From the NCBI GenBank assembly GCA_003141415.1, contig PLLX01000164.1:44030-108029 (forward strand): a DNA stretch of 64,000 nt. Direction: 5' to 3'. The position numbers and the translations under genes were made by a program. This stretch comes from Bacteroidales bacterium. GTDB lineage: Bacteria; Bacteroidota; Bacteroidia; Bacteroidales; VadinHA17. Position 1 is the stretch's first letter. Every line of letters begins with the position of its first letter. Below, piece by piece: positions 1 through 64,000 of this stretch. The notes under the pieces are model-generated. The model saw nothing but the letters and a program-made list of their open reading frames with translations, did no database searches and was not told the origin of the DNA.

Positions 1-1182
1 TTTTATCTTTTCCTTCTGAAGAGGGAGAAGCATCTTTTCGTTCTTCAAGAGTACAATTGATTTTTCAGTAGCCTTCCTGACAAGCTCCCTTGCTTCCTGT
101 TTTGTCCATGGAGCTATTGTATCAGCAATTCCTATCTCTGAATAAGGATTTTGGGGTGAATTATCGAATAATCCCAATTTAAGTAGAACTCTGAAATTTC
201 CATAAATAGCTTCTTCAATATCTTTTTCAGTTATTAACCCCTTCTCTAATGCTTCTTTAACTGAAGGTCTGTAATCATCGAGAAACATAGTAATTCCGGC
301 TTTAATACATTCTGCAGCAGCAACAGGCAAAGAAGAATAATATGCATGTGTGGTTAACAGTTGTTTAAATGCACCGCCATCAGTTGATATAATGCCTCTT
401 AATCCCCAGTCTTTCATAGTTACGTTGCGCAATACGGGACTGACTGCACACGGAATACCATTATATTTATTGTAGGCAGCCATAAATGCCTGCGATCCAC
501 CTTCTGTCACTCCCTTATAAAATCCATATGAATAATATTCGCGGAATAACCTTTCATCAAAATCAGAGCTGTTATATGCCCTGTTATTCTCATTACTGTT
601 TGCAAGAAAGTGTTTCATTAAGGAAGCTGTTTTCCAATAGACCGGGTTATTGCCCTGAAGTCCTTTCACATAAGCAGTTACAAGAGTTCCGGTCAGGAAT
701 GGATCTTCACCATAACATTCCTCTGTTCTTCCCCATCTGATATCCCTGCCTAGGTCAGCATTCGGGGCAAAAACTATTAGTCCTGAAATTCCGAAGTTTT
801 TATTTTGAGCGAGATACCTGCTTTCAGTGGACTCCCATCCGGCAACCTTTTCAATCATCTCAGGATCCCACATTTCGGCCAGGCCGATTGACTGCGGAAA
901 TGTCGTAGTTGGTGAAGCTTTAGCTCCTTTCACGGCCCAGTTAGCCGGACCGCTGTATGCCAGACCATGAAGTCCCTCAATGGTATGGGTGCCTTTTATT
1001 CCAAGACGGGGAACAGAAATGCGGGTTGAGAGACAATTTATTTTTTCATCTGTTGTCATTAATGAAATAAGATTCCTAATCCGTTCATCCTCCGAAAGAC
1101 GGGTATTCTGAAACGGGTAGGTTTGTGCCTGGGTTAATAAATGGACAAAAACCAGAGTGATACCTAAAATTACTTTTCTCAT
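1..1182 (-). CDS. Glycoside hydrolase family 3 (beta-glucosidase/beta-xylosidase-like), N-terminal 394 codons; C-terminus lies beyond the window start
   Basis: Edge-truncated, so absent from the ORF track. Manual minus-strand translation from ATG at 1182 stays open to nt 1. It gives MRKVILGITLVFVHLLTQAQ (signal peptide), then FAPNADLGRDIRWGRTEECYGEDPFL, KHFLANSNE, GIISTDGGAF and SIVLLKNEKMLLPL, which are GH3 catalytic-domain hallmarks. Confidence 0.85.
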   Translation of the reverse strand, partial: MRKVILGITLVFVHLLTQAQTYPFQNTRLSEDERIRNLISLMTTDEKINCLSTRISVPRLGIKGTHTIEGLHGLAYSGPANWAVKGAKASPTTTFPQSIGLAEMWDPEMIEKVAGWESTESRYLAQNKNFGISGLIVFAPNADLGRDIRWGRTEECYGEDPFLTGTLVTAYVKGLQGNNPVYWKTASLMKHFLANSNENNRAYNSSDFDERLFREYYSYGFYKGVTEGGSQAFMAAYNKYNGIPCAVSPVLRNVTMKDWGLRGIISTDGGAFKQLLTTHAYYSSLPVAAAECIKAGITMFLDDYRPSVKEALEKGLITEKDIEEAIYGNFRVLLKLGLFDNSPQNPYSEIGIADTIAPWTKQEARELVRKATEKSIVLLKNEKMLLPLQKEKIK

Positions 1183-1329
1183 TATATAAAAAATTACAAC
1201 TGGTATTTTAGAACTTTCGAGGACTCTAATTTACTAATTTGTCAAGTTAAATATCCTATAGAATATGTATAACATTTATGAAAGTCTTGGAATTTCTATA
1301 TATTAGTGAGATCATAATCAGATCCAAAG

Positions 1330-2748
1330 ATGAAACATTTGATAATTTCAATAGCATTAATTTTAATAACAGTCAATATTTTGTCTGCACAGGAAGTACC
1401 TTGGCAGGGAGTTTCAATAGATTTTAATCATGGTAAACTGAAAATATCAGAAAACAGACGTTTTTTGATTTTTGAAGATGGAACACCATTTTTCTATCTG
1501 GGTGATACCGGTTGGGAATTATTTCACCGTCTTAATAAGGATGAAGTTGAAAGGTACCTTGAAAACCGCCGTGCTAAAGGATTTACTGTAATTCAGGCAG
1601 TTGCTCTTGCCGAATTTGATGGTTTGAATATCCCAAATGCAGATGGCAATAAACCATTAATCAGCAATGATCCGCTTAAACCCAATGAAGCCTATTTTGC
1701 TTATGTCGACTGGGTGATTAAGAAAGCCGGGGAAAAAGGGATGTTTATTGGGCTTTTGCCGACATGGGGAGACAAAGTTGACAAGAAATGGGGTATTGGA
1801 CCGGTGATATTCAATAAAGAAAACGCATTCGGATATGGTCAGTGGATAGGAAATCGTTATAAAGATTTTCAGAATATTATATGGATAATTGGTGGAGACA
1901 GGGATGGCGGAGGTGATAATAAAGTTATATGGGACTCTCTTGCAGAAGGAATAAAATCGGTTGATAAAAATCACCTTATGACATTTCATCCGGGCGGGGA
2001 ACGTAGTTCTTCAGATTGGTTCCAGGACAGCAAATGGCTAGATTTCAATATGTGTCAGACCGGACATGGTCAGCGTAGTTATGCAATTTACAAAAGGTTA
2101 ATTGTTCGTGATTACGAACTGAAACCTATGAAACCATGCTTTGATGGTGAATCCCGATATGAAGATCACCCTGTCAACTGGAATCCCGATGTACTTGGCT
2201 GGTATAATGACGCCGATGTGCGACAGGCTCTGTATTGGAATCTTTTCAGCGGCTCATTCGGACATACATACGGTTGTCATCCTGTATGGCAGTTTCTGAC
2301 ACCTGTCAGAGAGCCTATTGGATTGGCACGTCACAACTGGTACGATGTGCTTGACCTGCCGGGAGCATGTGATCTTATTCATGCCCGAAGGTTATTAGAA
2401 TCGAGACCATTCCTATCGAGAGTGCCTGATCAGTCTTTAATTAGCCCTGCTTATTTCCCAGAAACAGATTATGTTGTTGCTACCCGGGGTGACGGATATG
2501 CATTTGTCTATTTCCCAACAGGATGGACTGCTGAGATTCAATTGGCTAAGATCGGAGCTAAATCTGTCACAGCTTACTGGTTCGATCCACGAAAGGGAGA
2601 AAGTAAGCTGATTGAAACATTCCCCGGAACAGGTACCCGTAAATTTACACCACCCACCGGTGGCAGAGGTAATGACTGGATCCTTATACTTGATGATACA
2701 TCGAAAAATTTCAAAGCTCCGGGATCCAAAGAGTTGATTATAAAATAA
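1330..2748 (+). CDS. DUF4038 / GH140-like glycoside hydrolase (apiosidase-type family), secreted
   Basis: 472-aa ORF with a signal peptide. DGTPFFYLGDTGWELFHRLNKDEVERYLENRRAKGFTVIQAV, LPTWGDKV and IIWIIGGDRD match my recollection of DUF4038/GH140 proteins. Confidence 0.75.
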   Translation: MKHLIISIALILITVNILSAQEVPWQGVSIDFNHGKLKISENRRFLIFEDGTPFFYLGDTGWELFHRLNKDEVERYLENRRAKGFTVIQAVALAEFDGLNIPNADGNKPLISNDPLKPNEAYFAYVDWVIKKAGEKGMFIGLLPTWGDKVDKKWGIGPVIFNKENAFGYGQWIGNRYKDFQNIIWIIGGDRDGGGDNKVIWDSLAEGIKSVDKNHLMTFHPGGERSSSDWFQDSKWLDFNMCQTGHGQRSYAIYKRLIVRDYELKPMKPCFDGESRYEDHPVNWNPDVLGWYNDADVRQALYWNLFSGSFGHTYGCHPVWQFLTPVREPIGLARHNWYDVLDLPGACDLIHARRLLESRPFLSRVPDQSLISPAYFPETDYVVATRGDGYAFVYFPTGWTAEIQLAKIGAKSVTAYWFDPRKGESKLIETFPGTGTRKFTPPTGGRGNDWILILDDTSKNFKAPGSKELIIK

Positions 2749-2763
2749 TGTATTTTGGTCCAA

Positions 2764-2806
2764 AGCCCCCCATATAGGGGGTTGGGGGTAGAAAGTCAGG
2801 GAGGTT
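2764..2806. repeat. GC-rich hairpin element (REP-like, possible bidirectional terminator) between convergent genes
   Basis: cccccc-atata-ggggg-tt-ggggg-tagaaag sits in an otherwise AT-rich spacer between stops at 2748 and 2822. It shares the core tttctacccc..ccccct / agggg..ttggggg with 24303-24352. Confidence 0.5.
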
Positions 2807-2821
2807 GAGATAGTTACTAAC

Positions 2822-5002
2822 TTATTTTACCTTAATGATTTTTTGAAGGGAGAATGTTTTTCCTTCTTCTGTAATGCCCTGAATATTAATTATATAGTCT
2901 GATTTATTATCAGAACTCCAGAATTCAATTATGGCTTTACCATCTTTGTCAGGCTTAACAGATGGATTCCAATAAAGTGTATTTCTATAATCGGGTATCC
3001 TGCTTTCCAACGTTTTTTCAGATGAATAATCAGGGGAAACAAATGACCTGACGGGATCTATTACCCTGTAAGGCAGCCTGATCATATAGTCGGGAAGTGA
3101 GACACAACTAAATTCGCCCGACTTAGTAATTACATTTACTATTCCGGAGAAAATATATTTTCCAACCAGATACTTTTCCTTAATAACGTCAATTTTCTCA
3201 ACAATTTCAGGATCAAGATTAGCTATCATTGATGCATCTTTTATTATTACTCCATCTATCATTAAACATGGTGAGGTAACAAACTGATCATCATTAACAC
3301 GATAAGTTATTGATATTTCGTAAGTGGACTTTTTCTTTTTGAGAGATACGCCAGGTAAAAGTTCAAAAAAGATCTCATTCATAACAGGCAGGCTAATGTA
3401 ATCCGCCAGAATTAGTTCTATATCAGGTTTGCCATAAAATCTTAATGGTTTTAACGGTGGAAAAACCGGATTCAATGGGTCTCCAGGAGCAGGAATGCCA
3501 TAAATTTTCTGCACCTGATGGTTCACACTCAACTTTGATACGTGAGGAGGTATTGGCCGTGTGGTTGAATCAACAGATACACCAGACTGAAGATATTGAT
3601 CAGAAAATGATGATTCGATATTAATTTTGTGATTTTTGCTAACATCATCTGGCATGATTATTAAATCCTTAAGCCCTTCATCTATATGAGCATTGAAACT
3701 AAAATTACCTTCATTATCTGTTTTGGCATATCGAAATTCTGCCTCTTTACCAGGCGTACACATCAAAAGAATTTCGCCAGAATGAACTGCTTGCTGATCA
3801 GTGGTAAAAAGTTTTCCCAAAAGGAGGTGATCTTCTTTTTCAATCTGGTACTTATAATGAGGAAGATCCGTGGATAGTATATTTGCCCAGTCAATCCAGT
3901 TACTTCTGACATTTAAAAGCAGACTATCCATGATTTCAGTAGGAAGCTCTTTTATTTTTACACCGTTAACCGTATTCCGTCCTGCCAATCCGTACTCTGT
4001 ACCAAATACCAGGTAATCATCCATATACATGATTTCCATGTCATTTGTCAGGGGAGCAACTGATATACTTAGATTTGTTGAATTCAATAGGGCAGGTGCC
4101 TCATTTCCGGGGTCAATATCAACGGTGATTTTATTCCTCAAGCCACAACTATCCAAAGAATGAAGCGTAAGAAAATTAATTTTCTTTTCCGGTGTATAAA
4201 TAAATCTTTCACAAACCGGTTCACCTTTGGAATTAAATATTGTTATCTGATTAATTCCGGTACTAAGCACAGACTTGGGAATATTGATATTTGTTGTATC
4301 TTCTGTCATCTTTTCAGCACTTACATGGTTAATATTGCCATGAGTCTGAATAAAAATGTAAAAAAGGCTATTGTTTTCAGACCGGAATTTATTATCTGAA
4401 CTTATGATTATTTCCAGGTTATCTTGCTTGGAATTATTAACTTTAAGAATTACCCCGGTGTTTTTAATCTCCCGGGTAATATTATTATTATTTTCTTTCT
4501 TTATGAAATCACCTGTATTTAATTTCCCTTTAAAGACTTTGGGACTTATTGTATTATACACAGTAATGTCCTTCGCAAAGCAATTATACGGAAGAAAATT
4601 TTTCATCCAGCTGGTATAGGCCCTTATGGTATAGATGCCTGTACTTAAAGTGTCGGGGAGTACAATTTGTCCCGGACCTGATCCCTTATCGACAAGTATC
4701 CGTTTTTGTATGATTGGCCTGTTTTCGTTATTCAACAATTCAAAGTATACAATACGGCTATTTAGAGATGGCTTTAAACTCTGCCTGTCAATCAAATAAA
4801 CATTAAACCAGAAATCTTCTCCTGATATATACTCCTCTCTGTCAGTGTGAATATATATCTCCTCTCTCGGAACAGATTTACAGTATTTTAAGAATCTTTG
4901 ACTAAGATAATCAGTCATATTTAGTGGTGTCTGACCATAAATACTCTCCAGAAACAGGAGCTGTATCAGAAAAAGAATCGCAGTTTTTAATCTATTTATC
5001 AT
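2822..5002 (-). CDS. Secreted 726-aa protein with MG2-like, CarboxypepD_reg-like and TonB-receptor-plug-like segments but no beta-barrel; function unknown (cassette A)
   Basis: Signal peptide. N-terminal EEIYIHTDREEYISGEDFWFNVYLID is MG2/Ig-like. Central YAKTDNEGNFSF is prealbumin-like. C-terminal LPVMNEIFFELLPGVSL...LMIDGVIIKDASMIANLDPEIVEKIDVIKEKYLVGKYIFSGIVNVITKSG is plug-like. Paralogue of 12366-14552. Domain calls are by eye. Confidence 0.6.
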   Translation of the reverse strand: MINRLKTAILFLIQLLFLESIYGQTPLNMTDYLSQRFLKYCKSVPREEIYIHTDREEYISGEDFWFNVYLIDRQSLKPSLNSRIVYFELLNNENRPIIQKRILVDKGSGPGQIVLPDTLSTGIYTIRAYTSWMKNFLPYNCFAKDITVYNTISPKVFKGKLNTGDFIKKENNNNITREIKNTGVILKVNNSKQDNLEIIISSDNKFRSENNSLFYIFIQTHGNINHVSAEKMTEDTTNINIPKSVLSTGINQITIFNSKGEPVCERFIYTPEKKINFLTLHSLDSCGLRNKITVDIDPGNEAPALLNSTNLSISVAPLTNDMEIMYMDDYLVFGTEYGLAGRNTVNGVKIKELPTEIMDSLLLNVRSNWIDWANILSTDLPHYKYQIEKEDHLLLGKLFTTDQQAVHSGEILLMCTPGKEAEFRYAKTDNEGNFSFNAHIDEGLKDLIIMPDDVSKNHKINIESSFSDQYLQSGVSVDSTTRPIPPHVSKLSVNHQVQKIYGIPAPGDPLNPVFPPLKPLRFYGKPDIELILADYISLPVMNEIFFELLPGVSLKKKKSTYEISITYRVNDDQFVTSPCLMIDGVIIKDASMIANLDPEIVEKIDVIKEKYLVGKYIFSGIVNVITKSGEFSCVSLPDYMIRLPYRVIDPVRSFVSPDYSSEKTLESRIPDYRNTLYWNPSVKPDKDGKAIIEFWSSDNKSDYIINIQGITEEGKTFSLQKIIKVK

Positions 5003-5027
5003 TTAAAATACTTTCATCTGAAATTTG

Positions 5028-6161
5028 TTATTTATCATCAACCCAGAAATCAGGTTTTACTTTTGTTCCTCTTAAAGTACAGTCAGCACATCCCTCATTA
5101 GTCGTGATTTCATAAAATGGCACGCATGGCGGGCCTCCACATTTATGGGCAAACAGAATCCAGGCAGTAATATTAACTCCCGGGAAATCAGGAGAGTATA
5201 CAGTATCAGTAATGCACTTGTTATATCTGTCTATAATACCTTCAAAATTATCTGTTATAAAAAGTCTTTTAGATGATTTGGCTGAAACACTAAAATAGCC
5301 CAACACCTTCTCAGAGGGATTCTCAACACAGTAAAGATTACTCGGAACAGAAGCAGGGATTATATCATAAAGACCTCCTACCTGTATTGCAATATTCTGA
5401 ATTTTTTCCCAATAGAAATATTCATCTGCATTCAGTGAATACTGATTTACTAAAATGCTGTACTTTCTTTTCAACCTGTCTGTGACATTTGTTATATAAT
5501 TTATAGGATAACTTTTTATCATGGCTTTATTAAAAGCAACTGTACTTTTAATATTTATTGAATGAGATTTATCTTTTATCCAGCATGTCTGATTTGGCAC
5601 ATCAAAAAGAAGTCTGAATTCCCATGTCTCTGAGAAATCCCATCTGTAATATTTGCATATATTTTCAGGATCATGAGTATCCAATTTAATCTGACAACCA
5701 TCAACTCCCTTAAAAAATCCAGCTGGTTTCTCAATAACTGTTTTTTCATAGTATATACTGTCAATAGGTGGAACTGGGACTATCTCCATCGGATATGATT
5801 CATAAGTAAGATTACCGGATTCAGAATTTGTCTTGATATGTAACGTATAAGATCGTCCTATTACTCCATAAAATGAAGATGGGGTCAGGTATGTTCCCGG
5901 AACTGATTCTGTGAGACTGACTACATTGCCAAGATTATCGGATATTGAAACGTTGCATCCACCAACGGGTTTGGCAGCAGTTACTTCCCCAGGCGGCAGT
6001 GATTTTGAAAGTTTAATAGTGTCAGTCTCGTGCTGATCTGTTATTAAACCCTGAACGACAAGAAGTTCCTTCTCCTCCTCAATCTGGGGAACAAATTGAG
6101 TTACACAACTACTTACCAGAAGTAAGATCAGCAAAAATATTATATGTTGCTTTTTTATCAT
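5028..6161 (-). CDS. DUF4249-family lipoprotein (cassette A, copy 2)
   Basis: The lipobox LLVSSC is followed by VTQFVPQIEEEKELLVVQGLITDQ...IKLSKS...GCNVSISDNLGNVVSLTE..PGTY...GRSYTLHI...VPPIDS. This is the pattern I associate with DUF4249. C-terminal GCADCTLRGTKVKPDFW is shared by all three full copies. Confidence 0.7.
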   Translation of the reverse strand: MIKKQHIIFLLILLLVSSCVTQFVPQIEEEKELLVVQGLITDQHETDTIKLSKSLPPGEVTAAKPVGGCNVSISDNLGNVVSLTESVPGTYLTPSSFYGVIGRSYTLHIKTNSESGNLTYESYPMEIVPVPPIDSIYYEKTVIEKPAGFFKGVDGCQIKLDTHDPENICKYYRWDFSETWEFRLLFDVPNQTCWIKDKSHSINIKSTVAFNKAMIKSYPINYITNVTDRLKRKYSILVNQYSLNADEYFYWEKIQNIAIQVGGLYDIIPASVPSNLYCVENPSEKVLGYFSVSAKSSKRLFITDNFEGIIDRYNKCITDTVYSPDFPGVNITAWILFAHKCGGPPCVPFYEITTNEGCADCTLRGTKVKPDFWVDDK

Positions 6162-6167
6162 AATCAG

Positions 6168-7361
6168 TTATTTATCTTCCCAGAAATCGGGTTTTACATT
6201 TGAACCACGTACTGTACAATCTGCACATCCCTTTTTATCGGTTAGGATTCTAAAGGGAGGAGTATAATTTGGTTCATCATCAAGAATCCAGACAGTTATG
6301 CCCAATCCCGGAGGGTCAACATAAGGGATTGTATCTGTAGGGCAATCGCCATATCTATAAATAATCCCTTCAAAATTATCTTTAATGAATAGCCTCTTTG
6401 AGGATTTTGCCGAAACACTGAAGTATCCTAATACCTTTTCGGTCGGATCCTCTATGCATTTGATATTGCTTTGGACTGAGGCAGGAATTACATCATAAAG
6501 TCCTCCAACCTGTACAGCAATATTCTGTATTTTTTCCCAATAAATATACTCATCTTCATTCAAAGAATATTGATTCACCAGGATGCTGTATTTTCTTGTT
6601 AATCTGTCGGTAATATTTGTTATATAATTTATTGGGTACCTTGTTATCCTAGATTCATCAAATGCAACGGTGCTTTTAATATTTATTGAATGTGATTTAT
6701 CTGATATCCAGCATGTTTGATTAGGAACAGGAAAGAGTAGCCTGAGTATCCATGTTTCTGCAAAATCCCACCTGAAATATCGGCATTTACTTTCCGGATC
6801 ATAAGTGTTCAGGTAAATCTGGCAGCCGTCAATACCTCTGAAAAACTCAGCAGGATTCGCCTTTTCAATAACTGTTTTTTCATAATATAAACTATCAATA
6901 GGAGGAACAGGTTTCATCTCCATTGGATTTGACTCGTAATTAAGATTTCTGGTCACAGAATTTGAATTCACATGCAGAGTATAAAAGCGTCCGATTACAC
7001 CTTGAAAAGATGATGGGGTAACGTATGTTCCTGGAACTGTTTCTGACAAATAGACAATATTGCCAAGATTATCGGATATAGTTACACTGTATCCATGTAC
7101 AGGTTTTTCTTTATCTATCTGTCCCAGAGGCAATGATTCTGAAAGCTTAATTGTATCGGTTTCGTGCTGATCAGTTATTAAACCCTGAACGACGAGAAGT
7201 TCTTTCTCCTCCTCGATCTGAGGAACAAATTGAGTAATACAACTATTCAGGAGAACTAAGAACAGAATAAAAATAAATTTTTGACTGCGTCTGACTCGTT
7301 CCGACAAATCGGAACCCGGCGAAGCCAAAATCGATGAATATCTGCGAATATCTGATATCAT
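6168..7361 (-). CDS. DUF4249-family lipoprotein (cassette A, copy 1); start codon uncertain
   Basis: Paralogue of 5028-6161 and 14578-15732. The ATG at 7361 gives an atypically long region before the LLNSC lipobox. An in-frame TTG about 18 codons downstream would give a classical lipoprotein signal (MSERVRRSQKFIFILFLVLLNSC). Confidence 0.7.
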   Translation of the reverse strand: MISDIRRYSSILASPGSDLSERVRRSQKFIFILFLVLLNSCITQFVPQIEEEKELLVVQGLITDQHETDTIKLSESLPLGQIDKEKPVHGYSVTISDNLGNIVYLSETVPGTYVTPSSFQGVIGRFYTLHVNSNSVTRNLNYESNPMEMKPVPPIDSLYYEKTVIEKANPAEFFRGIDGCQIYLNTYDPESKCRYFRWDFAETWILRLLFPVPNQTCWISDKSHSINIKSTVAFDESRITRYPINYITNITDRLTRKYSILVNQYSLNEDEYIYWEKIQNIAVQVGGLYDVIPASVQSNIKCIEDPTEKVLGYFSVSAKSSKRLFIKDNFEGIIYRYGDCPTDTIPYVDPPGLGITVWILDDEPNYTPPFRILTDKKGCADCTVRGSNVKPDFWEDK

Positions 7362-7366
7362 TTCAT

Positions 7367-10099
7367 CTAAAAATCAAAACTACAGGTAACAGATGGTATT
7401 GCTCTGCCAAAAACCGACAGTTTGTAACCGGTATATAAATCTCCCACCTTCTTGAAATATATTGAATAAACATTTTGTCTTCCCAAAAGATTGTATACTG
7501 AGAATGTCCAGTTTGGATGTACCATTCTATGTGATCTTAAATTTCCGTTCACCTGGAAAGAGAGATCCAGCCTCGAATAATCAGGGATCCTGTATTTATT
7601 CCTGTCGGAGTAGTGGACCAGTATGTCATCATACATCTGATATGTTGCAACCGGATATGTTATTGGCCGCCCAGTGCTCCATGTATAGTTCGATGAAATA
7701 CTGAACCTGCGGGAGAAGATATAATTAAACGTGATAATAAGATCATTCGGCTTATCAAAATTGGCAGGGAACCATTTGCCTGAATTAATAATTTCTTCAC
7801 TGAATGAGGTAACACTTTTAATAAATGTTCTTGAATAGGTATAGCCAATACTGTACCTGAGTTTTCCTTCGGTCTTTTTAAGTACAAGTTCCAGCCCGTA
7901 AGCTTTTCCTAATACATTTACTATATCTTTCTCAATATTTGCATCCATGATGAAGTCAGTACCTCCTTTAAAGTCAATCATATTCCTTATTGCCTTATAG
8001 TAAAGTTCGGCTGAAGCCTCGATGTTATTTCTGAAGAGCATTTCATAAAATCCGACCGCTACCTGGTCACCGATCTGTGGTTTCACGTAAGAATCACACA
8101 ACTTCCATGTATCAGTTGGTGATATTGATGTGGTATTTGAAAGCAGGTGCAGGTATTGCCGTGTTCTGTTATAATTGATCTTGAAAGAATTCTTGTTTGT
8201 TATCCTGAAATTCAGTGAGACTCTGAACTCAGGGCCGCCGTATTTACTCACAATCTCCCATGGTTTATAATTCAGTGTATCTGTAATCGTTGATAAGCTT
8301 TTTGAATATCCTGGATTATAAACCATTACACTCTGCGGACCAAATGTAAAGAAAGAAGACAATCGCATTCCTGCATTTACTGAAAGGAAATCGGTAAGCT
8401 GAAATTTATCATCGATATATAAGGCTCCCTCCCATGCCTTTTCTTTCCGGAGCGTATTAGGGACTACCAGTGATGAATCATTATATGGCTGATAGCTGCC
8501 AGGCACAACTGCGTATCGTGTAAGATCGAGACCAAAATTGATCTCATTTCTGCCTAGAAACCAGTTGAAGTCTGCCTTCAGTCCTGTGCTGTTTAATTTA
8601 TGGGAAAGAATAAAAGCCTCCGTTGTAAGATACTGACTCGAAATATCATAACTATAAGAGCTGTTATTAACTGAAAATGCTGAGAAGAACCTGCTGTTGA
8701 AGAAATGCCTCCACTTTAAAGCCAGGATAGTATTGTTATAACCGTAAGTTGTGTCAGAATTAAATTTGAAGCTATCGTGGCTTACATAAGCAGAGATATC
8801 TATTTTATTATTCTTATTAAAGTCATAGGTTATTTTGCCATTCAGGTCATAGAATGATGCCCTGCTATTGTGAAGTTCGGGGTTCTTTAACAATCCGAAT
8901 ATCCAGTTTGAATACGTGCTTCGAGCCGTGAAGATATAAGTGAGAGTATCTTTTATCAGCGGACCTTCCAACGATATATGGGCTGTAATAGGGCTTATAC
9001 CAACATTCCCTTCAAATTCTTTTCTGTTTCCTTCTTTTGATCCGATGTCGAGAACGGAGGAAATCCGCCCTCCATATCGGCTGGGGATTCCACCTTTATA
9101 TAATGTAACATCCTTTATTATATCGGAGTTGACTGCAGAAAAGAATCCAAAGAAATGTGAGGAATTGTATATAGGTGCCCCATAGAGAAGAATCAGGTTC
9201 TGGTCAGCAGACCCACCGCGTACGTTAAAACCGGCGGAGCCCTCTCCAACAGACTGAACACCAGGAATTAAGAGAACACTTTTTATTATATCTGATTCCC
9301 CCATCGATGTTGGCAACAACTTAAAAGAAGCTATGTTGATCTTTTCTGCTCCAACCTCAAATCGCTGGAGTGTTATACTTTTCTGTGCTGATACAACCGC
9401 TTCTTTTAAAGGAATTAAAACACTCTTCATATCAACATTTAGTTCCCCGGTTCCGTAAAGATTCAGATTGACAGTTTTCTCTCTCATACCGATGAATGAA
9501 AACTGGAGAAAGTGAATTCCCCTGGGTAAAGTCAGGGAGTAATAGCCAAATTCATTTGAAATTGTTCCCAGTGAGATTTTCTGAATGAAGACAGTTACAC
9601 CGGATACAGGTTCCTTAGTTTCTGAATTTCTGATATATCCTGAAAGGACAACATTTCCGGGTTTGTTCTTTTCAACCGGGTTCCCGACCTCAACAGATGC
9701 ATTTCCCTCGGTATGCTGGTTTTCACTAGTACCTCCAAATTCACCCGGCGGCAGGAAATTATTACCTTTTTCCGATGGCGCAACTAAAACTTTAATCGCA
9801 AACCTATTGGTTATCACTATATTTCCTGATTCTTCAATGATATAGTAAAGTGAGGTTCCTTTAAAAAGGTTATCGAGAAGGCATGATAAGCCCGAACAAT
9901 CCGGATAGTCCCCAATCTTCAGGTCGCGCACCCACTCCTCTTTATAGAAATATTTCACAGCAAAAAGCTTTTCAGTCCTTGCTGCAAATTGCTTGAAGGT
10001 AAGGTCCTTGAAATTCTCCGGCAATGTATATTTCTCCTGTGCTCTCAGCTTGTGAGATAATAGCAATAACAAAACCAGCAGAAGGATCTTTAATTTCAT
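7367..10099 (-). CDS. TonB-dependent receptor with N-terminal STN-like domain and CarboxypepD_reg domain (not obviously SusC/RagA type) (cassette A)
   Basis: 910 aa with a signal peptide. STN-like segment: DLTFKQFAARTEKLFAVKYFY...LLDNLFKGTSLYYIIEESGNIVIT. CarboxypepD_reg: VLSGYIRNSETKEPVSGVTVFI..TISNEFGYYSLTLPRG. Plug: MGESDIIKSVLLIPGVQS..FNVRGGSADQNLILLYGAPIYN...YKGGIPSRYGGRISSVLDI. Terminal aromatic residue ...SFDF. Confidence 0.9.
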   Translation of the reverse strand: MKLKILLLVLLLLLSHKLRAQEKYTLPENFKDLTFKQFAARTEKLFAVKYFYKEEWVRDLKIGDYPDCSGLSCLLDNLFKGTSLYYIIEESGNIVITNRFAIKVLVAPSEKGNNFLPPGEFGGTSENQHTEGNASVEVGNPVEKNKPGNVVLSGYIRNSETKEPVSGVTVFIQKISLGTISNEFGYYSLTLPRGIHFLQFSFIGMREKTVNLNLYGTGELNVDMKSVLIPLKEAVVSAQKSITLQRFEVGAEKINIASFKLLPTSMGESDIIKSVLLIPGVQSVGEGSAGFNVRGGSADQNLILLYGAPIYNSSHFFGFFSAVNSDIIKDVTLYKGGIPSRYGGRISSVLDIGSKEGNRKEFEGNVGISPITAHISLEGPLIKDTLTYIFTARSTYSNWIFGLLKNPELHNSRASFYDLNGKITYDFNKNNKIDISAYVSHDSFKFNSDTTYGYNNTILALKWRHFFNSRFFSAFSVNNSSYSYDISSQYLTTEAFILSHKLNSTGLKADFNWFLGRNEINFGLDLTRYAVVPGSYQPYNDSSLVVPNTLRKEKAWEGALYIDDKFQLTDFLSVNAGMRLSSFFTFGPQSVMVYNPGYSKSLSTITDTLNYKPWEIVSKYGGPEFRVSLNFRITNKNSFKINYNRTRQYLHLLSNTTSISPTDTWKLCDSYVKPQIGDQVAVGFYEMLFRNNIEASAELYYKAIRNMIDFKGGTDFIMDANIEKDIVNVLGKAYGLELVLKKTEGKLRYSIGYTYSRTFIKSVTSFSEEIINSGKWFPANFDKPNDLIITFNYIFSRRFSISSNYTWSTGRPITYPVATYQMYDDILVHYSDRNKYRIPDYSRLDLSFQVNGNLRSHRMVHPNWTFSVYNLLGRQNVYSIYFKKVGDLYTGYKLSVFGRAIPSVTCSFDF

Positions 10100-10109
10100 A
10101 GGTAAAGGT

Positions 10110-10826
10110 CTATTGGTTCAGACTATCGTAATACCGGATAACAGGAATAAAGCTTTCGGGATTTTTTTCTGTAATGTCCAGTTTATTTTTTTTAATGAAA
10201 CTTTTAATCAAAGCTTTATCTTCAATTAAAACCTTCAATAAATCACTTTTACGCCTGATCGTATAAACTATATTATCTTTCACAAAACAGATCCGGATTA
10301 ACTGATAAAACTTATCATATTTACCTTCAACGGCGAGCTTTCCAATTTTTTTAGTGTACTTAAGATAAAGGCCTGTCCTGCCTTTATACAAAACATTAAA
10401 ATATCTTTGTGATCCTTTCAAACTATCATCCTGCAACTTGATAAACTGATATGTCTTATTTTGAAAGGAAATAGAAAAACTGTCAACCATCTCCTTGTTC
10501 AGTTGCAATATTCCTCCCGGGTCGACCGGGGTCAGGATTTCATCAGCAAATAAATCATACTTAAGAGGGATATTTGTAAATGTTTTACCTCTAACTGACA
10601 ATGATCCCGGCAGAAACTCTTTTGAAAAAAGAAATTGATCGTCCTGCACCAGATAATAAATGTTCCTCCATAATCTGCCATTATAAAGAACCTGATTTTC
10701 TTTAATTGAATCCTGCAAACCTGTATTAATGTAGAGTTGCCCGTAATAGCCTCGGGCGATGCCAAAAAGGTCGGACCCGGTAAAAAAGACAAAAAAGATA
10801 AGGATTAGTATAATAAATCTGCGCAT
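10110..10826 (-). CDS. Secreted 238-aa protein of unknown function, first gene of cassette A
   Basis: Signal peptide. Paralogue of 18465-19178, with shared blocks ENQ(V/I)LYNG(R/K)(L/V)WRN.YY, DQFLFSK, ILQLNKEMVDSFS and PESFIPVIRYYD. I recognise no known family. Confidence 0.6.
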   Translation of the reverse strand: MRRFIILILIFFVFFTGSDLFGIARGYYGQLYINTGLQDSIKENQVLYNGRLWRNIYYLVQDDQFLFSKEFLPGSLSVRGKTFTNIPLKYDLFADEILTPVDPGGILQLNKEMVDSFSISFQNKTYQFIKLQDDSLKGSQRYFNVLYKGRTGLYLKYTKKIGKLAVEGKYDKFYQLIRICFVKDNIVYTIRRKSDLLKVLIEDKALIKSFIKKNKLDITEKNPESFIPVIRYYDSLNQ

Positions 10827-10934
10827 TGACTAGCCTTCATGAAATTTCGTGAGAATCAGATTCCAGAATTGATTGAAAAAAGTCTTTAAAATTAAGAAAA
10901 AGTTAACTGGGCTCTTCAATTCATGTCAAATAAA

Positions 10935-11888
10935 TCAGATTAGTTGATACTTTCTCAGATAGCCGCTAATGAAATCCGTATCCTTTTTAAGTTTCCTGAC
11001 AATTATTTCCTGTTGCTGAATCAGTGAAAGCTTTTCTTCACCTTGTTCGAGCAACGGATACTCTATATGCAGAGTTATTGGAGCAAGTATATTGAGTTCC
11101 TTCACCATTTTAAAGTAGAGGTCCCAGTCAATCATCCCTTCACCCAGAGGGACAGAGACAGGTTCTGGTTTGCCTCCTGCAGTTTTCCACATAAAATCTT
11201 TTATTGCCAGAGTTTTTATATGGCTGGCTATCAGACGCATACCGATCATCCATGTATCGGTACCTTCTACCATTGCATGCCGTACATCATATTGACTGCC
11301 TAAAAATTCCGGTTGAAAATCTCGAAGAAGTTCATGCAAATCCCATACCGGTCCGCCTACCCATTCTCCGGAGTGGTTCTGATAACCACCATGAATCTTA
11401 TATTTCCGGTTAAGTTCAGCTATATCAATTAAACTGGTTCTGTATTTCTGAAGTGTCTCCCATATACCACTTTTATAATCATATTCAAACCAACCCAGTC
11501 TATAGTATTTTACACCGGAATCTGAAGCGGTCCTTAATATATTTTCAGTATAAGGATCTGCAGCAGAAACTATTCCTGTAACTATCATGTCAGTTACCAG
11601 ATGGAATTTACCAGCCGTGTGAATAAGTTTCGGTAAAGATGTTTCAACCGCTCCCGGCTCAACTTTTCCTCCCGGACGAACTGTCAGGTCGATTCCTCCA
11701 ATTCCTGATCTGGCAATACAATCGCATATAAAATCAAAATCATAGTTATCAAGAGGCTTAGAAAACAAACTTATTGGGTAGCGGACTTTACCCTGTTCAG
11801 GCAGCCACGATTTAAGGTCCGATAATAAAGGTACAGCAATACTGCCAACTGCCATTGTCGAAATGAATTTTCTCCTGTTCTGTATCAT
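10935..11888 (-). CDS. Tat-exported sugar phosphate isomerase/epimerase-like protein (xylose isomerase-like TIM barrel)
   Basis: The N-terminus MIQNRRKFISTMAVGSIAVP is a twin-arginine signal. The body has the pattern of AP_endonuc_2 / xylose-isomerase-like TIM barrels (GGIDLTVRPGG, YYRLGWFEY, GGYQNHSGE, ITLHIEYP). Confidence 0.7.
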   Translation of the reverse strand: MIQNRRKFISTMAVGSIAVPLLSDLKSWLPEQGKVRYPISLFSKPLDNYDFDFICDCIARSGIGGIDLTVRPGGKVEPGAVETSLPKLIHTAGKFHLVTDMIVTGIVSAADPYTENILRTASDSGVKYYRLGWFEYDYKSGIWETLQKYRTSLIDIAELNRKYKIHGGYQNHSGEWVGGPVWDLHELLRDFQPEFLGSQYDVRHAMVEGTDTWMIGMRLIASHIKTLAIKDFMWKTAGGKPEPVSVPLGEGMIDWDLYFKMVKELNILAPITLHIEYPLLEQGEEKLSLIQQQEIIVRKLKKDTDFISGYLRKYQLI

Positions 11889-11899
11889 TTGAATATATT

Positions 11900-12259
11900 T
11901 TAATAAATCCGGAAGACCTTGAGTGTTTGGTCTATTCTATACTTCCGGTTAAATACTTTTGATGATGATTTATCATCTGATATGCTTACTGTACATCCTG
12001 TCAATGGTTGTGGGTAGCTTTGTACTCCAAGAGGCATTGATGTCGAAACTTTAATTGTATTTTGCCCTGGTTGGTCAGTTATAAGACCCTCAACAACAAG
12101 TAAATTCTGGTTCACTGTAGTTTCTGGAATAAACTGTTCAATACAACTGTTAATCAGTAATACTAATGTAAAAAAAAGAGCTAGCCGCAGAAGTTTAATT
12201 GGCAAATATCTTATTATCAATTGTCTGCTTGAATAGCCGTATTTGAAAATAATATTCAT
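11900..12259 (-). pseudogene. Truncated DUF4249 relic (N-terminal ~95 residues only)
   Basis: LINSCIEQFIPETTVNQNLLVVEGLITDQPGQNTIKVSTSMPLG...LTGCTVSISDD aligns with the N-terminus of 14578-15732 (NSCITPFIPKTNEDKELLVVEGLITDQPGANTIKLSKSLPLG...VKGCTVTISDD). Homology then stops, and the ORF ends about 290 residues short of the full copies. Confidence 0.55.
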
Positions 12260-12365
12260 TTAGTAACTTTTGAAACCCAGGAGGATTTCATATTAGATCC
12301 AAAAGCTAAAACTTAATGTAACTTATTGAAAATAGTAGCCAGACACTGACAATTTGAGCCGTTTA

Positions 12366-14552
12366 TTATCTCTTTACCTTAATGATTTTTTTAATCGTGA
12401 ATGTTTTGCCTTCCGGCGTAATGCCCTGAATATTAACTTCTAAGTCAGAAACAAAATCTGATGTCCAAAACTCAACTCTGGCTACACCCTCCTTATCCGG
12501 TTTAACAGATGGATTCCAATAAAGTGTATTTCTGAAATCAGGGATCCGGCTTTTCTTCAATTCCACCGATGAATAATCAGGCGACTTAAAGGAACATACA
12601 GGATCTATCACTCTGTAAGGTAATCTGATAGCATAATCGGGAAGAGTTGCATTGCTGAAATCTCCGGCCTTTGTTATGATGTTCACTAATCCGTAGAATA
12701 AGTAATCACCAACAGAATATCTTCCTCTTATTACATCTATTTTTTCAACCAGTTCAGGATCAATTCCGGCTATAATAGATGGATCTTTAACCGCTACACC
12801 ATCAATAAACAACCCGGGAGGTATATCGAATGGTTTATTATTGTTATCTGGATCTGCTATTGTTATCTCATAACTAGATTTTTTACTCTTCAAAGAGACA
12901 CCGGCTAAAAGTTCAAAGAAGACTTCCTGCATTACAGGTAAAGTAATGTAATCTTTCATATTCAATTCAATATCCGGCTTTCCATAAAATCGTTTGTTCC
13001 TTGGTATTGTAATTAATGGAGTCAGAGTGTCTCCAACGGAAGAGGTGCCATATATTTTCCTTACCTGATGATTTACGCTCCACGATGAAATATAATCAGG
13101 AATAGTTTTTTTGCTTGAATCAACTGATATATCTGATTTAATATACTGATCCGAAAATGGGGATTCAATATGCAGAGATTGGTTTTTGGTAACAACATCA
13201 GGCTGGATAATTAACTCTTTAACCTTTTCATCAATATGAATTCTGAAGCTGAAATTCCCTTCCTTATCTGTTTTGGCATATTGAAAAACAGCTATTTTAC
13301 CGGGAGGTGATAATAATACAAACTTATCAGAATCTCCTGCTTTCGTATTACCGGTCAAAAGCTTTCCTGACAGGTAATGATCATCTTTTTCGATCTGGTA
13401 CTTATATACAGGTAGTTCATCTGCCAGAATTACGTTCCAGTCTATCCAGTTGCTTTTCACAGTTTGAAGAAGGCTATCAATGACTTCGGGAGTAATCTTG
13501 TTATCTTTTTGGTTTTTTAGTTCACTCCCATGAAACAATCCAAATTCTGTACCAAAGACCAAATAATCATTTATATCCATTGTATAATGATTATTTGTTA
13601 CAGGTGCAACTGAAATACTTAAATTTGTTGAATTCGCTGCTGTGGTTAATCCACTCCCAAACTTCAAATCCAAAGATATTTTATTCCTGAGCCCGGAGCT
13701 GTCGGCCGAATGAATAGTTATAACAGGATTCACCTTATCAGGTGTGTATATGAACCTTTCATCTACGGGCTGGCCTTTTGAATTAAAAATCGTTATCTGA
13801 TTGATACCGGCTGACAACTGTTTTTTAGGGATAACTATCTTCGTGTATTCATCACTAATCCCCTCAGAACTTACACGGTTAATATTTCCATGTGTCTGAA
13901 TAAATAAATAAAACTGATTACTATTCTCAGTGCGGTATTTTTGATTGGTTACTACATCGATTTCCAGAACATCTGGTTTTAAATTATCTACGTTCAGAGT
14001 CAGGCCGGTATTTGCAGGGAGGGGAAAATTATTGGTGTTTACACCTCCCGTAAATATTTTCCCATAATTCTTTTTTTCTTTTAGTGCCCGGAAACTAAAT
14101 GCATTATAAATATGAATATCCTTCGTGAAGCAATTATAAGGAAGAAAATTTTTCATCCAACTGGTATATGCCCTGATTGTATATATACCGGTACTTAATG
14201 TGTCAGGCAGAACAATTTGTCCGGGACCAAAACCACCATCAAGCCAGATCTTCTTTTGCACAATCGGACGGTTTTCAGAATTAAGAAGTTCGATGTATGC
14301 AATTTTACTCTCCGATGAAGGTTTTAAACTTTTTCTGTCAATCAAATAGATATTAAACCAAAGATCTTCTCCTGAAATGTACTCATCCCTGTCAGAGTGA
14401 ACATATATTTCTTCTCTCGGAACTGATGTGGTATAATTTAGAAACTTTTTACTTAGATAATCTGTCATATTCATTGGCACCTGACCACATATTCCTTGCA
14501 GAAACAAGATATGTATCAGAAAAAGAATCGACGGTTTTAGTTTTATTATCAT
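12366..14552 (-). CDS. Secreted 728-aa MG2-like / CarboxypepD_reg-like / plug-like protein without barrel; function unknown (cassette B)
   Basis: Paralogue of 2822-5002. Identical runs include GPGQIVLPDTLSTGIYTIRAYTSWMKNFLPYNCF. Plug-like segment: LPVMQEVFFELLAGVSL...FIDGVAVKDPSIIAGIDPELVEKIDVIRGRYSVGDYLFYGLVNIITKAG. Confidence 0.6.
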   Translation of the reverse strand: MIIKLKPSILFLIHILFLQGICGQVPMNMTDYLSKKFLNYTTSVPREEIYVHSDRDEYISGEDLWFNIYLIDRKSLKPSSESKIAYIELLNSENRPIVQKKIWLDGGFGPGQIVLPDTLSTGIYTIRAYTSWMKNFLPYNCFTKDIHIYNAFSFRALKEKKNYGKIFTGGVNTNNFPLPANTGLTLNVDNLKPDVLEIDVVTNQKYRTENSNQFYLFIQTHGNINRVSSEGISDEYTKIVIPKKQLSAGINQITIFNSKGQPVDERFIYTPDKVNPVITIHSADSSGLRNKISLDLKFGSGLTTAANSTNLSISVAPVTNNHYTMDINDYLVFGTEFGLFHGSELKNQKDNKITPEVIDSLLQTVKSNWIDWNVILADELPVYKYQIEKDDHYLSGKLLTGNTKAGDSDKFVLLSPPGKIAVFQYAKTDKEGNFSFRIHIDEKVKELIIQPDVVTKNQSLHIESPFSDQYIKSDISVDSSKKTIPDYISSWSVNHQVRKIYGTSSVGDTLTPLITIPRNKRFYGKPDIELNMKDYITLPVMQEVFFELLAGVSLKSKKSSYEITIADPDNNNKPFDIPPGLFIDGVAVKDPSIIAGIDPELVEKIDVIRGRYSVGDYLFYGLVNIITKAGDFSNATLPDYAIRLPYRVIDPVCSFKSPDYSSVELKKSRIPDFRNTLYWNPSVKPDKEGVARVEFWTSDFVSDLEVNIQGITPEGKTFTIKKIIKVKR

Positions 14553-14577
14553 TTATAATGCTTTGGTAGATAATTCG

Positions 14578-15732
14578 TTAGTTATTCTCTGTCCAGAAAT
14601 CAGGTGGTACATTTGTACCTCTTACAGTGCAATCATAACAACCCTTGGTACGAGTGATTACTTGAAAGCCTGGAGGTGGTGTCGGCTGATCTATGATTAC
14701 CCATACCCAGATATTCAGATTTGGAATAGCGGCACCGCCGAAAATGGTATCAGCAATACACACAGCATCAGTATATGGGTTGACCACTCCTGCAAAATGA
14801 TCTCTTATGAAAATTCTTTTGGATGATCTGGCTGAAACGCTGAAATAACCCTGTACTTTTTCATTTGGATCATCAAGACAATAAACATTGCTGGGAACAG
14901 CTGATGGTATCATATCATAAAGGCCGCCTACCTGTTCTGAAAGATTTTGCAGTTTCTCCCAATAAAGGTATTCATCCTCATTCAGGGAATATTGGTTCAC
15001 CAAAATACTGTATTTTACTCTCAACCTGTCTGTTTCGTTCGAAATAAAGTTTAAGGGATACTGTTCGATCTTATCTTCCGCAATAATAGACGTGTTCTTG
15101 ATATTAATCATGTCAGAATTATCTGATATCCAGCATATCTTGTTTGGAACAGTATATGGAAGAATGAATTCCCATGTTTCAGTAAATTCCCAACGGTAAA
15201 ACTTACAATGGTTTGTAGGATCATGGGTATTTAAGTAAACCTGGCAGCCCTCCTGACTTGCTGAGTTGCCGGAACCTTCCTGAATAGTAACTTTCTGGTA
15301 ATATATGCTGTCGATTGGTGGGACAGGTTTCATCTCAATTGGGTCTGATTCGTAATTATGATTATTATCAGACGCGTTTATATTGATATGCAACGTATAG
15401 AATCGTCCTACTACACCCTGAAATATTGAAGGGTCGGTAACATATGTCCCGGCAACTGTCTCTGATAAACTGAATGTGTTGTTAAGATCATCGGAAATAG
15501 TGACAGTGCATCCCTTAACAGGTGTTGCAACGTTCCTTGTTCCAAGAGGAAGGGATTTTGACAGTTTAATAGTATTTGCACCCGGTTGGTCTGTTATCAA
15601 ACCTTCAACAACAAGTAATTCCTTATCCTCATTTGTTTTGGGAATAAACGGCGTTATACAACTGTTATCAAAAACCAATAATGATAGTAATAATAATTGC
15701 CTGATATGCTTCATAAATAATTTAAAAGTCAA
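14578..15732 (-). CDS. DUF4249-family lipoprotein (cassette B)
   Basis: Lipobox VFDNSC and the same block structure as 5028-6161 and 6168-7361. C-terminal GCYDCTVRGTNVPPDFW. The annotated start overlaps the receptor stop by 11 nt; an internal Met (MKHIRQ) avoids the overlap. Confidence 0.7.
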   Translation of the reverse strand: MTFKLFMKHIRQLLLLSLLVFDNSCITPFIPKTNEDKELLVVEGLITDQPGANTIKLSKSLPLGTRNVATPVKGCTVTISDDLNNTFSLSETVAGTYVTDPSIFQGVVGRFYTLHININASDNNHNYESDPIEMKPVPPIDSIYYQKVTIQEGSGNSASQEGCQVYLNTHDPTNHCKFYRWEFTETWEFILPYTVPNKICWISDNSDMINIKNTSIIAEDKIEQYPLNFISNETDRLRVKYSILVNQYSLNEDEYLYWEKLQNLSEQVGGLYDMIPSAVPSNVYCLDDPNEKVQGYFSVSARSSKRIFIRDHFAGVVNPYTDAVCIADTIFGGAAIPNLNIWVWVIIDQPTPPPGFQVITRTKGCYDCTVRGTNVPPDFWTENN

Positions 15733-18460
15733 AACTAAAAGTTACTGATGGAATAGCTCTTCCAAACACTGACAATTTGTACCCATTAACAAATTCTCCC
15801 TGATTTTTAAAATAAATTGAGTAAACATTTTCTCGTCCAAGAAGATTATATATCGAGAATGTCCAGTTTGGATGAGCAATTTTATGCGACTTCAGGTTCC
15901 CGCTTACTTTTAAAGAAAGATCAAGCCGCGAATAATCAGGAATTCTGTATTCATTGCGATCCGAATAAGTTACGAGCAATTTATCGCTGATGTCATATGT
16001 TGCAATAGGGTATGTTATTGGACGGCCCGTACTGTAAGTATAGTTTGAAGAGAAACTGATGCGGCGGGAGAAGAGATAATTAAATGTAACAACAAGATCA
16101 TTTGGTTTATCAAAATTAGCAGGGAACCATTTTCCTGAATTAATAATTTCATCACTGAAGGTACCAAGGCTTTTTATGAAGGTCCTGGAATATGTATACC
16201 CGATACTATAGCGAATTTTTCCTTCGGTCTTTTTAAGTACAAGCTCTAAACCATAAGCTTTACCCTTAACATTTACGATATCTTTTTCAATATTGTCATC
16301 CATTATCAGATTTGTACCTCCCTTGAAATCAACCATATTCTTTATTGTCTTATAGTATAACTCGGCAGAAGCCTCGAAATTATTTTTAAATAACAATTCA
16401 TAAAAGCCAATTGCTACCTGGTCACCTATCTGGGGTTTCAGATAATAATCACAGAGTTTCCAGGTATCTGTCGGAGCTATTGAGGTTGAATTCGAAAGCA
16501 GATGCAGGTATTGTCGTGTTCTGTTATAATTTATTTTAAAAGAATTCTTGTCTGAAATACGGAAATTCAATGACACTCTTGGCTCCAGTCCTGCATATTT
16601 GCTGGTGACTCCACCAGACTTGAAGTTAAGTGTGTCGGTAATTGTCGAAGTACTTTTTGAATAATCGGGATTGTAGATCATAACCGATTGTGGACCAAAA
16701 GAGTAATAAGAGGACATTCTCATTCCGACATTAACCGACAGAAAGTCTGTCAGAATAAATTTGTCTTCAACGTATAATGCTCCTTCCCAGGCACGTTCTT
16801 TTTCGATTGTACGAGGTATAACAAGTGATGAATCGTTGTTAGGAAGATAACTTCCAGGCAAAACATCATATCTGGTAAGGTCGAGACCAAAATTAATCTC
16901 ATTTCTTCCAAGGAACCAGTTAAAATCTGCTTTAAAGCCGGTACTATTAACTTTATGGGAAAGAACAAATGCTTCGTTTGGAATAGCCTGGCTTGAAATA
17001 TTGTAATTATAAGAACTGTTATTTATTGAAAGTGAAGAAAAAAACCGGCTTGTGAAAAAATGACGCCACTTCAAAACAAAAATATTATTATTATAACTGT
17101 AAACAGTATCGGAGTTGAACCGGAAGGAATCATGACTGGTGTATGCTGAAAAGTCTATTTTATTGTTTTTATTTAAGTCATAAGTTATCTTGCCGTTCAA
17201 ATCATAAAATGAGGCTCTGCTATTATGAAGTTCGGGGTTATTTATCAATCCGAATATCCAGTTTGAATAGGTTGTTCTTGCAGTAAGTATATAGGTAAGA
17301 GTATCTTTTATTATCGGGCCCTCCAGAGACACGTGAGCCGTTATAGGACTTATCCCGGCACTGCCTGCAAATTCATTCCTGTTTCCTTCTTTTGTTCCTA
17401 TGTCAAGTACTGAAGAGATCCTTCCGCCATAACGGCTTGGTATACCACCTTTATATAATGTGACATCCTTTATTATATCGGAATTGACTGCCGAAAAGAA
17501 TCCAAAAAAATGGGAAGAATTATAAATCGGTGCCCCATATAGAAGAATAAGGTTCTGATCTGCAGAGCCACCTCTTACGTTAAAACCGGCAGAGCCCTCT
17601 CCGACCGACTGAACACCAGGTATCAACAAAACGCTTTTAATAATATCAGATTCCCCCATCGATGTTGGTAAAAGCTTGAAGGATGTAATGTTGATCTTCT
17701 CAGCACCTACCTCAAACCGCTGAAGTGTAACACTCTTCTGGGCAGAAACAACAGTCTCCTTAAGAGGGATAAGCACACTATTCATCTCAACATTCATTTC
17801 ACCCGCTCCGTTAAGATTCAGATTTATAGTTTTTTCTCTCATCCCGATAAACGAAAACTGGACAACATGAATTCCACGAGGGACTGTCATAGTATAATAT
17901 CCATACTCATTGGAGATTGTTCCTATGGAAAGTTTCTTAATAAATACTGTTACTCCTGATACTGCTTCTTTAGTATCCTTGTTTGTAATATATCCTGATA
18001 GAGTTACATTCCCTGGATTATTTTTTTCGGCTGGATTTCCGATTTCCACCGATGCATTTCCTGCCAAGTGCTGGTTCTCTGCCGAGCCTGAAAAATCTGA
18101 GGGAGGGAGGAATTTATTGTTTTTTTCCACCCCTGTATTTGAAACCTTAACTGCATAATTATTTGTAATCACTACATTCCCAAATTCATCAATATAATAA
18201 TACAGAGATGTTCCTCTCAGAAGATTGTCCATAACACATTGAAGAGTGGTACAATCAGGATAATCTCCCAACTTCAGATCTTTCACCCAGTCATCTATAT
18301 AATAGAATTTTACAGGAAGGATACTTTCAACTTTTTTAACAAAATCTGTAAACGAAATATCCTTATACTGTGATGATATTCCGTATTTTTCCTGAGCACC
18401 AAGATTTATTGATAAGAAGAATAATAATATAAGAATATGGATCTTTAATTTCATAAACAC
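15722..18460 (-). CDS. TonB-dependent receptor with STN-like and CarboxypepD_reg domains (cassette B)
   Basis: 912 aa and collinear with 7367-10099. The 95-residue run FKLLPTSMGESDII...GRISSVLDIG is identical in the two proteins. Confidence 0.9.
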   Translation of the reverse strand: MFMKLKIHILILLFFLSINLGAQEKYGISSQYKDISFTDFVKKVESILPVKFYYIDDWVKDLKLGDYPDCTTLQCVMDNLLRGTSLYYYIDEFGNVVITNNYAVKVSNTGVEKNNKFLPPSDFSGSAENQHLAGNASVEIGNPAEKNNPGNVTLSGYITNKDTKEAVSGVTVFIKKLSIGTISNEYGYYTMTVPRGIHVVQFSFIGMREKTINLNLNGAGEMNVEMNSVLIPLKETVVSAQKSVTLQRFEVGAEKINITSFKLLPTSMGESDIIKSVLLIPGVQSVGEGSAGFNVRGGSADQNLILLYGAPIYNSSHFFGFFSAVNSDIIKDVTLYKGGIPSRYGGRISSVLDIGTKEGNRNEFAGSAGISPITAHVSLEGPIIKDTLTYILTARTTYSNWIFGLINNPELHNSRASFYDLNGKITYDLNKNNKIDFSAYTSHDSFRFNSDTVYSYNNNIFVLKWRHFFTSRFFSSLSINNSSYNYNISSQAIPNEAFVLSHKVNSTGFKADFNWFLGRNEINFGLDLTRYDVLPGSYLPNNDSSLVIPRTIEKERAWEGALYVEDKFILTDFLSVNVGMRMSSYYSFGPQSVMIYNPDYSKSTSTITDTLNFKSGGVTSKYAGLEPRVSLNFRISDKNSFKINYNRTRQYLHLLSNSTSIAPTDTWKLCDYYLKPQIGDQVAIGFYELLFKNNFEASAELYYKTIKNMVDFKGGTNLIMDDNIEKDIVNVKGKAYGLELVLKKTEGKIRYSIGYTYSRTFIKSLGTFSDEIINSGKWFPANFDKPNDLVVTFNYLFSRRISFSSNYTYSTGRPITYPIATYDISDKLLVTYSDRNEYRIPDYSRLDLSLKVSGNLKSHKIAHPNWTFSIYNLLGRENVYSIYFKNQGEFVNGYKLSVFGRAIPSVTFSFDF

Positions 18461-18464
18461 AAGT

Positions 18465-19178
18465 CTATCTGCTTATACCATCATAATACCTGATTACAGG
18501 AATAAAACTTTCTGGTACCTTTTTTGAAATCTTTAACTTACTTTTCTTTATAAAAGCTTTAATTTGGATTTTATCTTTATCAAAAACTTTTAATAGCTCA
18601 CCTTTAGTGGCAATCTGATGAATTATTCCGTCTTTCAGAAAATAGATCTTATAGGTCCGATAAAACAAATCGTACTTATCATCAACAGCAAGCAATTGAA
18701 TTTCTTTCTTATACTTAATATACAAAGCTGATTTCCCTTTATATAATTCATTAACAAAACCTTTAAGACCTGGCAGGCTATCCTCCCGGATATTTACAAA
18801 CTTGTAATTCTGAAAGCCAAAAACCACAGAAAAACTGTCAACCATTTCCTTGTTAAGTTGCAGAATAGAACTAAGATTTGTCGGGGTTATGATCTCATCG
18901 TTATAGATATCATAATTGATGCTTAAATTCTTATATGTTTTACCATTAATTGTCAATGAACCGTGTAAATAATCTTTGGAAAAAAGGAATTGGTCTCCCT
19001 TGACATTATAATATAGATTTCGCCAAACTTTGCCATTATAAAGAATCTGATTCTCTTTAAGGGGATCCTGCTGACTTGATTTATAAGGGTGTGGCTCACC
19101 AAAACATGGTACAGCATTTAGACCAGAACCCGCAAAAATGATAAATAAGAATATGTATAGGAGATTTGTTCTGTTCAT
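18465..19178 (-). CDS. Secreted 237-aa protein of unknown function, first gene of cassette B
   Basis: Signal peptide; paralogue of 10110-10826. Confidence 0.6.
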   Translation of the reverse strand: MNRTNLLYIFLFIIFAGSGLNAVPCFGEPHPYKSSQQDPLKENQILYNGKVWRNLYYNVKGDQFLFSKDYLHGSLTINGKTYKNLSINYDIYNDEIITPTNLSSILQLNKEMVDSFSVVFGFQNYKFVNIREDSLPGLKGFVNELYKGKSALYIKYKKEIQLLAVDDKYDLFYRTYKIYFLKDGIIHQIATKGELLKVFDKDKIQIKAFIKKSKLKISKKVPESFIPVIRYYDGISR

Positions 19179-19322
19179 TAAGTCGGTTACTTGTAACTTT
19201 GAATAGGAATTCTTAAATAAAAGATGAATTAAAAGTTTCTAAAGATATTAAAAAGATTAGAGTACATTCCGTTTGGAATAATTAAAGTATGCTGTTTTAA
19301 TAAAATTTAACAGTCCATTCAC

Positions 19323-20720
19323 CTATTTTATCAGGCCACTGACTTTAAAAACATATGCAAGCTGATAATCGTCAGGAGTAAGTACAGGTGCAGTTATAAG
19401 CAGATTCCCTCCCGTTTTTTTGACAGAAACAGGTCCGTCTGTGCCCAGAAGTATGGCTTGTATTTTATTATCCGGAGCGATGCCCCTCACGAGAATATCA
19501 CTCTTGGGCCAATTAAGACAAATGATATAAATCTCTTTGTTTTTTTGAGTAAAAAAGATGGTTTTATTTGTTTCAGGATTGATTTCTAGATCCTTTTTTG
19601 ACTTTATAAAAGCCCGTGTACTATAAATAGCTTCACCATTTATTTTTAACCACTTACCTATTTCGAGAAGTCGTTGTTGCATAATAACAGGTATTGTTCC
19701 ATCGGCCGCAGGTCCGATATCAAGAAGTAAATTTCCGCCTGCAGATACTGTTGATACTAATAGTCTGATGAGTTGTTCAGCGGTGGAATAATCAGAAAGA
19801 CCCTCTGTCCGGTTGAAACCGAATGAGGTTCCGATTCCCCTGCACTCCTCCCATGGATGAGGAACAACATTATCAATTCCTTCTTTATCACCTATTAGAC
19901 CATATTCAGTTGTATAGAATCCACCGTGTTTACTTCTCGTTTCACTGCCCCACCTGTCGTTTACAACAATATTATCTTTTACAGGAGATTCATTGTAAAG
20001 CCATGCCAGAAAGTCTTCACTTTTCCAATCTTTACTTGTCTTTTCCCACTCGCCATCGGTCCAAAGGATATCTGGCAAATACCGGGTTACCAGATCTTTC
20101 ATCTGCGGTATCATATGTTCAGTTACATAAGCAGGGAGATTACTCTGGTAAATTGGATTATACCATTCATAAAGTGAATAATAAAATCCCATATGAAGAC
20201 CCTGATTTTTAACCGCTGTTGTCAGGTCGCCGCAGAGATCACGATGCGGTCCGACATCAACACTGTTCCAGTTCCAGCTCTGAGCACTTGGCCACAATGT
20301 AAACCCTTCGTGATGTTTTGAAGTGAGAACTACATATTTTGCTCCTGATTCTTTAAATAGTTCAGCCCACTTAGCCGGATCAAATAGCTCTGCTTTGAAC
20401 ATAGGTGCAAAATCCTGGTACCTGAAGTTTGGTCCGTAAGTTTTTGTATGAAAGTCCTTAAAATATTTCTGAACTTTCCCGGGTTGGTCCATCTTTCTCC
20501 AATACCATTCTGCATATCTGTCATACACACTAATACTGTCACCGGTTGGACCCCATGCAGGAACTGAGTAAACTCCCCAGTGAATAAATATTCCGAACTT
20601 GGAATCCTGGAACCATTGCGGAACAGGTCTCTTATCAAGTGATTCCCAGACGGGTTTGTAATTCTGGCCATTAAGGTTTACTGCCATGAACAGCAAAAAT
20701 ACCGCTATTGAGTTTTTCAT
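19323..20720 (-). CDS. Alpha-L-fucosidase, GH29
   Basis: Signal peptide. FGIFIHWGVYSVPAWG, YAEWYWRKM, KYVVLTSKHHEGFTLWPS and GGNLLLDIGPAADG are classic GH29 motifs. Confidence 0.9.
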   Translation of the reverse strand: MKNSIAVFLLFMAVNLNGQNYKPVWESLDKRPVPQWFQDSKFGIFIHWGVYSVPAWGPTGDSISVYDRYAEWYWRKMDQPGKVQKYFKDFHTKTYGPNFRYQDFAPMFKAELFDPAKWAELFKESGAKYVVLTSKHHEGFTLWPSAQSWNWNSVDVGPHRDLCGDLTTAVKNQGLHMGFYYSLYEWYNPIYQSNLPAYVTEHMIPQMKDLVTRYLPDILWTDGEWEKTSKDWKSEDFLAWLYNESPVKDNIVVNDRWGSETRSKHGGFYTTEYGLIGDKEGIDNVVPHPWEECRGIGTSFGFNRTEGLSDYSTAEQLIRLLVSTVSAGGNLLLDIGPAADGTIPVIMQQRLLEIGKWLKINGEAIYSTRAFIKSKKDLEINPETNKTIFFTQKNKEIYIICLNWPKSDILVRGIAPDNKIQAILLGTDGPVSVKKTGGNLLITAPVLTPDDYQLAYVFKVSGLIK

Positions 20721-20743
20721 AAAGCTAATCTATCGTTTGTTTA

Positions 20744-20923
20744 TCAATGTAATACCTTTCCATCATGGAAGTCGGGTCGTAAACGCCTGTAATACATACA
20801 CCAGCAATTTCCACAGGCCCCTTTTGGTCCAAAAAGTCTGACAAATTTATCCCAAATGGATTTTGTCAGAGGTTCGAAGGTAAGCAGGCTCAGAAAGTCA
20901 GATTCAGTATGGTCCTTTATCAT
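20744..20923 (-). pseudogene. 59-codon remnant resembling the N-terminus of a GNAT-type acetyltransferase family carrying a CxxCWC motif
   Basis: Below the ORF-track cutoff. Manual translation: MIKDHTESDFLSLLTFEPLTKSIWDKFVRLFGPKGACGNCWCMYYRRLRPDFHDGKVLH*. The segment FG..GACG.CWCM..R matches my memory of N-termini of ~150-170-aa GNAT proteins. It sits in a locally GC-richer 265-nt spacer. Confidence 0.4.
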
Positions 20924-20985
20924 ATCACGTATCTATCTTGCTTATAATTAATAGTCTGTTTAGTGCAAGACAAGATGCAATTTAT

Positions 20986-21669
20986 TCATTTTACAATTCT
21001 TTGCAGATGTATATTCCGGATTGCGGCAGTCGTATTCCATGAAGCAATGCCAAATGGTCTGGATAACTCTACTTCAGGACGTATTGACAGTTTCTTATTA
21101 TTAATGATATAGTTAACTACCCTATCACTGTCAATCCATGATTTTATAAACTCATCAGTAACAGCCAACCGGATATGATACCATCTGTTTTTGTCAAAAT
21201 TACGAATAGTTGTGGTTTCGTTTTCTGATGCATCTTTCCCATCAATACTGGATAGACCCACAGTTGCTCCTCCCCACCCTCCGATGATCAGGGTACAGGG
21301 ATTCTTTCCTACCGGGAATGTCATACCGCAAAAAAAATCATTTCCGGCTACGCGCATTGCATCAAGCGAAACCTCATATCCTGTTCTTGGGAAAGCTTTC
21401 TTCCATGTAATACCGGTACAACCCTCTCCCATTCCAAGAATGATCTCACCGCCAGAAACATAGACTGGTCCCTGAGGACCGAAGTTTGTAATTTCCCAGC
21501 CATCGAGTGATTTTCCGTCGAAAAGCAATGAGGTATCACGGACTTCATGAATCACAGCCGATTCCTTTTTCGCAAATGGATTCCTATCGGAACAGCCAGA
21601 AATAATAACCAGACAAATCAGTATCACGAGAACTGAACAGCCAACTATATGTTCTTTAAATAAGGTCAT
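20986..21669 (-). CDS. DUF1080 (3-keto-disaccharide hydrolase-like, concanavalin-type) lipoprotein
   Basis: Lipobox ISGCSD. LFDGKSLDGWEITNFGPQGPVYVSGGEIIL and the C-terminal IRNIHLQRI are typical of DUF1080. Confidence 0.8.
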   Translation of the reverse strand: MTLFKEHIVGCSVLVILICLVIISGCSDRNPFAKKESAVIHEVRDTSLLFDGKSLDGWEITNFGPQGPVYVSGGEIILGMGEGCTGITWKKAFPRTGYEVSLDAMRVAGNDFFCGMTFPVGKNPCTLIIGGWGGATVGLSSIDGKDASENETTTIRNFDKNRWYHIRLAVTDEFIKSWIDSDRVVNYIINNKKLSIRPEVELSRPFGIASWNTTAAIRNIHLQRIVK

Positions 21670-21674
21670 TAAAA

Positions 21675-22949
21675 TTACTCCTCAGATTTTTTCAGCTCGC
21701 GAACAGGTTTATCTATGATCTCCAGATCGGGCAATACATTTTTGTTATCTGTCGCTTTCAATTGCTCCAGTTTTCTGCCCGCAGGTAAAACCCGACTTTC
21801 CCATGACCCTATTGCATCATTATATCCTTTCAGTGCAGTTTTTAATCCGCCGCCTACTTTTTCAAGATGATCGGCAAACACATTAACCCTCCCATAGAAA
21901 TCATTTGCAGCATCCATTATCCCTAAAGCATTCTCTGTAATGCTATGCTGCTGCCACGACATTGCCACTGATTTCAGAACTACGATCAATGTGGTTGGTG
22001 TGGTTAAAATTATTTTATTATTCATAGCATCCTGCAATAAAGTCTTATCCGTCATCAAAGCCACATTCAATGCAGATTCAACCTCCATGTACAATACAAC
22101 AAAGTCGGGAGTATTCTGGAACTGTGACCAATATTGTTTTTTGCTTAGCCGGTTTACATGATCCCTCAGGTCTTTTGCGTGCTTCGCAAAAAGAAGATTC
22201 CGTGAATTTTCATCATCTGTTTCCAATGCCTGCAGATATGCATCGAGTGGTAATTTGGAATCGACAACAACATGACTGTTCCCGGGAAGATTGATGATCA
22301 TATCGGGCTTTAACACCGAATCCTCTCCTTCAGTATAAACCTGCTCAACAAAATCACAATGAGCCGATAACCCTGAAAACTCAACAACCCGCTTTAATCC
22401 GATCTCGCCCCATTTTCCCCTTACTCTGGGATTTCTCAGTGCATTTACCAGGGCCCCGGTTTCTTTTTGCAGGCTGGCATTGGTTATCTGAATATTTGAT
22501 AACATTTCCGTAACCTGGCCGAAAGTTTTTTCCGAACCTTTTTCAAGTTCTTCAATCCTTTTTTTATAACTGTCGATCGATTCTTTTACTGGTTTAAGCA
22601 TCTCGGAAATAGCAGATTTGCGTTCATCAAGATTTCCTTCCGCTTCCTTAACATGAGTTTCGAGTTGAGATTTTGCCAGATCCATGAACTGTTTATTGTT
22701 TTGAGTCAGAGCATCTGAAGCAGCCGATTTAAAAGTATCAACCATTGCTTTTCTGACTTCTTCAAGACTATTCGATTGTGCTTCCACCCTTGCCTGTAAA
22801 ACACTGTTCTGCCTGTTAAGCATATTATTTTCATCAGCTTTTAAAAGTAATTCCTTCTGATGTAATGTATTTAACCCCGACTTTGTACCCAGATATGTTA
22901 TCAAAGCCCCAATTACTAAGCCTATAATTATATAAAGTATAATTTCCAT
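21675..22949 (-). CDS. rmuC: DNA recombination protein RmuC
   Basis: N-terminal TM helix and a long coiled-coil. The conserved C-terminal part reads RGKWGEIGLKRVVEFSGL..HCDFVEQ...PDMIINLPG...VVDSKLPL..Y. Confidence 0.85.
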   Translation of the reverse strand: MEIILYIIIGLVIGALITYLGTKSGLNTLHQKELLLKADENNMLNRQNSVLQARVEAQSNSLEEVRKAMVDTFKSAASDALTQNNKQFMDLAKSQLETHVKEAEGNLDERKSAISEMLKPVKESIDSYKKRIEELEKGSEKTFGQVTEMLSNIQITNASLQKETGALVNALRNPRVRGKWGEIGLKRVVEFSGLSAHCDFVEQVYTEGEDSVLKPDMIINLPGNSHVVVDSKLPLDAYLQALETDDENSRNLLFAKHAKDLRDHVNRLSKKQYWSQFQNTPDFVVLYMEVESALNVALMTDKTLLQDAMNNKIILTTPTTLIVVLKSVAMSWQQHSITENALGIMDAANDFYGRVNVFADHLEKVGGGLKTALKGYNDAIGSWESRVLPAGRKLEQLKATDNKNVLPDLEIIDKPVRELKKSEE

Positions 22950-23174
22950 CTACCAGCGATCTATTAATTCTCAAATTTAAAGGATTTAAGTGTAATTGCG
23001 CTGATAAAAGTTTCATTTTACCAATTTTACTATCTTCGCAATACTTAATCCAAATAAAATAAAAGGATAATATCAGTTTTTACCACATTATTGACCATTC
23101 TTGCCGGCATTAACATTAAATTAAAATGATCTTATAACCAGAATCAATTATCCAAATATTTAAGATTCAGAAAT

Positions 23175-23933
23175 ATGAAAATTAAAATCGCAGATTATCC
23201 AACTTTTAACACGACTCTTGACAAAAAGGAAACAAAGGAGAAAACAAAAAAAATATTAAAAAAGATCGGGAAGCTTCAGTACAAAATGTATGGTCAGAAT
23301 AAGTTCAGTCTTCTGGTTGTTTTCCAGGGCATAGATGCTTCGGGGAAAGACGGAGTCACCAAAGATCTTATTAAGTATAGCAATGATGTCGGCATAAAAA
23401 TACACAGTTTTAAGAAACCAACTGAGGAAGAATTTGCTCACGATTTTCTGCAAAGGGTTCATGCAGTAACTCCCGGAAGAGGTGAACTGCGGATATTTAT
23501 CCGTTCCCATTACGAGGACATTCTTGTCCCATCAGTCGAAAAATATATCAATGATGAGATCATTGAACATCGTTATAACCTGATTAACGATTTTGAAAAA
23601 CTTGTTGAGAGTAATAATACCAGAATTCTTAAGTTTTTTCTAAATGTTTCAAAAGAGACTCAGAAAGAGAGACTTATCGAAAGGATCGAATCTAAGAAAA
23701 AGCATTGGAAACACAAAGATAGTGATTGGGATACACGAGAAAAATTTGATGAATATATTGCCATTTATGAAAAAATCATTAACAGATGTAATGATATTCC
23801 ATGGCATATAGTTCCAGCTGACAAGAACTGGCAAAAAACTTTCTTTGTTGCAGCGGCAGTATTAAAAACACTTAAAGAACTGGATCTTAAATGGCCTGAA
23901 CTTGTAAGTGAAAGATTCAAATCTGGTAAATGA
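23175..23933 (+). CDS. Polyphosphate kinase 2 family protein (polyphosphate:nucleotide phosphotransferase)
   Basis: LLVVFQGIDASGKDGVTKDL is the Walker A of PPK2. Also FKKPTEEEFAHDFLQRVH, IFIRSHYEDILV and PADKNW. Confidence 0.85.
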   Translation: MKIKIADYPTFNTTLDKKETKEKTKKILKKIGKLQYKMYGQNKFSLLVVFQGIDASGKDGVTKDLIKYSNDVGIKIHSFKKPTEEEFAHDFLQRVHAVTPGRGELRIFIRSHYEDILVPSVEKYINDEIIEHRYNLINDFEKLVESNNTRILKFFLNVSKETQKERLIERIESKKKHWKHKDSDWDTREKFDEYIAIYEKIINRCNDIPWHIVPADKNWQKTFFVAAAVLKTLKELDLKWPELVSERFKSGK

Positions 23934-24298
23934 TATACAAATCAGATACTTCTCAGCCAATTAAAATCTTAATAACTATGGCAAAACAGCTTGATTATTT
24001 TGTGCATCATGTTTATTTCTGGTTAAAAAAACCGGTAACCAGGGAGACACGGAAAAAGTTCGAAAATGGACTGAAAGAACTTGTTACGATCGGGACAATT
24101 GTTGGGAAACACTTAGGTACTCCGGCTACAACTGACCGTGGAGTTATAGATAGTTCATATTCTTATTCCCTTCTTCTTACATTCAACAGCAAGGAGGATC
24201 AGGATGTTTACCAGACTCATCCGACCCACCTTAAATTCATCGACAATTGCGAGGAATTGTGGGAAAAGGTGGTGGTGTATGATTCGGTAAGTTTCTAA
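23930..24298 (+). CDS. Dabb (stress-responsive A/B barrel) domain protein; likely true start at Met 23978
   Basis: HHVYFWLKKP...SLLLTFNSKEDQDVYQTHPTHLKF is the Dabb pattern. The ATG at 23930 overlaps the PPK2 stop (ATGA), but MAKQLDYF at 23978 gives the usual ~105-aa length. Confidence 0.7.
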   Translation: MIYKSDTSQPIKILITMAKQLDYFVHHVYFWLKKPVTRETRKKFENGLKELVTIGTIVGKHLGTPATTDRGVIDSSYSYSLLLTFNSKEDQDVYQTHPTHLKFIDNCEELWEKVVVYDSVSF

Positions 24299-24302
24299 TT
24301 TC

Positions 24303-24352
24303 TACCCCATTTGCCCCCTGACCACTGAAGGGGAATTGGGGGCCACCCTCCG
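24303..24352. repeat. GC-rich extended hairpin element (REP-like, possible bidirectional terminator) between convergent genes
   Basis: ccccatttgccccct-gaccactga-aggggaattggggg can form a 5-bp stem plus an 8-bp imperfect stem. It lies between stops at 24298 and 24359 and is related to 2764-2806. Confidence 0.5.
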
Positions 24353-24358
24353 GAGTAA

Positions 24359-25711
24359 TTATTTAAGAAAAACCTCCAGCACAGGAATTTCCACCTGCGG
24401 CTTCTGAACAGGAAGTGAAAGAATCAGATCATTTTTGGATTCATCCGATGGTCTGTATCTTATTTCAGACGCATCATTCAGAAACTGAATATACTTAACT
24501 TTATCACCTATATTTGATAATGTAAGACTTCCCAATGGATATGCCAATAAATGAATATATAACCTCTTTGCTACAGGATTATAAGTCAGAAGTGTGTTAA
24601 CCGGTGCTGTAATACCTTCAGGTGCTTCAGTGCAGCCATAGATCGAACGATTATTAAATTTCATCCAATCCCCAATCGCTTTTAGCCTGTCCTGTGCTCT
24701 GGAGTCAAAAACACCACGCGCCGTTGGACCAACATTTAATAGTAGATTTCCTCCTTTACTGACAGATTCAATAAGAAGTTCAAGAAGTTGTGCCGGGCTT
24801 TTCCAGGTATATTCATCGCGGTAATAGCCCCATGAACCTGAGAATGTCTGGCATGTTTCCCATGGAACTCTTTTACCATTTACTTCAGGCCATTTTACAA
24901 CCTGCACCTGTTCAGGTGTTGTGAAATCCCATCCCTCTTCTAAATTGTCAAGATCAAGACGGTCATCAACGATAATTCCTGGCTGAAGTGAACGGGCCAT
25001 CTGCAAGAGGTTTTCAGAATCCCAGTCATCATGGCCTTTGCCATGCTTACCCGGGAATGAAAAATCAAACCATATAATACTTATTTCACCGTAGTTTGTA
25101 AGTAGTTCACGAACCTGATTTTTTATATACTCACGATATTTTGTCATATCCCTTCCTTTATTAAGACGGGCATAGGCTGAATCAGATATCTGCCTCAGCG
25201 GATGATTACTATCAATAGTATAATCCGGATGATGCCAATCAAGAAGGGAGTAATAGAACCCGACCTTTAATCCTTCTGCTCTGAATGCTTCAACATATTC
25301 TTTTACTATGTCTTTTCCATAGGGAGTATTAGTTGCTTTATAGTCGGTAAATTTCGAGTCGAACATACAGAAACCCTCATGATGTTTAGCGGTTAGTACC
25401 ACATACTTCATTCCGGCAGCTTTTGCCATTTTTGCCCATTCATGCGGATCCCACATGTCAGGGTTAAACATTTCAAAATACTTCTGATACTGTTCGTTAG
25501 TCATTCTTTCGGCATTCTTTACCCATTCATGACGGGCAGGTAAAGCATATAAGCCCCAGTGAATGAACATTCCAAAACGGGCATCGGTCCACCATTTCAT
25601 TCGTTCGGCTTTCTGGCTATCTGTTTCTTTAGGAAGCTGAGTCTGGGATAACCCGGTGGTGAATAAAAGGGAAACTAATAAAGGAACTGTAAATAAAGCT
25701 TTTGTTTTCAT
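24359..25711 (-). CDS. Alpha-L-fucosidase, GH29
   Basis: Signal peptide. FGMFIHWGLYALPARHEW, KYVVLTAKHHEGFCMFDS and GGNLLLNVGPTARG. Confidence 0.9.
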   Translation of the reverse strand: MKTKALFTVPLLVSLLFTTGLSQTQLPKETDSQKAERMKWWTDARFGMFIHWGLYALPARHEWVKNAERMTNEQYQKYFEMFNPDMWDPHEWAKMAKAAGMKYVVLTAKHHEGFCMFDSKFTDYKATNTPYGKDIVKEYVEAFRAEGLKVGFYYSLLDWHHPDYTIDSNHPLRQISDSAYARLNKGRDMTKYREYIKNQVRELLTNYGEISIIWFDFSFPGKHGKGHDDWDSENLLQMARSLQPGIIVDDRLDLDNLEEGWDFTTPEQVQVVKWPEVNGKRVPWETCQTFSGSWGYYRDEYTWKSPAQLLELLIESVSKGGNLLLNVGPTARGVFDSRAQDRLKAIGDWMKFNNRSIYGCTEAPEGITAPVNTLLTYNPVAKRLYIHLLAYPLGSLTLSNIGDKVKYIQFLNDASEIRYRPSDESKNDLILSLPVQKPQVEIPVLEVFLK

Positions 25712-25755
25712 ATAGAATGGTTTTATAATCTTTTAATGAAAAGTGACAGTTTTTT

Positions 25756-26928
25756 CTAAAGACTATGTAGCAGTATCTCTGCTAAATCCTCCTCAGCTAA
25801 TTTAACCGGATTATTTTTAATTTCAGTTTTGGAGCAGATTATTCTTATATCTTTTTCTGAAAATCCTGATTTTCGCAAACCTGTCAAATGGAGATCACGA
25901 GTAAGTTGATAGAGGTAACTTACAAAACTGTCAGTATAGTACTCATCAGTGTGCCCGCTTTTGTTAAGAAATACTTCACCCAGAATTGCATATTTTTTCA
26001 ATGCAGACGGATTATTGCCAATCTGTCTCAGTTCCCTTATATTTATCTCGTTTGATTTTGCCATAAGAGTTCCGCATATCATACCATGTGGTATGTTATA
26101 CATCCCTCCTATTGATGCTGCAAAACCATGAACAACACCGAGTCCGGCATTTGCCAGGCAAATTCCTGAAGTAAGCGCGGCAAATGACATTCCGGTTCTG
26201 GCTTCTATATCGTCACCATTTAAATAACTTCTTGTCAATGAGGTTTTTATTGTTTTGAGACCTTCCAAAGCCAGGGCATCTGTGTATTCATTCGACTTAT
26301 CAGAGAGATATGCTTCGGTAAGCTGTGAAAAACAGTCCATCCCGCTTACAGCAGTAATCTCTTTTGGACAATGAAATGTCAGTTCCGGGTCAACGAGTGC
26401 TATATCGGGTACAAAGTTATCGTGCCTTAGTGATCGTTTGAATCCGCTTTTCCCAACCAGGGAGATCACAGCATTTTTTGTTGCTTCACTACCTGTACCT
26501 GATGTAGTAGGAATAGCAATAAAAGGCAATTTAGTACCAGGATGTTCTTTGTTCCCGACTCCCTCAAGAAACTCAACAACAGATTCCGATCTGTTCATCA
26601 TTGCCGAAATCGCTTTCCCGGCATCAATCACGCTTCCTCCCCCAATTCCGACAACAAGATCAATTTTCTCGGTTTGAAACACTCTTGTGGCATTGTCAAT
26701 AATATCAGGTGATGGCTCACCCTGAACCTGGAGAAGATAATATTTAATACCTTCATTTTTAAACTCATGAAAAAGTTTCGCGGCTTGGCCGGAACTAAGA
26801 AACGAGTTCTTTCCTGTAACAAGCACTATCTTGTTTCCGTAATGTTGTACAATAGAAGGCAGTTCGGCGATTATCCCGTTTTTGAAATAAATTTTTGGTA
26901 ACCGTGAAAATTGAAAAGGTTTTACCAT
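25756..26928 (-). CDS. Iron-containing (group III) alcohol dehydrogenase
   Basis: GIGGGSVIDAGKAIS, PTTSGTGSEAT and GVVHGFA... are typical Fe-ADH motifs. The start overlaps the upstream ABM gene stop by 7 nt (AAATGGTAA). Confidence 0.85.
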   Translation of the reverse strand: MVKPFQFSRLPKIYFKNGIIAELPSIVQHYGNKIVLVTGKNSFLSSGQAAKLFHEFKNEGIKYYLLQVQGEPSPDIIDNATRVFQTEKIDLVVGIGGGSVIDAGKAISAMMNRSESVVEFLEGVGNKEHPGTKLPFIAIPTTSGTGSEATKNAVISLVGKSGFKRSLRHDNFVPDIALVDPELTFHCPKEITAVSGMDCFSQLTEAYLSDKSNEYTDALALEGLKTIKTSLTRSYLNGDDIEARTGMSFAALTSGICLANAGLGVVHGFAASIGGMYNIPHGMICGTLMAKSNEINIRELRQIGNNPSALKKYAILGEVFLNKSGHTDEYYTDSFVSYLYQLTRDLHLTGLRKSGFSEKDIRIICSKTEIKNNPVKLAEEDLAEILLHSL

Positions 26929-27230
26929 TTTGAACTGTCATTTGGTTCAATGATTTTATATTTCACGCCATGCCTTGGCTGAGCCATGTAATCCTGAACA
27001 ATGTCACGCCATTTCAGATAGTGGGCAGTGGTCCTATGATCAGCTGCAATTGTCTCAGATTCATAAGCTTCATAAATCATGAACTGAGTTGGATCATCAG
27101 CCTGTTGAATTAAGTCAAATCGAAGATTACCGGGTTCTTTTAACGATTCAAGATGATTTGCTGCTGTTGCATCAATAAACCTCGTGATATCATCGGGTTT
27201 TACATGGACATATACACAAGTTACAATCAT
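26922..27230 (-). CDS. Antibiotic-biosynthesis-monooxygenase (ABM) domain protein, LsrG-like
   Basis: 102 aa. VHVKPDDITRFIDATAANHLESLKEPGNLRFDLIQ...FMIYEAYESETIAADHRTTAHY closely follows the LsrG/ABM pattern as I recall it. Confidence 0.7.
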   Translation of the reverse strand: MIVTCVYVHVKPDDITRFIDATAANHLESLKEPGNLRFDLIQQADDPTQFMIYEAYESETIAADHRTTAHYLKWRDIVQDYMAQPRHGVKYKIIEPNDSSKW

Positions 27231-27367
27231 AGCTGCTTATATTTTTTAGTAAAGTTAAATGATTAGACTTTAAGTTCAAACTACTTCTTAAATTCACAAA
27301 AAACAATAATTTCGGTCAGAATTTTCTATCTTGCTGATGATATTTAGATTTAACAAAAAGTTACAAC

Positions 27368-29794
27368 ATGAAATTTAGACAATCAGGTTCAATTTGGCCG
27401 ATCCTAATATTTATATTTGTATTTATCAGGACTTCAGCACAGTCCGAGTTAAAACGGGATAATCTGTTTGATTTTAACTGGCGATTTCACAAAGGAGGTG
27501 CACTTGGGGCAGAAGTACCATCATTTGACGATTCACAATGGAGGATAGTTGATCTTCCCCATGATTGGAGCATTGAAGATTTACCTGGAACAAATTCCCC
27601 TTTCAATTCAGATGCCATCAGCCAGGTAAACGAGGGTTTTACTACAGGAGGAACAGGTTGGTACAGGAAAACATTTGCTATCCCGAAAGAATTAAAAAAT
27701 AAACAATTTGTTATAATGTTTGAGGGAGTTTATATGAACGCAGAAGTATGGCTTAATGGTGAATTTCTTGGAAATCATCCTTATGGTTATACAAGTTTCT
27801 GGTTCGATATCTCCGGGATAATAAAATTTGACAAGGGAAATGTCTTGGCTGTCAAAGTTAAAAACGAGGGGGAAAACAGCCGGTGGTACTCAGGTTCAGG
27901 CATCTACAGACATGTAAGATTGTGTGTTGTATCACCTGTCCATGTTGCCACCTGGGGCACTTATATTACTACTCCTCAGATATCTGAAAAAGAGGCTTTA
28001 ATAAACATTAAAACCTCAATAGTGAACCAGAGTCAAAAAGTTTCAAGAATTAACCTGGTTACAAAAATTTTCAATTCAAATAAACAGGAACAATCCGAGG
28101 TTGAGACAGAAAAAACTATTGAACCAGGTAAAGCAATTGAAATTACGCAGGAGATGAAACTTAATAAGCCAACACTTTGGTCAACTGATTCACCTGTACT
28201 CTATAAGTCAATATCTGAAATACATGAATCTGATTCAATTACTGATCATGTTGAAACAGAATTCGGAATAAGATCAATAACATTCGACGCTATAAATGGA
28301 TTACTTTTAAACGGGAAGCCATTGAAATTAAAAGGAGGTTGTGTTCATCATGACAATGGGATTCTGGGTTCAAAGGCTTATGACAGAGCCGAAGAACGCC
28401 GGGTAGAGCTTCTGAAATCAAGTGGTTTCAACGCTTTAAGATCGGCTCATAATCCGCCTTCGATTGCTTTTCTAAATGCTTGTGACCGTTTAGGTATGCT
28501 TGTAATAGATGAATCATTTGACATGTGGAAAGAAGGAAAGAATCCATATGATTACCATCTCTACTTCAATGATTGGTGGAAAAAAGATATTGAGAGCATG
28601 GTTTTGCGAGACAGAAATCATCCATCAGTTATTCTATGGAGCATTGGAAATGAAATCCCGAAAAGACAGGAAACGGAAGTCGTGGAACTGGCAAAAATGT
28701 TAGGTGACGATATCCGGCTTATTGATCCGACACGTCCGGTCACTTCTGCTGTTAATGATCTCCGACCCGATAAGGATCCATATTTTGCAGCCCTTGATGT
28801 TGCCGGATATAATTATGCCTCAGGTGGAGACCATAATCAAAATAACTTATACGAAATAGATCATGACCGCTTACCACAGCGCGTGATGGTTGGAACGGAA
28901 TCTTTTCCACTGGAAGCATTCGGAAGCTGGATGGATGTATTGGATCATCCATATGTGATCGGTGATTTTGTGTGGACAGCTTTTGATTATATTGGTGAAG
29001 CAAGTATTGGATGGAGAGGCTATTTTCAGAAACATGATTTCTTTCCATGGAACCTGGCTTATTGCGGAGATTTGGACATCTGCGGATGGAAACGTGCCCA
29101 ATCATTTTACCGTGATGCACTCTGGAAAGAGAACCAGGTATCAATTTGGGTAACGCCACCGCATCCTTCTTTTGCAATTAATCCTGAAAGACAATCCTGG
29201 TCCAAATGGCATTGGAATGATGTTGTTAACGATTGGAACTGGAAAGGAAGTGAAGGGAAAATAATGGATGTTAATATATACTCATCCTGCCCGGAGGTTG
29301 AACTTTTCCTGAATGGTAAATCGCTTGGCAAAAAGATAACTGATCGTTCAACAAAATATTTAGCTAACTGGCAGGTGCCTTATGAGCATGGAACGCTAAG
29401 AGCAGTTGGTTTTGCAGGAAAAAAGCAGGTTTCAGTTGCTGAATTACATTCTGCAGGTGAAGTCACACAAATAAAGCTTTCAGCAGACAGGAATAAAATC
29501 AGGTCAGATGGACAGGATTTAAGTTATGTTACAGTCGAACTGACTGATAATGATGGCGTTTGTAATCCCAAAGCAGAAAATGAGGTTTCATTTGAAATGG
29601 ATGGACCGGGAACCATTGCAGGATTAGGAAATGCCAATCCCATAAGCCTTGAAAGTTTTCAGCTTCCGAAACGAAAAGCATGGCATGGAAGATGTATGGT
29701 AGTTGTAAAATCGGATAGAACTGCAGGAAAGATTACCCTGAAGGCAACTTCCGCACAGTTAAGTACAGCTATTATAGAAATAGAAAGCAATTAG
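27368..29794 (+). CDS. Glycoside hydrolase family 2 (beta-galactosidase-like)
   Basis: Signal peptide. NWRFHKGG...DDSQWRIVDLPHDWSIE, WYRKTF, NHPSVILWSIGNE and the C-terminal DUF4982/Ig-like tail are typical of Bacteroidota GH2. Confidence 0.9.
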   Translation: MKFRQSGSIWPILIFIFVFIRTSAQSELKRDNLFDFNWRFHKGGALGAEVPSFDDSQWRIVDLPHDWSIEDLPGTNSPFNSDAISQVNEGFTTGGTGWYRKTFAIPKELKNKQFVIMFEGVYMNAEVWLNGEFLGNHPYGYTSFWFDISGIIKFDKGNVLAVKVKNEGENSRWYSGSGIYRHVRLCVVSPVHVATWGTYITTPQISEKEALINIKTSIVNQSQKVSRINLVTKIFNSNKQEQSEVETEKTIEPGKAIEITQEMKLNKPTLWSTDSPVLYKSISEIHESDSITDHVETEFGIRSITFDAINGLLLNGKPLKLKGGCVHHDNGILGSKAYDRAEERRVELLKSSGFNALRSAHNPPSIAFLNACDRLGMLVIDESFDMWKEGKNPYDYHLYFNDWWKKDIESMVLRDRNHPSVILWSIGNEIPKRQETEVVELAKMLGDDIRLIDPTRPVTSAVNDLRPDKDPYFAALDVAGYNYASGGDHNQNNLYEIDHDRLPQRVMVGTESFPLEAFGSWMDVLDHPYVIGDFVWTAFDYIGEASIGWRGYFQKHDFFPWNLAYCGDLDICGWKRAQSFYRDALWKENQVSIWVTPPHPSFAINPERQSWSKWHWNDVVNDWNWKGSEGKIMDVNIYSSCPEVELFLNGKSLGKKITDRSTKYLANWQVPYEHGTLRAVGFAGKKQVSVAELHSAGEVTQIKLSADRNKIRSDGQDLSYVTVELTDNDGVCNPKAENEVSFEMDGPGTIAGLGNANPISLESFQLPKRKAWHGRCMVVVKSDRTAGKITLKATSAQLSTAIIEIESN

Positions 29795-30009
29795 TACCAA
29801 TTGTCGGAGTGGTTGCTGAAGATGAACTGGCTGATTTATAAGGAGTCCGGAATATTATTTTAAAATTCTATTGATCCATAAAAGACAATTGATTTTTTGA
29901 TATTTGAAAAATAAATTCCTAAATTTAGGTTATTATGAACAATTAAAATGCTTGTACGTTAAAACTATAACTTGAAGTGTTGAAATTATCACTTTTTTAA
30001 TTGGACTAA

Positions 30010-30981
30010 ATGGACTTAGAATCAAAAGGAGGAATCAATAACAGAATCTTATTAATATTTCTATTTATTTTCTCTTTTTGTGTAACAAAGGGACAACAGA
30101 CACCTTTAAATCCTATCTCCTACTGGGTTTTTGTGCCCTATATATACAACCCTGCCATAGTTGGAAGCAAAGACTTCATATCTATTGGCATTAATGCAGC
30201 ATTCCAGGGAGAATCTAATACCCAGCTTATAAGCGGAAACACAAGAATTACAAAAACCAATTCCGGTTATTTCTCATCACCTGATATAATTGAATTTAAG
30301 AATATAGGAGTAGGCGGATCAGTTTATAATGATATAGACGGGTTATCACGAAATATTGGAATAAGTGGATCCGGTTCATATCAAATTCCATTAAACACAA
30401 GCAAACTCTCCTTTTTGTCATTCGGAGCAACTGTTAAAGTAGCATATCATACTATTTCTAGTGCCTCTGCCGAACAGAAGAATTCTTTGAAAAAAATATT
30501 CTATCCCAATTTCGACCTTGGAATTTATTATTATGGTACTAATTTTTTCGCCGGGGTTTCCTCGATTAATTTACTGGGTAGTCCCTGGAAGCCTGATACT
30601 CTTGGAGTTTATAAAGTACCTGTTTCACAACAGTACTTTTTTACAGCAGGATATAAGATTCTCCTGAGCAAATCACTTAATATTGTTCTGGAACCTTCGG
30701 TTTTAGTTTCAGCCACAGACTCTACCTTTAAAAAAATTACAGACAATATCAACCCCATAATTAAACTCTATTTACAGGATTTTTGTCTTGGAACATCTTT
30801 CCATAATAATGATAATATCTCAATTTTTGCTCAATTCAGATATCCCAGATTTTATGTGGGAGCATTTTATGAAATGCCGAAAAAAACTGCCTACTTTAAA
30901 AAAGCACCTATTGTGGAATTCACATTAGGTATAAATATTCAACCCGACAAATCAAGGTTTTCCAATCATAGTCACTGGTAG
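30010..30981 (+). CDS. Type IX secretion system membrane protein, PorP/SprF family
   Basis: 323 aa. The N-terminal Y.F.PY.YNPA motif (YWVFVPYIYNPAIVG) and beta-rich, aromatic-terminated sequence are typical of PorP/SprF. Confidence 0.75.
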   Translation: MDLESKGGINNRILLIFLFIFSFCVTKGQQTPLNPISYWVFVPYIYNPAIVGSKDFISIGINAAFQGESNTQLISGNTRITKTNSGYFSSPDIIEFKNIGVGGSVYNDIDGLSRNIGISGSGSYQIPLNTSKLSFLSFGATVKVAYHTISSASAEQKNSLKKIFYPNFDLGIYYYGTNFFAGVSSINLLGSPWKPDTLGVYKVPVSQQYFFTAGYKILLSKSLNIVLEPSVLVSATDSTFKKITDNINPIIKLYLQDFCLGTSFHNNDNISIFAQFRYPRFYVGAFYEMPKKTAYFKKAPIVEFTLGINIQPDKSRFSNHSHW

Positions 30982-31001
30982 AACGCACGAATAATTTTGC
31001 C

Positions 31002-32513
31002 ATGAAAAAAGTTTTTGAAATATCGTTTCTTATCATCCTGACAATAGTTTTACTCACTCCAGGTGCTACCAGTAAGAATATCAGCAGTGAACAGCAGCTG
31101 AATTCTTCATTGTCAATGGGGGTTGATACGACAAATCTTGTCCGTCAGATTGATGTAGGTTTATTCAGACTACCAATTATCCCCCCCTCTTCAGGAGTTC
31201 AGTTTTATAAAGATGGAATTGTATTCCTCTCTACATCAAAGTACGAAAGTAAGATGTCGCCGAATCAAATCTCCTTTGGAGCTGTTGAAGCGTATTTTGC
31301 ACCCGTTGAGGATTCTATTCTTGGGAAACACATGATATTTTCCCCATTATCATCATTTTCATATCCTTGTGAAGCCATGACATTTAGCCGGAATTATGAT
31401 ACAGTCTATTTCACAATGTTTCCCAAAAATGGCAGGAAAGAAAAGATCTTCATGGCAAAATTTATTGAAAAGAGTAAAAGTCTGACAGGTTTGATCCCGG
31501 AGATAGTCCCCCTGGATTTTTGTACAGATAATTCTAACTATTCTCATCCTACTTTATCATCAGATGGGAGTATGCTGATTTTTGCCTCGGACCGGGAAGG
31601 TTCAATCGGTGGTATGGATTTGTTTATCTCTAGACGAGATGGAGAAAAATGGTCCGCACCTGAAAATCTTGGAAAAAATATTAATACAACTGGAAATGAA
31701 TTTTTCCCGTTTCTCGATTCGGAAAATAATCTGTTTTTCTCATCAGACAAACTTCCCGGATATGGGGGCTATGATATCTTTACCTGTAAATTCAACGGAT
31801 CGGACTGGGATAAACCAACAAACCTGTCTGACCGTATAAACTCCGATAAAGATGACATTGCATTTACTATTAATAAAATTGATGGGAAGACAGCTTTCTT
31901 TACCAGAAGACAAACATCAGGAAAAGGAGGTTTGCAATTGTTCAGGGTTATGTTAAAACAAGAGCTTCCGGATCGAAATCTATTAACTTTATCATATGTA
32001 TTTAATGGCAAACCTGTTTCAAAAACCAGTTTCATGGCAGCCATTACTAAAACTGAAGTAAAACCGGATGAGGTAGAACCAGGAAAGACAAAACCTGAGA
32101 CTAAAGCCGTAAAAAAAGAAGGTGTAAATGTTCCTGCAACGACTGCCAAAGTAAAGAAGATACCTGAAAAAGCGAATGTCTCAAAGCCTGCACCAGGGGG
32201 GAAACCAGCTGATAATAAAAATGTTACAATAAAATCATCTATACCAACTCCTGATGAACAGAAAGATGTTGTTATCTACAGGATCCAGTTTCTTGCAAGT
32301 ATCAAACCTAAAAGTGAAAAAGAGATTATATTAAATGGTAAAAGCTATAAACTATACGAATATTTTTATCGTGGAGCATATCGTTACACTATTGGTGAAT
32401 TCAAGACACTTCCTGCAGCAGTAGAATTGCAGAGGATCTGCAGACAGTCGGGTTATCCGCAAGCGTTCATTGCAGCATTTAAAAACAACACCAGGTTTTT
32501 AGATGAGAAGTAA
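31002..32513 (+). CDS. Secreted PD40/TolB-like repeat protein with C-terminal SPOR (peptidoglycan-binding) domain
   Basis: PD40-like repeats: HPTLSSDGSMLIFASDREGSIGGMDLFIS, GNEFFPFLDSENNLFFSSDKLPGYGGYDIF. These are followed by a low-complexity K/P/E-rich linker. SPOR-like C-terminus: VVIYRIQFLAS...YRYTIGEFKTLPAAVELQRICRQSGYPQAFIAAF. Confidence 0.6.
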   Translation: MKKVFEISFLIILTIVLLTPGATSKNISSEQQLNSSLSMGVDTTNLVRQIDVGLFRLPIIPPSSGVQFYKDGIVFLSTSKYESKMSPNQISFGAVEAYFAPVEDSILGKHMIFSPLSSFSYPCEAMTFSRNYDTVYFTMFPKNGRKEKIFMAKFIEKSKSLTGLIPEIVPLDFCTDNSNYSHPTLSSDGSMLIFASDREGSIGGMDLFISRRDGEKWSAPENLGKNINTTGNEFFPFLDSENNLFFSSDKLPGYGGYDIFTCKFNGSDWDKPTNLSDRINSDKDDIAFTINKIDGKTAFFTRRQTSGKGGLQLFRVMLKQELPDRNLLTLSYVFNGKPVSKTSFMAAITKTEVKPDEVEPGKTKPETKAVKKEGVNVPATTAKVKKIPEKANVSKPAPGGKPADNKNVTIKSSIPTPDEQKDVVIYRIQFLASIKPKSEKEIILNGKSYKLYEYFYRGAYRYTIGEFKTLPAAVELQRICRQSGYPQAFIAAFKNNTRFLDEK

Positions 32514-32572
32514 TTTGAATAAAAATATTTTGCTGGGGGGTAACGCCGGTAAAAAAGAATTAATAGATCCTG

Positions 32573-33034
32573 CTATATAAATACCATTTTATCTTTAACT
32601 ACTTCTTCCATGTCGTTTGTTCCATAAAGTTTGATGCCTATACTGGGTATGGCAAATTGAAAAATATCTGCTACGGGGAAAAATACGTCTTTAATATCCT
32701 CAAACTCTTTCATCTCTTCATATTCATCAAGAGGCAAATACAAGTGTATAATTAAAACATAATCAGGTTCATTAATCCTTACAAGTACTTTAACTATTTT
32801 TGCCAGCCATAATGATGAGGAAGTGTTGAAATATTCGAGGTTGAGTCTCAGATTTGTAGTTGGTCTTGCCTCCTTAATATATTCTGAAACCCAATTAAGT
32901 ATGGGTTCATATACTTTAGCAGCGTTTTCAGGAATTGATCTTCCAAAAAAAATAAAGTCACCGGTTAGTGGATTCAGTTCAATTTGTGGAGTCTTTGGTG
33001 TCGCTTCGATTATTAAACTCTGAAAATCTTTCAT
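32573..33034 (-). CDS. DUF1987 / SiaC-like domain protein (partner-switch-type regulatory phosphoprotein family)
   Basis: ATPKTPQIELNPLTGDFIFFGRSIPENAAKVYEPILNWVSEY...LNLEYFNTSSS matches the SiaC/DUF1987 pattern (TP.I......G.S.PEN....F.....W......L.L.Y.NTSS). Confidence 0.65.
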   Translation of the reverse strand: MKDFQSLIIEATPKTPQIELNPLTGDFIFFGRSIPENAAKVYEPILNWVSEYIKEARPTTNLRLNLEYFNTSSSLWLAKIVKVLVRINEPDYVLIIHLYLPLDEYEEMKEFEDIKDVFFPVADIFQFAIPSIGIKLYGTNDMEEVVKDKMVFI

Positions 33035-33734
33035 TATAGTTGTTTTGATGACTTTAAAAATAAAATGAATTTATATCACTTATATAATCATCAAAATTAA
33101 AGTTTACTTTTAAACATCTTCAGATCTTAATCAAATTCTGACTACCAATCATCAATTAATAGTACCTCTTCATAAATATATTTACCAAAGTCAGGTTAAA
33201 TTGATCAAACTTTCTGTTAATGTTATAAATTCTAAGCTCATTTAAAGATAATTCTTGCAAACAGAAAATCAGGTTATAAGAGTTGGATTAATTTAAAAAG
33301 AATTAAGCTGAATAAAGTGTTTTAACTGCGTAATAATTCCGTTAATGACAGAAGATGTAGTTAAAAAAATAGATTAATCTTTGAATAATACGAATTTTCA
33401 TCTAAATTTTGCCATCATTGGTCAAAAAGCTAATAATTGAATTTTAGCTCAAATTTACTGATTAAACGTTATATATTATTCTGATTTTCTGCTTTTTAGA
33501 AATAACTATCATGCTAAAAGAGCAAAATGGGTAAAAATCGTTTATAAATTTCAGTAATTTTTGACGAACACAACTATTTCAGTTATTAATGAAACTTTTT
33601 TATTGATATAACCTACATTTTCATTGATTAACTAAAATTAAAAAATACCCTCTTTTACCCTTGGGAGGGTTCTGCCTATTGACTGTGATTATCTTAATGT
33701 CTATTTTTATTTTCTGAAGTTAAAGACAATTTTG

Positions 33735-34367
33735 ATGAGAAACAGTATTACGGTAGAGAATCTAGATGTTATTAATAATCAAAGAATTAATACTCTGGTT
33801 AGTTTAGGGGGCACTTCAATGGATTTAGTTGAAAGGAAGCCTGTTCTTAATATCCTTACGAATGAAGATTGTGAAAACTTCACGAAGTATATTGAAAAGT
33901 TAGGACTCACAAAAGATACAAATATGGTGGTTCTTTCTTCACTACACCATTATTATTATGATGCTGAAGAAATGACTAATGTAAAAACAGTTATCAACTT
34001 AAAGGAACTCAACCAAATAAAGCAACTTAAGGGATTTCTTCATTCGATTTTTCATATTCTTCCACCAAGCTGCAATTTTATCGGATGCTTCGTTAACAAT
34101 AAAAAGCAGAACGGATTTGTGTTGAGTACCAGTCCCTCAGATTCTTATTATAAAAAGAACTCTGATGCTATTGAAAACGGTATTGTGTCAAGTAGCCCAT
34201 TTTTGAACATGATATACAATATGATAGATTCAAAGACCAATAAATACATGTCCGAAAGGAGTGTTTCTTTAGTATTAGGAGAGCATGGATTTAAAGTACT
34301 GGATATGACTGAAATGGATGGTCTGACATATTTCTGCGCGCAAAGCTTTCGGACTGCCGATAATTAA
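33735..34367 (+). CDS. Hypothetical protein, first gene of the polysaccharide operon; faint methyltransferase-fold resemblance without a SAM-binding glycine motif
   Basis: The track starts at TTG 33732; the adjacent ATG is at 33735. MVVLSSLHHYYYD...LKGFLHSIFHILPPSCNFIGCF...LGEHGFKVLDM resembles the distal half of class I methyltransferases only. Confidence 0.45.
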   Translation: MRNSITVENLDVINNQRINTLVSLGGTSMDLVERKPVLNILTNEDCENFTKYIEKLGLTKDTNMVVLSSLHHYYYDAEEMTNVKTVINLKELNQIKQLKGFLHSIFHILPPSCNFIGCFVNNKKQNGFVLSTSPSDSYYKKNSDAIENGIVSSSPFLNMIYNMIDSKTNKYMSERSVSLVLGEHGFKVLDMTEMDGLTYFCAQSFRTADN

Positions 34368-34443
34368 TTAAATATTCGTAATCGTTATTCACGGTTATCT
34401 TATCATTTAATCAGAACTAATTTATTATGAAGTTTTCCTGATT

Positions 34444-35904
34444 ATGGATTTTATTAATTACCTCGATCGTCTGAAGATAATTCCATTGTTAAAGAAATGG
34501 GGACTTTTAAAAATTGTACTTGGTGCGATTGACATCTTTGCCATTGCACTGGCATTCCAGTGCGCTTTTTATTTAATTTTTTTAAGATACCATTTACATG
34601 CAACTTTCTTTTTTTCTGAAAGCAGAACACTCAAGCTCTTCATTTTAATTTTGCCCATCTGGCTTTTGATTTTGTATTTAATACAAGTCTCTGAGATTCC
34701 AAGAACTAAACGCTACGCGGTCCTGTTCTACGAATATTTTCAATCAACAGTGCTGATAATTATTCTCTTATTAGTTTTTTATTTCGTTTTTAAACTTTAT
34801 CTGATTTCCCGCCCATTCCTTATAGAATTTGCAATTTTTGGCCTGTTTTTCCTTTTTCTTGCCAGGTCGTTAGAGTACAAAATATTCAAAATCTACCGCG
34901 CAAAGGGATATAATTACATAAACGTAGTATTAATTGCCGACGATACGTCTCTGCATTTTATTGAGAGCCTGTTGTCAAACAAGGATTGGGGATACAGGAT
35001 AATAGCAATATTTACCGGGTCAGTTCAACTTAAAGAAAAATATGAAAAAGCTATTATACTCCTTCCTGACGAATATTTAACTGTTCTTAATGACCTGATG
35101 GAAGTTGATATTATTGATGAAGTTATATACTTTAAAAGTAAAGTTATTCCTTCAGAAGTAAGAAATACCGTAAGATCCTGTGAAGAATTAGGTGTTGTAT
35201 TCAATTTGAACTATACAGACAAAAAGGATAAACTTACAAACGCCGTTAAAACAGAAATTGGCAACCAAAAATTCCTGACTTTTATTAATATACCTCATAA
35301 TACATTTGCACTGGCGATTAAAAAGATAATGGATATCTGTGTATCTCTTTTCTTGATAATATGTTTATCTCCTGTTTTATTGGCCATTGCCATTTTTATA
35401 AAAATTACCTCCCCGGGCCCGGCAGTATTCACGCAAGCCAGAGTAGGATTAAGAGGTCGGCAGTTCAGCCTCTATAAATTCAGGACCATGATTGCCAATG
35501 CGGAAATACTTAAAAAGGAGCTCGAAGCTGATAATGAAGCTGACGGACCAGTTTTTAAAATTAAAGATGACCCGCGTGTTACCAAAATAGGGAAATTCCT
35601 TAGAAGAACTGGACTTGATGAATTGCCTCAACTCTTTAATATTATAAAAGGGGAAATGTCGTTGATTGGTCCCCGTCCTCCACTCCCAAGCGAAACAGTT
35701 CAGTATAAGCGCTGGCAATTGAGACGTCTTTCCGTAAAGCCGGGGCTATCTTGTTTCTGGCAGATAAAACCAGACAGAAACAATATAAAGTTCGAAAAGT
35801 GGATGGAATTGGATTTAGCCTATATAGATAATTGGTCTCTTCGATTAGATTTTATAATTTTACTGAAAACAATTAAAACAGTTTTTTTGAGAACAGGTTT
35901 GTGA
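34444..35904 (+). CDS. Polyprenyl-phosphate glycosyl-1-phosphate transferase (WbaP/EPS priming enzyme, Bac_transf family)
   Basis: N-terminal TM helices. C-terminal SPGPAVFTQARVGLRGRQFSLYKFRTM...DGPVFKIKDDPRVTKIGKFLRRTGLDELPQLFNIIKGEMSLIGPRP. Confidence 0.9.
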   Translation: MDFINYLDRLKIIPLLKKWGLLKIVLGAIDIFAIALAFQCAFYLIFLRYHLHATFFFSESRTLKLFILILPIWLLILYLIQVSEIPRTKRYAVLFYEYFQSTVLIIILLLVFYFVFKLYLISRPFLIEFAIFGLFFLFLARSLEYKIFKIYRAKGYNYINVVLIADDTSLHFIESLLSNKDWGYRIIAIFTGSVQLKEKYEKAIILLPDEYLTVLNDLMEVDIIDEVIYFKSKVIPSEVRNTVRSCEELGVVFNLNYTDKKDKLTNAVKTEIGNQKFLTFINIPHNTFALAIKKIMDICVSLFLIICLSPVLLAIAIFIKITSPGPAVFTQARVGLRGRQFSLYKFRTMIANAEILKKELEADNEADGPVFKIKDDPRVTKIGKFLRRTGLDELPQLFNIIKGEMSLIGPRPPLPSETVQYKRWQLRRLSVKPGLSCFWQIKPDRNNIKFEKWMELDLAYIDNWSLRLDFIILLKTIKTVFLRTGL

Positions 35905-35923
35905 TTTTATATAATTATGATTT

Positions 35924-36694
35924 ATGCCAAAGAAAATAAAGTACCGTTTATGCGAAGCGGTTGTCATTTTATCGATGATTATTACTGCTTCATGTGTTCC
36001 TGTAAAGGATATAAATTATTTCAACGATTATAGTGAGCTTGCAGAACCCGGAGTTAATCCAAGGACCCAAAAGCTTATTATGCCATTTGATAAACTTTAT
36101 ATTAAAGTAATAAGTATTGATCCACAGACCAGCCAGATATTTAATGCTACCGAAGAAATAAGGAGTGGCGGTAGCAATGGTATTCTCGGCTACCTTGTTG
36201 ATGAAAAAGGTGATGTAAATTTTCCTTTCGTCGGTAATATAAACGTGGCTTCACTTACTATAGCTCAGGCTTCTGAGAAGATTCAGAAAGCAATGAGTGA
36301 TTATGTATCCAATACTTCTATAACTGTCAAATTTATTGATAATCAGATCACGGTTATGGGTGAGGTTCAACATCAGGGAGTCTACCCTTTTACCCAGGAT
36401 AAACTCAACATCTATGAGGCTTTGGGGCTCGGCGGAGGACTTACACAATATGGCGACCGCAAAAAAATCGTACTTATAAGGAATGAAAGTGGCAAAATTA
36501 TGCATTACCGGTTAAACCTTTCAGATTCAAAGATCGCAAATAAAGACTATTATTATATTCTACCGAATGATGTAATCATTGTGGAACCTTTAAAAGCTAT
36601 CTCTTCCACTTACCAGAATATCACTTATACAACTATACTTAGTTCAATAACAACTCTGATAGCGGTTCTGCTTTTTACAAATGTTAAGTTTTAA
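35924..36694 (+). CDS. Polysaccharide export protein (Wza-like; Poly_export + SLBB)
   Basis: Lipoprotein-like N-terminus (ITASC). ITVMGEVQHQGVYPFTQDKLNIYEALGLGGGLTQYGDRKKIVLIR is an SLBB motif. Confidence 0.85.
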   Translation: MPKKIKYRLCEAVVILSMIITASCVPVKDINYFNDYSELAEPGVNPRTQKLIMPFDKLYIKVISIDPQTSQIFNATEEIRSGGSNGILGYLVDEKGDVNFPFVGNINVASLTIAQASEKIQKAMSDYVSNTSITVKFIDNQITVMGEVQHQGVYPFTQDKLNIYEALGLGGGLTQYGDRKKIVLIRNESGKIMHYRLNLSDSKIANKDYYYILPNDVIIVEPLKAISSTYQNITYTTILSSITTLIAVLLFTNVKF

Positions 36695-36711
36695 ATTAAA
36701 TATAATATTAA

Positions 36712-39081
36712 ATGGTAAGTCAAAAAGAATCCACGTCTGAAGCTTATAATATCAAGGAGTTTATATTTTCAGCTTTGCCTTATAAATTTTACTATTTGGC
36801 AAGTATTGTTGTCTGTTTATCAATTGCTTTTATGATAAACAAATTTTCGCCAGTTGTAATAAGGGTGAATTCCATTATCGGACCTATTGAAGATAAACGG
36901 CCTTCATTACGTGGATCAAGCAGTTTATTCAACGGAGTTGCTGATTATTCCCAGGTAAGAAACCTTGAAAATGATATAAATAGTCTCACTTCCTTTAGTC
37001 TGGTCTCCACAACCATTAAAACGCTGAATCTTGAAGTAGGTTATTTTACAGACAAGACTAATATTTTCGGACATCCAAATCAGATTTACCAGGGATCTTC
37101 TTATACTGTGAATATTGACAAATCTCATATACAACCAATCAATGCCAGGTTTTATATAAAACTTATTGATGATAAGTCTTACAGATTAAGATCTTCAGAA
37201 AAAGAAGTTACTCTTTACAACTATGTTGATAACTATATTGTGAGCAGACAAAATGTTCTGAAAATAGACACAATATGCAAGTTTAATGAAACAGTACAAA
37301 ATAAATATTTTCAATTTTCTGTATTCCGAAATAAAGATTCCTATGATTCTGGTGCAAAATATGAGAATCTTTTATATTTTGAGTTTTACCATCAGGATTT
37401 ACTCTCACAAGAGTATCTTAAAAAACTTAAAGTTGAACCCGTCAGTGTCAAGTCTTCACTAATAAAAGTCTCGTTTCAGGGAGAAAACATCGATTTGACA
37501 ATTGACTTTCTGAATAACTACCTAAAGGCCTATCTCGATGCTGATCTGGCAAAAAAGAACCTTATAGCATCAAGTACGATAAATTTTATAGACAAACAGA
37601 TCTCTGAAACATCAGATTCACTTTCAAAGTCTGAATCCAAACTAAAGGATTATCGATCGGTTAACCAGGTAACTAATCTCAGTTACCAGGGGCAACAGGC
37701 GTTGGAACAAATGACTAAAATAGAAGCAGATAAGTCAGCCCTGCTGGTCCAGGAGCGTTATTATAAATATTTATTAGAGTATTTAGAAAAGAATAAAGAT
37801 GTGACCGTACTCCAACCTCCGTCTTCAGCAAATGTCAATGACCCAATAATGAACTCACTTGTAATAGAACTACAATCGCTGAATAGTCAAAGGGCAAGCT
37901 TATTAAGCAATAACTCAGGGAAAAACCTGTTCCTGGGGCAAATCGAAAATAAGATCAAATTACAGAAACAGGCTATAATTGAAAATGTTACAAATAGTCT
38001 TAACACATTGAATCTTAGTGAGAATGAACTGAATTACCGTGCTGAAAAACTTTCAGGAGAGATTTCCAAGCTGCCAAGAACCGAACTCAATATGGTCAGT
38101 ATGCAACGGAAATTCAATCTTAGTGATGCGATCTATACTTTCCTGCTTCAAAAGCGAGCTGAATCAGAGATTACATTGGCTTCAAATATTCCCGATTACG
38201 AGATTATGGAGCCGGCCCGCGAGACCTCACGAACAGTCCTCTCGCCCAAAACGATGATTAACTACTTAGCAGCGATCTTTCTTGCTTTTATGGGTCCGAC
38301 ACTTTTCATTATATTAAAAAAATACTTTAACGAAAAGATAACCTCCGTTTCAGATGTCCAGCGTCTGATGGACCGAAATGTTTTTGGAATAATTTATAGT
38401 AACTTAACTAAAACCGAAGCTGTTGTTCCTGATTTTCCAGATTCTTCGATTGCAGAATCATTCAGAAACCTGCGTAGTAGTGTTTTCCTTAGGCTTAGAT
38501 CGGAAGCATCAAAAGTAATATTGGTTACCTCCGCCCAACCGCGTGAAGGAAAAAGTTTCATCGCTTTTAACCTGGCAGCCTCAATAGCATCTGTAGGCCA
38601 TAAAACAATTATACTGGATTGCGACTTACGCAGACCGACGCTACATTTAAAGTTCAAAGAAGCCAATTCAACTGGGCTTTCAGTTTATATGGCTAAGCAG
38701 GCTAACAAAGATGAGATCATTAAGAAGACCTTCGTCCCAAATCTTTCATTTATACCCGCGGGCCCGCAATTACCGAATCCGTCTGAACTTATGGAGTCAG
38801 GAATTCTTGATGACCTGATAACAACTCTTAAAAGCAAATTTGATTATATAATTCTTGACACAACACCAGCCGGTATTGTAGCCGATGCGTTCCAGATGAT
38901 GAAACATGCATCACAGATCCTTATGGTATGCAGAAATAATTATACTCGTAAAGATGTATTTATTGAGGTCATTAATAATTTACAGTCAAATAAATTTGCC
39001 AATTACGATGTTGTGTTTAATGATCTTGATCTGAAGAGAAGCCAGATCGGAGCTTATAACAGCTATTATCACAAAGAATAA
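36712..39081 (+). CDS. Polysaccharide co-polymerase / tyrosine autokinase (Wzc/GumC-like)
   Basis: 789 aa with two TM segments flanking a coiled-coil periplasmic domain. C-terminal Walker A VTSAQPREGKSFIAFNLAASIA, plus ILDCDLRRP and IILDTTPAG. Confidence 0.85.
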   Translation: MVSQKESTSEAYNIKEFIFSALPYKFYYLASIVVCLSIAFMINKFSPVVIRVNSIIGPIEDKRPSLRGSSSLFNGVADYSQVRNLENDINSLTSFSLVSTTIKTLNLEVGYFTDKTNIFGHPNQIYQGSSYTVNIDKSHIQPINARFYIKLIDDKSYRLRSSEKEVTLYNYVDNYIVSRQNVLKIDTICKFNETVQNKYFQFSVFRNKDSYDSGAKYENLLYFEFYHQDLLSQEYLKKLKVEPVSVKSSLIKVSFQGENIDLTIDFLNNYLKAYLDADLAKKNLIASSTINFIDKQISETSDSLSKSESKLKDYRSVNQVTNLSYQGQQALEQMTKIEADKSALLVQERYYKYLLEYLEKNKDVTVLQPPSSANVNDPIMNSLVIELQSLNSQRASLLSNNSGKNLFLGQIENKIKLQKQAIIENVTNSLNTLNLSENELNYRAEKLSGEISKLPRTELNMVSMQRKFNLSDAIYTFLLQKRAESEITLASNIPDYEIMEPARETSRTVLSPKTMINYLAAIFLAFMGPTLFIILKKYFNEKITSVSDVQRLMDRNVFGIIYSNLTKTEAVVPDFPDSSIAESFRNLRSSVFLRLRSEASKVILVTSAQPREGKSFIAFNLAASIASVGHKTIILDCDLRRPTLHLKFKEANSTGLSVYMAKQANKDEIIKKTFVPNLSFIPAGPQLPNPSELMESGILDDLITTLKSKFDYIILDTTPAGIVADAFQMMKHASQILMVCRNNYTRKDVFIEVINNLQSNKFANYDVVFNDLDLKRSQIGAYNSYYHKE

Positions 39082-39134
39082 TAATATTTAAACTGTTTCC
39101 CCATTTGTCTATCTAATTTTTTATAATCTTATAT

Positions 39135-39395
39135 ATGGAGCAAGAAGTTTTGACAATCAAACAAAAGGTTAATGAATATGTTTTAGAACATACGTTTGCT
39201 GAAAAACATAAAATTCAGGACGATTCCTTAATTTTTAAAGAGGGGTACTTTGATTCAATGGGATTTATAATGCTAATCACATTCATAGAAGAAGAATTTG
39301 CATTAAAGACAAGTGATTCGGACCTCATAGAAGAAAATTTTGAATCAATCAATGCAATAACTTCTTATATACTCAGGAAAAAAACAAAACAGTAG
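39135..39395 (+). CDS. Acyl/peptidyl carrier protein
   Basis: 86 aa. GYFDSMGFIMLITFIEEEF contains the phosphopantetheine-attachment (D)S(M/L) motif. Confidence 0.75.
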   Translation: MEQEVLTIKQKVNEYVLEHTFAEKHKIQDDSLIFKEGYFDSMGFIMLITFIEEEFALKTSDSDLIEENFESINAITSYILRKKTKQ

Positions 39396-39426
39396 AATAT
39401 AATTCTACTTCCTTAACCCAACAAAG

Positions 39427-41424
39427 ATGTGCGGAATAGTAGGAATTTATAATAGTGCGGAAACTTTGCGCAATCCCGAAGCCCTGTTGACGAGAATGCT
39501 AGCGCGCATACAATATAGGGGACCCGATGAAAGTGGCATATACATCAATAATAATGCCGCCCTGGGCAGTGTTCGTCTAAGTATTATAGATATTCAAACC
39601 GGGCAGCAACCACTATCATCAGAAGATGGTAAATACTGGATTGTATTTAACGGAGAAATTTTCAATTATATTGAACTGAAAGCCGATTTAATTCATCTTG
39701 GATACTCTTTCAGAACTGAATGTGATACAGAAGTTTTGCTGAATGTTTACCTGGAGTATGGACCGGATTGCCTTAACAGGTTAAATGGGCAATTTGTTTT
39801 TGCTATCTGGAACAATGAAGAGAAGGAATTGTTTCTCGCCCGCGACAGGGTTGGCATTCGACCCCTTTTCTATACTCAGACAGAGAACAATACCTTTCTT
39901 TTTGGATCGGAGATTAAAACACTTTTTGAACACCCGGATGTAAAACCTGAAATTGACCCGGTTTCAATGTCCCAGGTTTTCACGTTTTGGTCCACTATTA
40001 CACCAAGAACAATCTTTAAACGCATCTTTGAACTGGCGCCTGGTCACTCTATGAAAATATCTCACGGAAAAACAGTGATTCAATCATTCTGGTCACTCAA
40101 ATTTCCTGTTGAAAAAGATGCTTTTTTTAAAGGAACAATAAATGAAGCTGCTGAAGAACTTGAAAAACTATTAACAGACGCGGTAAGGATTAGGCTCAGA
40201 GCCGACGTGCAAGTAGCAGCTTATCTTAGTGGCGGACTAGATTCGAGTGCTACCACAGCACTTATTAAAAAAGTGGCACCCGAAACACTTCAAACCTTCT
40301 CAATAGGTTTCGAAGACGGGGAGTTTGATGAAACACCTTATCAGCAGGAAGTTTCAAAATACCTTGGAACACGGCATACCGCATTTACATGTACCCGGCA
40401 GGATATTGGCAATTATTTCCCTCAGGTGATATGGCATTCAGAAATACCGATTTTACGTACTGCACCTGTACCTATGTTCTGTTTGTCCAAAAAGGTAAGA
40501 GAAAACAATATTAAGGTAGTAATAACCGGGGAAGGTGCTGACGAAATGCTGGCCGGATATGATATATTTAAAGAAGGAATCATCCGGGAATTCTGGTCAC
40601 GTCAACCTAATTCAAAATACAGACCTCTTCTTTTACAAAAACTATATCCCTATCTTGCTCAATTCCAGGGAAAGAACAAGAGTATGCTTAAGTTCTTTTT
40701 TGGATATCAGCTGCAGGATACCAACTCCCCTTTCTACTCACATATATTGAGATGGAGAAACACATCAAGTATCCAGAACTTTTTCTCTGAGGAGTTGAAA
40801 TCCAATCTTAATGGTTTTGATCAATATGAAGAGGTAAAAAGGATGCTTCCACGAGGATTTGATCAGTACGACAGGTTAAACAAATCGCAATGGCTTGAAT
40901 CCTCAATCTTTATGTCGAGTTACCTATTATCATCTCAGGGTGATCGGGTTGGTATGGCAAATTCAGTTGAAGGACGCTATCCTTTCCTTGATTATCGGGT
41001 GATGGAATTTGCTGCCAAACTACCCCCTGATTATAAGATGCACGGACTTAATGAGAAGTTCATACTAAAGCGTATGATGAATAAGCGTTTGCCTGAAAGT
41101 GTTTTGAAAAGACCCAAACAAGCTTACAGAGCACCAATTGCAGGCAGCTTTTTATCATCACCTGCAAGGGAATATGTCATGGATCTGCTTTCTGATCAGG
41201 ATATTAATAAAACCGGAATGTTCTCTTATAATGCAGTTCACAAATTACTTAATAAGATTTCTAATGGAGAACTGGTCACTGAGATGGAAAATATGGCCCT
41301 TTGCGGAATTATTTCCTCTCAACTTATTTATCATCAGTATATTTTAAGAGATAATTTCAGACCTGCTATCCCACAGTTAAATAACTGCCGTATCATTAAT
41401 GAACAAAATCCAATATACTCCTGA
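39427..41424 (+). CDS. Asparagine synthase family (glutamine-hydrolysing) amidotransferase
   Basis: MCGIVGIY is the N-terminal nucleophile Cys2. Also NGEIFNY, TECDTEVLL and the PP-loop AYLSGGLDSS. Confidence 0.9.
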   Translation: MCGIVGIYNSAETLRNPEALLTRMLARIQYRGPDESGIYINNNAALGSVRLSIIDIQTGQQPLSSEDGKYWIVFNGEIFNYIELKADLIHLGYSFRTECDTEVLLNVYLEYGPDCLNRLNGQFVFAIWNNEEKELFLARDRVGIRPLFYTQTENNTFLFGSEIKTLFEHPDVKPEIDPVSMSQVFTFWSTITPRTIFKRIFELAPGHSMKISHGKTVIQSFWSLKFPVEKDAFFKGTINEAAEELEKLLTDAVRIRLRADVQVAAYLSGGLDSSATTALIKKVAPETLQTFSIGFEDGEFDETPYQQEVSKYLGTRHTAFTCTRQDIGNYFPQVIWHSEIPILRTAPVPMFCLSKKVRENNIKVVITGEGADEMLAGYDIFKEGIIREFWSRQPNSKYRPLLLQKLYPYLAQFQGKNKSMLKFFFGYQLQDTNSPFYSHILRWRNTSSIQNFFSEELKSNLNGFDQYEEVKRMLPRGFDQYDRLNKSQWLESSIFMSSYLLSSQGDRVGMANSVEGRYPFLDYRVMEFAAKLPPDYKMHGLNEKFILKRMMNKRLPESVLKRPKQAYRAPIAGSFLSSPAREYVMDLLSDQDINKTGMFSYNAVHKLLNKISNGELVTEMENMALCGIISSQLIYHQYILRDNFRPAIPQLNNCRIINEQNPIYS

Positions 41425-41441
41425 TTAATCTTAAATCAATT

Positions 41442-42428
41442 ATGAAAAATAAAGATAAACGGCCATTCACTAAGGATATCCTCGTTATTGATAATATAGG
41501 TGCAGAATGTGAAAGAATAATTGCCGGCATCCAGGAAAACGTTTTGCATCGCCTGCACCGTATTGGAGGAGTGATTGGCATTTCAGGAGGTATTGATTCC
41601 TCTGTTTCCATGGCTCTTGCTGCCAAAGCCCTTGGAACGGAAAATTTACTGGGTATTATGTTACCGGAACAGGATTCGAGTGGCGACAGCGCCAAATTTG
41701 CACAAAAACTAGCTGATAAATTTGGTGTAAAAGCTATTACTGAAAATATTACAGGAGCATTGCAGGGATTCGGATGCTATGAGCGTCGTGATGAGGCTGT
41801 CAAGAAAGTTTTACCGGAATATGATCCAAATCATTACAAAATGAAAATTGGAATCAGTAGCTCCGGTCTTTATACCAACCTTCCACCGCTTTTTTCGCTT
41901 ACAATTATCGATAATAAAGGTAACGAGCAATCAAAACGAATACCACCCAATGAACTAAGACAAATCGAAGCTGCTTCTAATTTCAAACAGCGATGCAGGA
42001 TGTCTATGCTTTACTATCATGCTGAGCGACTTCATTATGCAGTTATAGGTACACCAAATAAGCATGAAGTTGAGCAGGGATTCTTTGTCAAAAACGGGGA
42101 TGGCGGCGCCGACGTTATGCCTATTGCCCATCTTTACAAAACGCAGGTATATCAATTGGCTCACTACCTGGGTATCCCAGGCGAAATTATTGATCGCACT
42201 CCTACCTCCGACACATATTCGGCTGAACAAACCCAGGAGGAGTTTTTCTTCCAACTGCCATTTCAGCAAATGGACCTGTTATGGTATGCTTTTAAAAATA
42301 ATTATGACCCACTGGAAGTTGGAAATGTTATGGGTAGAACCGCTGATGAAGTAGAAAAAGTATTTGGCGGTTTTGAACGTAAAATAAAAACTACCGAATA
42401 TCTGAGGATGCCACCCCTAAGCTTTTAA
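41442..42428 (+). CDS. NadE-like PP-loop ATP-pyrophosphatase (NAD synthetase family) with an internal insertion
   Basis: GISGGIDSSVSMALAA is the PP-loop. Also NFKQRCRMSMLYYHAE, GTPNKHEVEQGFFVKNGDGGADVMPIAHLYKTQVYQLA and TPTSDTY. At 328 aa it is longer than the ~270-aa NH3-dependent NadE as I recall it. Confidence 0.75.
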   Translation: MKNKDKRPFTKDILVIDNIGAECERIIAGIQENVLHRLHRIGGVIGISGGIDSSVSMALAAKALGTENLLGIMLPEQDSSGDSAKFAQKLADKFGVKAITENITGALQGFGCYERRDEAVKKVLPEYDPNHYKMKIGISSSGLYTNLPPLFSLTIIDNKGNEQSKRIPPNELRQIEAASNFKQRCRMSMLYYHAERLHYAVIGTPNKHEVEQGFFVKNGDGGADVMPIAHLYKTQVYQLAHYLGIPGEIIDRTPTSDTYSAEQTQEEFFFQLPFQQMDLLWYAFKNNYDPLEVGNVMGRTADEVEKVFGGFERKIKTTEYLRMPPLSF

Positions 42429-42443
42429 TCTTTTATACTGAAG

Positions 42444-44021
42444 ATGATTAAGATACCACAGCGTATACTAGGTGAGGCATTGACGTTCTCTGCCCGTGAA
42501 CATCCCTCAAAAACTGCTATCATCATTAAAACAAAGGAATATACATATTCCAGTCTTAAAGAAAGCTCAGAAAAGCTGGCAGAACATTTAGTATTTGCAG
42601 GAATAAAGAAAGGTGACAGGGTTGCTGTTTATATGAACAACTCCTGGCAAAGTATAGTTTCGATTTACGGCATAAGCATGGCTGGTGCGGCATTTCTGGT
42701 AATTAATCCTCAGACAAGAGCCGATAAGCTACAGTACATACTAAACGACAGCGGTGCTAAAATATTGATTTCAGAAAGCATCTTAAGTAATGAGCTATCG
42801 CAGGCATTAGTAGGTTCAACTGATATACATGAAGTAATAATTACCGGAGACAATAACAGAATAACCAGGATTCCAGGTTTAAAACTCGAGGATTTTGAAA
42901 ATATAATCACTGAGAATAATCCTGTAATCATTTTACCAGAGATCATCCCGAATGATCTCGCTGCGTTAATATATACTTCCGGCAGCACAGGCTTTCCCAA
43001 AGGAGTGATGATGACACATCAATCAATGGTCTTTACTTCGTGGAGCCTTGTTGAATATCTGAGGTTATCAGAGGAGGACCGTATAATATTGTTATTGCCA
43101 CTCGCATTTGACTATGGATTATATCAACTTCTTATGGCAATTACAATCGGAGGTTCTCTGATTGTTGAGCAATCATTTACTTTTCAAACATCTGTCTATA
43201 AACAAATTGATCTGTTCAAACCGACAGTTTTTCCCGGTGTACCAACAATTTATGCCATGATGATTGCTGCAAATAAGAAGACTGGGCTATCATTTGATTG
43301 CATTAAGAAAGTAACAAATACAGCTGCTGCCCTACCTGTTGAATTCATCCCAGATCTTAAGAAAATATTCCCCGAAGCGTTAATCTTTAAAATGTACGGA
43401 TTAACAGAATGTAAAAGAGTGTGTTATCTGGAACCTGAATTAGTTGATATAAAACCTGATTCAGTTGGAAAAGCTATACCAGGAACCGAGGTCTTTTTAT
43501 TATCCCCCGAAGGGAACCCTGTATCACCAGGCGAAAAGGGCATCTTGCATATCCGTGGCCCTCATGTTATGTTGGGCTATTGGCATAAAGAAGAGCTTAG
43601 TAAGGAAATGCTCAGGCCAGGTAAACTGCCAGGTGAAATAATCTTATGCTCAAATGACTGGTTTAAAATGGATGATGAAGGGTTTTTATATTTCCTCGGC
43701 AGAACAGATGACATAATTAAAACCAGAGGAGAAAAAGTCAGTCCGGCAGAAATTGAAAATATCATTTATAAAATTGAGGGGATTAAAGAAGTTGCAGTTA
43801 TTGGTATTCCTGATGAGATAATGGGAGAATCAATTATTGCCTATGTTACAACACATGGCAAGTTACAAATAGGAGAAAAGGAAATACAAAAAGAATGCAT
43901 GTCAAGGTTGGAGTTATTCATGGTTCCCCAGCGTATAATTTTCTTAGATGAAATGCCTAAGAGTTCCAATAGTAAGATCGATAAAAAAGAACTTAAAAAA
44001 ATGTATCTGGAAAATGAATAA
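42444..44021 (+). CDS. AMP-forming adenylating enzyme (acyl-CoA synthetase / carrier-protein ligase family)
   Basis: LIYTSGSTGFPKGVMMTH is the AMP-binding core. Also YGLTEC, GDWFKMDDEGFLYFLGRTDDIIKTRGEKVSPAEIE and the terminal K in SNSKIDKKEL. Confidence 0.9.
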   Translation: MIKIPQRILGEALTFSAREHPSKTAIIIKTKEYTYSSLKESSEKLAEHLVFAGIKKGDRVAVYMNNSWQSIVSIYGISMAGAAFLVINPQTRADKLQYILNDSGAKILISESILSNELSQALVGSTDIHEVIITGDNNRITRIPGLKLEDFENIITENNPVIILPEIIPNDLAALIYTSGSTGFPKGVMMTHQSMVFTSWSLVEYLRLSEEDRIILLLPLAFDYGLYQLLMAITIGGSLIVEQSFTFQTSVYKQIDLFKPTVFPGVPTIYAMMIAANKKTGLSFDCIKKVTNTAAALPVEFIPDLKKIFPEALIFKMYGLTECKRVCYLEPELVDIKPDSVGKAIPGTEVFLLSPEGNPVSPGEKGILHIRGPHVMLGYWHKEELSKEMLRPGKLPGEIILCSNDWFKMDDEGFLYFLGRTDDIIKTRGEKVSPAEIENIIYKIEGIKEVAVIGIPDEIMGESIIAYVTTHGKLQIGEKEIQKECMSRLELFMVPQRIIFLDEMPKSSNSKIDKKELKKMYLENE

Positions 44022-44934
44022 ATCAGAACTATTTAAGAGTATTAGCAATGATTTAAAAAACAGACTTCATCTGCTGGAAGATAAACCTGAGGAGACAATT
44101 GAAACAACATTAAAAGCGTTGTGGTTCACTGCTGCTGGATTTCCGGTTTCAGCAGAAGGTGCCCGTAAATTGTCAATACCTGATCTTACAGATAAGCAGA
44201 TAAAGAATTTACATCAATTAATAGAAATCAGACTCAATAATACTCCGCTTGCGCATATAACAAAACGGCAAAATTTCATGGGGATTGAATTGCTTTCCGA
44301 TAAGAGAGCATTAATCCCACGGAAAGAAACTGAATTATTAGGCAGGAAAGCCTTAGAGCTATCCAACAGAATTGTCAAATCAAGGGGTAAAATAAATGTT
44401 ATAGATGTTTGTTGTGGATCAGGAAATCTGGGTGTCGCCATTGCCCATTACAATACAAATTGCCATGTTTTCGCGACAGATATTTCACAGGAAGCTGTTG
44501 AACTCACCCAGGATAATATTAATTTATTGAATTTAAACCAGCGTGTACAAGTCAAACAAGGAGATTTATTATCTGTATTTGAAACCGATGAGTATTATGA
44601 AAAAACTGACCTCATTATCTGCAATCCTCCTTATATACTAAGTTCAAAAGTCCAAAAAATGGATTCAGAAATTGCATCTAATGAGCCGGTCCTTGCATTT
44701 GATGGTGGAATGCTTGGTATAAAAATAATTCAAAAATTAATTTCAGAAGCACCTAAGTATTTAACAATCGATGGCTGGTTGATTTTTGAAGTTGGGGCAG
44801 GACAAGGCAGCTTTATTGCACAACTTTGTGAAAGGTCACAGTTGTATCAACAAATTGAATCCGTGTCTGATGATTCAGGCAATACAAGAGTAATCTTAGC
44901 TCAAAAAGCTAAACCTGTTTACTCACAGTCTTAA
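44014..44934 (+). CDS. HemK/PrmC-family N5-glutamine-type methyltransferase
   Basis: PLAHITKRQNFMGIELLSDKRALIPRKETE, VIDVCCGSGNLG, DLIICNPPYI (NPPY) and EPVLAFDGG. I take the Met at 44014, whose ATG overlaps the ligase stop (ATGAATAA), rather than the track start at 43948. Confidence 0.8.
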   Translation: MNKSELFKSISNDLKNRLHLLEDKPEETIETTLKALWFTAAGFPVSAEGARKLSIPDLTDKQIKNLHQLIEIRLNNTPLAHITKRQNFMGIELLSDKRALIPRKETELLGRKALELSNRIVKSRGKINVIDVCCGSGNLGVAIAHYNTNCHVFATDISQEAVELTQDNINLLNLNQRVQVKQGDLLSVFETDEYYEKTDLIICNPPYILSSKVQKMDSEIASNEPVLAFDGGMLGIKIIQKLISEAPKYLTIDGWLIFEVGAGQGSFIAQLCERSQLYQQIESVSDDSGNTRVILAQKAKPVYSQS

Positions 44935-45013
44935 TGTTGAGGTGAAAAGCCTTCTATAAACGGAAATTATTACTTTCAGAGTACCGCCGTTAGCACTAGA
45001 GTTTGATTTAATT

Positions 45014-45069
45014 AAAAAAACACCCAGATTTTTGCTTGTTATTAGCCTTAATCGGCGTGTTTTCTTTTA
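45014..45069. terminator. Candidate bidirectional terminator between the two convergent polysaccharide operons
   Basis: aaaaaaa-caccc...ggcgtg-ttttctttt. An imperfect stem (aacac/gtgtt plus cc/gg with one bulge) is flanked by A7 on one side and a T-rich run on the other. The loop is unusually large (~30 nt). Confidence 0.3.
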
Positions 45070-45108
45070 GTCGTTGAGATAAGACTAATTATTAATTCTT
45101 CTGATACA

Positions 45109-45798
45109 TTACACTACTATTGTCTTTTTATAAACCTTTTCTGAATTCCCCAAAAAAAACGGAATTCCTCTTTTCTTAAATACTTTTAGCTCATATTCAT
45201 CGAAAATTTTAGATCCTCCTTCTGTATAAAATAATGTTAAGTCAGACACCGGAGTTCCAATTCCGATAATTTTAGCATTCATCTGACACAATTTACCAAA
45301 GAAGTTATCCTTGTCATTTTCTTTTTCAATAATATTATTTTCCTCAGAAATATTTTTTGCCATTCTACCCCAGACAGCCAATGTTCCAGCCGGACAAGGA
45401 CTTAGAATTGTATCAGGCATCTGGCTGAATAATTCATTAATGAGTTCGTATCGACTGAAACCTTTACAAATAGCATGAGGGAGTTTTGAAACAGGAACCT
45501 TGTTTTGTGTTTCTTGAAATGCAGGCATTAAAAGAGTTCCTCCGATACCGATAATCATCTTCAATAAATAAATTAAATCCTCCGGTTTAAAATCAACCAG
45601 ATTAATATTATCTAAAGATGCATGAACCATCACAATATCATTTCTGGTGATTTTCATATCATTAATGATAATATCAGCCAGTTGGACAAGTTTAATCCTT
45701 CTTTTTAATATAGAATTTCTGAAAAATATGAGCTTCCCATCAGAATAAATGAATTCTGAATGATTTACACCGCTATCTAATTGCACTTGACTTTTCAT
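45109..45798 (-). CDS. AAC(3)-family (aminoglycoside 3-N-acetyltransferase-like) acetyltransferase, probable amino-sugar N-acetyltransferase
   Basis: ITRNDIVMVHASLDNINLVDFKPEDLIYLLKMIIGIGGTLLMPAF and LSPCPAGTLAVWGRMA follow the Antibiotic_NAT pattern (VHSSL...GG...GTL.MPT; S.HP..S.AA.G). Confidence 0.55.
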   Translation of the reverse strand: MKSQVQLDSGVNHSEFIYSDGKLIFFRNSILKRRIKLVQLADIIINDMKITRNDIVMVHASLDNINLVDFKPEDLIYLLKMIIGIGGTLLMPAFQETQNKVPVSKLPHAICKGFSRYELINELFSQMPDTILSPCPAGTLAVWGRMAKNISEENNIIEKENDKDNFFGKLCQMNAKIIGIGTPVSDLTLFYTEGGSKIFDEYELKVFKKRGIPFFLGNSEKVYKKTIVV

Positions 45799-46895
45799 TA
45801 TTTCCCGTCAAATTTTTTTACTGCCTCAGAATAACTAATGAATTCCACTTCCTCAATTTTTTGACATGACTTAAAAAACAGTGACAGATTGTTGGCGAAA
45901 AAAAAATCTTTCGAATGGCCGATCATAACAACAGGAACAAAATTATAATCATTATTTTTTTTACAATCTGAAATAACCATTTTCATATATCGGGTTAACT
46001 CAGAATGGTCCCTCTGACAAAAATCGGCATAGTACCATCTTTGGCTCAGCATACTTTTTAACTTACTTAAAGTATTTGCTGGCCGATATGTTGGCATCAT
46101 CCCTTTTCCATAGACGCCCATGAAACCTGATATAATGTCATTAATATTTTTTTCCTTCTTCAGGTTTGATAATTTATTAGTTATTTTGTTTAAAAACCCT
46201 TTACTGTCTGACAATAAGGGAAATTCGTATATTTTTGATGTTTCATCTCTATCGCATATTTCAGTGTTGGATGCTTTCCAGGGCCGGTATTTTGAACTTG
46301 CGGAGGTATAATCTAATAATCTTAAGCTATCATCATTTTTCATTCCTTTTGATACAGATGAATCTGAAAGAAAACCGGCGTCTGTTAATGCTTTCATCAT
46401 ATTTTCTGAAGGTTGCATCTGCAGGAAACCAGCCCTGAAACAAATACACTGGTAATCAGGATTAACAGGGGTAAGAAGATTTTGAAGGTCATCTTTCCCT
46501 TTTTTTAAGTAGAAATATGCTTCATCGTAGTTATGACATAATCGTTCTATAGTTTTGCGTGAAAAATCCAGCCGCCAGCTCCCATCTTCAAATTTTGCGT
46601 CAATCCACTGAGGATGAAAATGCAGCTGGACATCATGTCCTCTTCTAACTGCATCTTTAAGCTGGGATTCAAATAAATCGATATCCCTTACGAATTGTTC
46701 CTTATATCTTTTCATTGCCCAATAATGACCCATTTCAGCCATTATTGTTAATTTAGCACCATAGACTTCAAATACATTAAGCATCTTAGCAGTAGGAAAA
46801 TAGGCCCAATTTTCAAATTCGCCGCTTCCGTTTCCATGGATCTCATAATCTAATGTAAAAACAAGGCCGATTTTCAATTTCCTTACCTGGTTCAT
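45798..46895 (-). CDS. Hypothetical protein, possibly polysaccharide-deacetylase-like beta/alpha barrel
   Basis: IGLVFTLDYEIHGNGSG and GHDVQLHFHPQW are reminiscent of metal-binding D/H motifs of deacetylase-like folds. This is a weak call made by eye. Confidence 0.35.
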   Translation of the reverse strand: MNQVRKLKIGLVFTLDYEIHGNGSGEFENWAYFPTAKMLNVFEVYGAKLTIMAEMGHYWAMKRYKEQFVRDIDLFESQLKDAVRRGHDVQLHFHPQWIDAKFEDGSWRLDFSRKTIERLCHNYDEAYFYLKKGKDDLQNLLTPVNPDYQCICFRAGFLQMQPSENMMKALTDAGFLSDSSVSKGMKNDDSLRLLDYTSASSKYRPWKASNTEICDRDETSKIYEFPLLSDSKGFLNKITNKLSNLKKEKNINDIISGFMGVYGKGMMPTYRPANTLSKLKSMLSQRWYYADFCQRDHSELTRYMKMVISDCKKNNDYNFVPVVMIGHSKDFFFANNLSLFFKSCQKIEEVEFISYSEAVKKFDGK

Positions 46896-46968
46896 TATAC
46901 TATAATTTTTGGCTGGAATTATCAGAATTCAAAAAATCGAGTTCTGGTATCATTTTATCTTAAAAAGA

Positions 46969-47610
46969 TTATTTAGGAGACAAATTCCAACTTTTAATTA
47001 TGACTACTTTACAGGGATTTCCTATTGCGATTGCATTTTTAGGAATGCTACTAATTACTACACTATTAGCGCCAATAACAGCATTTTCACCTATTGTAAT
47101 ACCTTTTAAAATCATACAGTTAGTTCCAATGAAAACATTATCCTCAATTGTTATTGGTCTTGCAGGAATATCAACCATATCATGTCTTTTATCCGGATCA
47201 GCATGGTGAAAATCATTGTCTATAATCATACTGTGCGCACCGATCATAACATTATTGCCTATTTTAATTTTTATGGCAGCAAGCAATGTAATTCCCGATC
47301 CACCGGAATTATTACCAATTATAATTTCGGATTTTTTCCTTAATGTAACAAAGGTACATCGCTTTTGCAAACCGACACGAACAGAATTCTTTGCAGAGTT
47401 AAATCTACAGCAATCACCTATAACAATATCAGAATTCTCGAATCTGCGTATTTCTGGAAATCCATTGAAAATCACTTCCTTACCTATTTTAACTCCTTTA
47501 ATACGGCAACCAAGATGTATCAGTGAATTAAAAAGAAAAATGTTGCATTTATTCCCGTATCTGAATATCCGCTCAAAAAACCAGCCGATTATATCAAAGT
47601 TATTATTCAC
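46969..47610 (-). CDS. Hexapeptide-repeat (LbH) O-acetyltransferase, WcaF/maltose-acetyltransferase-like
   Basis: IGNNVMIGAHSMIIDNDFHH...ITIEDNVFIGTNCMILKGITIGENAVIGANSVV. Confidence 0.85.
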   Translation of the reverse strand: MNNNFDIIGWFFERIFRYGNKCNIFLFNSLIHLGCRIKGVKIGKEVIFNGFPEIRRFENSDIVIGDCCRFNSAKNSVRVGLQKRCTFVTLRKKSEIIIGNNSGGSGITLLAAIKIKIGNNVMIGAHSMIIDNDFHHADPDKRHDMVDIPARPITIEDNVFIGTNCMILKGITIGENAVIGANSVVISSIPKNAIAIGNPCKVVIIKSWNLSPK

Positions 47611-47667
47611 GATAGTTGAGATTAGATTAATACTTTCATTAAATATTCCTGAAATATAATAAGGAAA

Positions 47668-48531
47668 TTATACATTCTCCGGTTTATGTTCACCGGTTAA
47701 AGTCGTTTCAGAACCATTTGTATTTATTACATCAATAATTCTATTAAACAATAATTCTGCGGCATAACCGGAAAAAATTTCATTTGGATGAGAATTTCCT
47801 GCAGAAAAAGCATTCTCAGCTTTTAAATAAATACCTCCCCCTGTTTGTAGATTATAAAAGTCCCAGATATAAATATTATCATCCGGACGATCCCACTCTT
47901 TTACAACCCAGTCAAAAAAATCTTTTGCTCTTTTAGCCTCATCCTCTGATAATTGAGATTTAACGCGGGCAGCACCGGTAAACAAAATAAATTTTGTATC
48001 GGGAAATTCGCATAACTTATCTCTCAAAGCAAGATATTGTAGTTTATAGTTACCGATTGATTTATAATCCGAATTTATATCGCTAAAGTCTTTGTCAGAT
48101 TGAATATTGCTCACCGGGAAACAATGTTTAAATATGATTACCTTATATTTCCTGGTCAGCATTTCCAGAGATGGTTCTTCCATAAAGGAATTATTCCCGC
48201 CATTCTTCACCCAGATATTATAATAATCATAAGGATAATTATGCCAGCCATAAGGAGAGCTTTTCGGAAAAGTCAACTCAGTGATTTTATGGTTTGTATT
48301 AAAATCTTTATTGTACTTCTGAAATAATTCAGGCAGAGCTGCCATCTTATGGAATTTATATGATAATCTATGACTTGCTTTTTCAATAATTTTTGAGATA
48401 AGGGTCGACCGGTTGCCATTCCAGATATTTTGTCCGGTACTATGATGTAAAAAGACAACTCGAATATCTTTTGTATCGTTTGACTTATTAAAGCTATTCA
48501 TATACATTCTCACAATGAAAGTCGCTATCAA
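47668..48531 (-). CDS. Hypothetical protein, possible SGNH/GDSL-like esterase fold
   Basis: VVFLHHSTGQNIW could be block I and GNSHPNE could be block V (D..HPN-like). Weak call; start codon uncertain. Confidence 0.3.
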   Translation of the reverse strand: MIATFIVRMYMNSFNKSNDTKDIRVVFLHHSTGQNIWNGNRSTLISKIIEKASHRLSYKFHKMAALPELFQKYNKDFNTNHKITELTFPKSSPYGWHNYPYDYYNIWVKNGGNNSFMEEPSLEMLTRKYKVIIFKHCFPVSNIQSDKDFSDINSDYKSIGNYKLQYLALRDKLCEFPDTKFILFTGAARVKSQLSEDEAKRAKDFFDWVVKEWDRPDDNIYIWDFYNLQTGGGIYLKAENAFSAGNSHPNEIFSGYAAELLFNRIIDVINTNGSETTLTGEHKPENV

Positions 48532-48556
48532 AATTACTGAAATAGGCTAACATTAA

Positions 48557-50698
48557 CTATTGTTCAACCTGAATCCGGACTCTCTGATTGGCTGGAATAT
48601 CAAACCAGAAGATAGTATTATCTCCCTCTTGTCTTAATTTTGGAGTTTCACCATCTACAGTGACAGTTTTACCCATGACAACAAGAGATAGTCCTTTAAC
48701 AGATTGTTTATTAGCATTATTAACAAAGATTGTCCCATCCGGCATGTAATCAAATGATATTTTATCGGTTAGAATCCAGTAATCCAACAGATCCTTAATT
48801 GTCGTAATGCACAGGTCACCTTTATCCCGCATCTGAGCCATCATTTCAAGAATTTTGTCAAAATATGGATTGATTACTATTTTCCCGTCTTGCAGGCTCA
48901 AAACGTCATCTTTGGTATTCCGAACAAAATAACCATGGTTAAAGAAAACACCCCAGTCTGATATCAGATTGTCAAGTAATTTCTTTTCAATATTAACTTT
49001 CCTATCCGATAAATTGCTGTAGATCTTCTCGTAATCGGTTACCCATGAATAGAAGTCTCTGGTTCTAGTAAAATGCTGCCATGCGAGCGGAGTAGGATAA
49101 GAATTTCCCTTATATGTTTTTAGTGAGTTCAATTCTCCATTGTAAACATAAAATGTGATCATTTCTTTGAATGCTGTATAAAAACTGATCTTCTGTAGTT
49201 CATCCGGTGAAAGATAGCGTTTCCAAAGGTTTACAGAAACGTCAAATAATTTCAGTTTCTTTATTTTTTCTTTAAGTGAATAATTTCTGATCATCTCAAC
49301 CGCCGGACTCCAAAAATAACAAGTTCCGTATTTTTCCCATAAATCAGCGGAATAAAACGCGGAATTTGAATTTAATCCGTCAGCAACAATAGCTTCCCGA
49401 TTAATTTGACCACTGTACATTCCATGGTCAATCCATGACTTTGTGTCAAACCTGTTCTTCATGAATTTGATAGACTCCTCCAACACTTCATGATTTGAGT
49501 TTAAGTTTTCGGGAGTATGTAAGCATATATCATAAAGACCCGTTGCATTTAGCTGATCCAGGAAATCCAGAAATTGCGGAAAATCAGGATCATCACGAAT
49601 TGAACTATATACCGCAGTATCAGGATCAGCATAGAAAACACTCTTCGTGACAGGAATCTTATGTCCTGCAAAACCGCCTGTTGCATTATTAATGTCTGAA
49701 ATATCTTCGGAACCGAAATAGGCTGCCCTATGGGTTTTAATTGAGCCACCATCAGCATGTTCAGTAAATATATAACCTGCAAGATATCCGTTTGGAACCA
49801 GCATAAATCTTGGTGTAATCTTAGGGATACCCCCAAAATAGATGGAAAAATTGTTTTTTCTAACATCCCCGGCAATGTACTTTGCCTTCGAAAGATCAAC
49901 CCATTTGCCTCCCCCTCCTTTCTGATATGGTATATTTATGAAAGGATGATCAAGATAATAGTCAAGATTTACAAATAGCAGGTTTTTCCTTGTATCTAAT
50001 TGCAAAGATGAGACATTAGGTGTATGATAAATCATTGCTGATCTCAAACCATTGCCGAAACGCAAACCCTGTTTCTGAAGCCAGTATTCCGGAGAAAAGG
50101 ATCCAAAATCAACCTGCCTGTTTTTCAGGTAAACCTCAGATACGGAAACACCAAATGATGCCACCACCGACTCGCGGCTAACAGTAATAGTTCCCATATA
50201 AAGGGTATTAATACTAATATCCAATTTTGGTTTATCCTTATGAACCGTCATTGCAAGCGTTACATATACGCCTGATTGCCCCTCACCTGCAATTGATATT
50301 ATGCTGTCATTCATTAATTTAGCTGTCATGTTATTCAACCCCCATTTTTCGCCAATACCTTCATAATCGGCATAATATGTAAGGTTCGACAGGATAGTGT
50401 CTCCTTCAACTGATTTTACCATAATCCTCCCATCGCCCTGTACCAAACAAGTATACCCGGAGCATTTGAGTGCGATCGATTTTAATCCTTTATGATTTGG
50501 TTTTAAATCAACCGAATGAATTTCAGGTAAATATGATACCGGTTTTGAAGCAGAAAAATATCCAAGTGCTATGAAAGTTCCAATTGAAAGACAAATAATC
50601 AATAAAACCCAGGGTATGATTCCAAAGATTATTTTTGTGTGCCTGATCAAAAAAGTTTTAGTTTTTATTTTTGTCCCCACCCAACTTTGGTAGCTCAT
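48557..50698 (-). CDS. 713-aa membrane-anchored protein of unknown function
   Basis: Single N-terminal TM helix (IIFGIIPWVLLIICLSIGTFIALGYF) followed by a large extracytoplasmic domain. YIFTEHADGGS, CLHTPEN and SWIDHG hint at a metal-dependent hydrolase, but I cannot assign a family. Confidence 0.5.
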   Translation of the reverse strand: MSYQSWVGTKIKTKTFLIRHTKIIFGIIPWVLLIICLSIGTFIALGYFSASKPVSYLPEIHSVDLKPNHKGLKSIALKCSGYTCLVQGDGRIMVKSVEGDTILSNLTYYADYEGIGEKWGLNNMTAKLMNDSIISIAGEGQSGVYVTLAMTVHKDKPKLDISINTLYMGTITVSRESVVASFGVSVSEVYLKNRQVDFGSFSPEYWLQKQGLRFGNGLRSAMIYHTPNVSSLQLDTRKNLLFVNLDYYLDHPFINIPYQKGGGGKWVDLSKAKYIAGDVRKNNFSIYFGGIPKITPRFMLVPNGYLAGYIFTEHADGGSIKTHRAAYFGSEDISDINNATGGFAGHKIPVTKSVFYADPDTAVYSSIRDDPDFPQFLDFLDQLNATGLYDICLHTPENLNSNHEVLEESIKFMKNRFDTKSWIDHGMYSGQINREAIVADGLNSNSAFYSADLWEKYGTCYFWSPAVEMIRNYSLKEKIKKLKLFDVSVNLWKRYLSPDELQKISFYTAFKEMITFYVYNGELNSLKTYKGNSYPTPLAWQHFTRTRDFYSWVTDYEKIYSNLSDRKVNIEKKLLDNLISDWGVFFNHGYFVRNTKDDVLSLQDGKIVINPYFDKILEMMAQMRDKGDLCITTIKDLLDYWILTDKISFDYMPDGTIFVNNANKQSVKGLSLVVMGKTVTVDGETPKLRQEGDNTIFWFDIPANQRVRIQVEQ

Positions 50699-50860
50699 AT
50701 TCTTAATAAAAATTTGATTACTGCTATTTTAGTACTTGTTGATATACAATTTTTCTATGATAGCTAATATCGGGAAAGCCGCGTGTCCCTTATACAAAAA
50801 TTTTTAAACTAAATAAATATTATATTATACAATTCGTTGGATTCTGGCTGGATCTTTTAT

Positions 50861-51943
50861 TTAGTTTCCCGAAAGGGACATATCTGAAAATAATTTTAAG
50901 TAATTCTCCGTCATTTTCTCTACAGAAAATTCATTTTTTATAATTCTATAACTGTTGTTACCAAATTCTTTTCTTGTGTTATCAAAGTTAGCTAAGTATT
51001 CTAATTTCTCTACAATAGAATTAACATCACGACATGGAACGAGAAATCCATTATATCTATTTTTAATTAAATACCCGTTATCTCCGACTTCAGTTGCAAT
51101 AACCGGTAATCCTGCGACCATTGCCTCCATAATAGAGTTTGAAAGTCCCTCAAAAAGAGATGTGCTGAGATAAATGTCGCAGGTTTTAAGAATATCATAA
51201 ATATTCGGAGGATTAATCAAAATTTCAACCTCCTCATTCAGATTAAGTTGTCTTACCAGTAATTTTATTTCATTTTCCATTGGACCATATCCGACAACAT
51301 AGTATTTAAATCTATCAACTCTGTTCTTTTCTATCAGAAGCTTAAAAGAATTTAGTGCAGTTGGAAAATCTTTTGACCTCACAAAACGTGCTACTGTAAT
51401 AATATTTATCCCATTTTTATTTCCATTGCTCTTATATAGTTCCGGAACACTAATTGCATTATGAATTACACATATTTTCCTAGGGTTGAAACCCATCTTT
51501 GTAAATTTAATCTTTGCAGAATAATTATTAAAGACAGTAACATCATTAAGGTAATTATGAACTATCTTTTCAGATAGGAATTTGTAAAAAGGGAACTTTT
51601 CAGTTCTTATTCCTCCGATGGTTTTAAGCTTTCTGTTGAATAATTTACTAATACCTGCAACACAATTAGGTAAGGTAAGGTAAGATATGATTATTGAAAT
51701 TTTTTCATTTTTTATAACCTTTTGGAAATGAATAAATTTCATTATGATATTCCCAAATAATCCTATATATCTTATCGCATTGTCCTGAATATAGTCGGAG
51801 TTTGACTTATCAATTTTATCGCCACTCCAGTTAACTAAAATAATTTCTTTCCCCTTATCTGCTAACTGTTTTGAAAGAATTAATGCTTGTTTTTCAGCTC
51901 CTCCTTTTGTTAGTGTTTTACAAAAGATTAGTATAGGATTCAT
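50861..51943 (-). CDS. Glycosyltransferase family 4 (GT-B, retaining type)
   Basis: FCKTLTKGGAEKQ at the N-terminus. C-terminal EGLSNSIMEAMVAGLPVIATEVGDNGYLI is the E-x7-E region. Confidence 0.85.
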   Translation of the reverse strand: MNPILIFCKTLTKGGAEKQALILSKQLADKGKEIILVNWSGDKIDKSNSDYIQDNAIRYIGLFGNIIMKFIHFQKVIKNEKISIIISYLTLPNCVAGISKLFNRKLKTIGGIRTEKFPFYKFLSEKIVHNYLNDVTVFNNYSAKIKFTKMGFNPRKICVIHNAISVPELYKSNGNKNGINIITVARFVRSKDFPTALNSFKLLIEKNRVDRFKYYVVGYGPMENEIKLLVRQLNLNEEVEILINPPNIYDILKTCDIYLSTSLFEGLSNSIMEAMVAGLPVIATEVGDNGYLIKNRYNGFLVPCRDVNSIVEKLEYLANFDNTRKEFGNNSYRIIKNEFSVEKMTENYLKLFSDMSLSGN

Positions 51944-51982
51944 TTATTAATTATGGGTTAGTTTTCGACAGAAGGGTTCAGG

Positions 51983-52920
51983 TTACTGATTCCAAATACC
52001 AACTGCTCTGTTATTCAGTATTTTCCGGTACTGTATAGGCGACCAGATGCATTTACCACGCCTAATAAACAAGTAGATAATATGACTCCATAGATTCCCA
52101 GATGCTTCCCTAACAAAATTGCCATCGGAATATTTATTAACGCTGCAAATATACTGGTATATAATTGCAGCTTTATTTTTCCTACTCCATTCAAAAATTG
52201 TGAAAAAAGATTGTACCAGCCATTAATAATAACATAAAATGCAATAACTACTGAAATACTAATGGGCACTTTAATTTCTTTGCCCACCCACGTTTTGTAA
52301 ATAAAAATCGAGAAAATCAGCATTACCACGGTGATAATCCCGATAAGTGCCCAAACCATAATAAGCTTATTTACAGTATTTTTAATCCACCAATAATCTT
52401 TTTTTATCCATGCTTCAGTAGTAGCACTCCAGAAAGGCATCATAATTATGCTCAAGATCATTGTAATAATGCTGAAGTATTTATAGGCAACATTAAAGGA
52501 AGTAACCTATACGGGTCCAAATAGTTGTGCAATTATTATATTATTTGTCTGATATAAAATCACTCCTGCCATTTGTATTATGAAGAATTTAATTCCCAGG
52601 GTCATTAGGTCCCGCGCATAATGAAACTTAACATACTTTAGGGAAGGAGCAAATTTATTTCGTAGACCATGACCCAAACCTACATCAAAAAAACTAAACC
52701 AGCCTACTATTGAACTTAATGTAAGCCATATTTCGTATCGGGTAGGAATTAACATAATGGATGGTGATTGGAACTATCAGTAGACTTACAGCGATGCTGC
52801 AACCTCTTATAATTGCGATAAACAGAATATTCTTTTTGGCATTTATACTTGCTGATTACCCTGGGTAAAAAAGTTTTTTATAAACCCTGGCATCCTCGAA
52901 GGAAGATGACTGTATTTCAT
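51983..52920 (-). pseudogene. wzx: Wzx-type oligosaccharide flippase, multiply disrupted
   Basis: Flippase-like segments in order:
- MKYSHLPSRMPGFIKNFFTQGNQQV, then TAA at 52843-52845.
- SINAKKNILFIAIIRGCSIAVSLLIVPITIHYVN in another frame.
- PTRYEIWLTLSSIVGWFSFFDVGLGHGLRNKFA joined directly to PSLKYVKFHYARDLMTLGIKFFIIQ...IIAQLFGPV.
- An in-frame TAG at 52507-52509.
- VTSFNVAYKYFSIITMILSIIMMPFWSA...NGVGKIKLQLY...
- A final frameshift near 52045-52062, after which another frame reads CIWSPIQYRKILNNRAVGIWNQ* ending at 51983. Confidence 0.75.
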
Positions 52921-52958
52921 CGAATTATATCACTAGGAATTATGATTTTCGTGAAGCA

Positions 52959-53492
52959 TTACTTATTCAAAGCCTCCAGTATCAGTTTCTTTCTTTTCTC
53001 GGGATTTCTTTCTGTTATGAAAATGGCTTTCTTGATGGAGTTAATCTTATATTCATCGATTGTTCGGATAATTTTAGCAGGTATACCAACCACTACAACA
53101 TTATCCGGAATATTTTTTGTCACTACACTCGCCGCACCAATCACAACATTGTTTCCGACTGTAATATCTGGCAATATGATTGAATTATTGCCTATGAACA
53201 CACTATTGCCGATTGTTATCTTACCAAAAACATTAATACCGGGAAATTCTTTTCTGAAAATCCCTACACCTCCATCATGTGTTATAAACCGCACACCGCT
53301 TGTAATTGTCACATTATTACCGATAGTTATTAAATATGGTTCACTGCCAAAATCAATCCTCCCGACTATTCTGACATTTCTTCCGAAACTCACGCCTGAA
53401 AACTTACTGTAAATCTTATGTGATCCATATTCATCAGAAGTTAAAAGTGATATTTCGAAAAGGGTTCTCTTAATTAAAGGGAATAGTTTCAT
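52959..53492 (-). CDS. Hexapeptide-repeat (LbH) acetyltransferase
   Basis: [21 protein letters not shown]...[51 protein letters not shown]. Confidence 0.85.
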
Positions 53493-54684
53493 TGAAAAAA
53501 AAATTTATCAGTTTTTGAGTATAAAGTTTATAATCAAATTCATTCTTTGAGGTTGCGTAAGCATTGCTTACAATTGAATTATCGAAATTATAATTATCAA
53601 TAATCTCATTAATTTTAGTCGTCATTTCTGATAGAGATCCGGGAGGGATTATATATCCATTATGGCCATCCTTAATGAATAATCTGTTATCACTGACATC
53701 AGTTACGAGGACAGGAATTCCTGAAACCATATACTCTGAAAGTTTAGTTGAAAAACCATATTTATTCTGCCTGGTTGAAGGGCGTGGAAGAATTAACAAA
53801 TTATATTTTAAAAATTCCACCGGCAGATCCTCAGGATCGAAATGGCCATGATAAAATATCTTTCCCTGTAAATGGTGTTTCTCAATTAAATGGTTTATTT
53901 CTTTATTATCACCTTCAGAAATAAATCCATACATATGGAGCTCTACATTTTTTTTCTGATTGACTTTCTTCATGGCTTCAAACAAAAGATTGAATCCTTC
54001 TTTCCTTGTTGAAATGGTTCCTGAAAAACAGATCTTAAAGGGTTCATTCCTGTTATAAGGTAATTGTTTGAAGTTAATCGAATTTGAGATATCACATAAA
54101 ATAGGAATTCTTATTTTTTTTTTTGTATACCGTGAAAGGTATTTTTCCAGACTTGTTGATATTACAATCACTCCATCATAAAAGAAGATCTGGACTTCAC
54201 TTACCTTGTAGATTAAAAAAATGAAAGGAAATTTTATATAAAAAAGTACTTTCTTCAAATCATTTGCCGGAGGGGTTTTGGTATATAGATTTGTTGACCT
54301 TAGTTCATTTATCTCGCAAAAGAATTTATATTTCTGAATTAATTTGAAATAAATCAGGTAGATAAAATCGTGAATGATCTTACTTGTCGGATATAAATAG
54401 ATGACTGAATTGGATTTTCTTGCTTTGATGAACCTGTTTAAAGAAAAAATAAAATAGAATAAATGAAAAATTGAACTTCTTCCATTGTTTTTGGTCGTAA
54501 GATGAAAAATATTGGGGTATAAAACAGACTTAATAAAAGGACCTTTACTGATTTCAGTAAATGAACATATAAAAACATTAGTATCTCCTAAGGACAAAGA
54601 TTTTGCTATTTTTAAAACTCTTTGTGAACCGGCAGTCCTGCCGTTAAGTATTTGCATTGTGCTTATTATGAATATCTCTTTCAT
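53470..54684 (-). CDS. Glycosyltransferase family 4; contains an A11 tract
   Basis: C-terminal half reads [13 protein letters not shown]...[36 protein letters not shown]. The tract 54114-54124 encodes KKK. The 3' end overlaps the downstream LbH gene by 23 nt. Confidence 0.75.
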
Positions 54685-54726
54685 CAGATTTCAGGTATAT
54701 TTAAATAGCAGAAAAAGAGGACCTTA

Positions 54727-55107
54727 CTAATTGATCCTCTTTATCCCTTCCCACAAATTGCTCAATTTTGCATTGCCTGATATCAATTTTAAAACCCTCC
54801 AGGAAGTGTTTTCAATGGTATAATCACCGGCGATTTGTTTATATCCACTAGTCATTTTAAATTCCTTTATCGGCATCTTGATACTTTCTAAAACAACCTG
54901 AGGATCAAAACCAGTCAGGATTATTGTACCGGCATCCTGAGCTTCAGGTCTTTCCATGGATTGGCGTAATGAAATGGCAGGAAAATTCAACATCGATGAT
55001 TCTTCACTTATTGTACAGGAATCGGACAAAACACACAATGCATTCATTTGAAGATAAACATAATCAAGAAATCCAAAGGGTTTAAGAAATCTGATCTTGG
55101 AGTTCAT
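54727..55107 (-). CDS. fnlC: UDP-N-acetylglucosamine 2-epimerase family (FnlC/Cap5G-type), C-terminal third, separated from the N-terminal part by an in-frame TAA
   Basis: IRFLKPFGFLDYVYLQMNALCVLSDSCTISEESSMLNFPAISLRQSMERPE. The ATG at 55107 directly abuts the TAA at 55108-55110. Confidence 0.8.
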   Translation of the reverse strand: MNSKIRFLKPFGFLDYVYLQMNALCVLSDSCTISEESSMLNFPAISLRQSMERPEAQDAGTIILTGFDPQVVLESIKMPIKEFKMTSGYKQIAGDYTIENTSWRVLKLISGNAKLSNLWEGIKRIN

Positions 55108-55866
55108 TTAAATGCTTTTAAGCATTTCTATTTTCTTTCTTGTCCGCGGATGCGTAGAAACTATAACAGGCAGATTGTAATCTACAGCAAGTTGGTTTAA
55201 TATGTTCAAGATTCTGGACAGGTTTTCCGGATTATCAACATTCTCTTCCCTGTGAGTGGACACAAGAAAATAGCCTGTGGCTTTCAGCGATAAACTTTCA
55301 AGAGCTTTGGATTTCTTAATTTTTGGCATATAGTAATCGAGTACCTCTCTCATAGGGCTGCCGGTTAGATAAATCCTTCTATGTGGTAACCCTTCCGAGA
55401 TAACATGCCGGCGGGTATGTTCGGTATACACAAGGTTGAAATCTGCTATATGATCGATGATCCTTCGATTAACTTCTTCCGGAACATTTAAATCAAAGCA
55501 CCTGTTTCCAGCCTCCATATGGAACACGGGGATATGCAGCCGTTTTGCCATGTAAGCTGCCAGGCAAGAATTAGTATCTCCCAGGACCAGGACAGCATCG
55601 GGGTTTTCCTTCCTTAGCACTTCACCTGATTTTCTTATTATGTCTCCGACTGAACCTTCCAGTGATGATGTATCAACCTCTAAAAAATAATCAGGTTTTC
55701 TGAGTTCCAGTTCTTTAAAGAAAACTTCATTAAGTTCATAGTCATAATTCTGACCTGTATGCACAATGACCTGATTCAGAAATTCATCCAATCTGACCAT
55801 AGTCCGTGAAAGGCGTATTATTTCTGGTCTGGTTCCGATGAATGTCATTAATTTAAGTTTGCTCAT
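55108..55866 (-). CDS. fnlC: UDP-N-acetylglucosamine 2-epimerase family (FnlC/Cap5G-type), N-terminal two-thirds
   Basis: KLKLMTFIGTRPEIIRLS...VIVHTGQNYDYELNEVFF..L.LRKPDYFLEV...LGDTNSCL...IPVFHMEAGNRCFD.NVPEE.NRRIIDH...STHPRTRKKIE. Confidence 0.85.
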   Translation of the reverse strand: MSKLKLMTFIGTRPEIIRLSRTMVRLDEFLNQVIVHTGQNYDYELNEVFFKELELRKPDYFLEVDTSSLEGSVGDIIRKSGEVLRKENPDAVLVLGDTNSCLAAYMAKRLHIPVFHMEAGNRCFDLNVPEEVNRRIIDHIADFNLVYTEHTRRHVISEGLPHRRIYLTGSPMREVLDYYMPKIKKSKALESLSLKATGYFLVSTHREENVDNPENLSRILNILNQLAVDYNLPVIVSTHPRTRKKIEMLKSI

Positions 55867-56006
55867 TTTTAAAGCTTTGAGTTTAAAATTTTAGGTGTTG
55901 GATTTTGCTCTACCGAAGTTTTGGAATTCATAAATGCTCGCAAAAGAAAAATTAAACAATATTTTTTGAGTTTTTTCAAGTATACTTTAAATGTTTATGA
56001 AGCAAA

Positions 56007-57098
56007 TTATTTCATTACTTGCTCATATACAGTTTTAGTCTGAAGAGCTATATTGTCCCAATTATAGGGAGTTAAATCGTACTTAACTAACTCAAAGTTG
56101 TGATTTAATTGTTGCTCTAAACCTCTTATGAGAGAATCTTCATTACCAGTTTTGAAAAATCTATTTTCAGGTAAAGATATCTGTTTATTTGCTGGTATAT
56201 CGCTGACTAATACAGGCAAATCGTAACTCATAGCTTCAAGCAAACTGATCGGTAATCCTTCGTGAAACGAAGGCATTACAAATAACCTTGCATGACTAAA
56301 AAGTTCCTGTAGCTTTTTGCCTTTGACGAAGCCCGGTAATACCACATTATTAGCTTTCGCAAACTCTTTTAATTGTTTTGAATATTCAGTTTCATGATCA
56401 CTGTCTCCTGCAATCACTAGTCGATGATTCTGGTTTTTAATTTTACTAAATGCACGAATTAAATAATCAAAACCCTTTTCTTCAACGAACCTGCCTAAAG
56501 CCATAATATACATTCGGGGTTGAAGGCCTAAGCTTTCTATATATTCTGACTGTTTCACATAAACTGGTGCATTTACTCCATTAAAAATCAGATGTGTATT
56601 TTTTCGATTATATTTTTTGATCAATGATTCCTGAATTATCGAAGAGATCACTATTACCTCATTAGCAGCGAAAGTTCCTAATCTCTCTCCTATTCTAAGA
56701 ACAAATTTTGCAAAACGACCCCATTTTGCACGGTCGTAATCGAACCCGTGATGCGTATATACTACTTTTAGACCAAGAAATCTGGCAAATGGTGACATAA
56801 TAGCCGGGCCAATAGCATGAAGATGAATAATATCAGCATTTTGGCTTTTTGCCCAAATAATAGCCAGGAAGGTATGCATAAAACCTTCAAGGCCCTCTAT
56901 ATGCGGTGCATAAAGTGTAGTTAGTTTTACGCCATTAAATTCTTTTAATTTGTCAGTAGGACTTATATACCAGGATCGTCTCACTAATTTTACATCAAAA
57001 CCCAGTCGACTTAGGCGAGGATATAGTTCTTCACAGTGTGTCTCAATTCCTCCCTGGATGTTTGGAATACCTCGAGTGCCAGTAACTACTATTTTCAT
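56007..57098 (-). CDS. Glycosyltransferase family 4 with DUF1972-type N-terminal domain
   Basis: MKIVVTGTRGIPNIQGGIETHCEELYPRL and DYDRAKWGRFAKFVLRIGE are DUF1972-like. EGLPISLLEAMSYDLPVLVSDIPAN is the GT4 core. Confidence 0.8.
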   Translation of the reverse strand: MKIVVTGTRGIPNIQGGIETHCEELYPRLSRLGFDVKLVRRSWYISPTDKLKEFNGVKLTTLYAPHIEGLEGFMHTFLAIIWAKSQNADIIHLHAIGPAIMSPFARFLGLKVVYTHHGFDYDRAKWGRFAKFVLRIGERLGTFAANEVIVISSIIQESLIKKYNRKNTHLIFNGVNAPVYVKQSEYIESLGLQPRMYIMALGRFVEEKGFDYLIRAFSKIKNQNHRLVIAGDSDHETEYSKQLKEFAKANNVVLPGFVKGKKLQELFSHARLFVMPSFHEGLPISLLEAMSYDLPVLVSDIPANKQISLPENRFFKTGNEDSLIRGLEQQLNHNFELVKYDLTPYNWDNIALQTKTVYEQVMK

Positions 57099-57186
57099 AA
57101 AAGGCTTAATTACTTAAAGAAAAAATATTCGAAATTCATGGTTTAGGTTGAATGTTACAGCTAAATTATGAAAGTGAAGATTCAGG

Positions 57187-58314
57187 TCATACGTTTTCAA
57201 AGTATGTATCCGGATCATCGGGATTAAAAAATTCATTTATCCAGAACAGGGTAATCAGCTCCTCATCTCCGACATTTGTAATATTGTGAGTATACCACAC
57301 CGGCATATCTACGAAAGATGGTTGATCTCCATTAAGTTCGAAATGATATACCACGGTAGTCCCAATACGGCGTAGATCAATAGTTGCTTTCCCTTTAATC
57401 ACAATGAATCGTTCTATTTTCCTGGTATGATAATGATTACCTCTGGTTACACCAGGTACAGTGGTCGAAAATGAAAATTGTCCGCCAACAAAGGACTTGA
57501 TTGCTTCAATAAAAATGCCGCGCTGGTCTGCATTCTTTTTCAAATATACAGGATTATAGTTAGAATGATCAAAATAACTTCTGAATGTATTAAATAGATT
57601 TAATTCAAATGTGCTGTTCAATTCAGGGAAACAATGTTCCTCAAAATATAACTTCTTATACTTTTCAAGTAATAATAGTATTTCTGAAACATTGTTTTCA
57701 GATGTGTGCCGTACATTAAACCTGAAGGGTCCCGAACTTTCAGATCTACTTATTATTTTCTGATAGAACTGATCTACAAGCTCATTTACATAAATGAGCT
57801 GAAGATTAGCATCAATTACTATTTTAGGATGTTCATTATGTGTTAACTGATGGCAAAAGGTAGCTACAACCGAATTGTAAAATGGATTACCGAACGGTCC
57901 GAAAACATTTGGTATGACAAATCCAGTGAACCGGTTGTTACTTTGTACTGCCCATTGTTCAAAAAGAAGACGACCATCATGTTTTGATTTACCGTAAAGG
58001 TTGTCCATCTCTTCCTGAGTTGACGAGGAAAAGAGAACATGTATCTGCCTTTCAGGGCCTTCCAGGGCCTTTATCAATTGCTTTACAAGCCTTATATTTG
58101 TATCATAAATTACCTGAGGGTCACCATGACGGTTCAAAGCAGCAAGATGAACGATAGCATCGCATTCATTAACAAATTTTCTTAACTGGTTATCATTTTC
58201 AAAATATCTGTCTTCAAAAGGGACCGTAATAACTTCATCTTTTTTAAGATTAAGATAGTTATACAGATGTGTCCCTATAAAGCCTGTCTGCCCTGTTATA
58301 CCAACTTTTATCAT
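57187..58314 (-). CDS. fnlB: FnlB/CapF-type bifunctional reductase/epimerase (SDR + cupin) of the UDP-L-FucNAc pathway
   Basis: N-terminal GITGQTGFIGTHL. YGKSK and YNSVVATFCHQL. C-terminal cupin GNHYHTRKIERFIVIKGKA...YTHNITNVGDEELITLFWINEFFNPDDPDTYF closely parallels S. aureus CapF as I recall it. Confidence 0.85.
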   Translation of the reverse strand: MIKVGITGQTGFIGTHLYNYLNLKKDEVITVPFEDRYFENDNQLRKFVNECDAIVHLAALNRHGDPQVIYDTNIRLVKQLIKALEGPERQIHVLFSSSTQEEMDNLYGKSKHDGRLLFEQWAVQSNNRFTGFVIPNVFGPFGNPFYNSVVATFCHQLTHNEHPKIVIDANLQLIYVNELVDQFYQKIISRSESSGPFRFNVRHTSENNVSEILLLLEKYKKLYFEEHCFPELNSTFELNLFNTFRSYFDHSNYNPVYLKKNADQRGIFIEAIKSFVGGQFSFSTTVPGVTRGNHYHTRKIERFIVIKGKATIDLRRIGTTVVYHFELNGDQPSFVDMPVWYTHNITNVGDEELITLFWINEFFNPDDPDTYFENV

Positions 58315-58369
58315 TTGTGCTTACTGTTTGATTTTCAGAGTTAAAAGTACCCTGTATAACTATATTTAA

Positions 58370-59365
58370 TTACCTCAGTCCAAGGAATAATCTTCGCAAC
58401 ATTTTTGATTTTTCAAGGATTAATTCAATTACTATAGGAATACCAATACCAAAAATGAGTCCCATAGTGAATAATATATAGCGTTCATCCACATCATACT
58501 TCTTAAGAATAATTCTTGAACCGGCAGTTCCCAGAACATGAAACAAATATATTCCGAACGCATAATATCCTATTTTTGACATTATAGTAATATTCTTTTT
58601 GATATAGAATAAAAGCATAATGCCAGAGCAGGCTTCAAGCAGGCTTAAGATTTCAAATTCATAATCATTAACAATGTATTGTGTGAACCATGTATATTGT
58701 TGCAGAATTACTGTAATGACAAATACTGCCAGTGCTGATCTTATAATTATCTTTCCGGTGAAGTAAGAATTAAACCTTTTAATCCCGCAACCAAGAATAA
58801 AAAAGGGTAATAGGTTAAAGAACCCATTGATACTAAAAAGATTAAAGCTAAAATTTGGAATAAAATTTCTGATTAAAGATGCTGAAATAAATATTATGAT
58901 CCAATTTCTGAATGATAACATCAATTTAAACTGATCGATGAGGCCTATTGTCACAAAAATAAGAAATATTGATTGTACGAACCAAAAATGTCCGTAGGGT
59001 AAAATATAAATCTGCCACATGTCAGATAGCGGCAACTTGTTATTTGTTCCTGGTACAAAATACTGTATTAAGAAATGTAGTGTGCCAACGGAAAGAAGAG
59101 GTAATAATAATCTCCTTCCCTTTCCTTGGATGAATTTCAGAAAAGTGCTATTTCCGGCTGGTTGTAAAGAATAGACATATCCCGAAATAACTGTAAACAA
59201 GGGCATTCGTAAATATTCAAATGAAAAAAAGGAATAAGTCCATCCTGAATCTTCTGCGACTTTCATCCCTGTTAAATTGCTTCCTATAATATGCCCTGCA
59301 ACCATGAATAGTACTGCAAACCCTCTGAGAGTTTCAATAGAAACATCTTTCTGCCTAGAATTCAT
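58370..59365 (-). CDS. Acyltransferase family 3 (integral-membrane O-acyltransferase)
   Basis: VSIETLRGFAVLFMVAGHIIG at the N-terminus, followed by about 10 hydrophobic segments. Confidence 0.8.
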   Translation of the reverse strand: MNSRQKDVSIETLRGFAVLFMVAGHIIGSNLTGMKVAEDSGWTYSFFSFEYLRMPLFTVISGYVYSLQPAGNSTFLKFIQGKGRRLLLPLLSVGTLHFLIQYFVPGTNNKLPLSDMWQIYILPYGHFWFVQSIFLIFVTIGLIDQFKLMLSFRNWIIIFISASLIRNFIPNFSFNLFSINGFFNLLPFFILGCGIKRFNSYFTGKIIIRSALAVFVITVILQQYTWFTQYIVNDYEFEILSLLEACSGIMLLFYIKKNITIMSKIGYYAFGIYLFHVLGTAGSRIILKKYDVDERYILFTMGLIFGIGIPIVIELILEKSKMLRRLFLGLR

Positions 59366-59426
59366 CCAACTCTTAAAATGTTATTTGAACCTTTCTATTC
59401 TATTCACCATAGTATTTCTAGCACCT

Positions 59427-60452
59427 TCATGCGTTCATACCTGTTTCCTCCTTAATCAAATCAAGCCGCAGAAGCATTTGTTTTGTTTCTTCTAAGTTTA
59501 AACGGGATGTATTGTGGGAAGTATATTCTTCTGTTTGCGATATCTTTGCTTCTCCTTCTATAAAAAACCTGTTGTAGTTCAGGTCGCGGGTATCTGCAGG
59601 AATGCGGAAGAAATTACCTAAATCTTCAGCTTTTAACATTTCTTCACGGTTAACCAGTGTTTCATATAGCTTTTCACCGTGACGAGTTCCGATAATTTTA
59701 ATTGGGTTCTTTGCTTTAAATAATTCCAGCAAAGCTTTTGCCAGAACTTCTATGGTTGCAGCGGGAGATTTCTGAACAAATATATCGCCGGGATTACCGT
59801 TTTTAAAAGCAAAAATAACCAGATCAACAGCATCATCCAGAGTCATCATATACCTTGTCATATTAGGATCAGTAATTGTAAGCGGATTCCCTTTCTTGAT
59901 CTGGTCTATAAAAAGAGGGATCACAGAACCTCTTGAAGCCATTACATTACCATATCTAGTGCCGCAAAATACCATACCGGTACCGACTAGATTCCGAGAC
60001 TTTGCAACCATTACTTTTTCGCTCAGTGCTTTTGACATTCCCATTGCATTGATCGGGTAGACTGCCTTATCTGTACTCAGTACAATTACACGGCTAACTT
60101 TGTTTTCCATCGCTGCATTCAGAACATTTTCACATCCCAGGACATTAGTCCGAACTGCTTCAACCGGAAAAAATTCGCAGGAAGGGACTTGTTTCAAAGC
60201 AGCTGCCTGGAAAACAAAGTCAACTCCTTTCATAGCACTGTTTATGCTTTCATAGTTTCTGACATCACCAATGTAATACTTTATTTTTGCGCTGTTGTAA
60301 TACTGTCGCATGTCATCCTGTTTTTTTTCATCGCGACTAAAAATGCGAATTTCTTTAATATCTGTTTTTAAAATACGTCTTAAAACAGCGTTTCCAAATG
60401 AGCCTGTGCCACCAGTGATCAGAAGTGATTTTTCAGTAAATAAATTTTCCAT
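59427..60452 (-). CDS. fnlA: FnlA/CapE-type UDP-N-acetylglucosamine 4,6-dehydratase/5-epimerase
   Basis: LLITGGTGSFGNAVLRRIL..DIKEIRIFSRDEKKQDDMR....AKIKYYIGDVRN, with MGMSKAL as the catalytic region. Confidence 0.9.
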   Translation of the reverse strand: MENLFTEKSLLITGGTGSFGNAVLRRILKTDIKEIRIFSRDEKKQDDMRQYYNSAKIKYYIGDVRNYESINSAMKGVDFVFQAAALKQVPSCEFFPVEAVRTNVLGCENVLNAAMENKVSRVIVLSTDKAVYPINAMGMSKALSEKVMVAKSRNLVGTGMVFCGTRYGNVMASRGSVIPLFIDQIKKGNPLTITDPNMTRYMMTLDDAVDLVIFAFKNGNPGDIFVQKSPAATIEVLAKALLELFKAKNPIKIIGTRHGEKLYETLVNREEMLKAEDLGNFFRIPADTRDLNYNRFFIEGEAKISQTEEYTSHNTSRLNLEETKQMLLRLDLIKEETGMNA

Positions 60453-60465
60453 AATCTGTGTAGAT

Positions 60466-63120
60466 TTAATTCAATAATAATTTTTTTCGGAAGTTTTCTC
60501 TGATTAGATTTGCATCTTCGTTTTGAATTGCAACTATCCTGGCTCTATTCGCCAGTTCCCTCCTAAGTGAAAGATTAGAATATAATTCCTCCAGGGCCTG
60601 TGTTAAAAGGGTCTCATTATTTTCAGAGACAATGTATGCCCAGCCATCTCTGATGGCATATTTTGCCAGAGCAGTTCGTTCATCTGCATAGACGAGAATA
60701 GGAGTGCCTGAAATCATATACTCAGGAACCTTGGTCTGAATGGAATATTTTAAAAATTCTATGCTTGCTGAGTCAAAGTCTTCCGGAAGAATCAACAAGT
60801 CGACATTTGAGAATTTTTTGGGAAGTTCAGAATATTCTATTGGCTTTAACCATTTTACATGATCGTTATGTTTTACCAATTTATCTATTTCAGAGAAATT
60901 GTTGGTAAGTATTTCAAACTGTATATTGTCATTTTTCAAACTGAAGTGTTGAACAGCTTTGGCTATATCAAAAATTGATTTTTTTATTCCCCTGCCAATT
61001 CGTCCGGCATACAATATAGTGAATTTGCCTTTTATATTCCAGTCAGTTTTTGCGTAGGGTAACCAATTCCCAATTTCTATTGGATTATGAAATGGGATAA
61101 ACTCTTTATTATATCTTATTTCATATTCTTCACTCATTGATTCGCATATACTCATTAAAACCGATGATTTATCCAGCAATTTTCTGAATTCCCTGTCAAT
61201 AACCTTTTTCCAGTATGAGAATAACAATTCTGGCTTATTTATAGCGTTTGGCCAATCGTCCATGATATGCAATACCAGCGGTTTATCGCATAGTTCCTGA
61301 ATTTCTGAAACAAATCTGATAAGCTCTAATGTAGAAAGTTGAGAATAAATGATATCGGGATTATAAGACTTAAGCCATTCTTTAAAATCAGGAGTGATTT
61401 TTAATTTGTACAGGATATTATAAATACCTAAAAATCTAAGAAGCTCCGACAAAAGTCTATAGATTTTCTTATATCTCCCGGTAGTCGCATTTTCTCCCTG
61501 GTCCGCCCCGTCACTATTGTTATTTTTTTGAATAAAACTACCACACTTTATTTTAGGCAGAAAAAGATTGAGAGGGAATGGGTGTAATTTACCATTATAC
61601 CCCAACTGGTAATATCGTTCACATACTGAAACATCTAAATCAGAATACAAATTAACATTGGAAGCTACAACTAAATTTTTCTTGGGCCATCCATAGAATA
61701 AATTGGAAATAGTTATGCCGCCTCCGGTATTTTTGTTGAACGTCTGACCTATGACCAATATTTTAGGATATTTCACTTCCACTACCTTTTCAGATTTCAG
61801 AATGAAGTTCTCCCGAAATCTTTGCCTTACGGTTTCTGCATCGTCGTTTTGAATTGCAATTTTTGTTGCCCGTTCTGCCAGATCCTTTCTAAGTGTAAGA
61901 TCAGAATAGAGTTCATTCAGGGCACGTATTAATATGTCTTTTTTGTTATCAGTAACCACGTATGCCCATCTATCCTTTATTGCGTATTTTGCCAGTGCAG
62001 TTCGATTATCTGCATAGACTAATATCGGGGTCCCCGAAATCATGTATTCTGAGGCTTTAGTAGGCATAGAAAATTGTGCAAAACGGATCCCGTATTTATC
62101 AAAGTCGAGTGGTAAAAAAAGTAAATCGTAACTGGCCAGAAGAAAGGGCATTTTTTCGTGTTGTACAGTCGTTTTTATTTGAACTCCTTTCAGGTTGTTT
62201 ATTGAATATGCATTCTTTGTATTATAATCTGGCGTGAATATGTCGAGCTTTATTTTAATTTCTTCCGAATTCATTGCATCAATAATATTTGCCATGAACA
62301 ATATTGCCTTCCCATTTGCTTTCCCTATTCTACCGGTATATAATATTTTGAACACTCCGTTGATTTCCCACTGAGTTTTGGAATAAGGGAGCCAGTCATC
62401 AACAACAATCGGATTATGAAAAGGAACAAAATGTTTTTTATAACGCACATCATATTCATCACTCATAGCCTGACAGATACTCATTAAAATTGAGGATTTC
62501 GCCATTAATTCACGAAACTCATGATCAATTTTATGTTTCCAGTAATTATGAAAAAGGGACGGTTTATTTATTGAGGTAGGCCAATCGTCCATTATATGAA
62601 GAGCTATTGGTTTATTAAATCGCTCACGAATTTCCGAGACAAATCGTATAAGCTCCAAAGTGGAAAGCTGAGAATAAATAATATCCGGATTATAAGCGTT
62701 GACCCATTCTTTAAATTCAGGAGTAATTTTTAATTTATACAAGATATTATAGATCCCTAAAAATCTCAGGAGTTCAGATAAAAGTTTATAGATTTTCTTA
62801 TACTTACCCGTTATTGCATTTTCACCATGTTCCGCTTCGATATTTTTAAAATTATTAAGAGAAAGACCTCCACATTTAATTTTAGGCAGGAAAAGGTTGA
62901 GAGGGAATGGATGTAATTTGCCATTATACCCCAACTGGTAGTATTGTTCACAAACTGACAGATCTAAATCAAAATATAAATTAGAATTAGATGCTACAGC
63001 CAGTTTGTCTTTTGGCCAGCCATTAAACAGATTGGATATAGTTATTCCTCCTCCGCTGCTTTTATTAAATGTCTGGCCTATTATTAATATTTTAGGATAA
63101 TTCTTTTCTCCCATTTTCAT
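60466..63120 (-). CDS. 884-aa protein made of two tandem paralogous ~440-aa glycosyltransferase-like modules
   Basis: YPKILIIGQTFNKSSGGGITISNLFNGWPKDKLAVASN... starts at residue 8, and YPKILVIGQTFNKNTGGGITISNLFYGWPKKNLVVASN... starts at residue 451. Both modules keep EYMISGTPILVYAD.RTALAKYA. Confidence 0.65.
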   Translation of the reverse strand: MKMGEKNYPKILIIGQTFNKSSGGGITISNLFNGWPKDKLAVASNSNLYFDLDLSVCEQYYQLGYNGKLHPFPLNLFLPKIKCGGLSLNNFKNIEAEHGENAITGKYKKIYKLLSELLRFLGIYNILYKLKITPEFKEWVNAYNPDIIYSQLSTLELIRFVSEIRERFNKPIALHIMDDWPTSINKPSLFHNYWKHKIDHEFRELMAKSSILMSICQAMSDEYDVRYKKHFVPFHNPIVVDDWLPYSKTQWEINGVFKILYTGRIGKANGKAILFMANIIDAMNSEEIKIKLDIFTPDYNTKNAYSINNLKGVQIKTTVQHEKMPFLLASYDLLFLPLDFDKYGIRFAQFSMPTKASEYMISGTPILVYADNRTALAKYAIKDRWAYVVTDNKKDILIRALNELYSDLTLRKDLAERATKIAIQNDDAETVRQRFRENFILKSEKVVEVKYPKILVIGQTFNKNTGGGITISNLFYGWPKKNLVVASNVNLYSDLDVSVCERYYQLGYNGKLHPFPLNLFLPKIKCGSFIQKNNNSDGADQGENATTGRYKKIYRLLSELLRFLGIYNILYKLKITPDFKEWLKSYNPDIIYSQLSTLELIRFVSEIQELCDKPLVLHIMDDWPNAINKPELLFSYWKKVIDREFRKLLDKSSVLMSICESMSEEYEIRYNKEFIPFHNPIEIGNWLPYAKTDWNIKGKFTILYAGRIGRGIKKSIFDIAKAVQHFSLKNDNIQFEILTNNFSEIDKLVKHNDHVKWLKPIEYSELPKKFSNVDLLILPEDFDSASIEFLKYSIQTKVPEYMISGTPILVYADERTALAKYAIRDGWAYIVSENNETLLTQALEELYSNLSLRRELANRARIVAIQNEDANLIRENFRKKLLLN

Positions 63121-64000
63121 AAGTTATTTTATCGTAGATATTCAGCAGGCTTTTCAAAATGTCATCAGGATTATGTCTTTTATGGGCTTTTATTCTCGCA
63201 TTTCGACCCAGTTGCTTTGCTTTTTCATAATTAATGGTTAATTCAACAATGGCTCCAGCCAATGAATAAGGTTCTCCCTCCTGCACTAAAATTCCCTCCA
63301 TTTCATTTTCTAGCAGAGATGAAACACCGCCAACGTTTGTTGCAATAACTGGCATACCTAATGCCATTGCCTCACATACACTATTCGGGCTATTCTCTAT
63401 GTATGAAGGATGAAGGTAAAAATTAGAATTGCATAACTGGTTTACCAGGTCCTCAGAGGTAACTTTACCAAGAAACTCAATTTTAACAGAGCTAAGTTCT
63501 TTCCTGTATTTTTTTTTGATTATTTTAATTATTGCATCATTTTGTGAAATACCGCAAACTTTAAGTGAAATTGATAAGTCCGAATACTTTTTCAGAACAT
63601 ATAAAGCTTCAATTAATAAGTTAATCCCTTTATAAGAGGTGCTTTTAATAATAGAAATACATTTTATTTCATCACCGAGAGGAAAATCCCATTTCTTCTC
63701 GAAGAAATTCTTTCTGATAAATTCTTCACAATGGAAATAATTTGAACCCGGTGATAACAATGCTGCGATCCGTTTGTCAAAATCTGTGCGACCCATAAAA
63801 TATTTACAGTTCTTTAAAATGGTCTCTTCTGTTTTGGCCCTTTTTTTAAAGTATACAAAATCATTGAAACTCCCACGCATCATTAATAAATTTTTGAGGC
63901 TTTCATACCTGAATTGGTTCCATCGTGATATACCAGTAAACCATTTACCCTGCCAAACCAGTAAATATCCCTGAATATGAATAACAACCGGTGTAGTTTC
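63092..64000 (-). CDS. Glycosyltransferase family 4, C-terminal part; N-terminus lies beyond the window end
   Basis: NSPNSVCEAMALGMPVIATNVGGVSSLLENEMEGILV. Manual translation shows the frame stays open upstream of the track's Met (63883) to nt 64000 (...ETTPVVIHIQGYLLVWQGKWFTGISRWNQFRYESLKNLLMMRGS...). Confidence 0.8.
   Translation of the reverse strand, partial: ETTPVVIHIQGYLLVWQGKWFTGISRWNQFRYESLKNLLMMRGSFNDFVYFKKRAKTEETILKNCKYFMGRTDFDKRIAALLSPGSNYFHCEEFIRKNFFEKKWDFPLGDEIKCISIIKSTSYKGINLLIEALYVLKKYSDLSISLKVCGISQNDAIIKIIKKKYRKELSSVKIEFLGKVTSEDLVNQLCNSNFYLHPSYIENSPNSVCEAMALGMPVIATNVGGVSSLLENEMEGILVQEGEPYSLAGAIVELTINYEKAKQLGRNARIKAHKRHNPDDILKSLLNIYDKITYENGRKELS

Follow-up and report, generated by a model that had tools for sequence, protein, structure and literature searches.

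A barrel-less plug homologue with an MG2-type domain is encoded in a conserved DUF4249-type TonB-dependent transporter cassette of Bacteroidota

The stretch of Bacteroidales DNA analyzed here (the window, 64,000 nucleotides) carries two gene cassettes, A and B, that share one gene order: a protein of ~238 aa, an STN-type TonB-dependent transporter, one or two DUF4249 lipoproteins, and a protein combining MG2, CarboxypepD_reg-like, and plug-like domains (the MG2/plug protein). The genes are as follows.

10110..10826, minus strand: first gene of cassette A, 238 aa, with an N-terminal hydrophobic segment
7367..10099, minus strand: TonB-dependent transporter of cassette A, 910 aa, with an STN-like N terminus, CarbopepD_reg_2, Plug, and a ~550-aa barrel region ending in F
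6168..7361, minus strand: DUF4249 lipoprotein copy 2 of cassette A (Pfam DUF4249, E value of 1.3e-42)
5028..6161, minus strand: DUF4249 lipoprotein copy 1 of cassette A, putative transporter lid (Pfam DUF4249, E value of 8.7e-44; lipobox LLVSSC)
2822..5002, minus strand: MG2/plug protein, last gene of cassette A, 726 aa plus stop
18465..19178, minus strand: first gene of cassette B, 237 aa, 51% identical to the product of 10110-10826
15722..18460, minus strand: TonB-dependent transporter of cassette B, 912 aa (Pfam CarbopepD_reg_2 and Plug)
14578..15732, minus strand: DUF4249 lipoprotein of cassette B (Pfam, E value of 1.2e-45)
12366..14552, minus strand: paralogue of the MG2/plug protein, last gene of cassette B, 728 aa, with the same Pfam MG2 match

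Intergenic gaps in the window cassettes are 5 to 25 bp, and a scan for promoters and terminators gave counts equal to the shuffled expectation. The 238-aa product of the first gene had no match in Pfam, NCBIfam, or the PDB. For the transporter, a PF00593 barrel was found in the homologue of L077. The two MG2/plug proteins share 62% identity along their entire length; they had been described in the original prediction as paralogues with a common layout, and all of the motifs quoted there are present in both translations. That prediction had overlooked two parts of the cassette: the DUF4249 genes for the putative lid and the conserved first gene, with its 238-aa product.

From the N to the C terminus, the 726-aa protein consists of a signal peptide, an MG2 domain, a second β-sandwich, a short helical region, a CarboxypepD_reg-like sandwich, a plug-like domain, and a C-terminal sandwich.

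4934..5002, minus strand: signal peptide, aa 1 to 23, type I cleavage with Gln at +1
4553..4867, minus strand: MG2-type macroglobulin β-sandwich, aa ~46 to 150 (Pfam, PDB profile, Foldseek)
4103..4456, minus strand: second β-sandwich, macroglobulin-like, aa ~183 to 300 (nine high-pLDDT strands in the model)
3833..4096, minus strand: mixed strand/helix linker, aa ~303 to 390, with invariant W369 and W372 (DSSP of the model, conservation)
3569..3832, minus strand: CarboxypepD_reg-like (transthyretin/prealbumin-like) sandwich, aa ~391 to 478, with YAKTDNEGNFSF (hhalign, model)
3101..3439, minus strand: plug-like domain, aa ~522 to 634, with no TonB box ahead of it (hhalign, Pfam, PDB sub-profile)
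2825..3082, minus strand: C-terminal β-sandwich, aa ~641 to 726 (about six model strands, conservation)

The AlphaFold2 monomer model of this protein, calculated from a 105-sequence alignment, has a pLDDT of 91.1 and a pTM of 0.90; it replaced an earlier model from 43 close homologues, in which the pLDDT was below 50 over aa 471 to 654. As modeled, the protein is a compact array of macroglobulin-type β-sandwiches with no α/α toroid, the helical part comprising only ~85 aa of mixed helices. A single-sequence search of the PDB with the 726-aa protein gave no useful match. The family is large, with 16,093 related clusters at 50% identity, and in the databases its members go by "hypothetical," "MG2 domain," or, in occasional cases, "Plug domain-containing protein." A free-standing plug, called unusual in the original prediction, is therefore less exceptional than was thought, given both the number of clusters and the few members that already carry the last of these names by automatic annotation. 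A literature search for the combination of MG2 with a plug, or for plugs without barrels, found nothing.

Both paralogues begin with a basic n-region followed by a hydrophobic core, in agreement with the signal peptide proposed previously, and both lack a cysteine lipobox. The predicted +1 residue is Gln in 97 of the 105 relatives; a lipobox-like motif occurs in 3 of the 105 and is absent from the window protein. Export of the 726-aa protein by a type I signal peptide, without a lipid anchor, is clear. The resemblance of the following segment to MG2, noted earlier from its motif, proved to be genuine at the family level: Pfam MG2 was matched by 58 of 61 members (best E value of 2.6e-11), although the two window proteins themselves scored 22.7 and 23.9 bits over aa 49 to 129, under the threshold of 32.8. 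In the PDB, the family profile matched complement C3 and alpha-2-macroglobulin (A2M) at their MG2 domain (E value of 1e-5), and the 50 Foldseek matches listed were all A2M, complement, or CD109 (best E value of 4e-13). These structural alignments to A2M family proteins cover the whole chain, with global TM-scores of 0.11 to 0.21. A2M_BRD and bMG3 were matched in 2 and 1 of the 61 members, respectively, and the linker at aa ~303 to 390 had no family match.

The central prealbumin-like segment, likewise predicted earlier, was recovered by three approaches. In hhalign, aa 380 to 505 aligned with the CarbopepD_reg_2 domain of the neighboring receptor at 77% probability (E value of 2e-5); the PDB profile search returned a weak transthyretin-like match (E value of 0.3), and the model places seven strands in aa 391 to 478.

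Plug domains normally sit inside outer membrane TonB-dependent transporters. The plug-like stretch of the MG2/plug protein, first recognized by its residue spacing, was borne out by the profile comparisons. With hhalign, aa 540 to 632 aligned with 79 SusC/RagA-type plugs at 97.1% probability (E value of 7.5e-11, 91 collinear columns), and the remaining domains of the protein, which served as negative controls, gave at most 0.6%. Pfam Plug (PF07715) was matched at an E value of ≤1 by 37 of 54 member fragments (best, 6.8e-5), and every other family by no more than one fragment; the window fragment scored 14.7 bits against a gathering threshold of 23.9, and a few relatives have a precomputed PF07715 assignment or the corresponding name. 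Among the PDB matches of the plug sub-profile, 10 of 11 were TonB-dependent transporters (SusC, RagA, Cir) aligned on the plug core, with individually marginal E values of 0.02 to 1.3. In the local set of open reading frames (n = 1,939), the three best matches outside the family were genuine Plug proteins, and aa 580 to 632 of the paralogue 12366-14552 gave a weak match to model positions 59 to 112 of TIGR01783. Against the plug of the neighboring receptor itself, hhalign gave only P = 0.03, SusC/RagA plugs being more alike, and an iterated plug profile started from that receptor never reached beyond the receptor family. The conserved motifs of the domain are FYGKPD ... MEEVF.E.VPGV ... DGVP ... 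DP..V.KIDV ... G..F.GIVN.IT. In the model, the expected helix and strands are present at a pLDDT above 90; the list returned by Foldseek for the whole chain is taken up by A2M matches. At the level of sequence profiles, the plug-like domain is homologous to the transporter plug.

Ahead of the plug, aa 502 to 521 are variable and gapped across the 105 relatives and contain no conserved TonB box; canonical short CarbopepD_reg + Plug proteins have LDEVVVTG at this place. Behind it, as had been anticipated, there is no barrel: only ~94 residues follow, folded as a β-sandwich in the model, and neither Pfam nor NCBIfam gave a barrel family match in the 726-aa protein. This C-terminal sandwich has a strongly conserved SR.PDFRNTLYW.P motif, the PDFRNTLYW part of which we take to resemble the F.ETW.W motif of A2M; its Pfam matches are weak and mixed (A2M PF00207 in 6 of 54 fragments, best E value of 0.01; CopC in 7 of 54), and no family was convincing. 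Taken together, the CarboxypepD_reg-like and plug-like domains copy the module found at the N terminus of SusC/RagA-type receptors, without the barrel and with the TonB box lost. The original prediction had missed this likeness.

The cassette is conserved well beyond the window. In 50 of the 55 relatives for which 5.2 kb or more of upstream DNA is available, all three partner genes lie on the same strand, and the median gap between the DUF4249 gene and the MG2/plug gene is 24 bp. The cassette spans Bacteroidales to Cytophagales and Chitinophagales, other Bacteroidota classes included, and is retained at 25 to 28% identity in Pontibacter, Fulvivirgaceae, Ferruginibacter, and one further lineage; the 238-aa gene is kept as the first gene even in distant taxa. 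The claim that the protein is encoded beside a complete receptor thus stands as far as linkage is concerned but not as direct adjacency, since the receptor gene and this gene are separated by one or two DUF4249 genes, and this synteny strongly backs a functional link to the receptor. There is no sigma/anti-sigma pair in the cassette, and the ECF sigma genes found close to some of the distant loci are not conserved. At 83 related loci, the surrounding genes include a GH29 fucosidase (18 loci), a xylose-isomerase-like TIM protein (16 loci), and an apiosidase-like protein (9 loci). The substrate of the window cassettes is probably glycan derived, because they lie among fucosidases and an apiosidase-like enzyme; flanking genes differ across classes without conservation, and this assignment is therefore confined to the window subfamily.

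We infer, at a probability of about one-half, that the MG2/plug protein is a periplasmic accessory subunit, the fourth, of a TonB-dependent uptake module whose four genes are conserved in Bacteroidota. A periplasmic location is assigned by default, because a lipobox, a type IX secretion system (T9SS) tail, and a barrel are all absent; the NCBIfam scan (E value of ≤0.1) found no T9SS C-terminal sorting domain of the TIGR04183/TIGR04131 type, and the C termini vary across the family.

The same observations bear on the earlier suggestion of a surface glycan-binding protein, which would use its sandwiches and plug loops to capture extracellular substrate in the manner of SusC/D accessory proteins. 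Ig-like sandwich arrays are typical of surface binding proteins, the neighborhood with its fucosidases and apiosidase-like enzyme is PUL-like, and the gene directly follows that of the putative surface lid DUF4249. However, surface exposure in Bacteroidota normally needs a lipid anchor plus an export signal, or T9SS, and the checks for both came out negative (3 lipobox-like motifs in 105 relatives, none in the window protein; no T9SS C-terminal domain match), nor has the protein a barrel of its own. The surface role fits poorly, and we consider it rather unlikely. Quite improbable, in our judgment, is a part in signaling, with the protein taking the place of an anti-sigma contact as partner of the transporter STN domain and coupling substrate occupancy to a periplasmic response. 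The partner transporter has an STN-like N terminus (6 of 14 N-terminal fragments, best E value of 4e-6), the cassette lacks a sigma/anti-sigma pair, and BT2172 has been called a signal-transduction transporter (bioRxiv 10.1101/2025.06.24.661302). Against this, Pfam, NCBIfam, and the model revealed no transmembrane segment or known signaling domain in the MG2/plug protein, the role could equally well fall to the 238-aa product of the first gene, and the ECF sigma genes occur near some distant loci only and are not conserved there.

The MG2 homology and the Foldseek list, 50 of 50 matches being A2M, complement, or CD109, would also be expected of a small periplasmic A2M-like protease trap whose position next to a transporter is incidental. 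Such a trap is very improbable: the CxEQ thioester motif is found in 0 of 105 members, a protein of 726 aa whose helical region is short cannot accommodate thioester, CUB, or receptor-binding domains, the global TM-scores against A2M proteins lie between 0.11 and 0.21 only, and the cassette linkage is near universal. Finally, the plug resemblance might have arisen by chance or convergence, the segment being just another β-rich linker domain, and the subthreshold Pfam score of the window protein (14.7 versus 23.9 bits), the marginal single PDB E values (0.02 to 1.3), and the poor alignment with the plug of the neighboring receptor (P = 0.03) point that way. We find this hardly credible in the face of the 97.1% hhalign probability (E value of 7.5e-11) over 91 collinear columns with controls at ≤0.6%, the recurrence of Plug and of no other family (37 of 54 members), the 10 of 11 PDB matches that are transporter plugs on the same conserved core, and the members that exceed the database annotation threshold for Plug.

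As a periplasmic accessory subunit, the MG2/plug protein would stay in the periplasm and act there on the inward-facing side of its partner transporter, either receiving the imported substrate through plug loops that are exposed or modulating that transporter; it would not itself be energized by TonB. An unlikely version of this mechanism has the plug-like domain acting in trans, as a soluble periplasmic "second plug" on a macroglobulin scaffold that would dock under or into the partner barrel once the resident plug has been pulled out, or would receive cargo directly from that partner. If this were true, TonB-dependent transport across Bacteroidota would include a periplasmic hand-over or gating step that had gone unrecognized, with the 238-aa protein as another new component.

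Both in the gut and in soils, Bacteroidota take up nutrients mainly through TonB-dependent transporters. For DUF4249-type systems, a non-SusD lid was proposed only recently, and the present analysis indicates a four-gene unit; one of its two overlooked genes encodes, judged by profile homology, a true homologue of the plug that is not part of a barrel, and its family comprises more than 16,000 sequence clusters. Contact of the MG2/plug protein with the transporter, if it occurs, would suggest that outer membrane import includes a periplasmic step so far missing from its description, and the family offers a direct test of what the plug fold can do alone. Even with a mundane role, a "hypothetical protein" now has its domains defined and its operon assigned.

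The MG2/plug family can be compared with four known groups. It shares with the SusC/RagA plug (PF07715; PDB 5t3r for a SusC homologue and 6sli for RagA) the helix followed by PGV, DGVP, DP..IE.I.V, and the G..GVI.I.TK strand, as well as the CarboxypepD_reg-type domain that precedes the plug. Unlike these receptors, it has neither the 22-strand barrel, a ~90-aa sandwich following the plug instead, nor a conserved TonB box; the GPAS/YGS motif is replaced by Y..G..F.G, and the plug lies near the C terminus of a soluble multidomain protein. With A2M and complement C3 (Salmonella A2M, 4u48; Escherichia coli ECAM, 5a42), its best structural matches, it has in common the MG2-type domain and further macroglobulin-like sandwiches, and bacterial A2M members are likewise exported to the periplasm. 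It differs from them in being less than half as long, with a plug-like domain instead, in its low TM-scores, and in the absence of CxEQ, thioester, CUB, and receptor-binding domains.

The short CarbopepD_reg + Plug proteins annotated as "TonB-dependent receptor plug domain-containing protein" also present a plug without a barrel, but the six sequences inspected keep a canonical TonB box (mostly LDEVVVTG-like), and several extend past the plug. Because the box is kept, the sequence runs on past the plug, and most come from short contigs, they appear to be truncated SusC N termini and not a dedicated family. A close parallel to the cassette is the BT2172/BT2173 module of Bacteroides thetaiotaomicron, a two-gene unit of a non-SusC TonB-dependent transporter and a DUF4249 lid lipoprotein (Price et al., bioRxiv 10.1101/2023.03.17.533168; PLoS One, PMC11003636); the two genes are cofit, and BT2173 has been proposed as the transporter lid (bioRxiv 10.1101/2023.03.17.533168). 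MG2 and macroglobulin terms are absent from these DUF4249 lid papers (bioRxiv 10.1101/2023.03.17.533168; PMC11003636), and a search for a B. thetaiotaomicron orthologue beside BT2173 returned no Bacteroides entry among the 120 matches listed. The window cassettes have the same succession of a CarbopepD_reg_2 + Plug transporter and DUF4249, but they comprise four genes, opening with that of the 238-aa protein and closing with that of the MG2/plug protein.

The MG2/plug gene and its paralogue encode proteins of 726 and 728 aa that share 62% identity over their full length, and each stands last in a tight cassette on the minus strand whose genes are 5 to 25 bp apart. The G+C content along the window is 33 to 39%, and every close relative of the MG2/plug protein was found in a metagenome-assembled genome of Bacteroidales, with fens, peat, lakes, and soil as the sources. 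The cassettes and the genes around them are as follows.

2822-5002, minus strand: MG2/plug gene, ORF of 726 aa
12366-14552, minus strand: paralogue of the MG2/plug gene, ORF of 728 aa
10110-10826 and 18465-19178, minus strand: first genes of the cassettes, ~238-aa proteins (237/238 aa) with an N-terminal hydrophobic segment
7367-10099 and 15722-18460, minus strand: transporters, 910/912 aa, with STN-like N-terminus, CarbopepD_reg_2, and Plug
5028-6161 and 6168-7361, minus strand: tandem lipoproteins of the first cassette (Pfam DUF4249; lipobox)
10935-11888, minus strand: xylose-isomerase-like TIM-barrel protein (AP_endonuc_2) between the cassettes, with a twin-arginine-like N-terminus (NRRKFIS)
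1330-2748, plus strand: apiosidase-like enzyme beside the cassettes
19323-20720 and 24359-25711, minus strand: two GH29 alpha-L-fucosidases beside the cassettes
27368-29794, plus strand: GH2 enzyme beside the cassettes

The MG2/plug protein consists of a signal peptide, an MG2 domain, a sandwich, a helical linker, a CarboxypepD_reg-like domain, a plug-like domain, and a further sandwich. All motifs quoted in the original prediction are present in both proteins, and the layout that it described was confirmed by the ORFs, the domain tests, and the structural model. The N-terminus has a basic n-region and a hydrophobic core, with no cysteine lipobox found there; among 105 aligned relatives (24 to 68% identity), the predicted +1 position is Gln in 97, in agreement with the "Q-rule" for Bacteroidota signal peptidase I substrates; 3 have a lipobox-like motif, and none has the thioester motif CxEQ.

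Plug homology is backed by four independent tests. A profile of aa 520 to 660, run against all PDB sequences (E < 10), gave 11 matches, 10 of which are TonB-dependent transporters (SusC homologues, RagA, and the colicin I receptor); all 10 align on the conserved plug core, with individually marginal E values of 0.02 to 1.3. Pfam Plug matched 37 of 54 plug-region fragments scanned singly (E ≤ 1; best, 6.8e-5), and no other Pfam family was matched by more than one of the 54. In a set of 1,939 ORFs taken from the window and 80 related loci, the top three nonfamily matches of the profile (E = 5.6e-7, 7e-5, and 0.0055) all carry a genuine Pfam Plug domain (E = 2e-12 to 6.5e-20). Finally, hhalign aligned 91 columns collinearly (aa 540 to 632) with 79 SusC/RagA-type plug regions at a probability of 97.1% (E = 7.5e-11); the four other domains of the protein, serving as controls, scored ≤0.6% against the same alignment. 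With the four tests in agreement, the plug-like stretch proposed originally is homologous to receptor plugs; marginal as the single PDB matches are, a chance resemblance is extremely improbable. The domain is not a recent copy of the neighboring receptor's own plug, because the two are collinear yet only weakly alike (hhalign P = 0.03). The conserved FYGKPD (aa 522 to 527) is preceded by a stretch that is variable and gapped in the family alignment, at the position where canonical CarbopepD_reg+Plug proteins carry the TonB box LDEVVVTG, and no TonB box was found there. The best nonfamily match (E = 5.6e-7) is a 234-aa ORF in a related locus (L055:4562-5266, plus strand), directly upstream of the cassette's first gene; it has CarbopepD_reg and a full Pfam Plug (E = 2.2e-12) without a barrel and is either a candidate real gene or a truncated receptor.

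Against Pfam MG2, the two window proteins score 22.7 and 23.9 bits, short of the threshold of 32.8; 58 of the 61 family members scanned match it (best E = 2.6e-11), and in the PDB the family profile picks out the MG2 domains of alpha-2-macroglobulin and complement C3 (E = 1e-5), in support of the predicted MG2 segment. An AlphaFold2 model made with 43 close homologues was poor in its C-terminal third; with 105 diverse relatives, the mean pLDDT was 91.1 and the pTM 0.90. Among the 50 Foldseek matches to the PDB listed, only alpha-2-macroglobulin, complement C3/C4/C5, and CD109 occur (E = 4e-13 to 2e-9), but their global TM-scores are low (0.11 to 0.21); the protein is therefore an array of macroglobulin-type sandwiches and not a complete macroglobulin. 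"Prealbumin-like" proved a fair label for the central segment, which has seven strands in the model (aa 391 to 478), aligns with the CarbopepD_reg_2 domain of the neighboring receptor family (hhalign, 77% probability, E = 2e-5), and has a marginal transthyretin-like PDB match (E = 0.3). Only ~94 residues follow the plug-like domain, and they form a small sandwich; it contains the family's most conserved motif, SR.PDFRNTLYW.P, and its fragments gave mixed matches, to Pfam A2M in 6 and to CopC in 7 of 54 cases.

A scan of one genome per GTDB species gave 455 stretches encoding relatives, from which 74 loci were kept, 11 with two or more cassettes. Fifty-five family genes have 5.2 kb or more of upstream sequence, and in 50 of them all three partners lie there on the same strand; two of the others are without DUF4249 and three without the first gene. 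The window cassettes have one or two DUF4249 lipoproteins, and the median DUF4249-to-MG2/plug gap in related loci is 24 bp. The four genes are retained, amid wholly different flanking genes, with members at 25 to 28% identity in Pontibacter cellulosilyticus, a Fulvivirgaceae isolate, a Ferruginibacter genome, and a metagenome lineage. The gene is near-obligately linked, in one operon, to an STN-type transporter and its DUF4249 lid; the receptor association noted originally holds, and the original interpretation is in this part supported. The STN-like N-terminus was matched in 6 of 14 transporter fragments (best E = 4e-6). The 237/238-aa first-gene protein, for which no Pfam, NCBIfam, or PDB relative was found, is an unnamed family tied to STN-type transporters; it stays first from Bacteroidales to Cytophagales and Chitinophagales at 23 to 28% identity.

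In the tandem DUF4249 genes, the ~33 residues after the lipobox are almost identical (TQFVPQIEEEKELLVVQGLITDQHETDTIKLS), a sign of recent duplication or gene conversion. A 119-aa ORF (11900-12259, minus strand) immediately after the paralogue aligns with DUF4249 over its first ~60 positions alone (E = 1.1e-5) and seems to be a truncated remnant, since larger DUF4249 ORFs follow the MG2/plug gene in several related loci (e.g., L015, L020, L022, and L037).

Near cassettes of the Bacteroidales subfamily (83 loci), we found GH29 fucosidase (18), xylose-isomerase-like TIM protein (16), apiosidase-like enzyme (9), and GFO/IDH/MocA oxidoreductase (7); recurrence of the TIM protein and the oxidoreductase may hint at a periplasmic oxidative sugar-processing step. 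In the window, the apiosidase-like, GH29, and GH2 genes form a PUL-like region without a SusC/SusD pair. A 713-aa ORF (48557-50698, minus strand) with no Pfam family at E ≤ 0.001 lies just beyond the stretch at ~34 to 45 kb, a possible exopolysaccharide-type cluster with genes for a sugar transferase, a GNVR/AAA tyrosine-kinase-like protein, and asparagine synthase.

The MG2/plug protein lacks a barrel, TonB box, lipobox, T9SS tail, and thioester. Because a type I signal peptide is its sole sorting signal, it would stay periplasmic, perhaps attached to the outer membrane; its conserved place as last gene suggests a subunit or dedicated helper of the cassette transporter. Having no TonB box, the plug-like domain would not be pulled by TonB; it is probably a binding or docking surface on the macroglobulin scaffold, which may take over imported substrate or modulate the transporter from below. 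We give this combined reading a probability of about 0.5; its mechanistic part is weak, and its architecture and operon parts are near certain. A surface binding protein is a doubtful alternative, as surface exposure is disfavored by the lack of a lipobox and T9SS tail. A signaling partner of the STN domain is less likely still. Both transporters carry an N-terminal STN-like signaling domain, but neither within the cassettes nor between them was an ECF sigma/anti-sigma pair found. A macroglobulin-like protease trap unconnected with the transporter would fit the fold matches, and with the near-obligate transporter linkage we regard it as very unlikely.

When 1.84 billion cluster representatives were searched with a profile, 16,093 relatives emerged at E ≤ 0.001, and 5,701 of these reached E ≤ 1e-30; their length classes are ~590, ~720, and ~800 aa. 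The family is an uncharacterized, very widespread, probable accessory component; full-text literature searches found no paper discussing it. Source records call them "hypothetical protein," "Macroglobulin domain-containing protein," or "MG2 domain protein." The name "Plug domain-containing protein" is given to a few relatives (Spirosoma horti, Hymenobacter koreensis), and a precomputed PF07715 is attached to two; in some members, automatic annotation had therefore already caught the plug, and databases already flag the domains.

The protein is neither a thioester macroglobulin nor a TonB-dependent transporter, although it contains homologues of domains from both. Its last three-fifths repeats the module found at the N-terminus of SusC/RagA-type receptors, CarboxypepD_reg followed by plug; tests for the TonB box and the barrel showed that it has neither, which sets it apart from the transporters. 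Short "plug domain-containing" proteins, unlike the MG2/plug protein, keep the TonB box, and several extend beyond the plug; they look like truncated SusC N-termini, distinct from this family. By gene context, the protein belongs to the BT2172/BT2173-type module, whose transporter-DUF4249 pair is already known: DUF4249 (BT2173) was proposed as the lid of the non-SusC transporter BT2172 from cofitness and AlphaFold-Multimer (Price and colleagues; bioRxiv 10.1101/2023.03.17.533168; PMC11003636), two papers in which text searches found no MG2 or macroglobulin, and the term signal-transduction transporter has also been used for BT2172, whose locus there has no SusD (bioRxiv 10.1101/2025.06.24.661302). 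That literature describes a two-gene unit, whereas the window cassettes are four-gene units, and a plug fold outside a barrel within such a unit is surprising.

Follow-up and report, generated by a model that had tools for sequence, protein, structure and literature searches.

The window, by which we mean the whole 64-kb stretch of DNA that was analysed, carries a cassette of five genes encoding an ACP, an AsnB-family amidotransferase, a NadE-like protein, a stand-alone adenylating enzyme (the ligase) and a HemK/PrmC-family methyltransferase (Table 1). The gaps preceding the first four genes are 53, 31, 17 and 15 nt, respectively, and the start of the methyltransferase gene overlaps the stop of the ligase gene in an 8-nt junction, ATGAATAA, at 44014-44021. 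The ORFs and motifs, the spacing of 15-53 nt and the overlap all agree with an earlier note on this DNA, and catalytic motifs are intact in all five proteins. The genes upstream, from the 211-aa protein to Wzc, belong to the same operon, and about 20 Bacteroidales-type loci have them in this order ahead of the cassette. A glycan operon on the minus strand, which includes FnlA-, FnlB- and FnlC-like genes, converges on the cassette from the 3' side.

Table 1. The cassette and neighbouring features, in coordinates of the window.
Feature	Position	Strand	Description
211-aa unknown, polyprenyl glycosylphosphotransferase, Wza-like export protein, Wzc-like tyrosine autokinase	33732-39081	+	NCBIfam TIGR03025, Poly_export-type, TIGR01007
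ACP	39135-39395	+	86 aa; 'FDSMGF'; phosphopantetheine Ser within 'FDSM'
AsnB-family glutamine-dependent amidotransferase	39427-41424	+	665 aa; 'MCGIVG', 'SGGLDSS'
NadE-like protein, long-form NadE-family PP-loop amidoligase	41442-42428	+	328 aa; 'SGGIDSS'; insertion at about residues 103-177
AMP-ligase, stand-alone adenylating enzyme, 'type A'	42444-44021	+	525 aa; 'YTSGSTGFPKGV'; VinN-like pocket
HemK/PrmC-family SAM-dependent N-methyltransferase	44014-44934	+	306 aa; start is the ATG within ATGAATAA; 'NPPY'
c8, conserved protein, possible cassette accessory	47668-48531	-	~280 aa; homologues in 17 related loci
Small left-handed beta-helix (hexapeptide) acyltransferase, candidate ACP-to-sugar transferase	52959-53492	-	WbbJ/NeuD-like matches

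Related loci were gathered through the NadE-like protein, and all counts cover loci that bear such a gene: 82 in the ligase and MBOAT counts, and 51 where only well-flanked loci (at least 8 kb on both sides) are considered. Among these 51, an ACP gene is found in 50, an AsnB gene in 50 and a ligase gene adjacent to the NadE-like gene in 48, with all three present in 46. The gene set recurs in about 80 other genomes, and its conservation there indicates that the arrangement is no accident. Its hosts are Bacteroidales, Chitinophagaceae, Flavobacteriaceae, Marinilabiliales, Ignavibacteria and Chlorobiota, together with one Caldilineaceae and one Zixibacteria MAG, and the association holds at 37-47% NadE-like identity in high-GC organisms (loci L088 and L092-L094). 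The conserved core comprises four genes, those for the ACP, the AsnB-family protein, the NadE-like protein and the adenylating enzyme. The earlier note had proposed a functional module of five genes and had suggested a co-occurrence check across genomes; the synteny across phyla, along with the fusion proteins described below, favours a module over stray housekeeping genes, but the module had to be narrowed to the four core genes, the methyltransferase being accessory to one of two ligase classes.

The cassette remains constant among loci whose neighbouring sugar genes vary. Wza-Wzc lie immediately 5' of it in the window and in about 20 loci, but the description of the cassette as fused to the export end of an EPS operon does not hold everywhere: Wza/Wzc occur within 8 kb in only about one-third of loci, and the distant locus L088 lies outside any glycan locus altogether. 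In L088 the cassette is followed by a weakly GNAT-like 350-aa protein, with an RND efflux pump on one side and CoA-transferase/3-hydroxyacyl-CoA dehydrogenase genes on the other. The distant locus L090, which like L094 is flanked by glycosyltransferases or a flippase, has its NadE-like gene beside a divergent AsnB and genes for UDP-GlcNAc 2-epimerase and UDP-ManNAc dehydrogenase, and neither a ligase nor an ACP was detected there. This gene content suits sugar-uronate amidation better than amidation of an ACP-bound unit.

The ligase consists of AMP-binding and AMP-binding_C domains, and among single-domain structures in the PDB it matches VinN best (232 bits). Over the pocket segment VinN matches with E = 2e-30, the next match reaching 1.6e-13, and in a gapless alignment to 3WV4/3WVN 'WDFGLY' is replaced by 'FDYGLY', 'TNSAAALP' by 'TNTAAALP', and 'TECKR' is identical. 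The key pocket residues of VinN, D230, F231, S299, K330 and R331 (review PMC11253843), correspond to D, Y, T, K and R in the ligase, all five being kept or conservatively replaced, and the ligase also has the shortened beta13-beta14 loop of VinN-type enzymes. Enzymes of this type put 3-methylaspartate onto a stand-alone ACP, after which a decarboxylase acts at the free carboxylate (PMC10662134). A check of the adenylation pocket had been called for in the earlier note, and the VinN-like residues support the suggestion made there that the ligase/ACP pair would load a unit of aminoacyl type that has a carboxylate to spare. It should be noted that this pocket signature, which we call type A, is kept in 20 loci and in L094 at 40% identity, whereas the type B ligase found in most loci retains the Arg without the amino-binding Asp, its pocket being nearest to those of oxalate-CoA ligases; hence, an 'aspartate' reading covers a minority class only. 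Oxalate-CoA ligases likewise activate dicarboxylates.

The beta-amino-acid starter pathway of vicenistatin-type macrolactams (VinN/VinL, with VinO) offers a close parallel in several respects: both systems pair a stand-alone adenylating enzyme with a stand-alone ACP, the VinN pocket residues are kept or conservatively replaced in the ligase, and in the VinN pathway the free carboxylate of the ACP-bound unit undergoes further processing. In that pathway a PLP decarboxylase acts on the free carboxylate, whereas here the AsnB and NadE-like amidoligases would take its place, and an actinomycete BGC contrasts with the Bacteroidota polysaccharide export setting of the cassette. The cassette is also without a PKS, VinM/VinK or glutamate mutase; no macrolactam PKS, VinO-type decarboxylase or VinM/VinK was found in the window or the related loci.

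The ACP matches PP-binding (PF00550) with E = 1.3e-3, slightly under the Pfam cutoff, and the carrier proteins AmcB and DltC head its NCBIfam matches; its 'DS' is invariant in 61 homologues, and its gene is almost always immediately 5' of AsnB. The AsnB-family protein (Asn_synthase and GATase_7 domains) has an intact N-terminal Cys glutaminase and PP-loop synthetase, scores 522 bits against TIGR01536 (cutoff 267), and keeps its glutaminase and 'SGGLDS' motifs in 64 homologues. OxyD, which forms a malonamyl starter unit, and WbpS/WbtH, which form O-antigen uronamides, are AsnB-family enzymes that amidate carboxylates other than that of aspartate. The cassette protein resembles them in joining an Ntn glutaminase to a PP-loop synthetase and in its putative role in tailoring rather than asparagine supply, but differs in being paired with a dedicated ACP gene (50/51 loci) and with a second, NadE-type amidoligase.

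The NadE-like protein matches PF02540 (NAD_synthase) with E = 1.9e-47 and exceeds the cutoffs of NF002048 (418 against 313) and TIGR00552 (148 against 63.65), but falls under those of both equivalog models, NF010587 and NF001979. Among PDB entries it is nearest to 2e18 (E = 1e-28), an AF2 model (pLDDT 78) returns only NadE structures in Foldseek (TM 0.80 to 2e18), and identity to solved NadE structures is 20-28%. With NadE it has in common the fold, the PP-loop, the catalytic core 'GFFVKNGDGGAD' and the segment 'GFFxKxGDGxAD'. Canonical NadE proteins are about 250-280 aa long and bind deamido-NAD through a C-terminal His-Lys motif. The cassette protein departs from this architecture in that residues 103-177 (75 residues) replace about 20 of 2e18, a net insertion of about 55 aa, and in that the C-terminal 'sEHKRr' ('EHKR') of 2e18 aligns with 'tEYLRm' ('EYLR'), which is kept within the NadE-like family. 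Its distribution is not that of a housekeeping enzyme either, as it adjoins the ACP, AsnB and ligase genes in more than 90% of well-flanked loci and is occasionally fused to cassette domains: a ligase::NadE-like fusion of 849 aa has three members in three assemblies, and NadE-like::AcpS-type PPTase and NadE-like::AMP-binding_C::PCP fusions also exist. The long-form family is small, accounting for 264 clusters (50% identity, E < 1e-30) out of 1.84 billion representatives, and no second NadE-like sequence was found within the window.

The methyltransferase passes the TIGR03534 cutoff marginally (206.4 bits against 199.1), with its N-terminal 56 residues unaligned to the PrmC model, and its nearest PDB entries are HemK 1sg9 and 2b3t. 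NPPY and 'IPR.ETE' are kept in 17 homologues (NPPY being invariant), and NPPY, the 'PR.ETE' motif and the class I fold are common to PrmC/HemK, whose methylation of a carboxamide nitrogen would suit an Asn/Gln-like amide on a tethered unit. PrmC/HemK is universal, whereas the cassette enzyme follows the type A ligase, being present at 14 of the 20 type A loci and at 1 of the remaining 62 (Fisher test, p = 2.4e-10). It is thus an accessory of the type A cassette and stands outside the conserved core.

Taken from sequence comparison, our reading, which we hold tentatively and with slightly less than even confidence, is that the cassette may carry out carrier-protein-dependent tailoring of a cell-surface glycopolymer by means of an amidated, sometimes N-methylated aspartate-like unit. 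The VinN-like ligase would activate an aspartate-like amino-dicarboxylic acid at its side-chain carboxyl and attach it as a thioester to the phosphopantetheine of the dedicated ACP, with the second carboxylate remaining free. The AsnB-family and NadE-family enzymes would each adenylate a carboxylate (or carboxamide) and insert nitrogen, so that the tethered unit would come to carry an (iso)asparagine-type carboxamide, and the HemK-like NPPY methyltransferase could optionally N-methylate that amide. The finished unit would then pass to the polysaccharide, a transfer that in relatives probably falls to a hexapeptide acyltransferase, to a DltB-like MBOAT system or to a FemAB/GNAT-like enzyme. In this scheme we infer the identity of the substrate, the assignment of enzymes to amidations, the target of methylation and the delivery to the polysaccharide. 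An ACP-tethered Asp-like unit has one free carboxylate but two amidating enzymes are conserved, which leaves one step unexplained.

A more specific version, which we consider unlikely in its entirety, is that a NadE-family enzyme has been recruited to a carrier-tethered substrate for a second ATP-dependent nitrogen insertion after that of AsnB (which might, for example, convert a carboxamide to an amidine or amidate a second carboxylate), that a HemK-family enzyme methylates a small-molecule amide or amidine in place of a glutamine in a protein, and that the outcome is an N-methyl-(iso)asparagine-type substituent, neutral or cationic, on a capsular polysaccharide or exopolysaccharide. If true, this would be a Gram-negative counterpart to the D-alanylation of teichoic acids, widespread in Bacteroidota and Ignavibacteriota. 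Under automatic annotation, three genes of the cassette would receive housekeeping names. Literature searches returned no published description of the cassette, in line with the statement of the earlier note that no pathway of this composition was known to it.

Several other explanations need to be weighed. Both PP-loop enzymes could act on sugars, forming uronamides from nucleotide-sugar uronic acids or an acetamidino sugar, with the ligase and ACP providing a separate acyl substituent. AsnB homologues do form uronamides in O-antigens, NaAD and UDP-uronates may be seen as carboxylated rings that each have a dinucleotide-like scaffold, FnlA/B/C-like genes lie on the opposite strand, and the gene neighbours of L090, where no ligase or ACP was detected, point the same way. 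This explanation nevertheless seems improbable to us, as the cassette does not vary with its sugar-gene surroundings, the ACP gene is present in 50 of 51 loci and immediately 5' of AsnB nearly everywhere, the NadE-like domain is fused to ligase, PPTase and carrier domains, and no uronate-forming dehydrogenase is found among the annotated ORFs of the window. The same constancy leaves the acetamidino-sugar alternative of the earlier note, in which the NadE-like enzyme was linked to fnlABC, unsupported, and the enzymes known to form acetamidino groups (PseA/WbuX type) come from another PP-loop family. Somewhat less probable still is that the product is a lipid head-group or a free small molecule (such as a signal, an aminolipid or an amidated derivative of an amino acid) and that the cassette is merely co-located with glycan genes. 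Most loci sit inside polysaccharide operons, with Wza-Wzc directly upstream here and in about 20 others, DltB-like MBOAT systems stand beside 20 loci, and condensation, PKS and thioesterase genes were not seen, all of which argue against a free product; in its favour, the four core genes are not accompanied by any conserved dedicated transferase, and L088, with its efflux pump, CoA-transferase/dehydrogenase genes and GNAT-like protein, has a setting that would suit it.

We give very little weight to membership of the XrtA/PEP-CTERM (exosortase A) system. The resemblance pointed out in the earlier note is real insofar as, among specific NCBIfam models, the ligase is best matched by TIGR03098 (exosortase A-associated ligase) and the AsnB-family protein by TIGR03108 (XrtA/PEP-CTERM amidotransferase), but both scores fall far short of the curated thresholds (446 where 592.35 is required and 452.7 where 816.9 is required, respectively), and no exosortase occurs among the annotated ORFs of the window. 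The uncharacterised XrtA-associated set, to which an ACP also belongs, shares with the cassette the EPS-locus setting and the trio of ligase, ACP and AsnB, but carries a PLP decarboxylase and hydrolases where the cassette has NadE-like and HemK-like enzymes. To our knowledge a NadE-like gene is absent from the described XrtA gene set, which also counts against this assignment. Haft 2006 makes no mention of a ligase, a carrier protein or an amidotransferase. Least probable of all, to the point of being nearly negligible, is that ordinary asparagine synthase, NAD synthase and release-factor methyltransferase genes have come by chance to lie at the end of an EPS operon. It is true that the three proteins pass the cutoffs of TIGR01536, NF002048/TIGR00552 and TIGR03534 and that the NadE catalytic core is kept, but chance would hardly account for the synteny with ACP and ligase genes across phyla, the NadE-like fusions to carrier-pathway domains, the association of the methyltransferase with ligase type, the small size of the long-form NadE family, or its insertion and altered C-terminal motif.

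If the cassette does tailor a glycopolymer, a functional analogue would be the DltABCD(X) system for D-alanylation of teichoic acids, in which an adenylating enzyme and a dedicated small carrier likewise serve a cell-envelope polymer; L090 even contains a DltX-like 51-aa ORF. The acid loaded by the cassette ligase would not be D-Ala, since the pocket is VinN-like, and the systems differ further in that the cassette unit would be modified by two amidoligases and a methyltransferase, that the cassette hosts are Gram-negative, and that the window is without a DltB-type MBOAT and DltD-type partner. No MBOAT, DltD, FemAB-like or PPTase gene was found in the window (MBOAT and DltD being searched with tblastn), so the exit step here can only be guessed at. 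Elsewhere, 20 of the 82 loci have DltB-like MBOATs (E = 4.5e-53 and 181 bits against TIGR04091, under the cutoff of 375) with extracytoplasmic partners next to the cassette. The hexapeptide acyltransferase of the window belongs to a cluster present in 13 loci, which is immediately 5' of the ACP in Ignavibacteria loci and beside it in L094, but this is weak evidence since such enzymes are common in glycan loci. The possible accessory protein c8, of unknown function, has no Pfam or NCBIfam match; its homologues often adjoin a DltB-like MBOAT, the copy in L016 has a lipoprotein-like N-terminus, and in L090 c8-like proteins, as judged by eye from motif similarity, flank the MBOAT and NadE-like genes.

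On the sequence evidence, the cassette that closes the EPS export operon is filed as a putative carrier-protein-dependent polymer-tailoring system whose loading step would be of the Dlt/VinN-like type. The intergenic gaps of the cassette are 53, 31, 17 and 15 nt, and ATGAATAA is the overlap of the ligase stop with the methyltransferase start. All five ORFs lie where the earlier note placed them, on the + strand, and profile searches bore out each of its family assignments. Three of the five proteins clear curated NCBIfam thresholds for housekeeping names: the AsnB-family protein scores 522 bits against asparagine synthase TIGR01536 (cutoff 267), the NadE-like protein 418 against NAD(+) synthase NF002048 (cutoff 313) and the methyltransferase, as a marginal pass, 206.4 against PrmC TIGR03534 (cutoff 199.1). 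An automatic annotation pipeline would therefore mask a dedicated pathway, and counts of NAD and translation genes in MAGs of Bacteroidota and Ignavibacteriota may come out too high. Both the glutaminase and the PP-loop motifs of the AsnB-family protein are kept across 64 homologues, as is the DS motif in ACP homologues, and in the methyltransferase NPPY and the 'PR.ETE' motif of HemK are intact. No second copy of any cassette gene lies within the 64-kb window.

Features of the cassette and its surroundings (window positions)
Feature	Position	Strand	Remarks
ACP	39135-39395	+	86 aa; motif FDSM
AsnB-family protein	39427-41424	+	665 aa; motifs MCGIVG and SGGLDSS
NadE-like protein	41442-42428	+	328 aa; motif SGGIDSS
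AMP-ligase	42444-44021	+	525 aa; motif YTSGSTGFPKGV
HemK-like methyltransferase	44014-44934	+	306 aa; motif NPPY
Tandem gene set, one copy	2822-10826	-	
Tandem gene set, other copy	12366-19178	-	
PorP/PorE-type T9SS genes	30010-32513		
SiaC-like protein	32573-33034	-	below family cutoff; divergent, upstream of EPS operon
Convergent glycan operon	45109-63883	-	glycosyltransferases, acetyltransferases, FnlA/FnlB/FnlC-like genes, several proteins without family match
AAC(3)-like N-acetyltransferase	45109-45798		last gene of convergent operon, facing cassette
365-aa protein	45798-46895	-	end of convergent operon; no Pfam/NCBIfam match
c8 protein	47668-48531		candidate in transfer
713-aa protein	48557-50698	-	end of convergent operon; no Pfam/NCBIfam match; single N-terminal TM segment
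148-aa ORF	52015-52461	-	several hydrophobic segments
Small LbH acyltransferase	52959-53492		candidate transferase
Interrupted WecB/FnlC-like UDP-GlcNAc 2-epimerase	54727-55866	-	in-frame TAA at 55108-55110, ATG immediately after

The NadE-like protein is represented in over 120 database clusters (78-99% identity), each about 328 aa long, and the contigs of two such relatives carry the same nine-gene operon, followed by different downstream genes. To survey the loci, one genome per species was scanned, sampling through the NadE-like protein, which gave 80 loci from Bacteroidales, Rikenellaceae, Prolixibacteraceae, Marinilabiliales, Chitinophagaceae, Sphingobacteriales, Flavobacteriaceae, Ignavibacteria and Chlorobiota-labelled MAGs, together with one Caldilineaceae and one Zixibacteria MAG. 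Partners were counted by tblastn and ORF clustering in the 51 loci flanked by 8 kb or more on each side: an ACP and an AsnB gene are each present in 50, an adenylating enzyme in 48, and all three together in 46. Of the five exceptions, four (L014, L019, L061, L082) contain gene fragments, and where cassettes are split, ACP then AsnB, and NadE-like then ligase, remain paired. More remote NadE-like proteins, at 37-47% identity and in several cases from high-GC organisms, have the same partner genes; two further ones (P0123, P0200) lie on contigs too short to show their context. Locus L088 holds AsnB, ACP and then a ligase::NadE-like fusion, L092 holds AsnB followed by the NadE-like gene, L093 holds ligase, ACP and the NadE-like gene, and L094 reads ACP, LbH acyltransferase, a 472-aa protein, ligase, NadE-like, GT2, FemAB-like, GT2. 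In Ignavibacteria loci the ACP is immediately preceded by two additional genes, for an Sfp-type PPTase and a small hexapeptide acyltransferase.

The cassette ligases fall into two classes. Type A, the class of the window ligase, has the signature F-D-Y ... T ... E-C-K-R (20 loci), and type B has Y-C-Y ... A ... E-A-T-R (about 50 loci). The methyltransferase is found in 14 of the 20 type A loci vs 1 of 62 others (Fisher p = 2.4e-10), and is thus an add-on of the type A version of the cassette; a SnoaL-like protein is another (7 loci). The five-gene module proposed in the earlier note therefore stands as a conserved unit of ACP, AsnB, NadE-like protein and adenylating enzyme, syntenic across taxa, but the methyltransferase is not part of this core.

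Among solved structures, VinN is the best single-domain match to the window ligase (232 bits), LgrA ranking above it only because the scores of two LgrA domains were summed; for the substrate-pocket segment VinN reaches E = 2e-30 vs 1.6e-13 for the next match. VinN recognizes 3-methylaspartate as a beta-amino acid through D230, F231, S299, K330 and R331, of which D230 binds the amino group and K330 and R331 lie on a beta13-beta14 loop one residue shorter than usual (PMC11253843). In a gapless alignment these five positions are D, Y, T, K and R in the window ligase, with 'TECKR' identical, and the type A signature is retained in the L094 ligase at only 40% overall identity. In VinN, K330 and R331 reportedly hold the second carboxylate of the substrate. 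Enzymes of the VinN type attach their amino acid to a free-standing ACP, where the bound intermediate is next processed by a decarboxylase (PMC10662134). The second carboxylate is therefore free on the carrier. The type B pocket has no amino-binding Asp, keeps the Arg, and most resembles plant oxalate-CoA ligases (E = 5e-20), then VinN. Both pockets therefore point to dicarboxylate substrates.

The NadE-like protein was modelled with AF2 (pLDDT 78, pTM 0.79), and a Foldseek search of the PDB with this model returned NadE structures only, with TM 0.80 to P. horikoshii NadE (2e18). The protein belongs to the NadE family in sequence and has the NadE fold in this model, and it retains the PP-loop and the 'GFFVKNGDGGAD' segment. 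Its identity to solved NadEs is, however, 20-28%; about 20 residues of canonical 2e18 are replaced by residues 103-177, which the model folds into a three-stranded sheet plus two helices and which carry a conserved C-Y-x-R-R-D-E motif, and the C-terminal 'EHKR' of 2e18 becomes 'EYLR'. In the Foldseek search, the insertion had no informative match. This long-form family is small, with 264 clusters (50% identity, E < 1e-30) among 1.84 billion representatives; the looser threshold of E < 1e-10 gives 3220 clusters, canonical NadEs included. Domain fusions tie the protein to carrier-protein chemistry: P0122 is an 849-aa ligase::NadE-like fusion (three members from three assemblies) placed after AsnB and ACP, and two singletons are P0125, fused to an AcpS-type PPTase, and P0129, NadE-like::AMP-binding_C::PCP, with the NadE-like domain in place of the adenylation core. 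The C-terminal extension of P0127 was rejected as an extra domain, being low-complexity read-through, and the NadE::GATase fusion P0150 may be a frameshift artefact.

The synteny, fusions, pocket residues and intact motifs observed here are best accommodated by a four-step model of carrier-tethered amidation, for which we infer the substrate, the step order, the methylation target and the acceptor. The ligase would thioester an Asp-like amino-dicarboxylate to the ACP via its side-chain carboxyl, the PP-loop enzymes would amidate the free carboxylate, the HemK-like enzyme would N-methylate the carboxamide, and the unit would be passed to a glycopolymer. The main gap in this model is one of number: a single tethered Asp leaves just one carboxylate free, while the cassette encodes two amidoligases. 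A second nitrogen insertion (amide to amidine), amidation of another carboxylate or action on a sugar could each be the role of the NadE-like enzyme.

The strongest rival reading is that PP-loop amidation is directed at sugars rather than at an ACP-bound unit. Locus L090, where the NadE-like gene neighbours genes for making UDP-ManNAcA and neither a ligase nor an ACP is seen, is consistent with it; as a general role, however, it is opposed by the fusions to carrier-pathway domains, by the adjacency of ACP and AsnB, and by a cassette that is constant where the sugar genes vary. It is also possible that the product is a free small molecule, as the gene context of L088 would suggest. Ordinary housekeeping genes that happen to end an EPS operon are contradicted by the synteny, by the NadE-like fusions and by a methyltransferase that tracks ligase type. 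Membership in an exosortase-A system likewise fails, since scores fall under the family cutoffs and no exosortase is found among the annotated ORFs of the 64-kb window; the PEP-CTERM paper (Haft 2006) does not mention a ligase, carrier protein, decarboxylase or amidotransferase.

For the last step of the carrier-tethered model, no transferase is universally conserved with the four-gene core in the related loci. Candidate transferases are the small LbH acyltransferase (13 loci), DltB-like MBOATs with extracytoplasmic partners (20 loci; TIGR04091 match E = 4.5e-53) and FemAB/GNAT-like proteins (L094, L088). A further candidate, c8 (17 loci), has no Pfam or NCBIfam match and, by hhalign, no homology to the other MBOAT-partner clusters c12 and c18, which match each other only marginally (E = 7.5e-4). 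Neither an MBOAT nor a phosphopantetheinyl transferase lies within the 64-kb window. L090 holds c8-like proteins, a 51-aa hydrophobic ORF (4516-4671), a weakly AlgX/SGNH-like 357-aa protein, a DltB-like MBOAT and the NadE-like gene. Its 51-aa ORF ends in FIYVNF, and we take it to be DltX-like by the DltX C-terminal motif. Together these genes make up an O-acylation set of Dlt-like type in a glycan locus that is Gram-negative, and neither DltA nor DltC is in view there. Second, independent Dlt-like sets immediately adjoin the cassette in L005, L006 and L007 (~12.4-16.9 kb) and in L087 (~5.2-9.9 kb), each with a DltA-like ligase with an 'FDL(S/C)' motif, an 80-86-aa carrier, an MBOAT and a ~300-aa partner.

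Full-text literature searches, including the PEP-CTERM/EpsH gene set, found no description of this gene set, in line with the earlier note, which knew of no such pathway. In Bacteroidota that are abundant in peat, sediment and marine settings, the cassette holds a conserved, export-proximal position within the capsule/EPS loci, and likely sets a charge- or recognition-relevant decoration of surface polymers. If a NadE-fold amidoligase and a HemK-fold methyltransferase do act in a carrier-protein pathway, both families would gain new substrates, a prediction that intact-protein mass spectrometry on four or five purified proteins could test directly.

The T9SS genes, and closest NadE-like relatives from Bacteroidales MAGs, identify the host as a member of the Bacteroidota. 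The cassette is the 3' end of a + strand operon whose earlier genes encode a 211-aa unknown, a polyprenyl glycosylphosphotransferase, Wza and Wzc. When 33000-45300 was scanned for promoters and terminators, the counts did not exceed those of shuffled sequence and so leave the operon ends undefined; the scan does not cover Bacteroidota promoters. The SiaC-like gene (biofilm-regulation phosphoprotein family) is kept at the same position in several relatives (cluster 17: L001, L012, L020, L027, L048). Within the convergent operon, the two epimerase ORFs (252 and 126 aa) cover model positions 1-250 and 256-346, and the split reflects a nonsense mutation, which would make the gene a pseudogene, or else an error in sequencing. 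The 148-aa ORF matches only the C-terminal part of the MatE/flippase domain and looks like a truncated Wzx-type flippase remnant. The tandem gene set appears to be a duplicated PUL-like module: each copy encodes a ~726-aa protein without family match, DUF4249 protein(s), a ~910-aa TonB-dependent-receptor-like protein with CarboxypepD_reg and Plug domains and a ~237-aa unknown, and the copies are flanked by fucosidases, a beta-galactosidase and an apiosidase-like GH.
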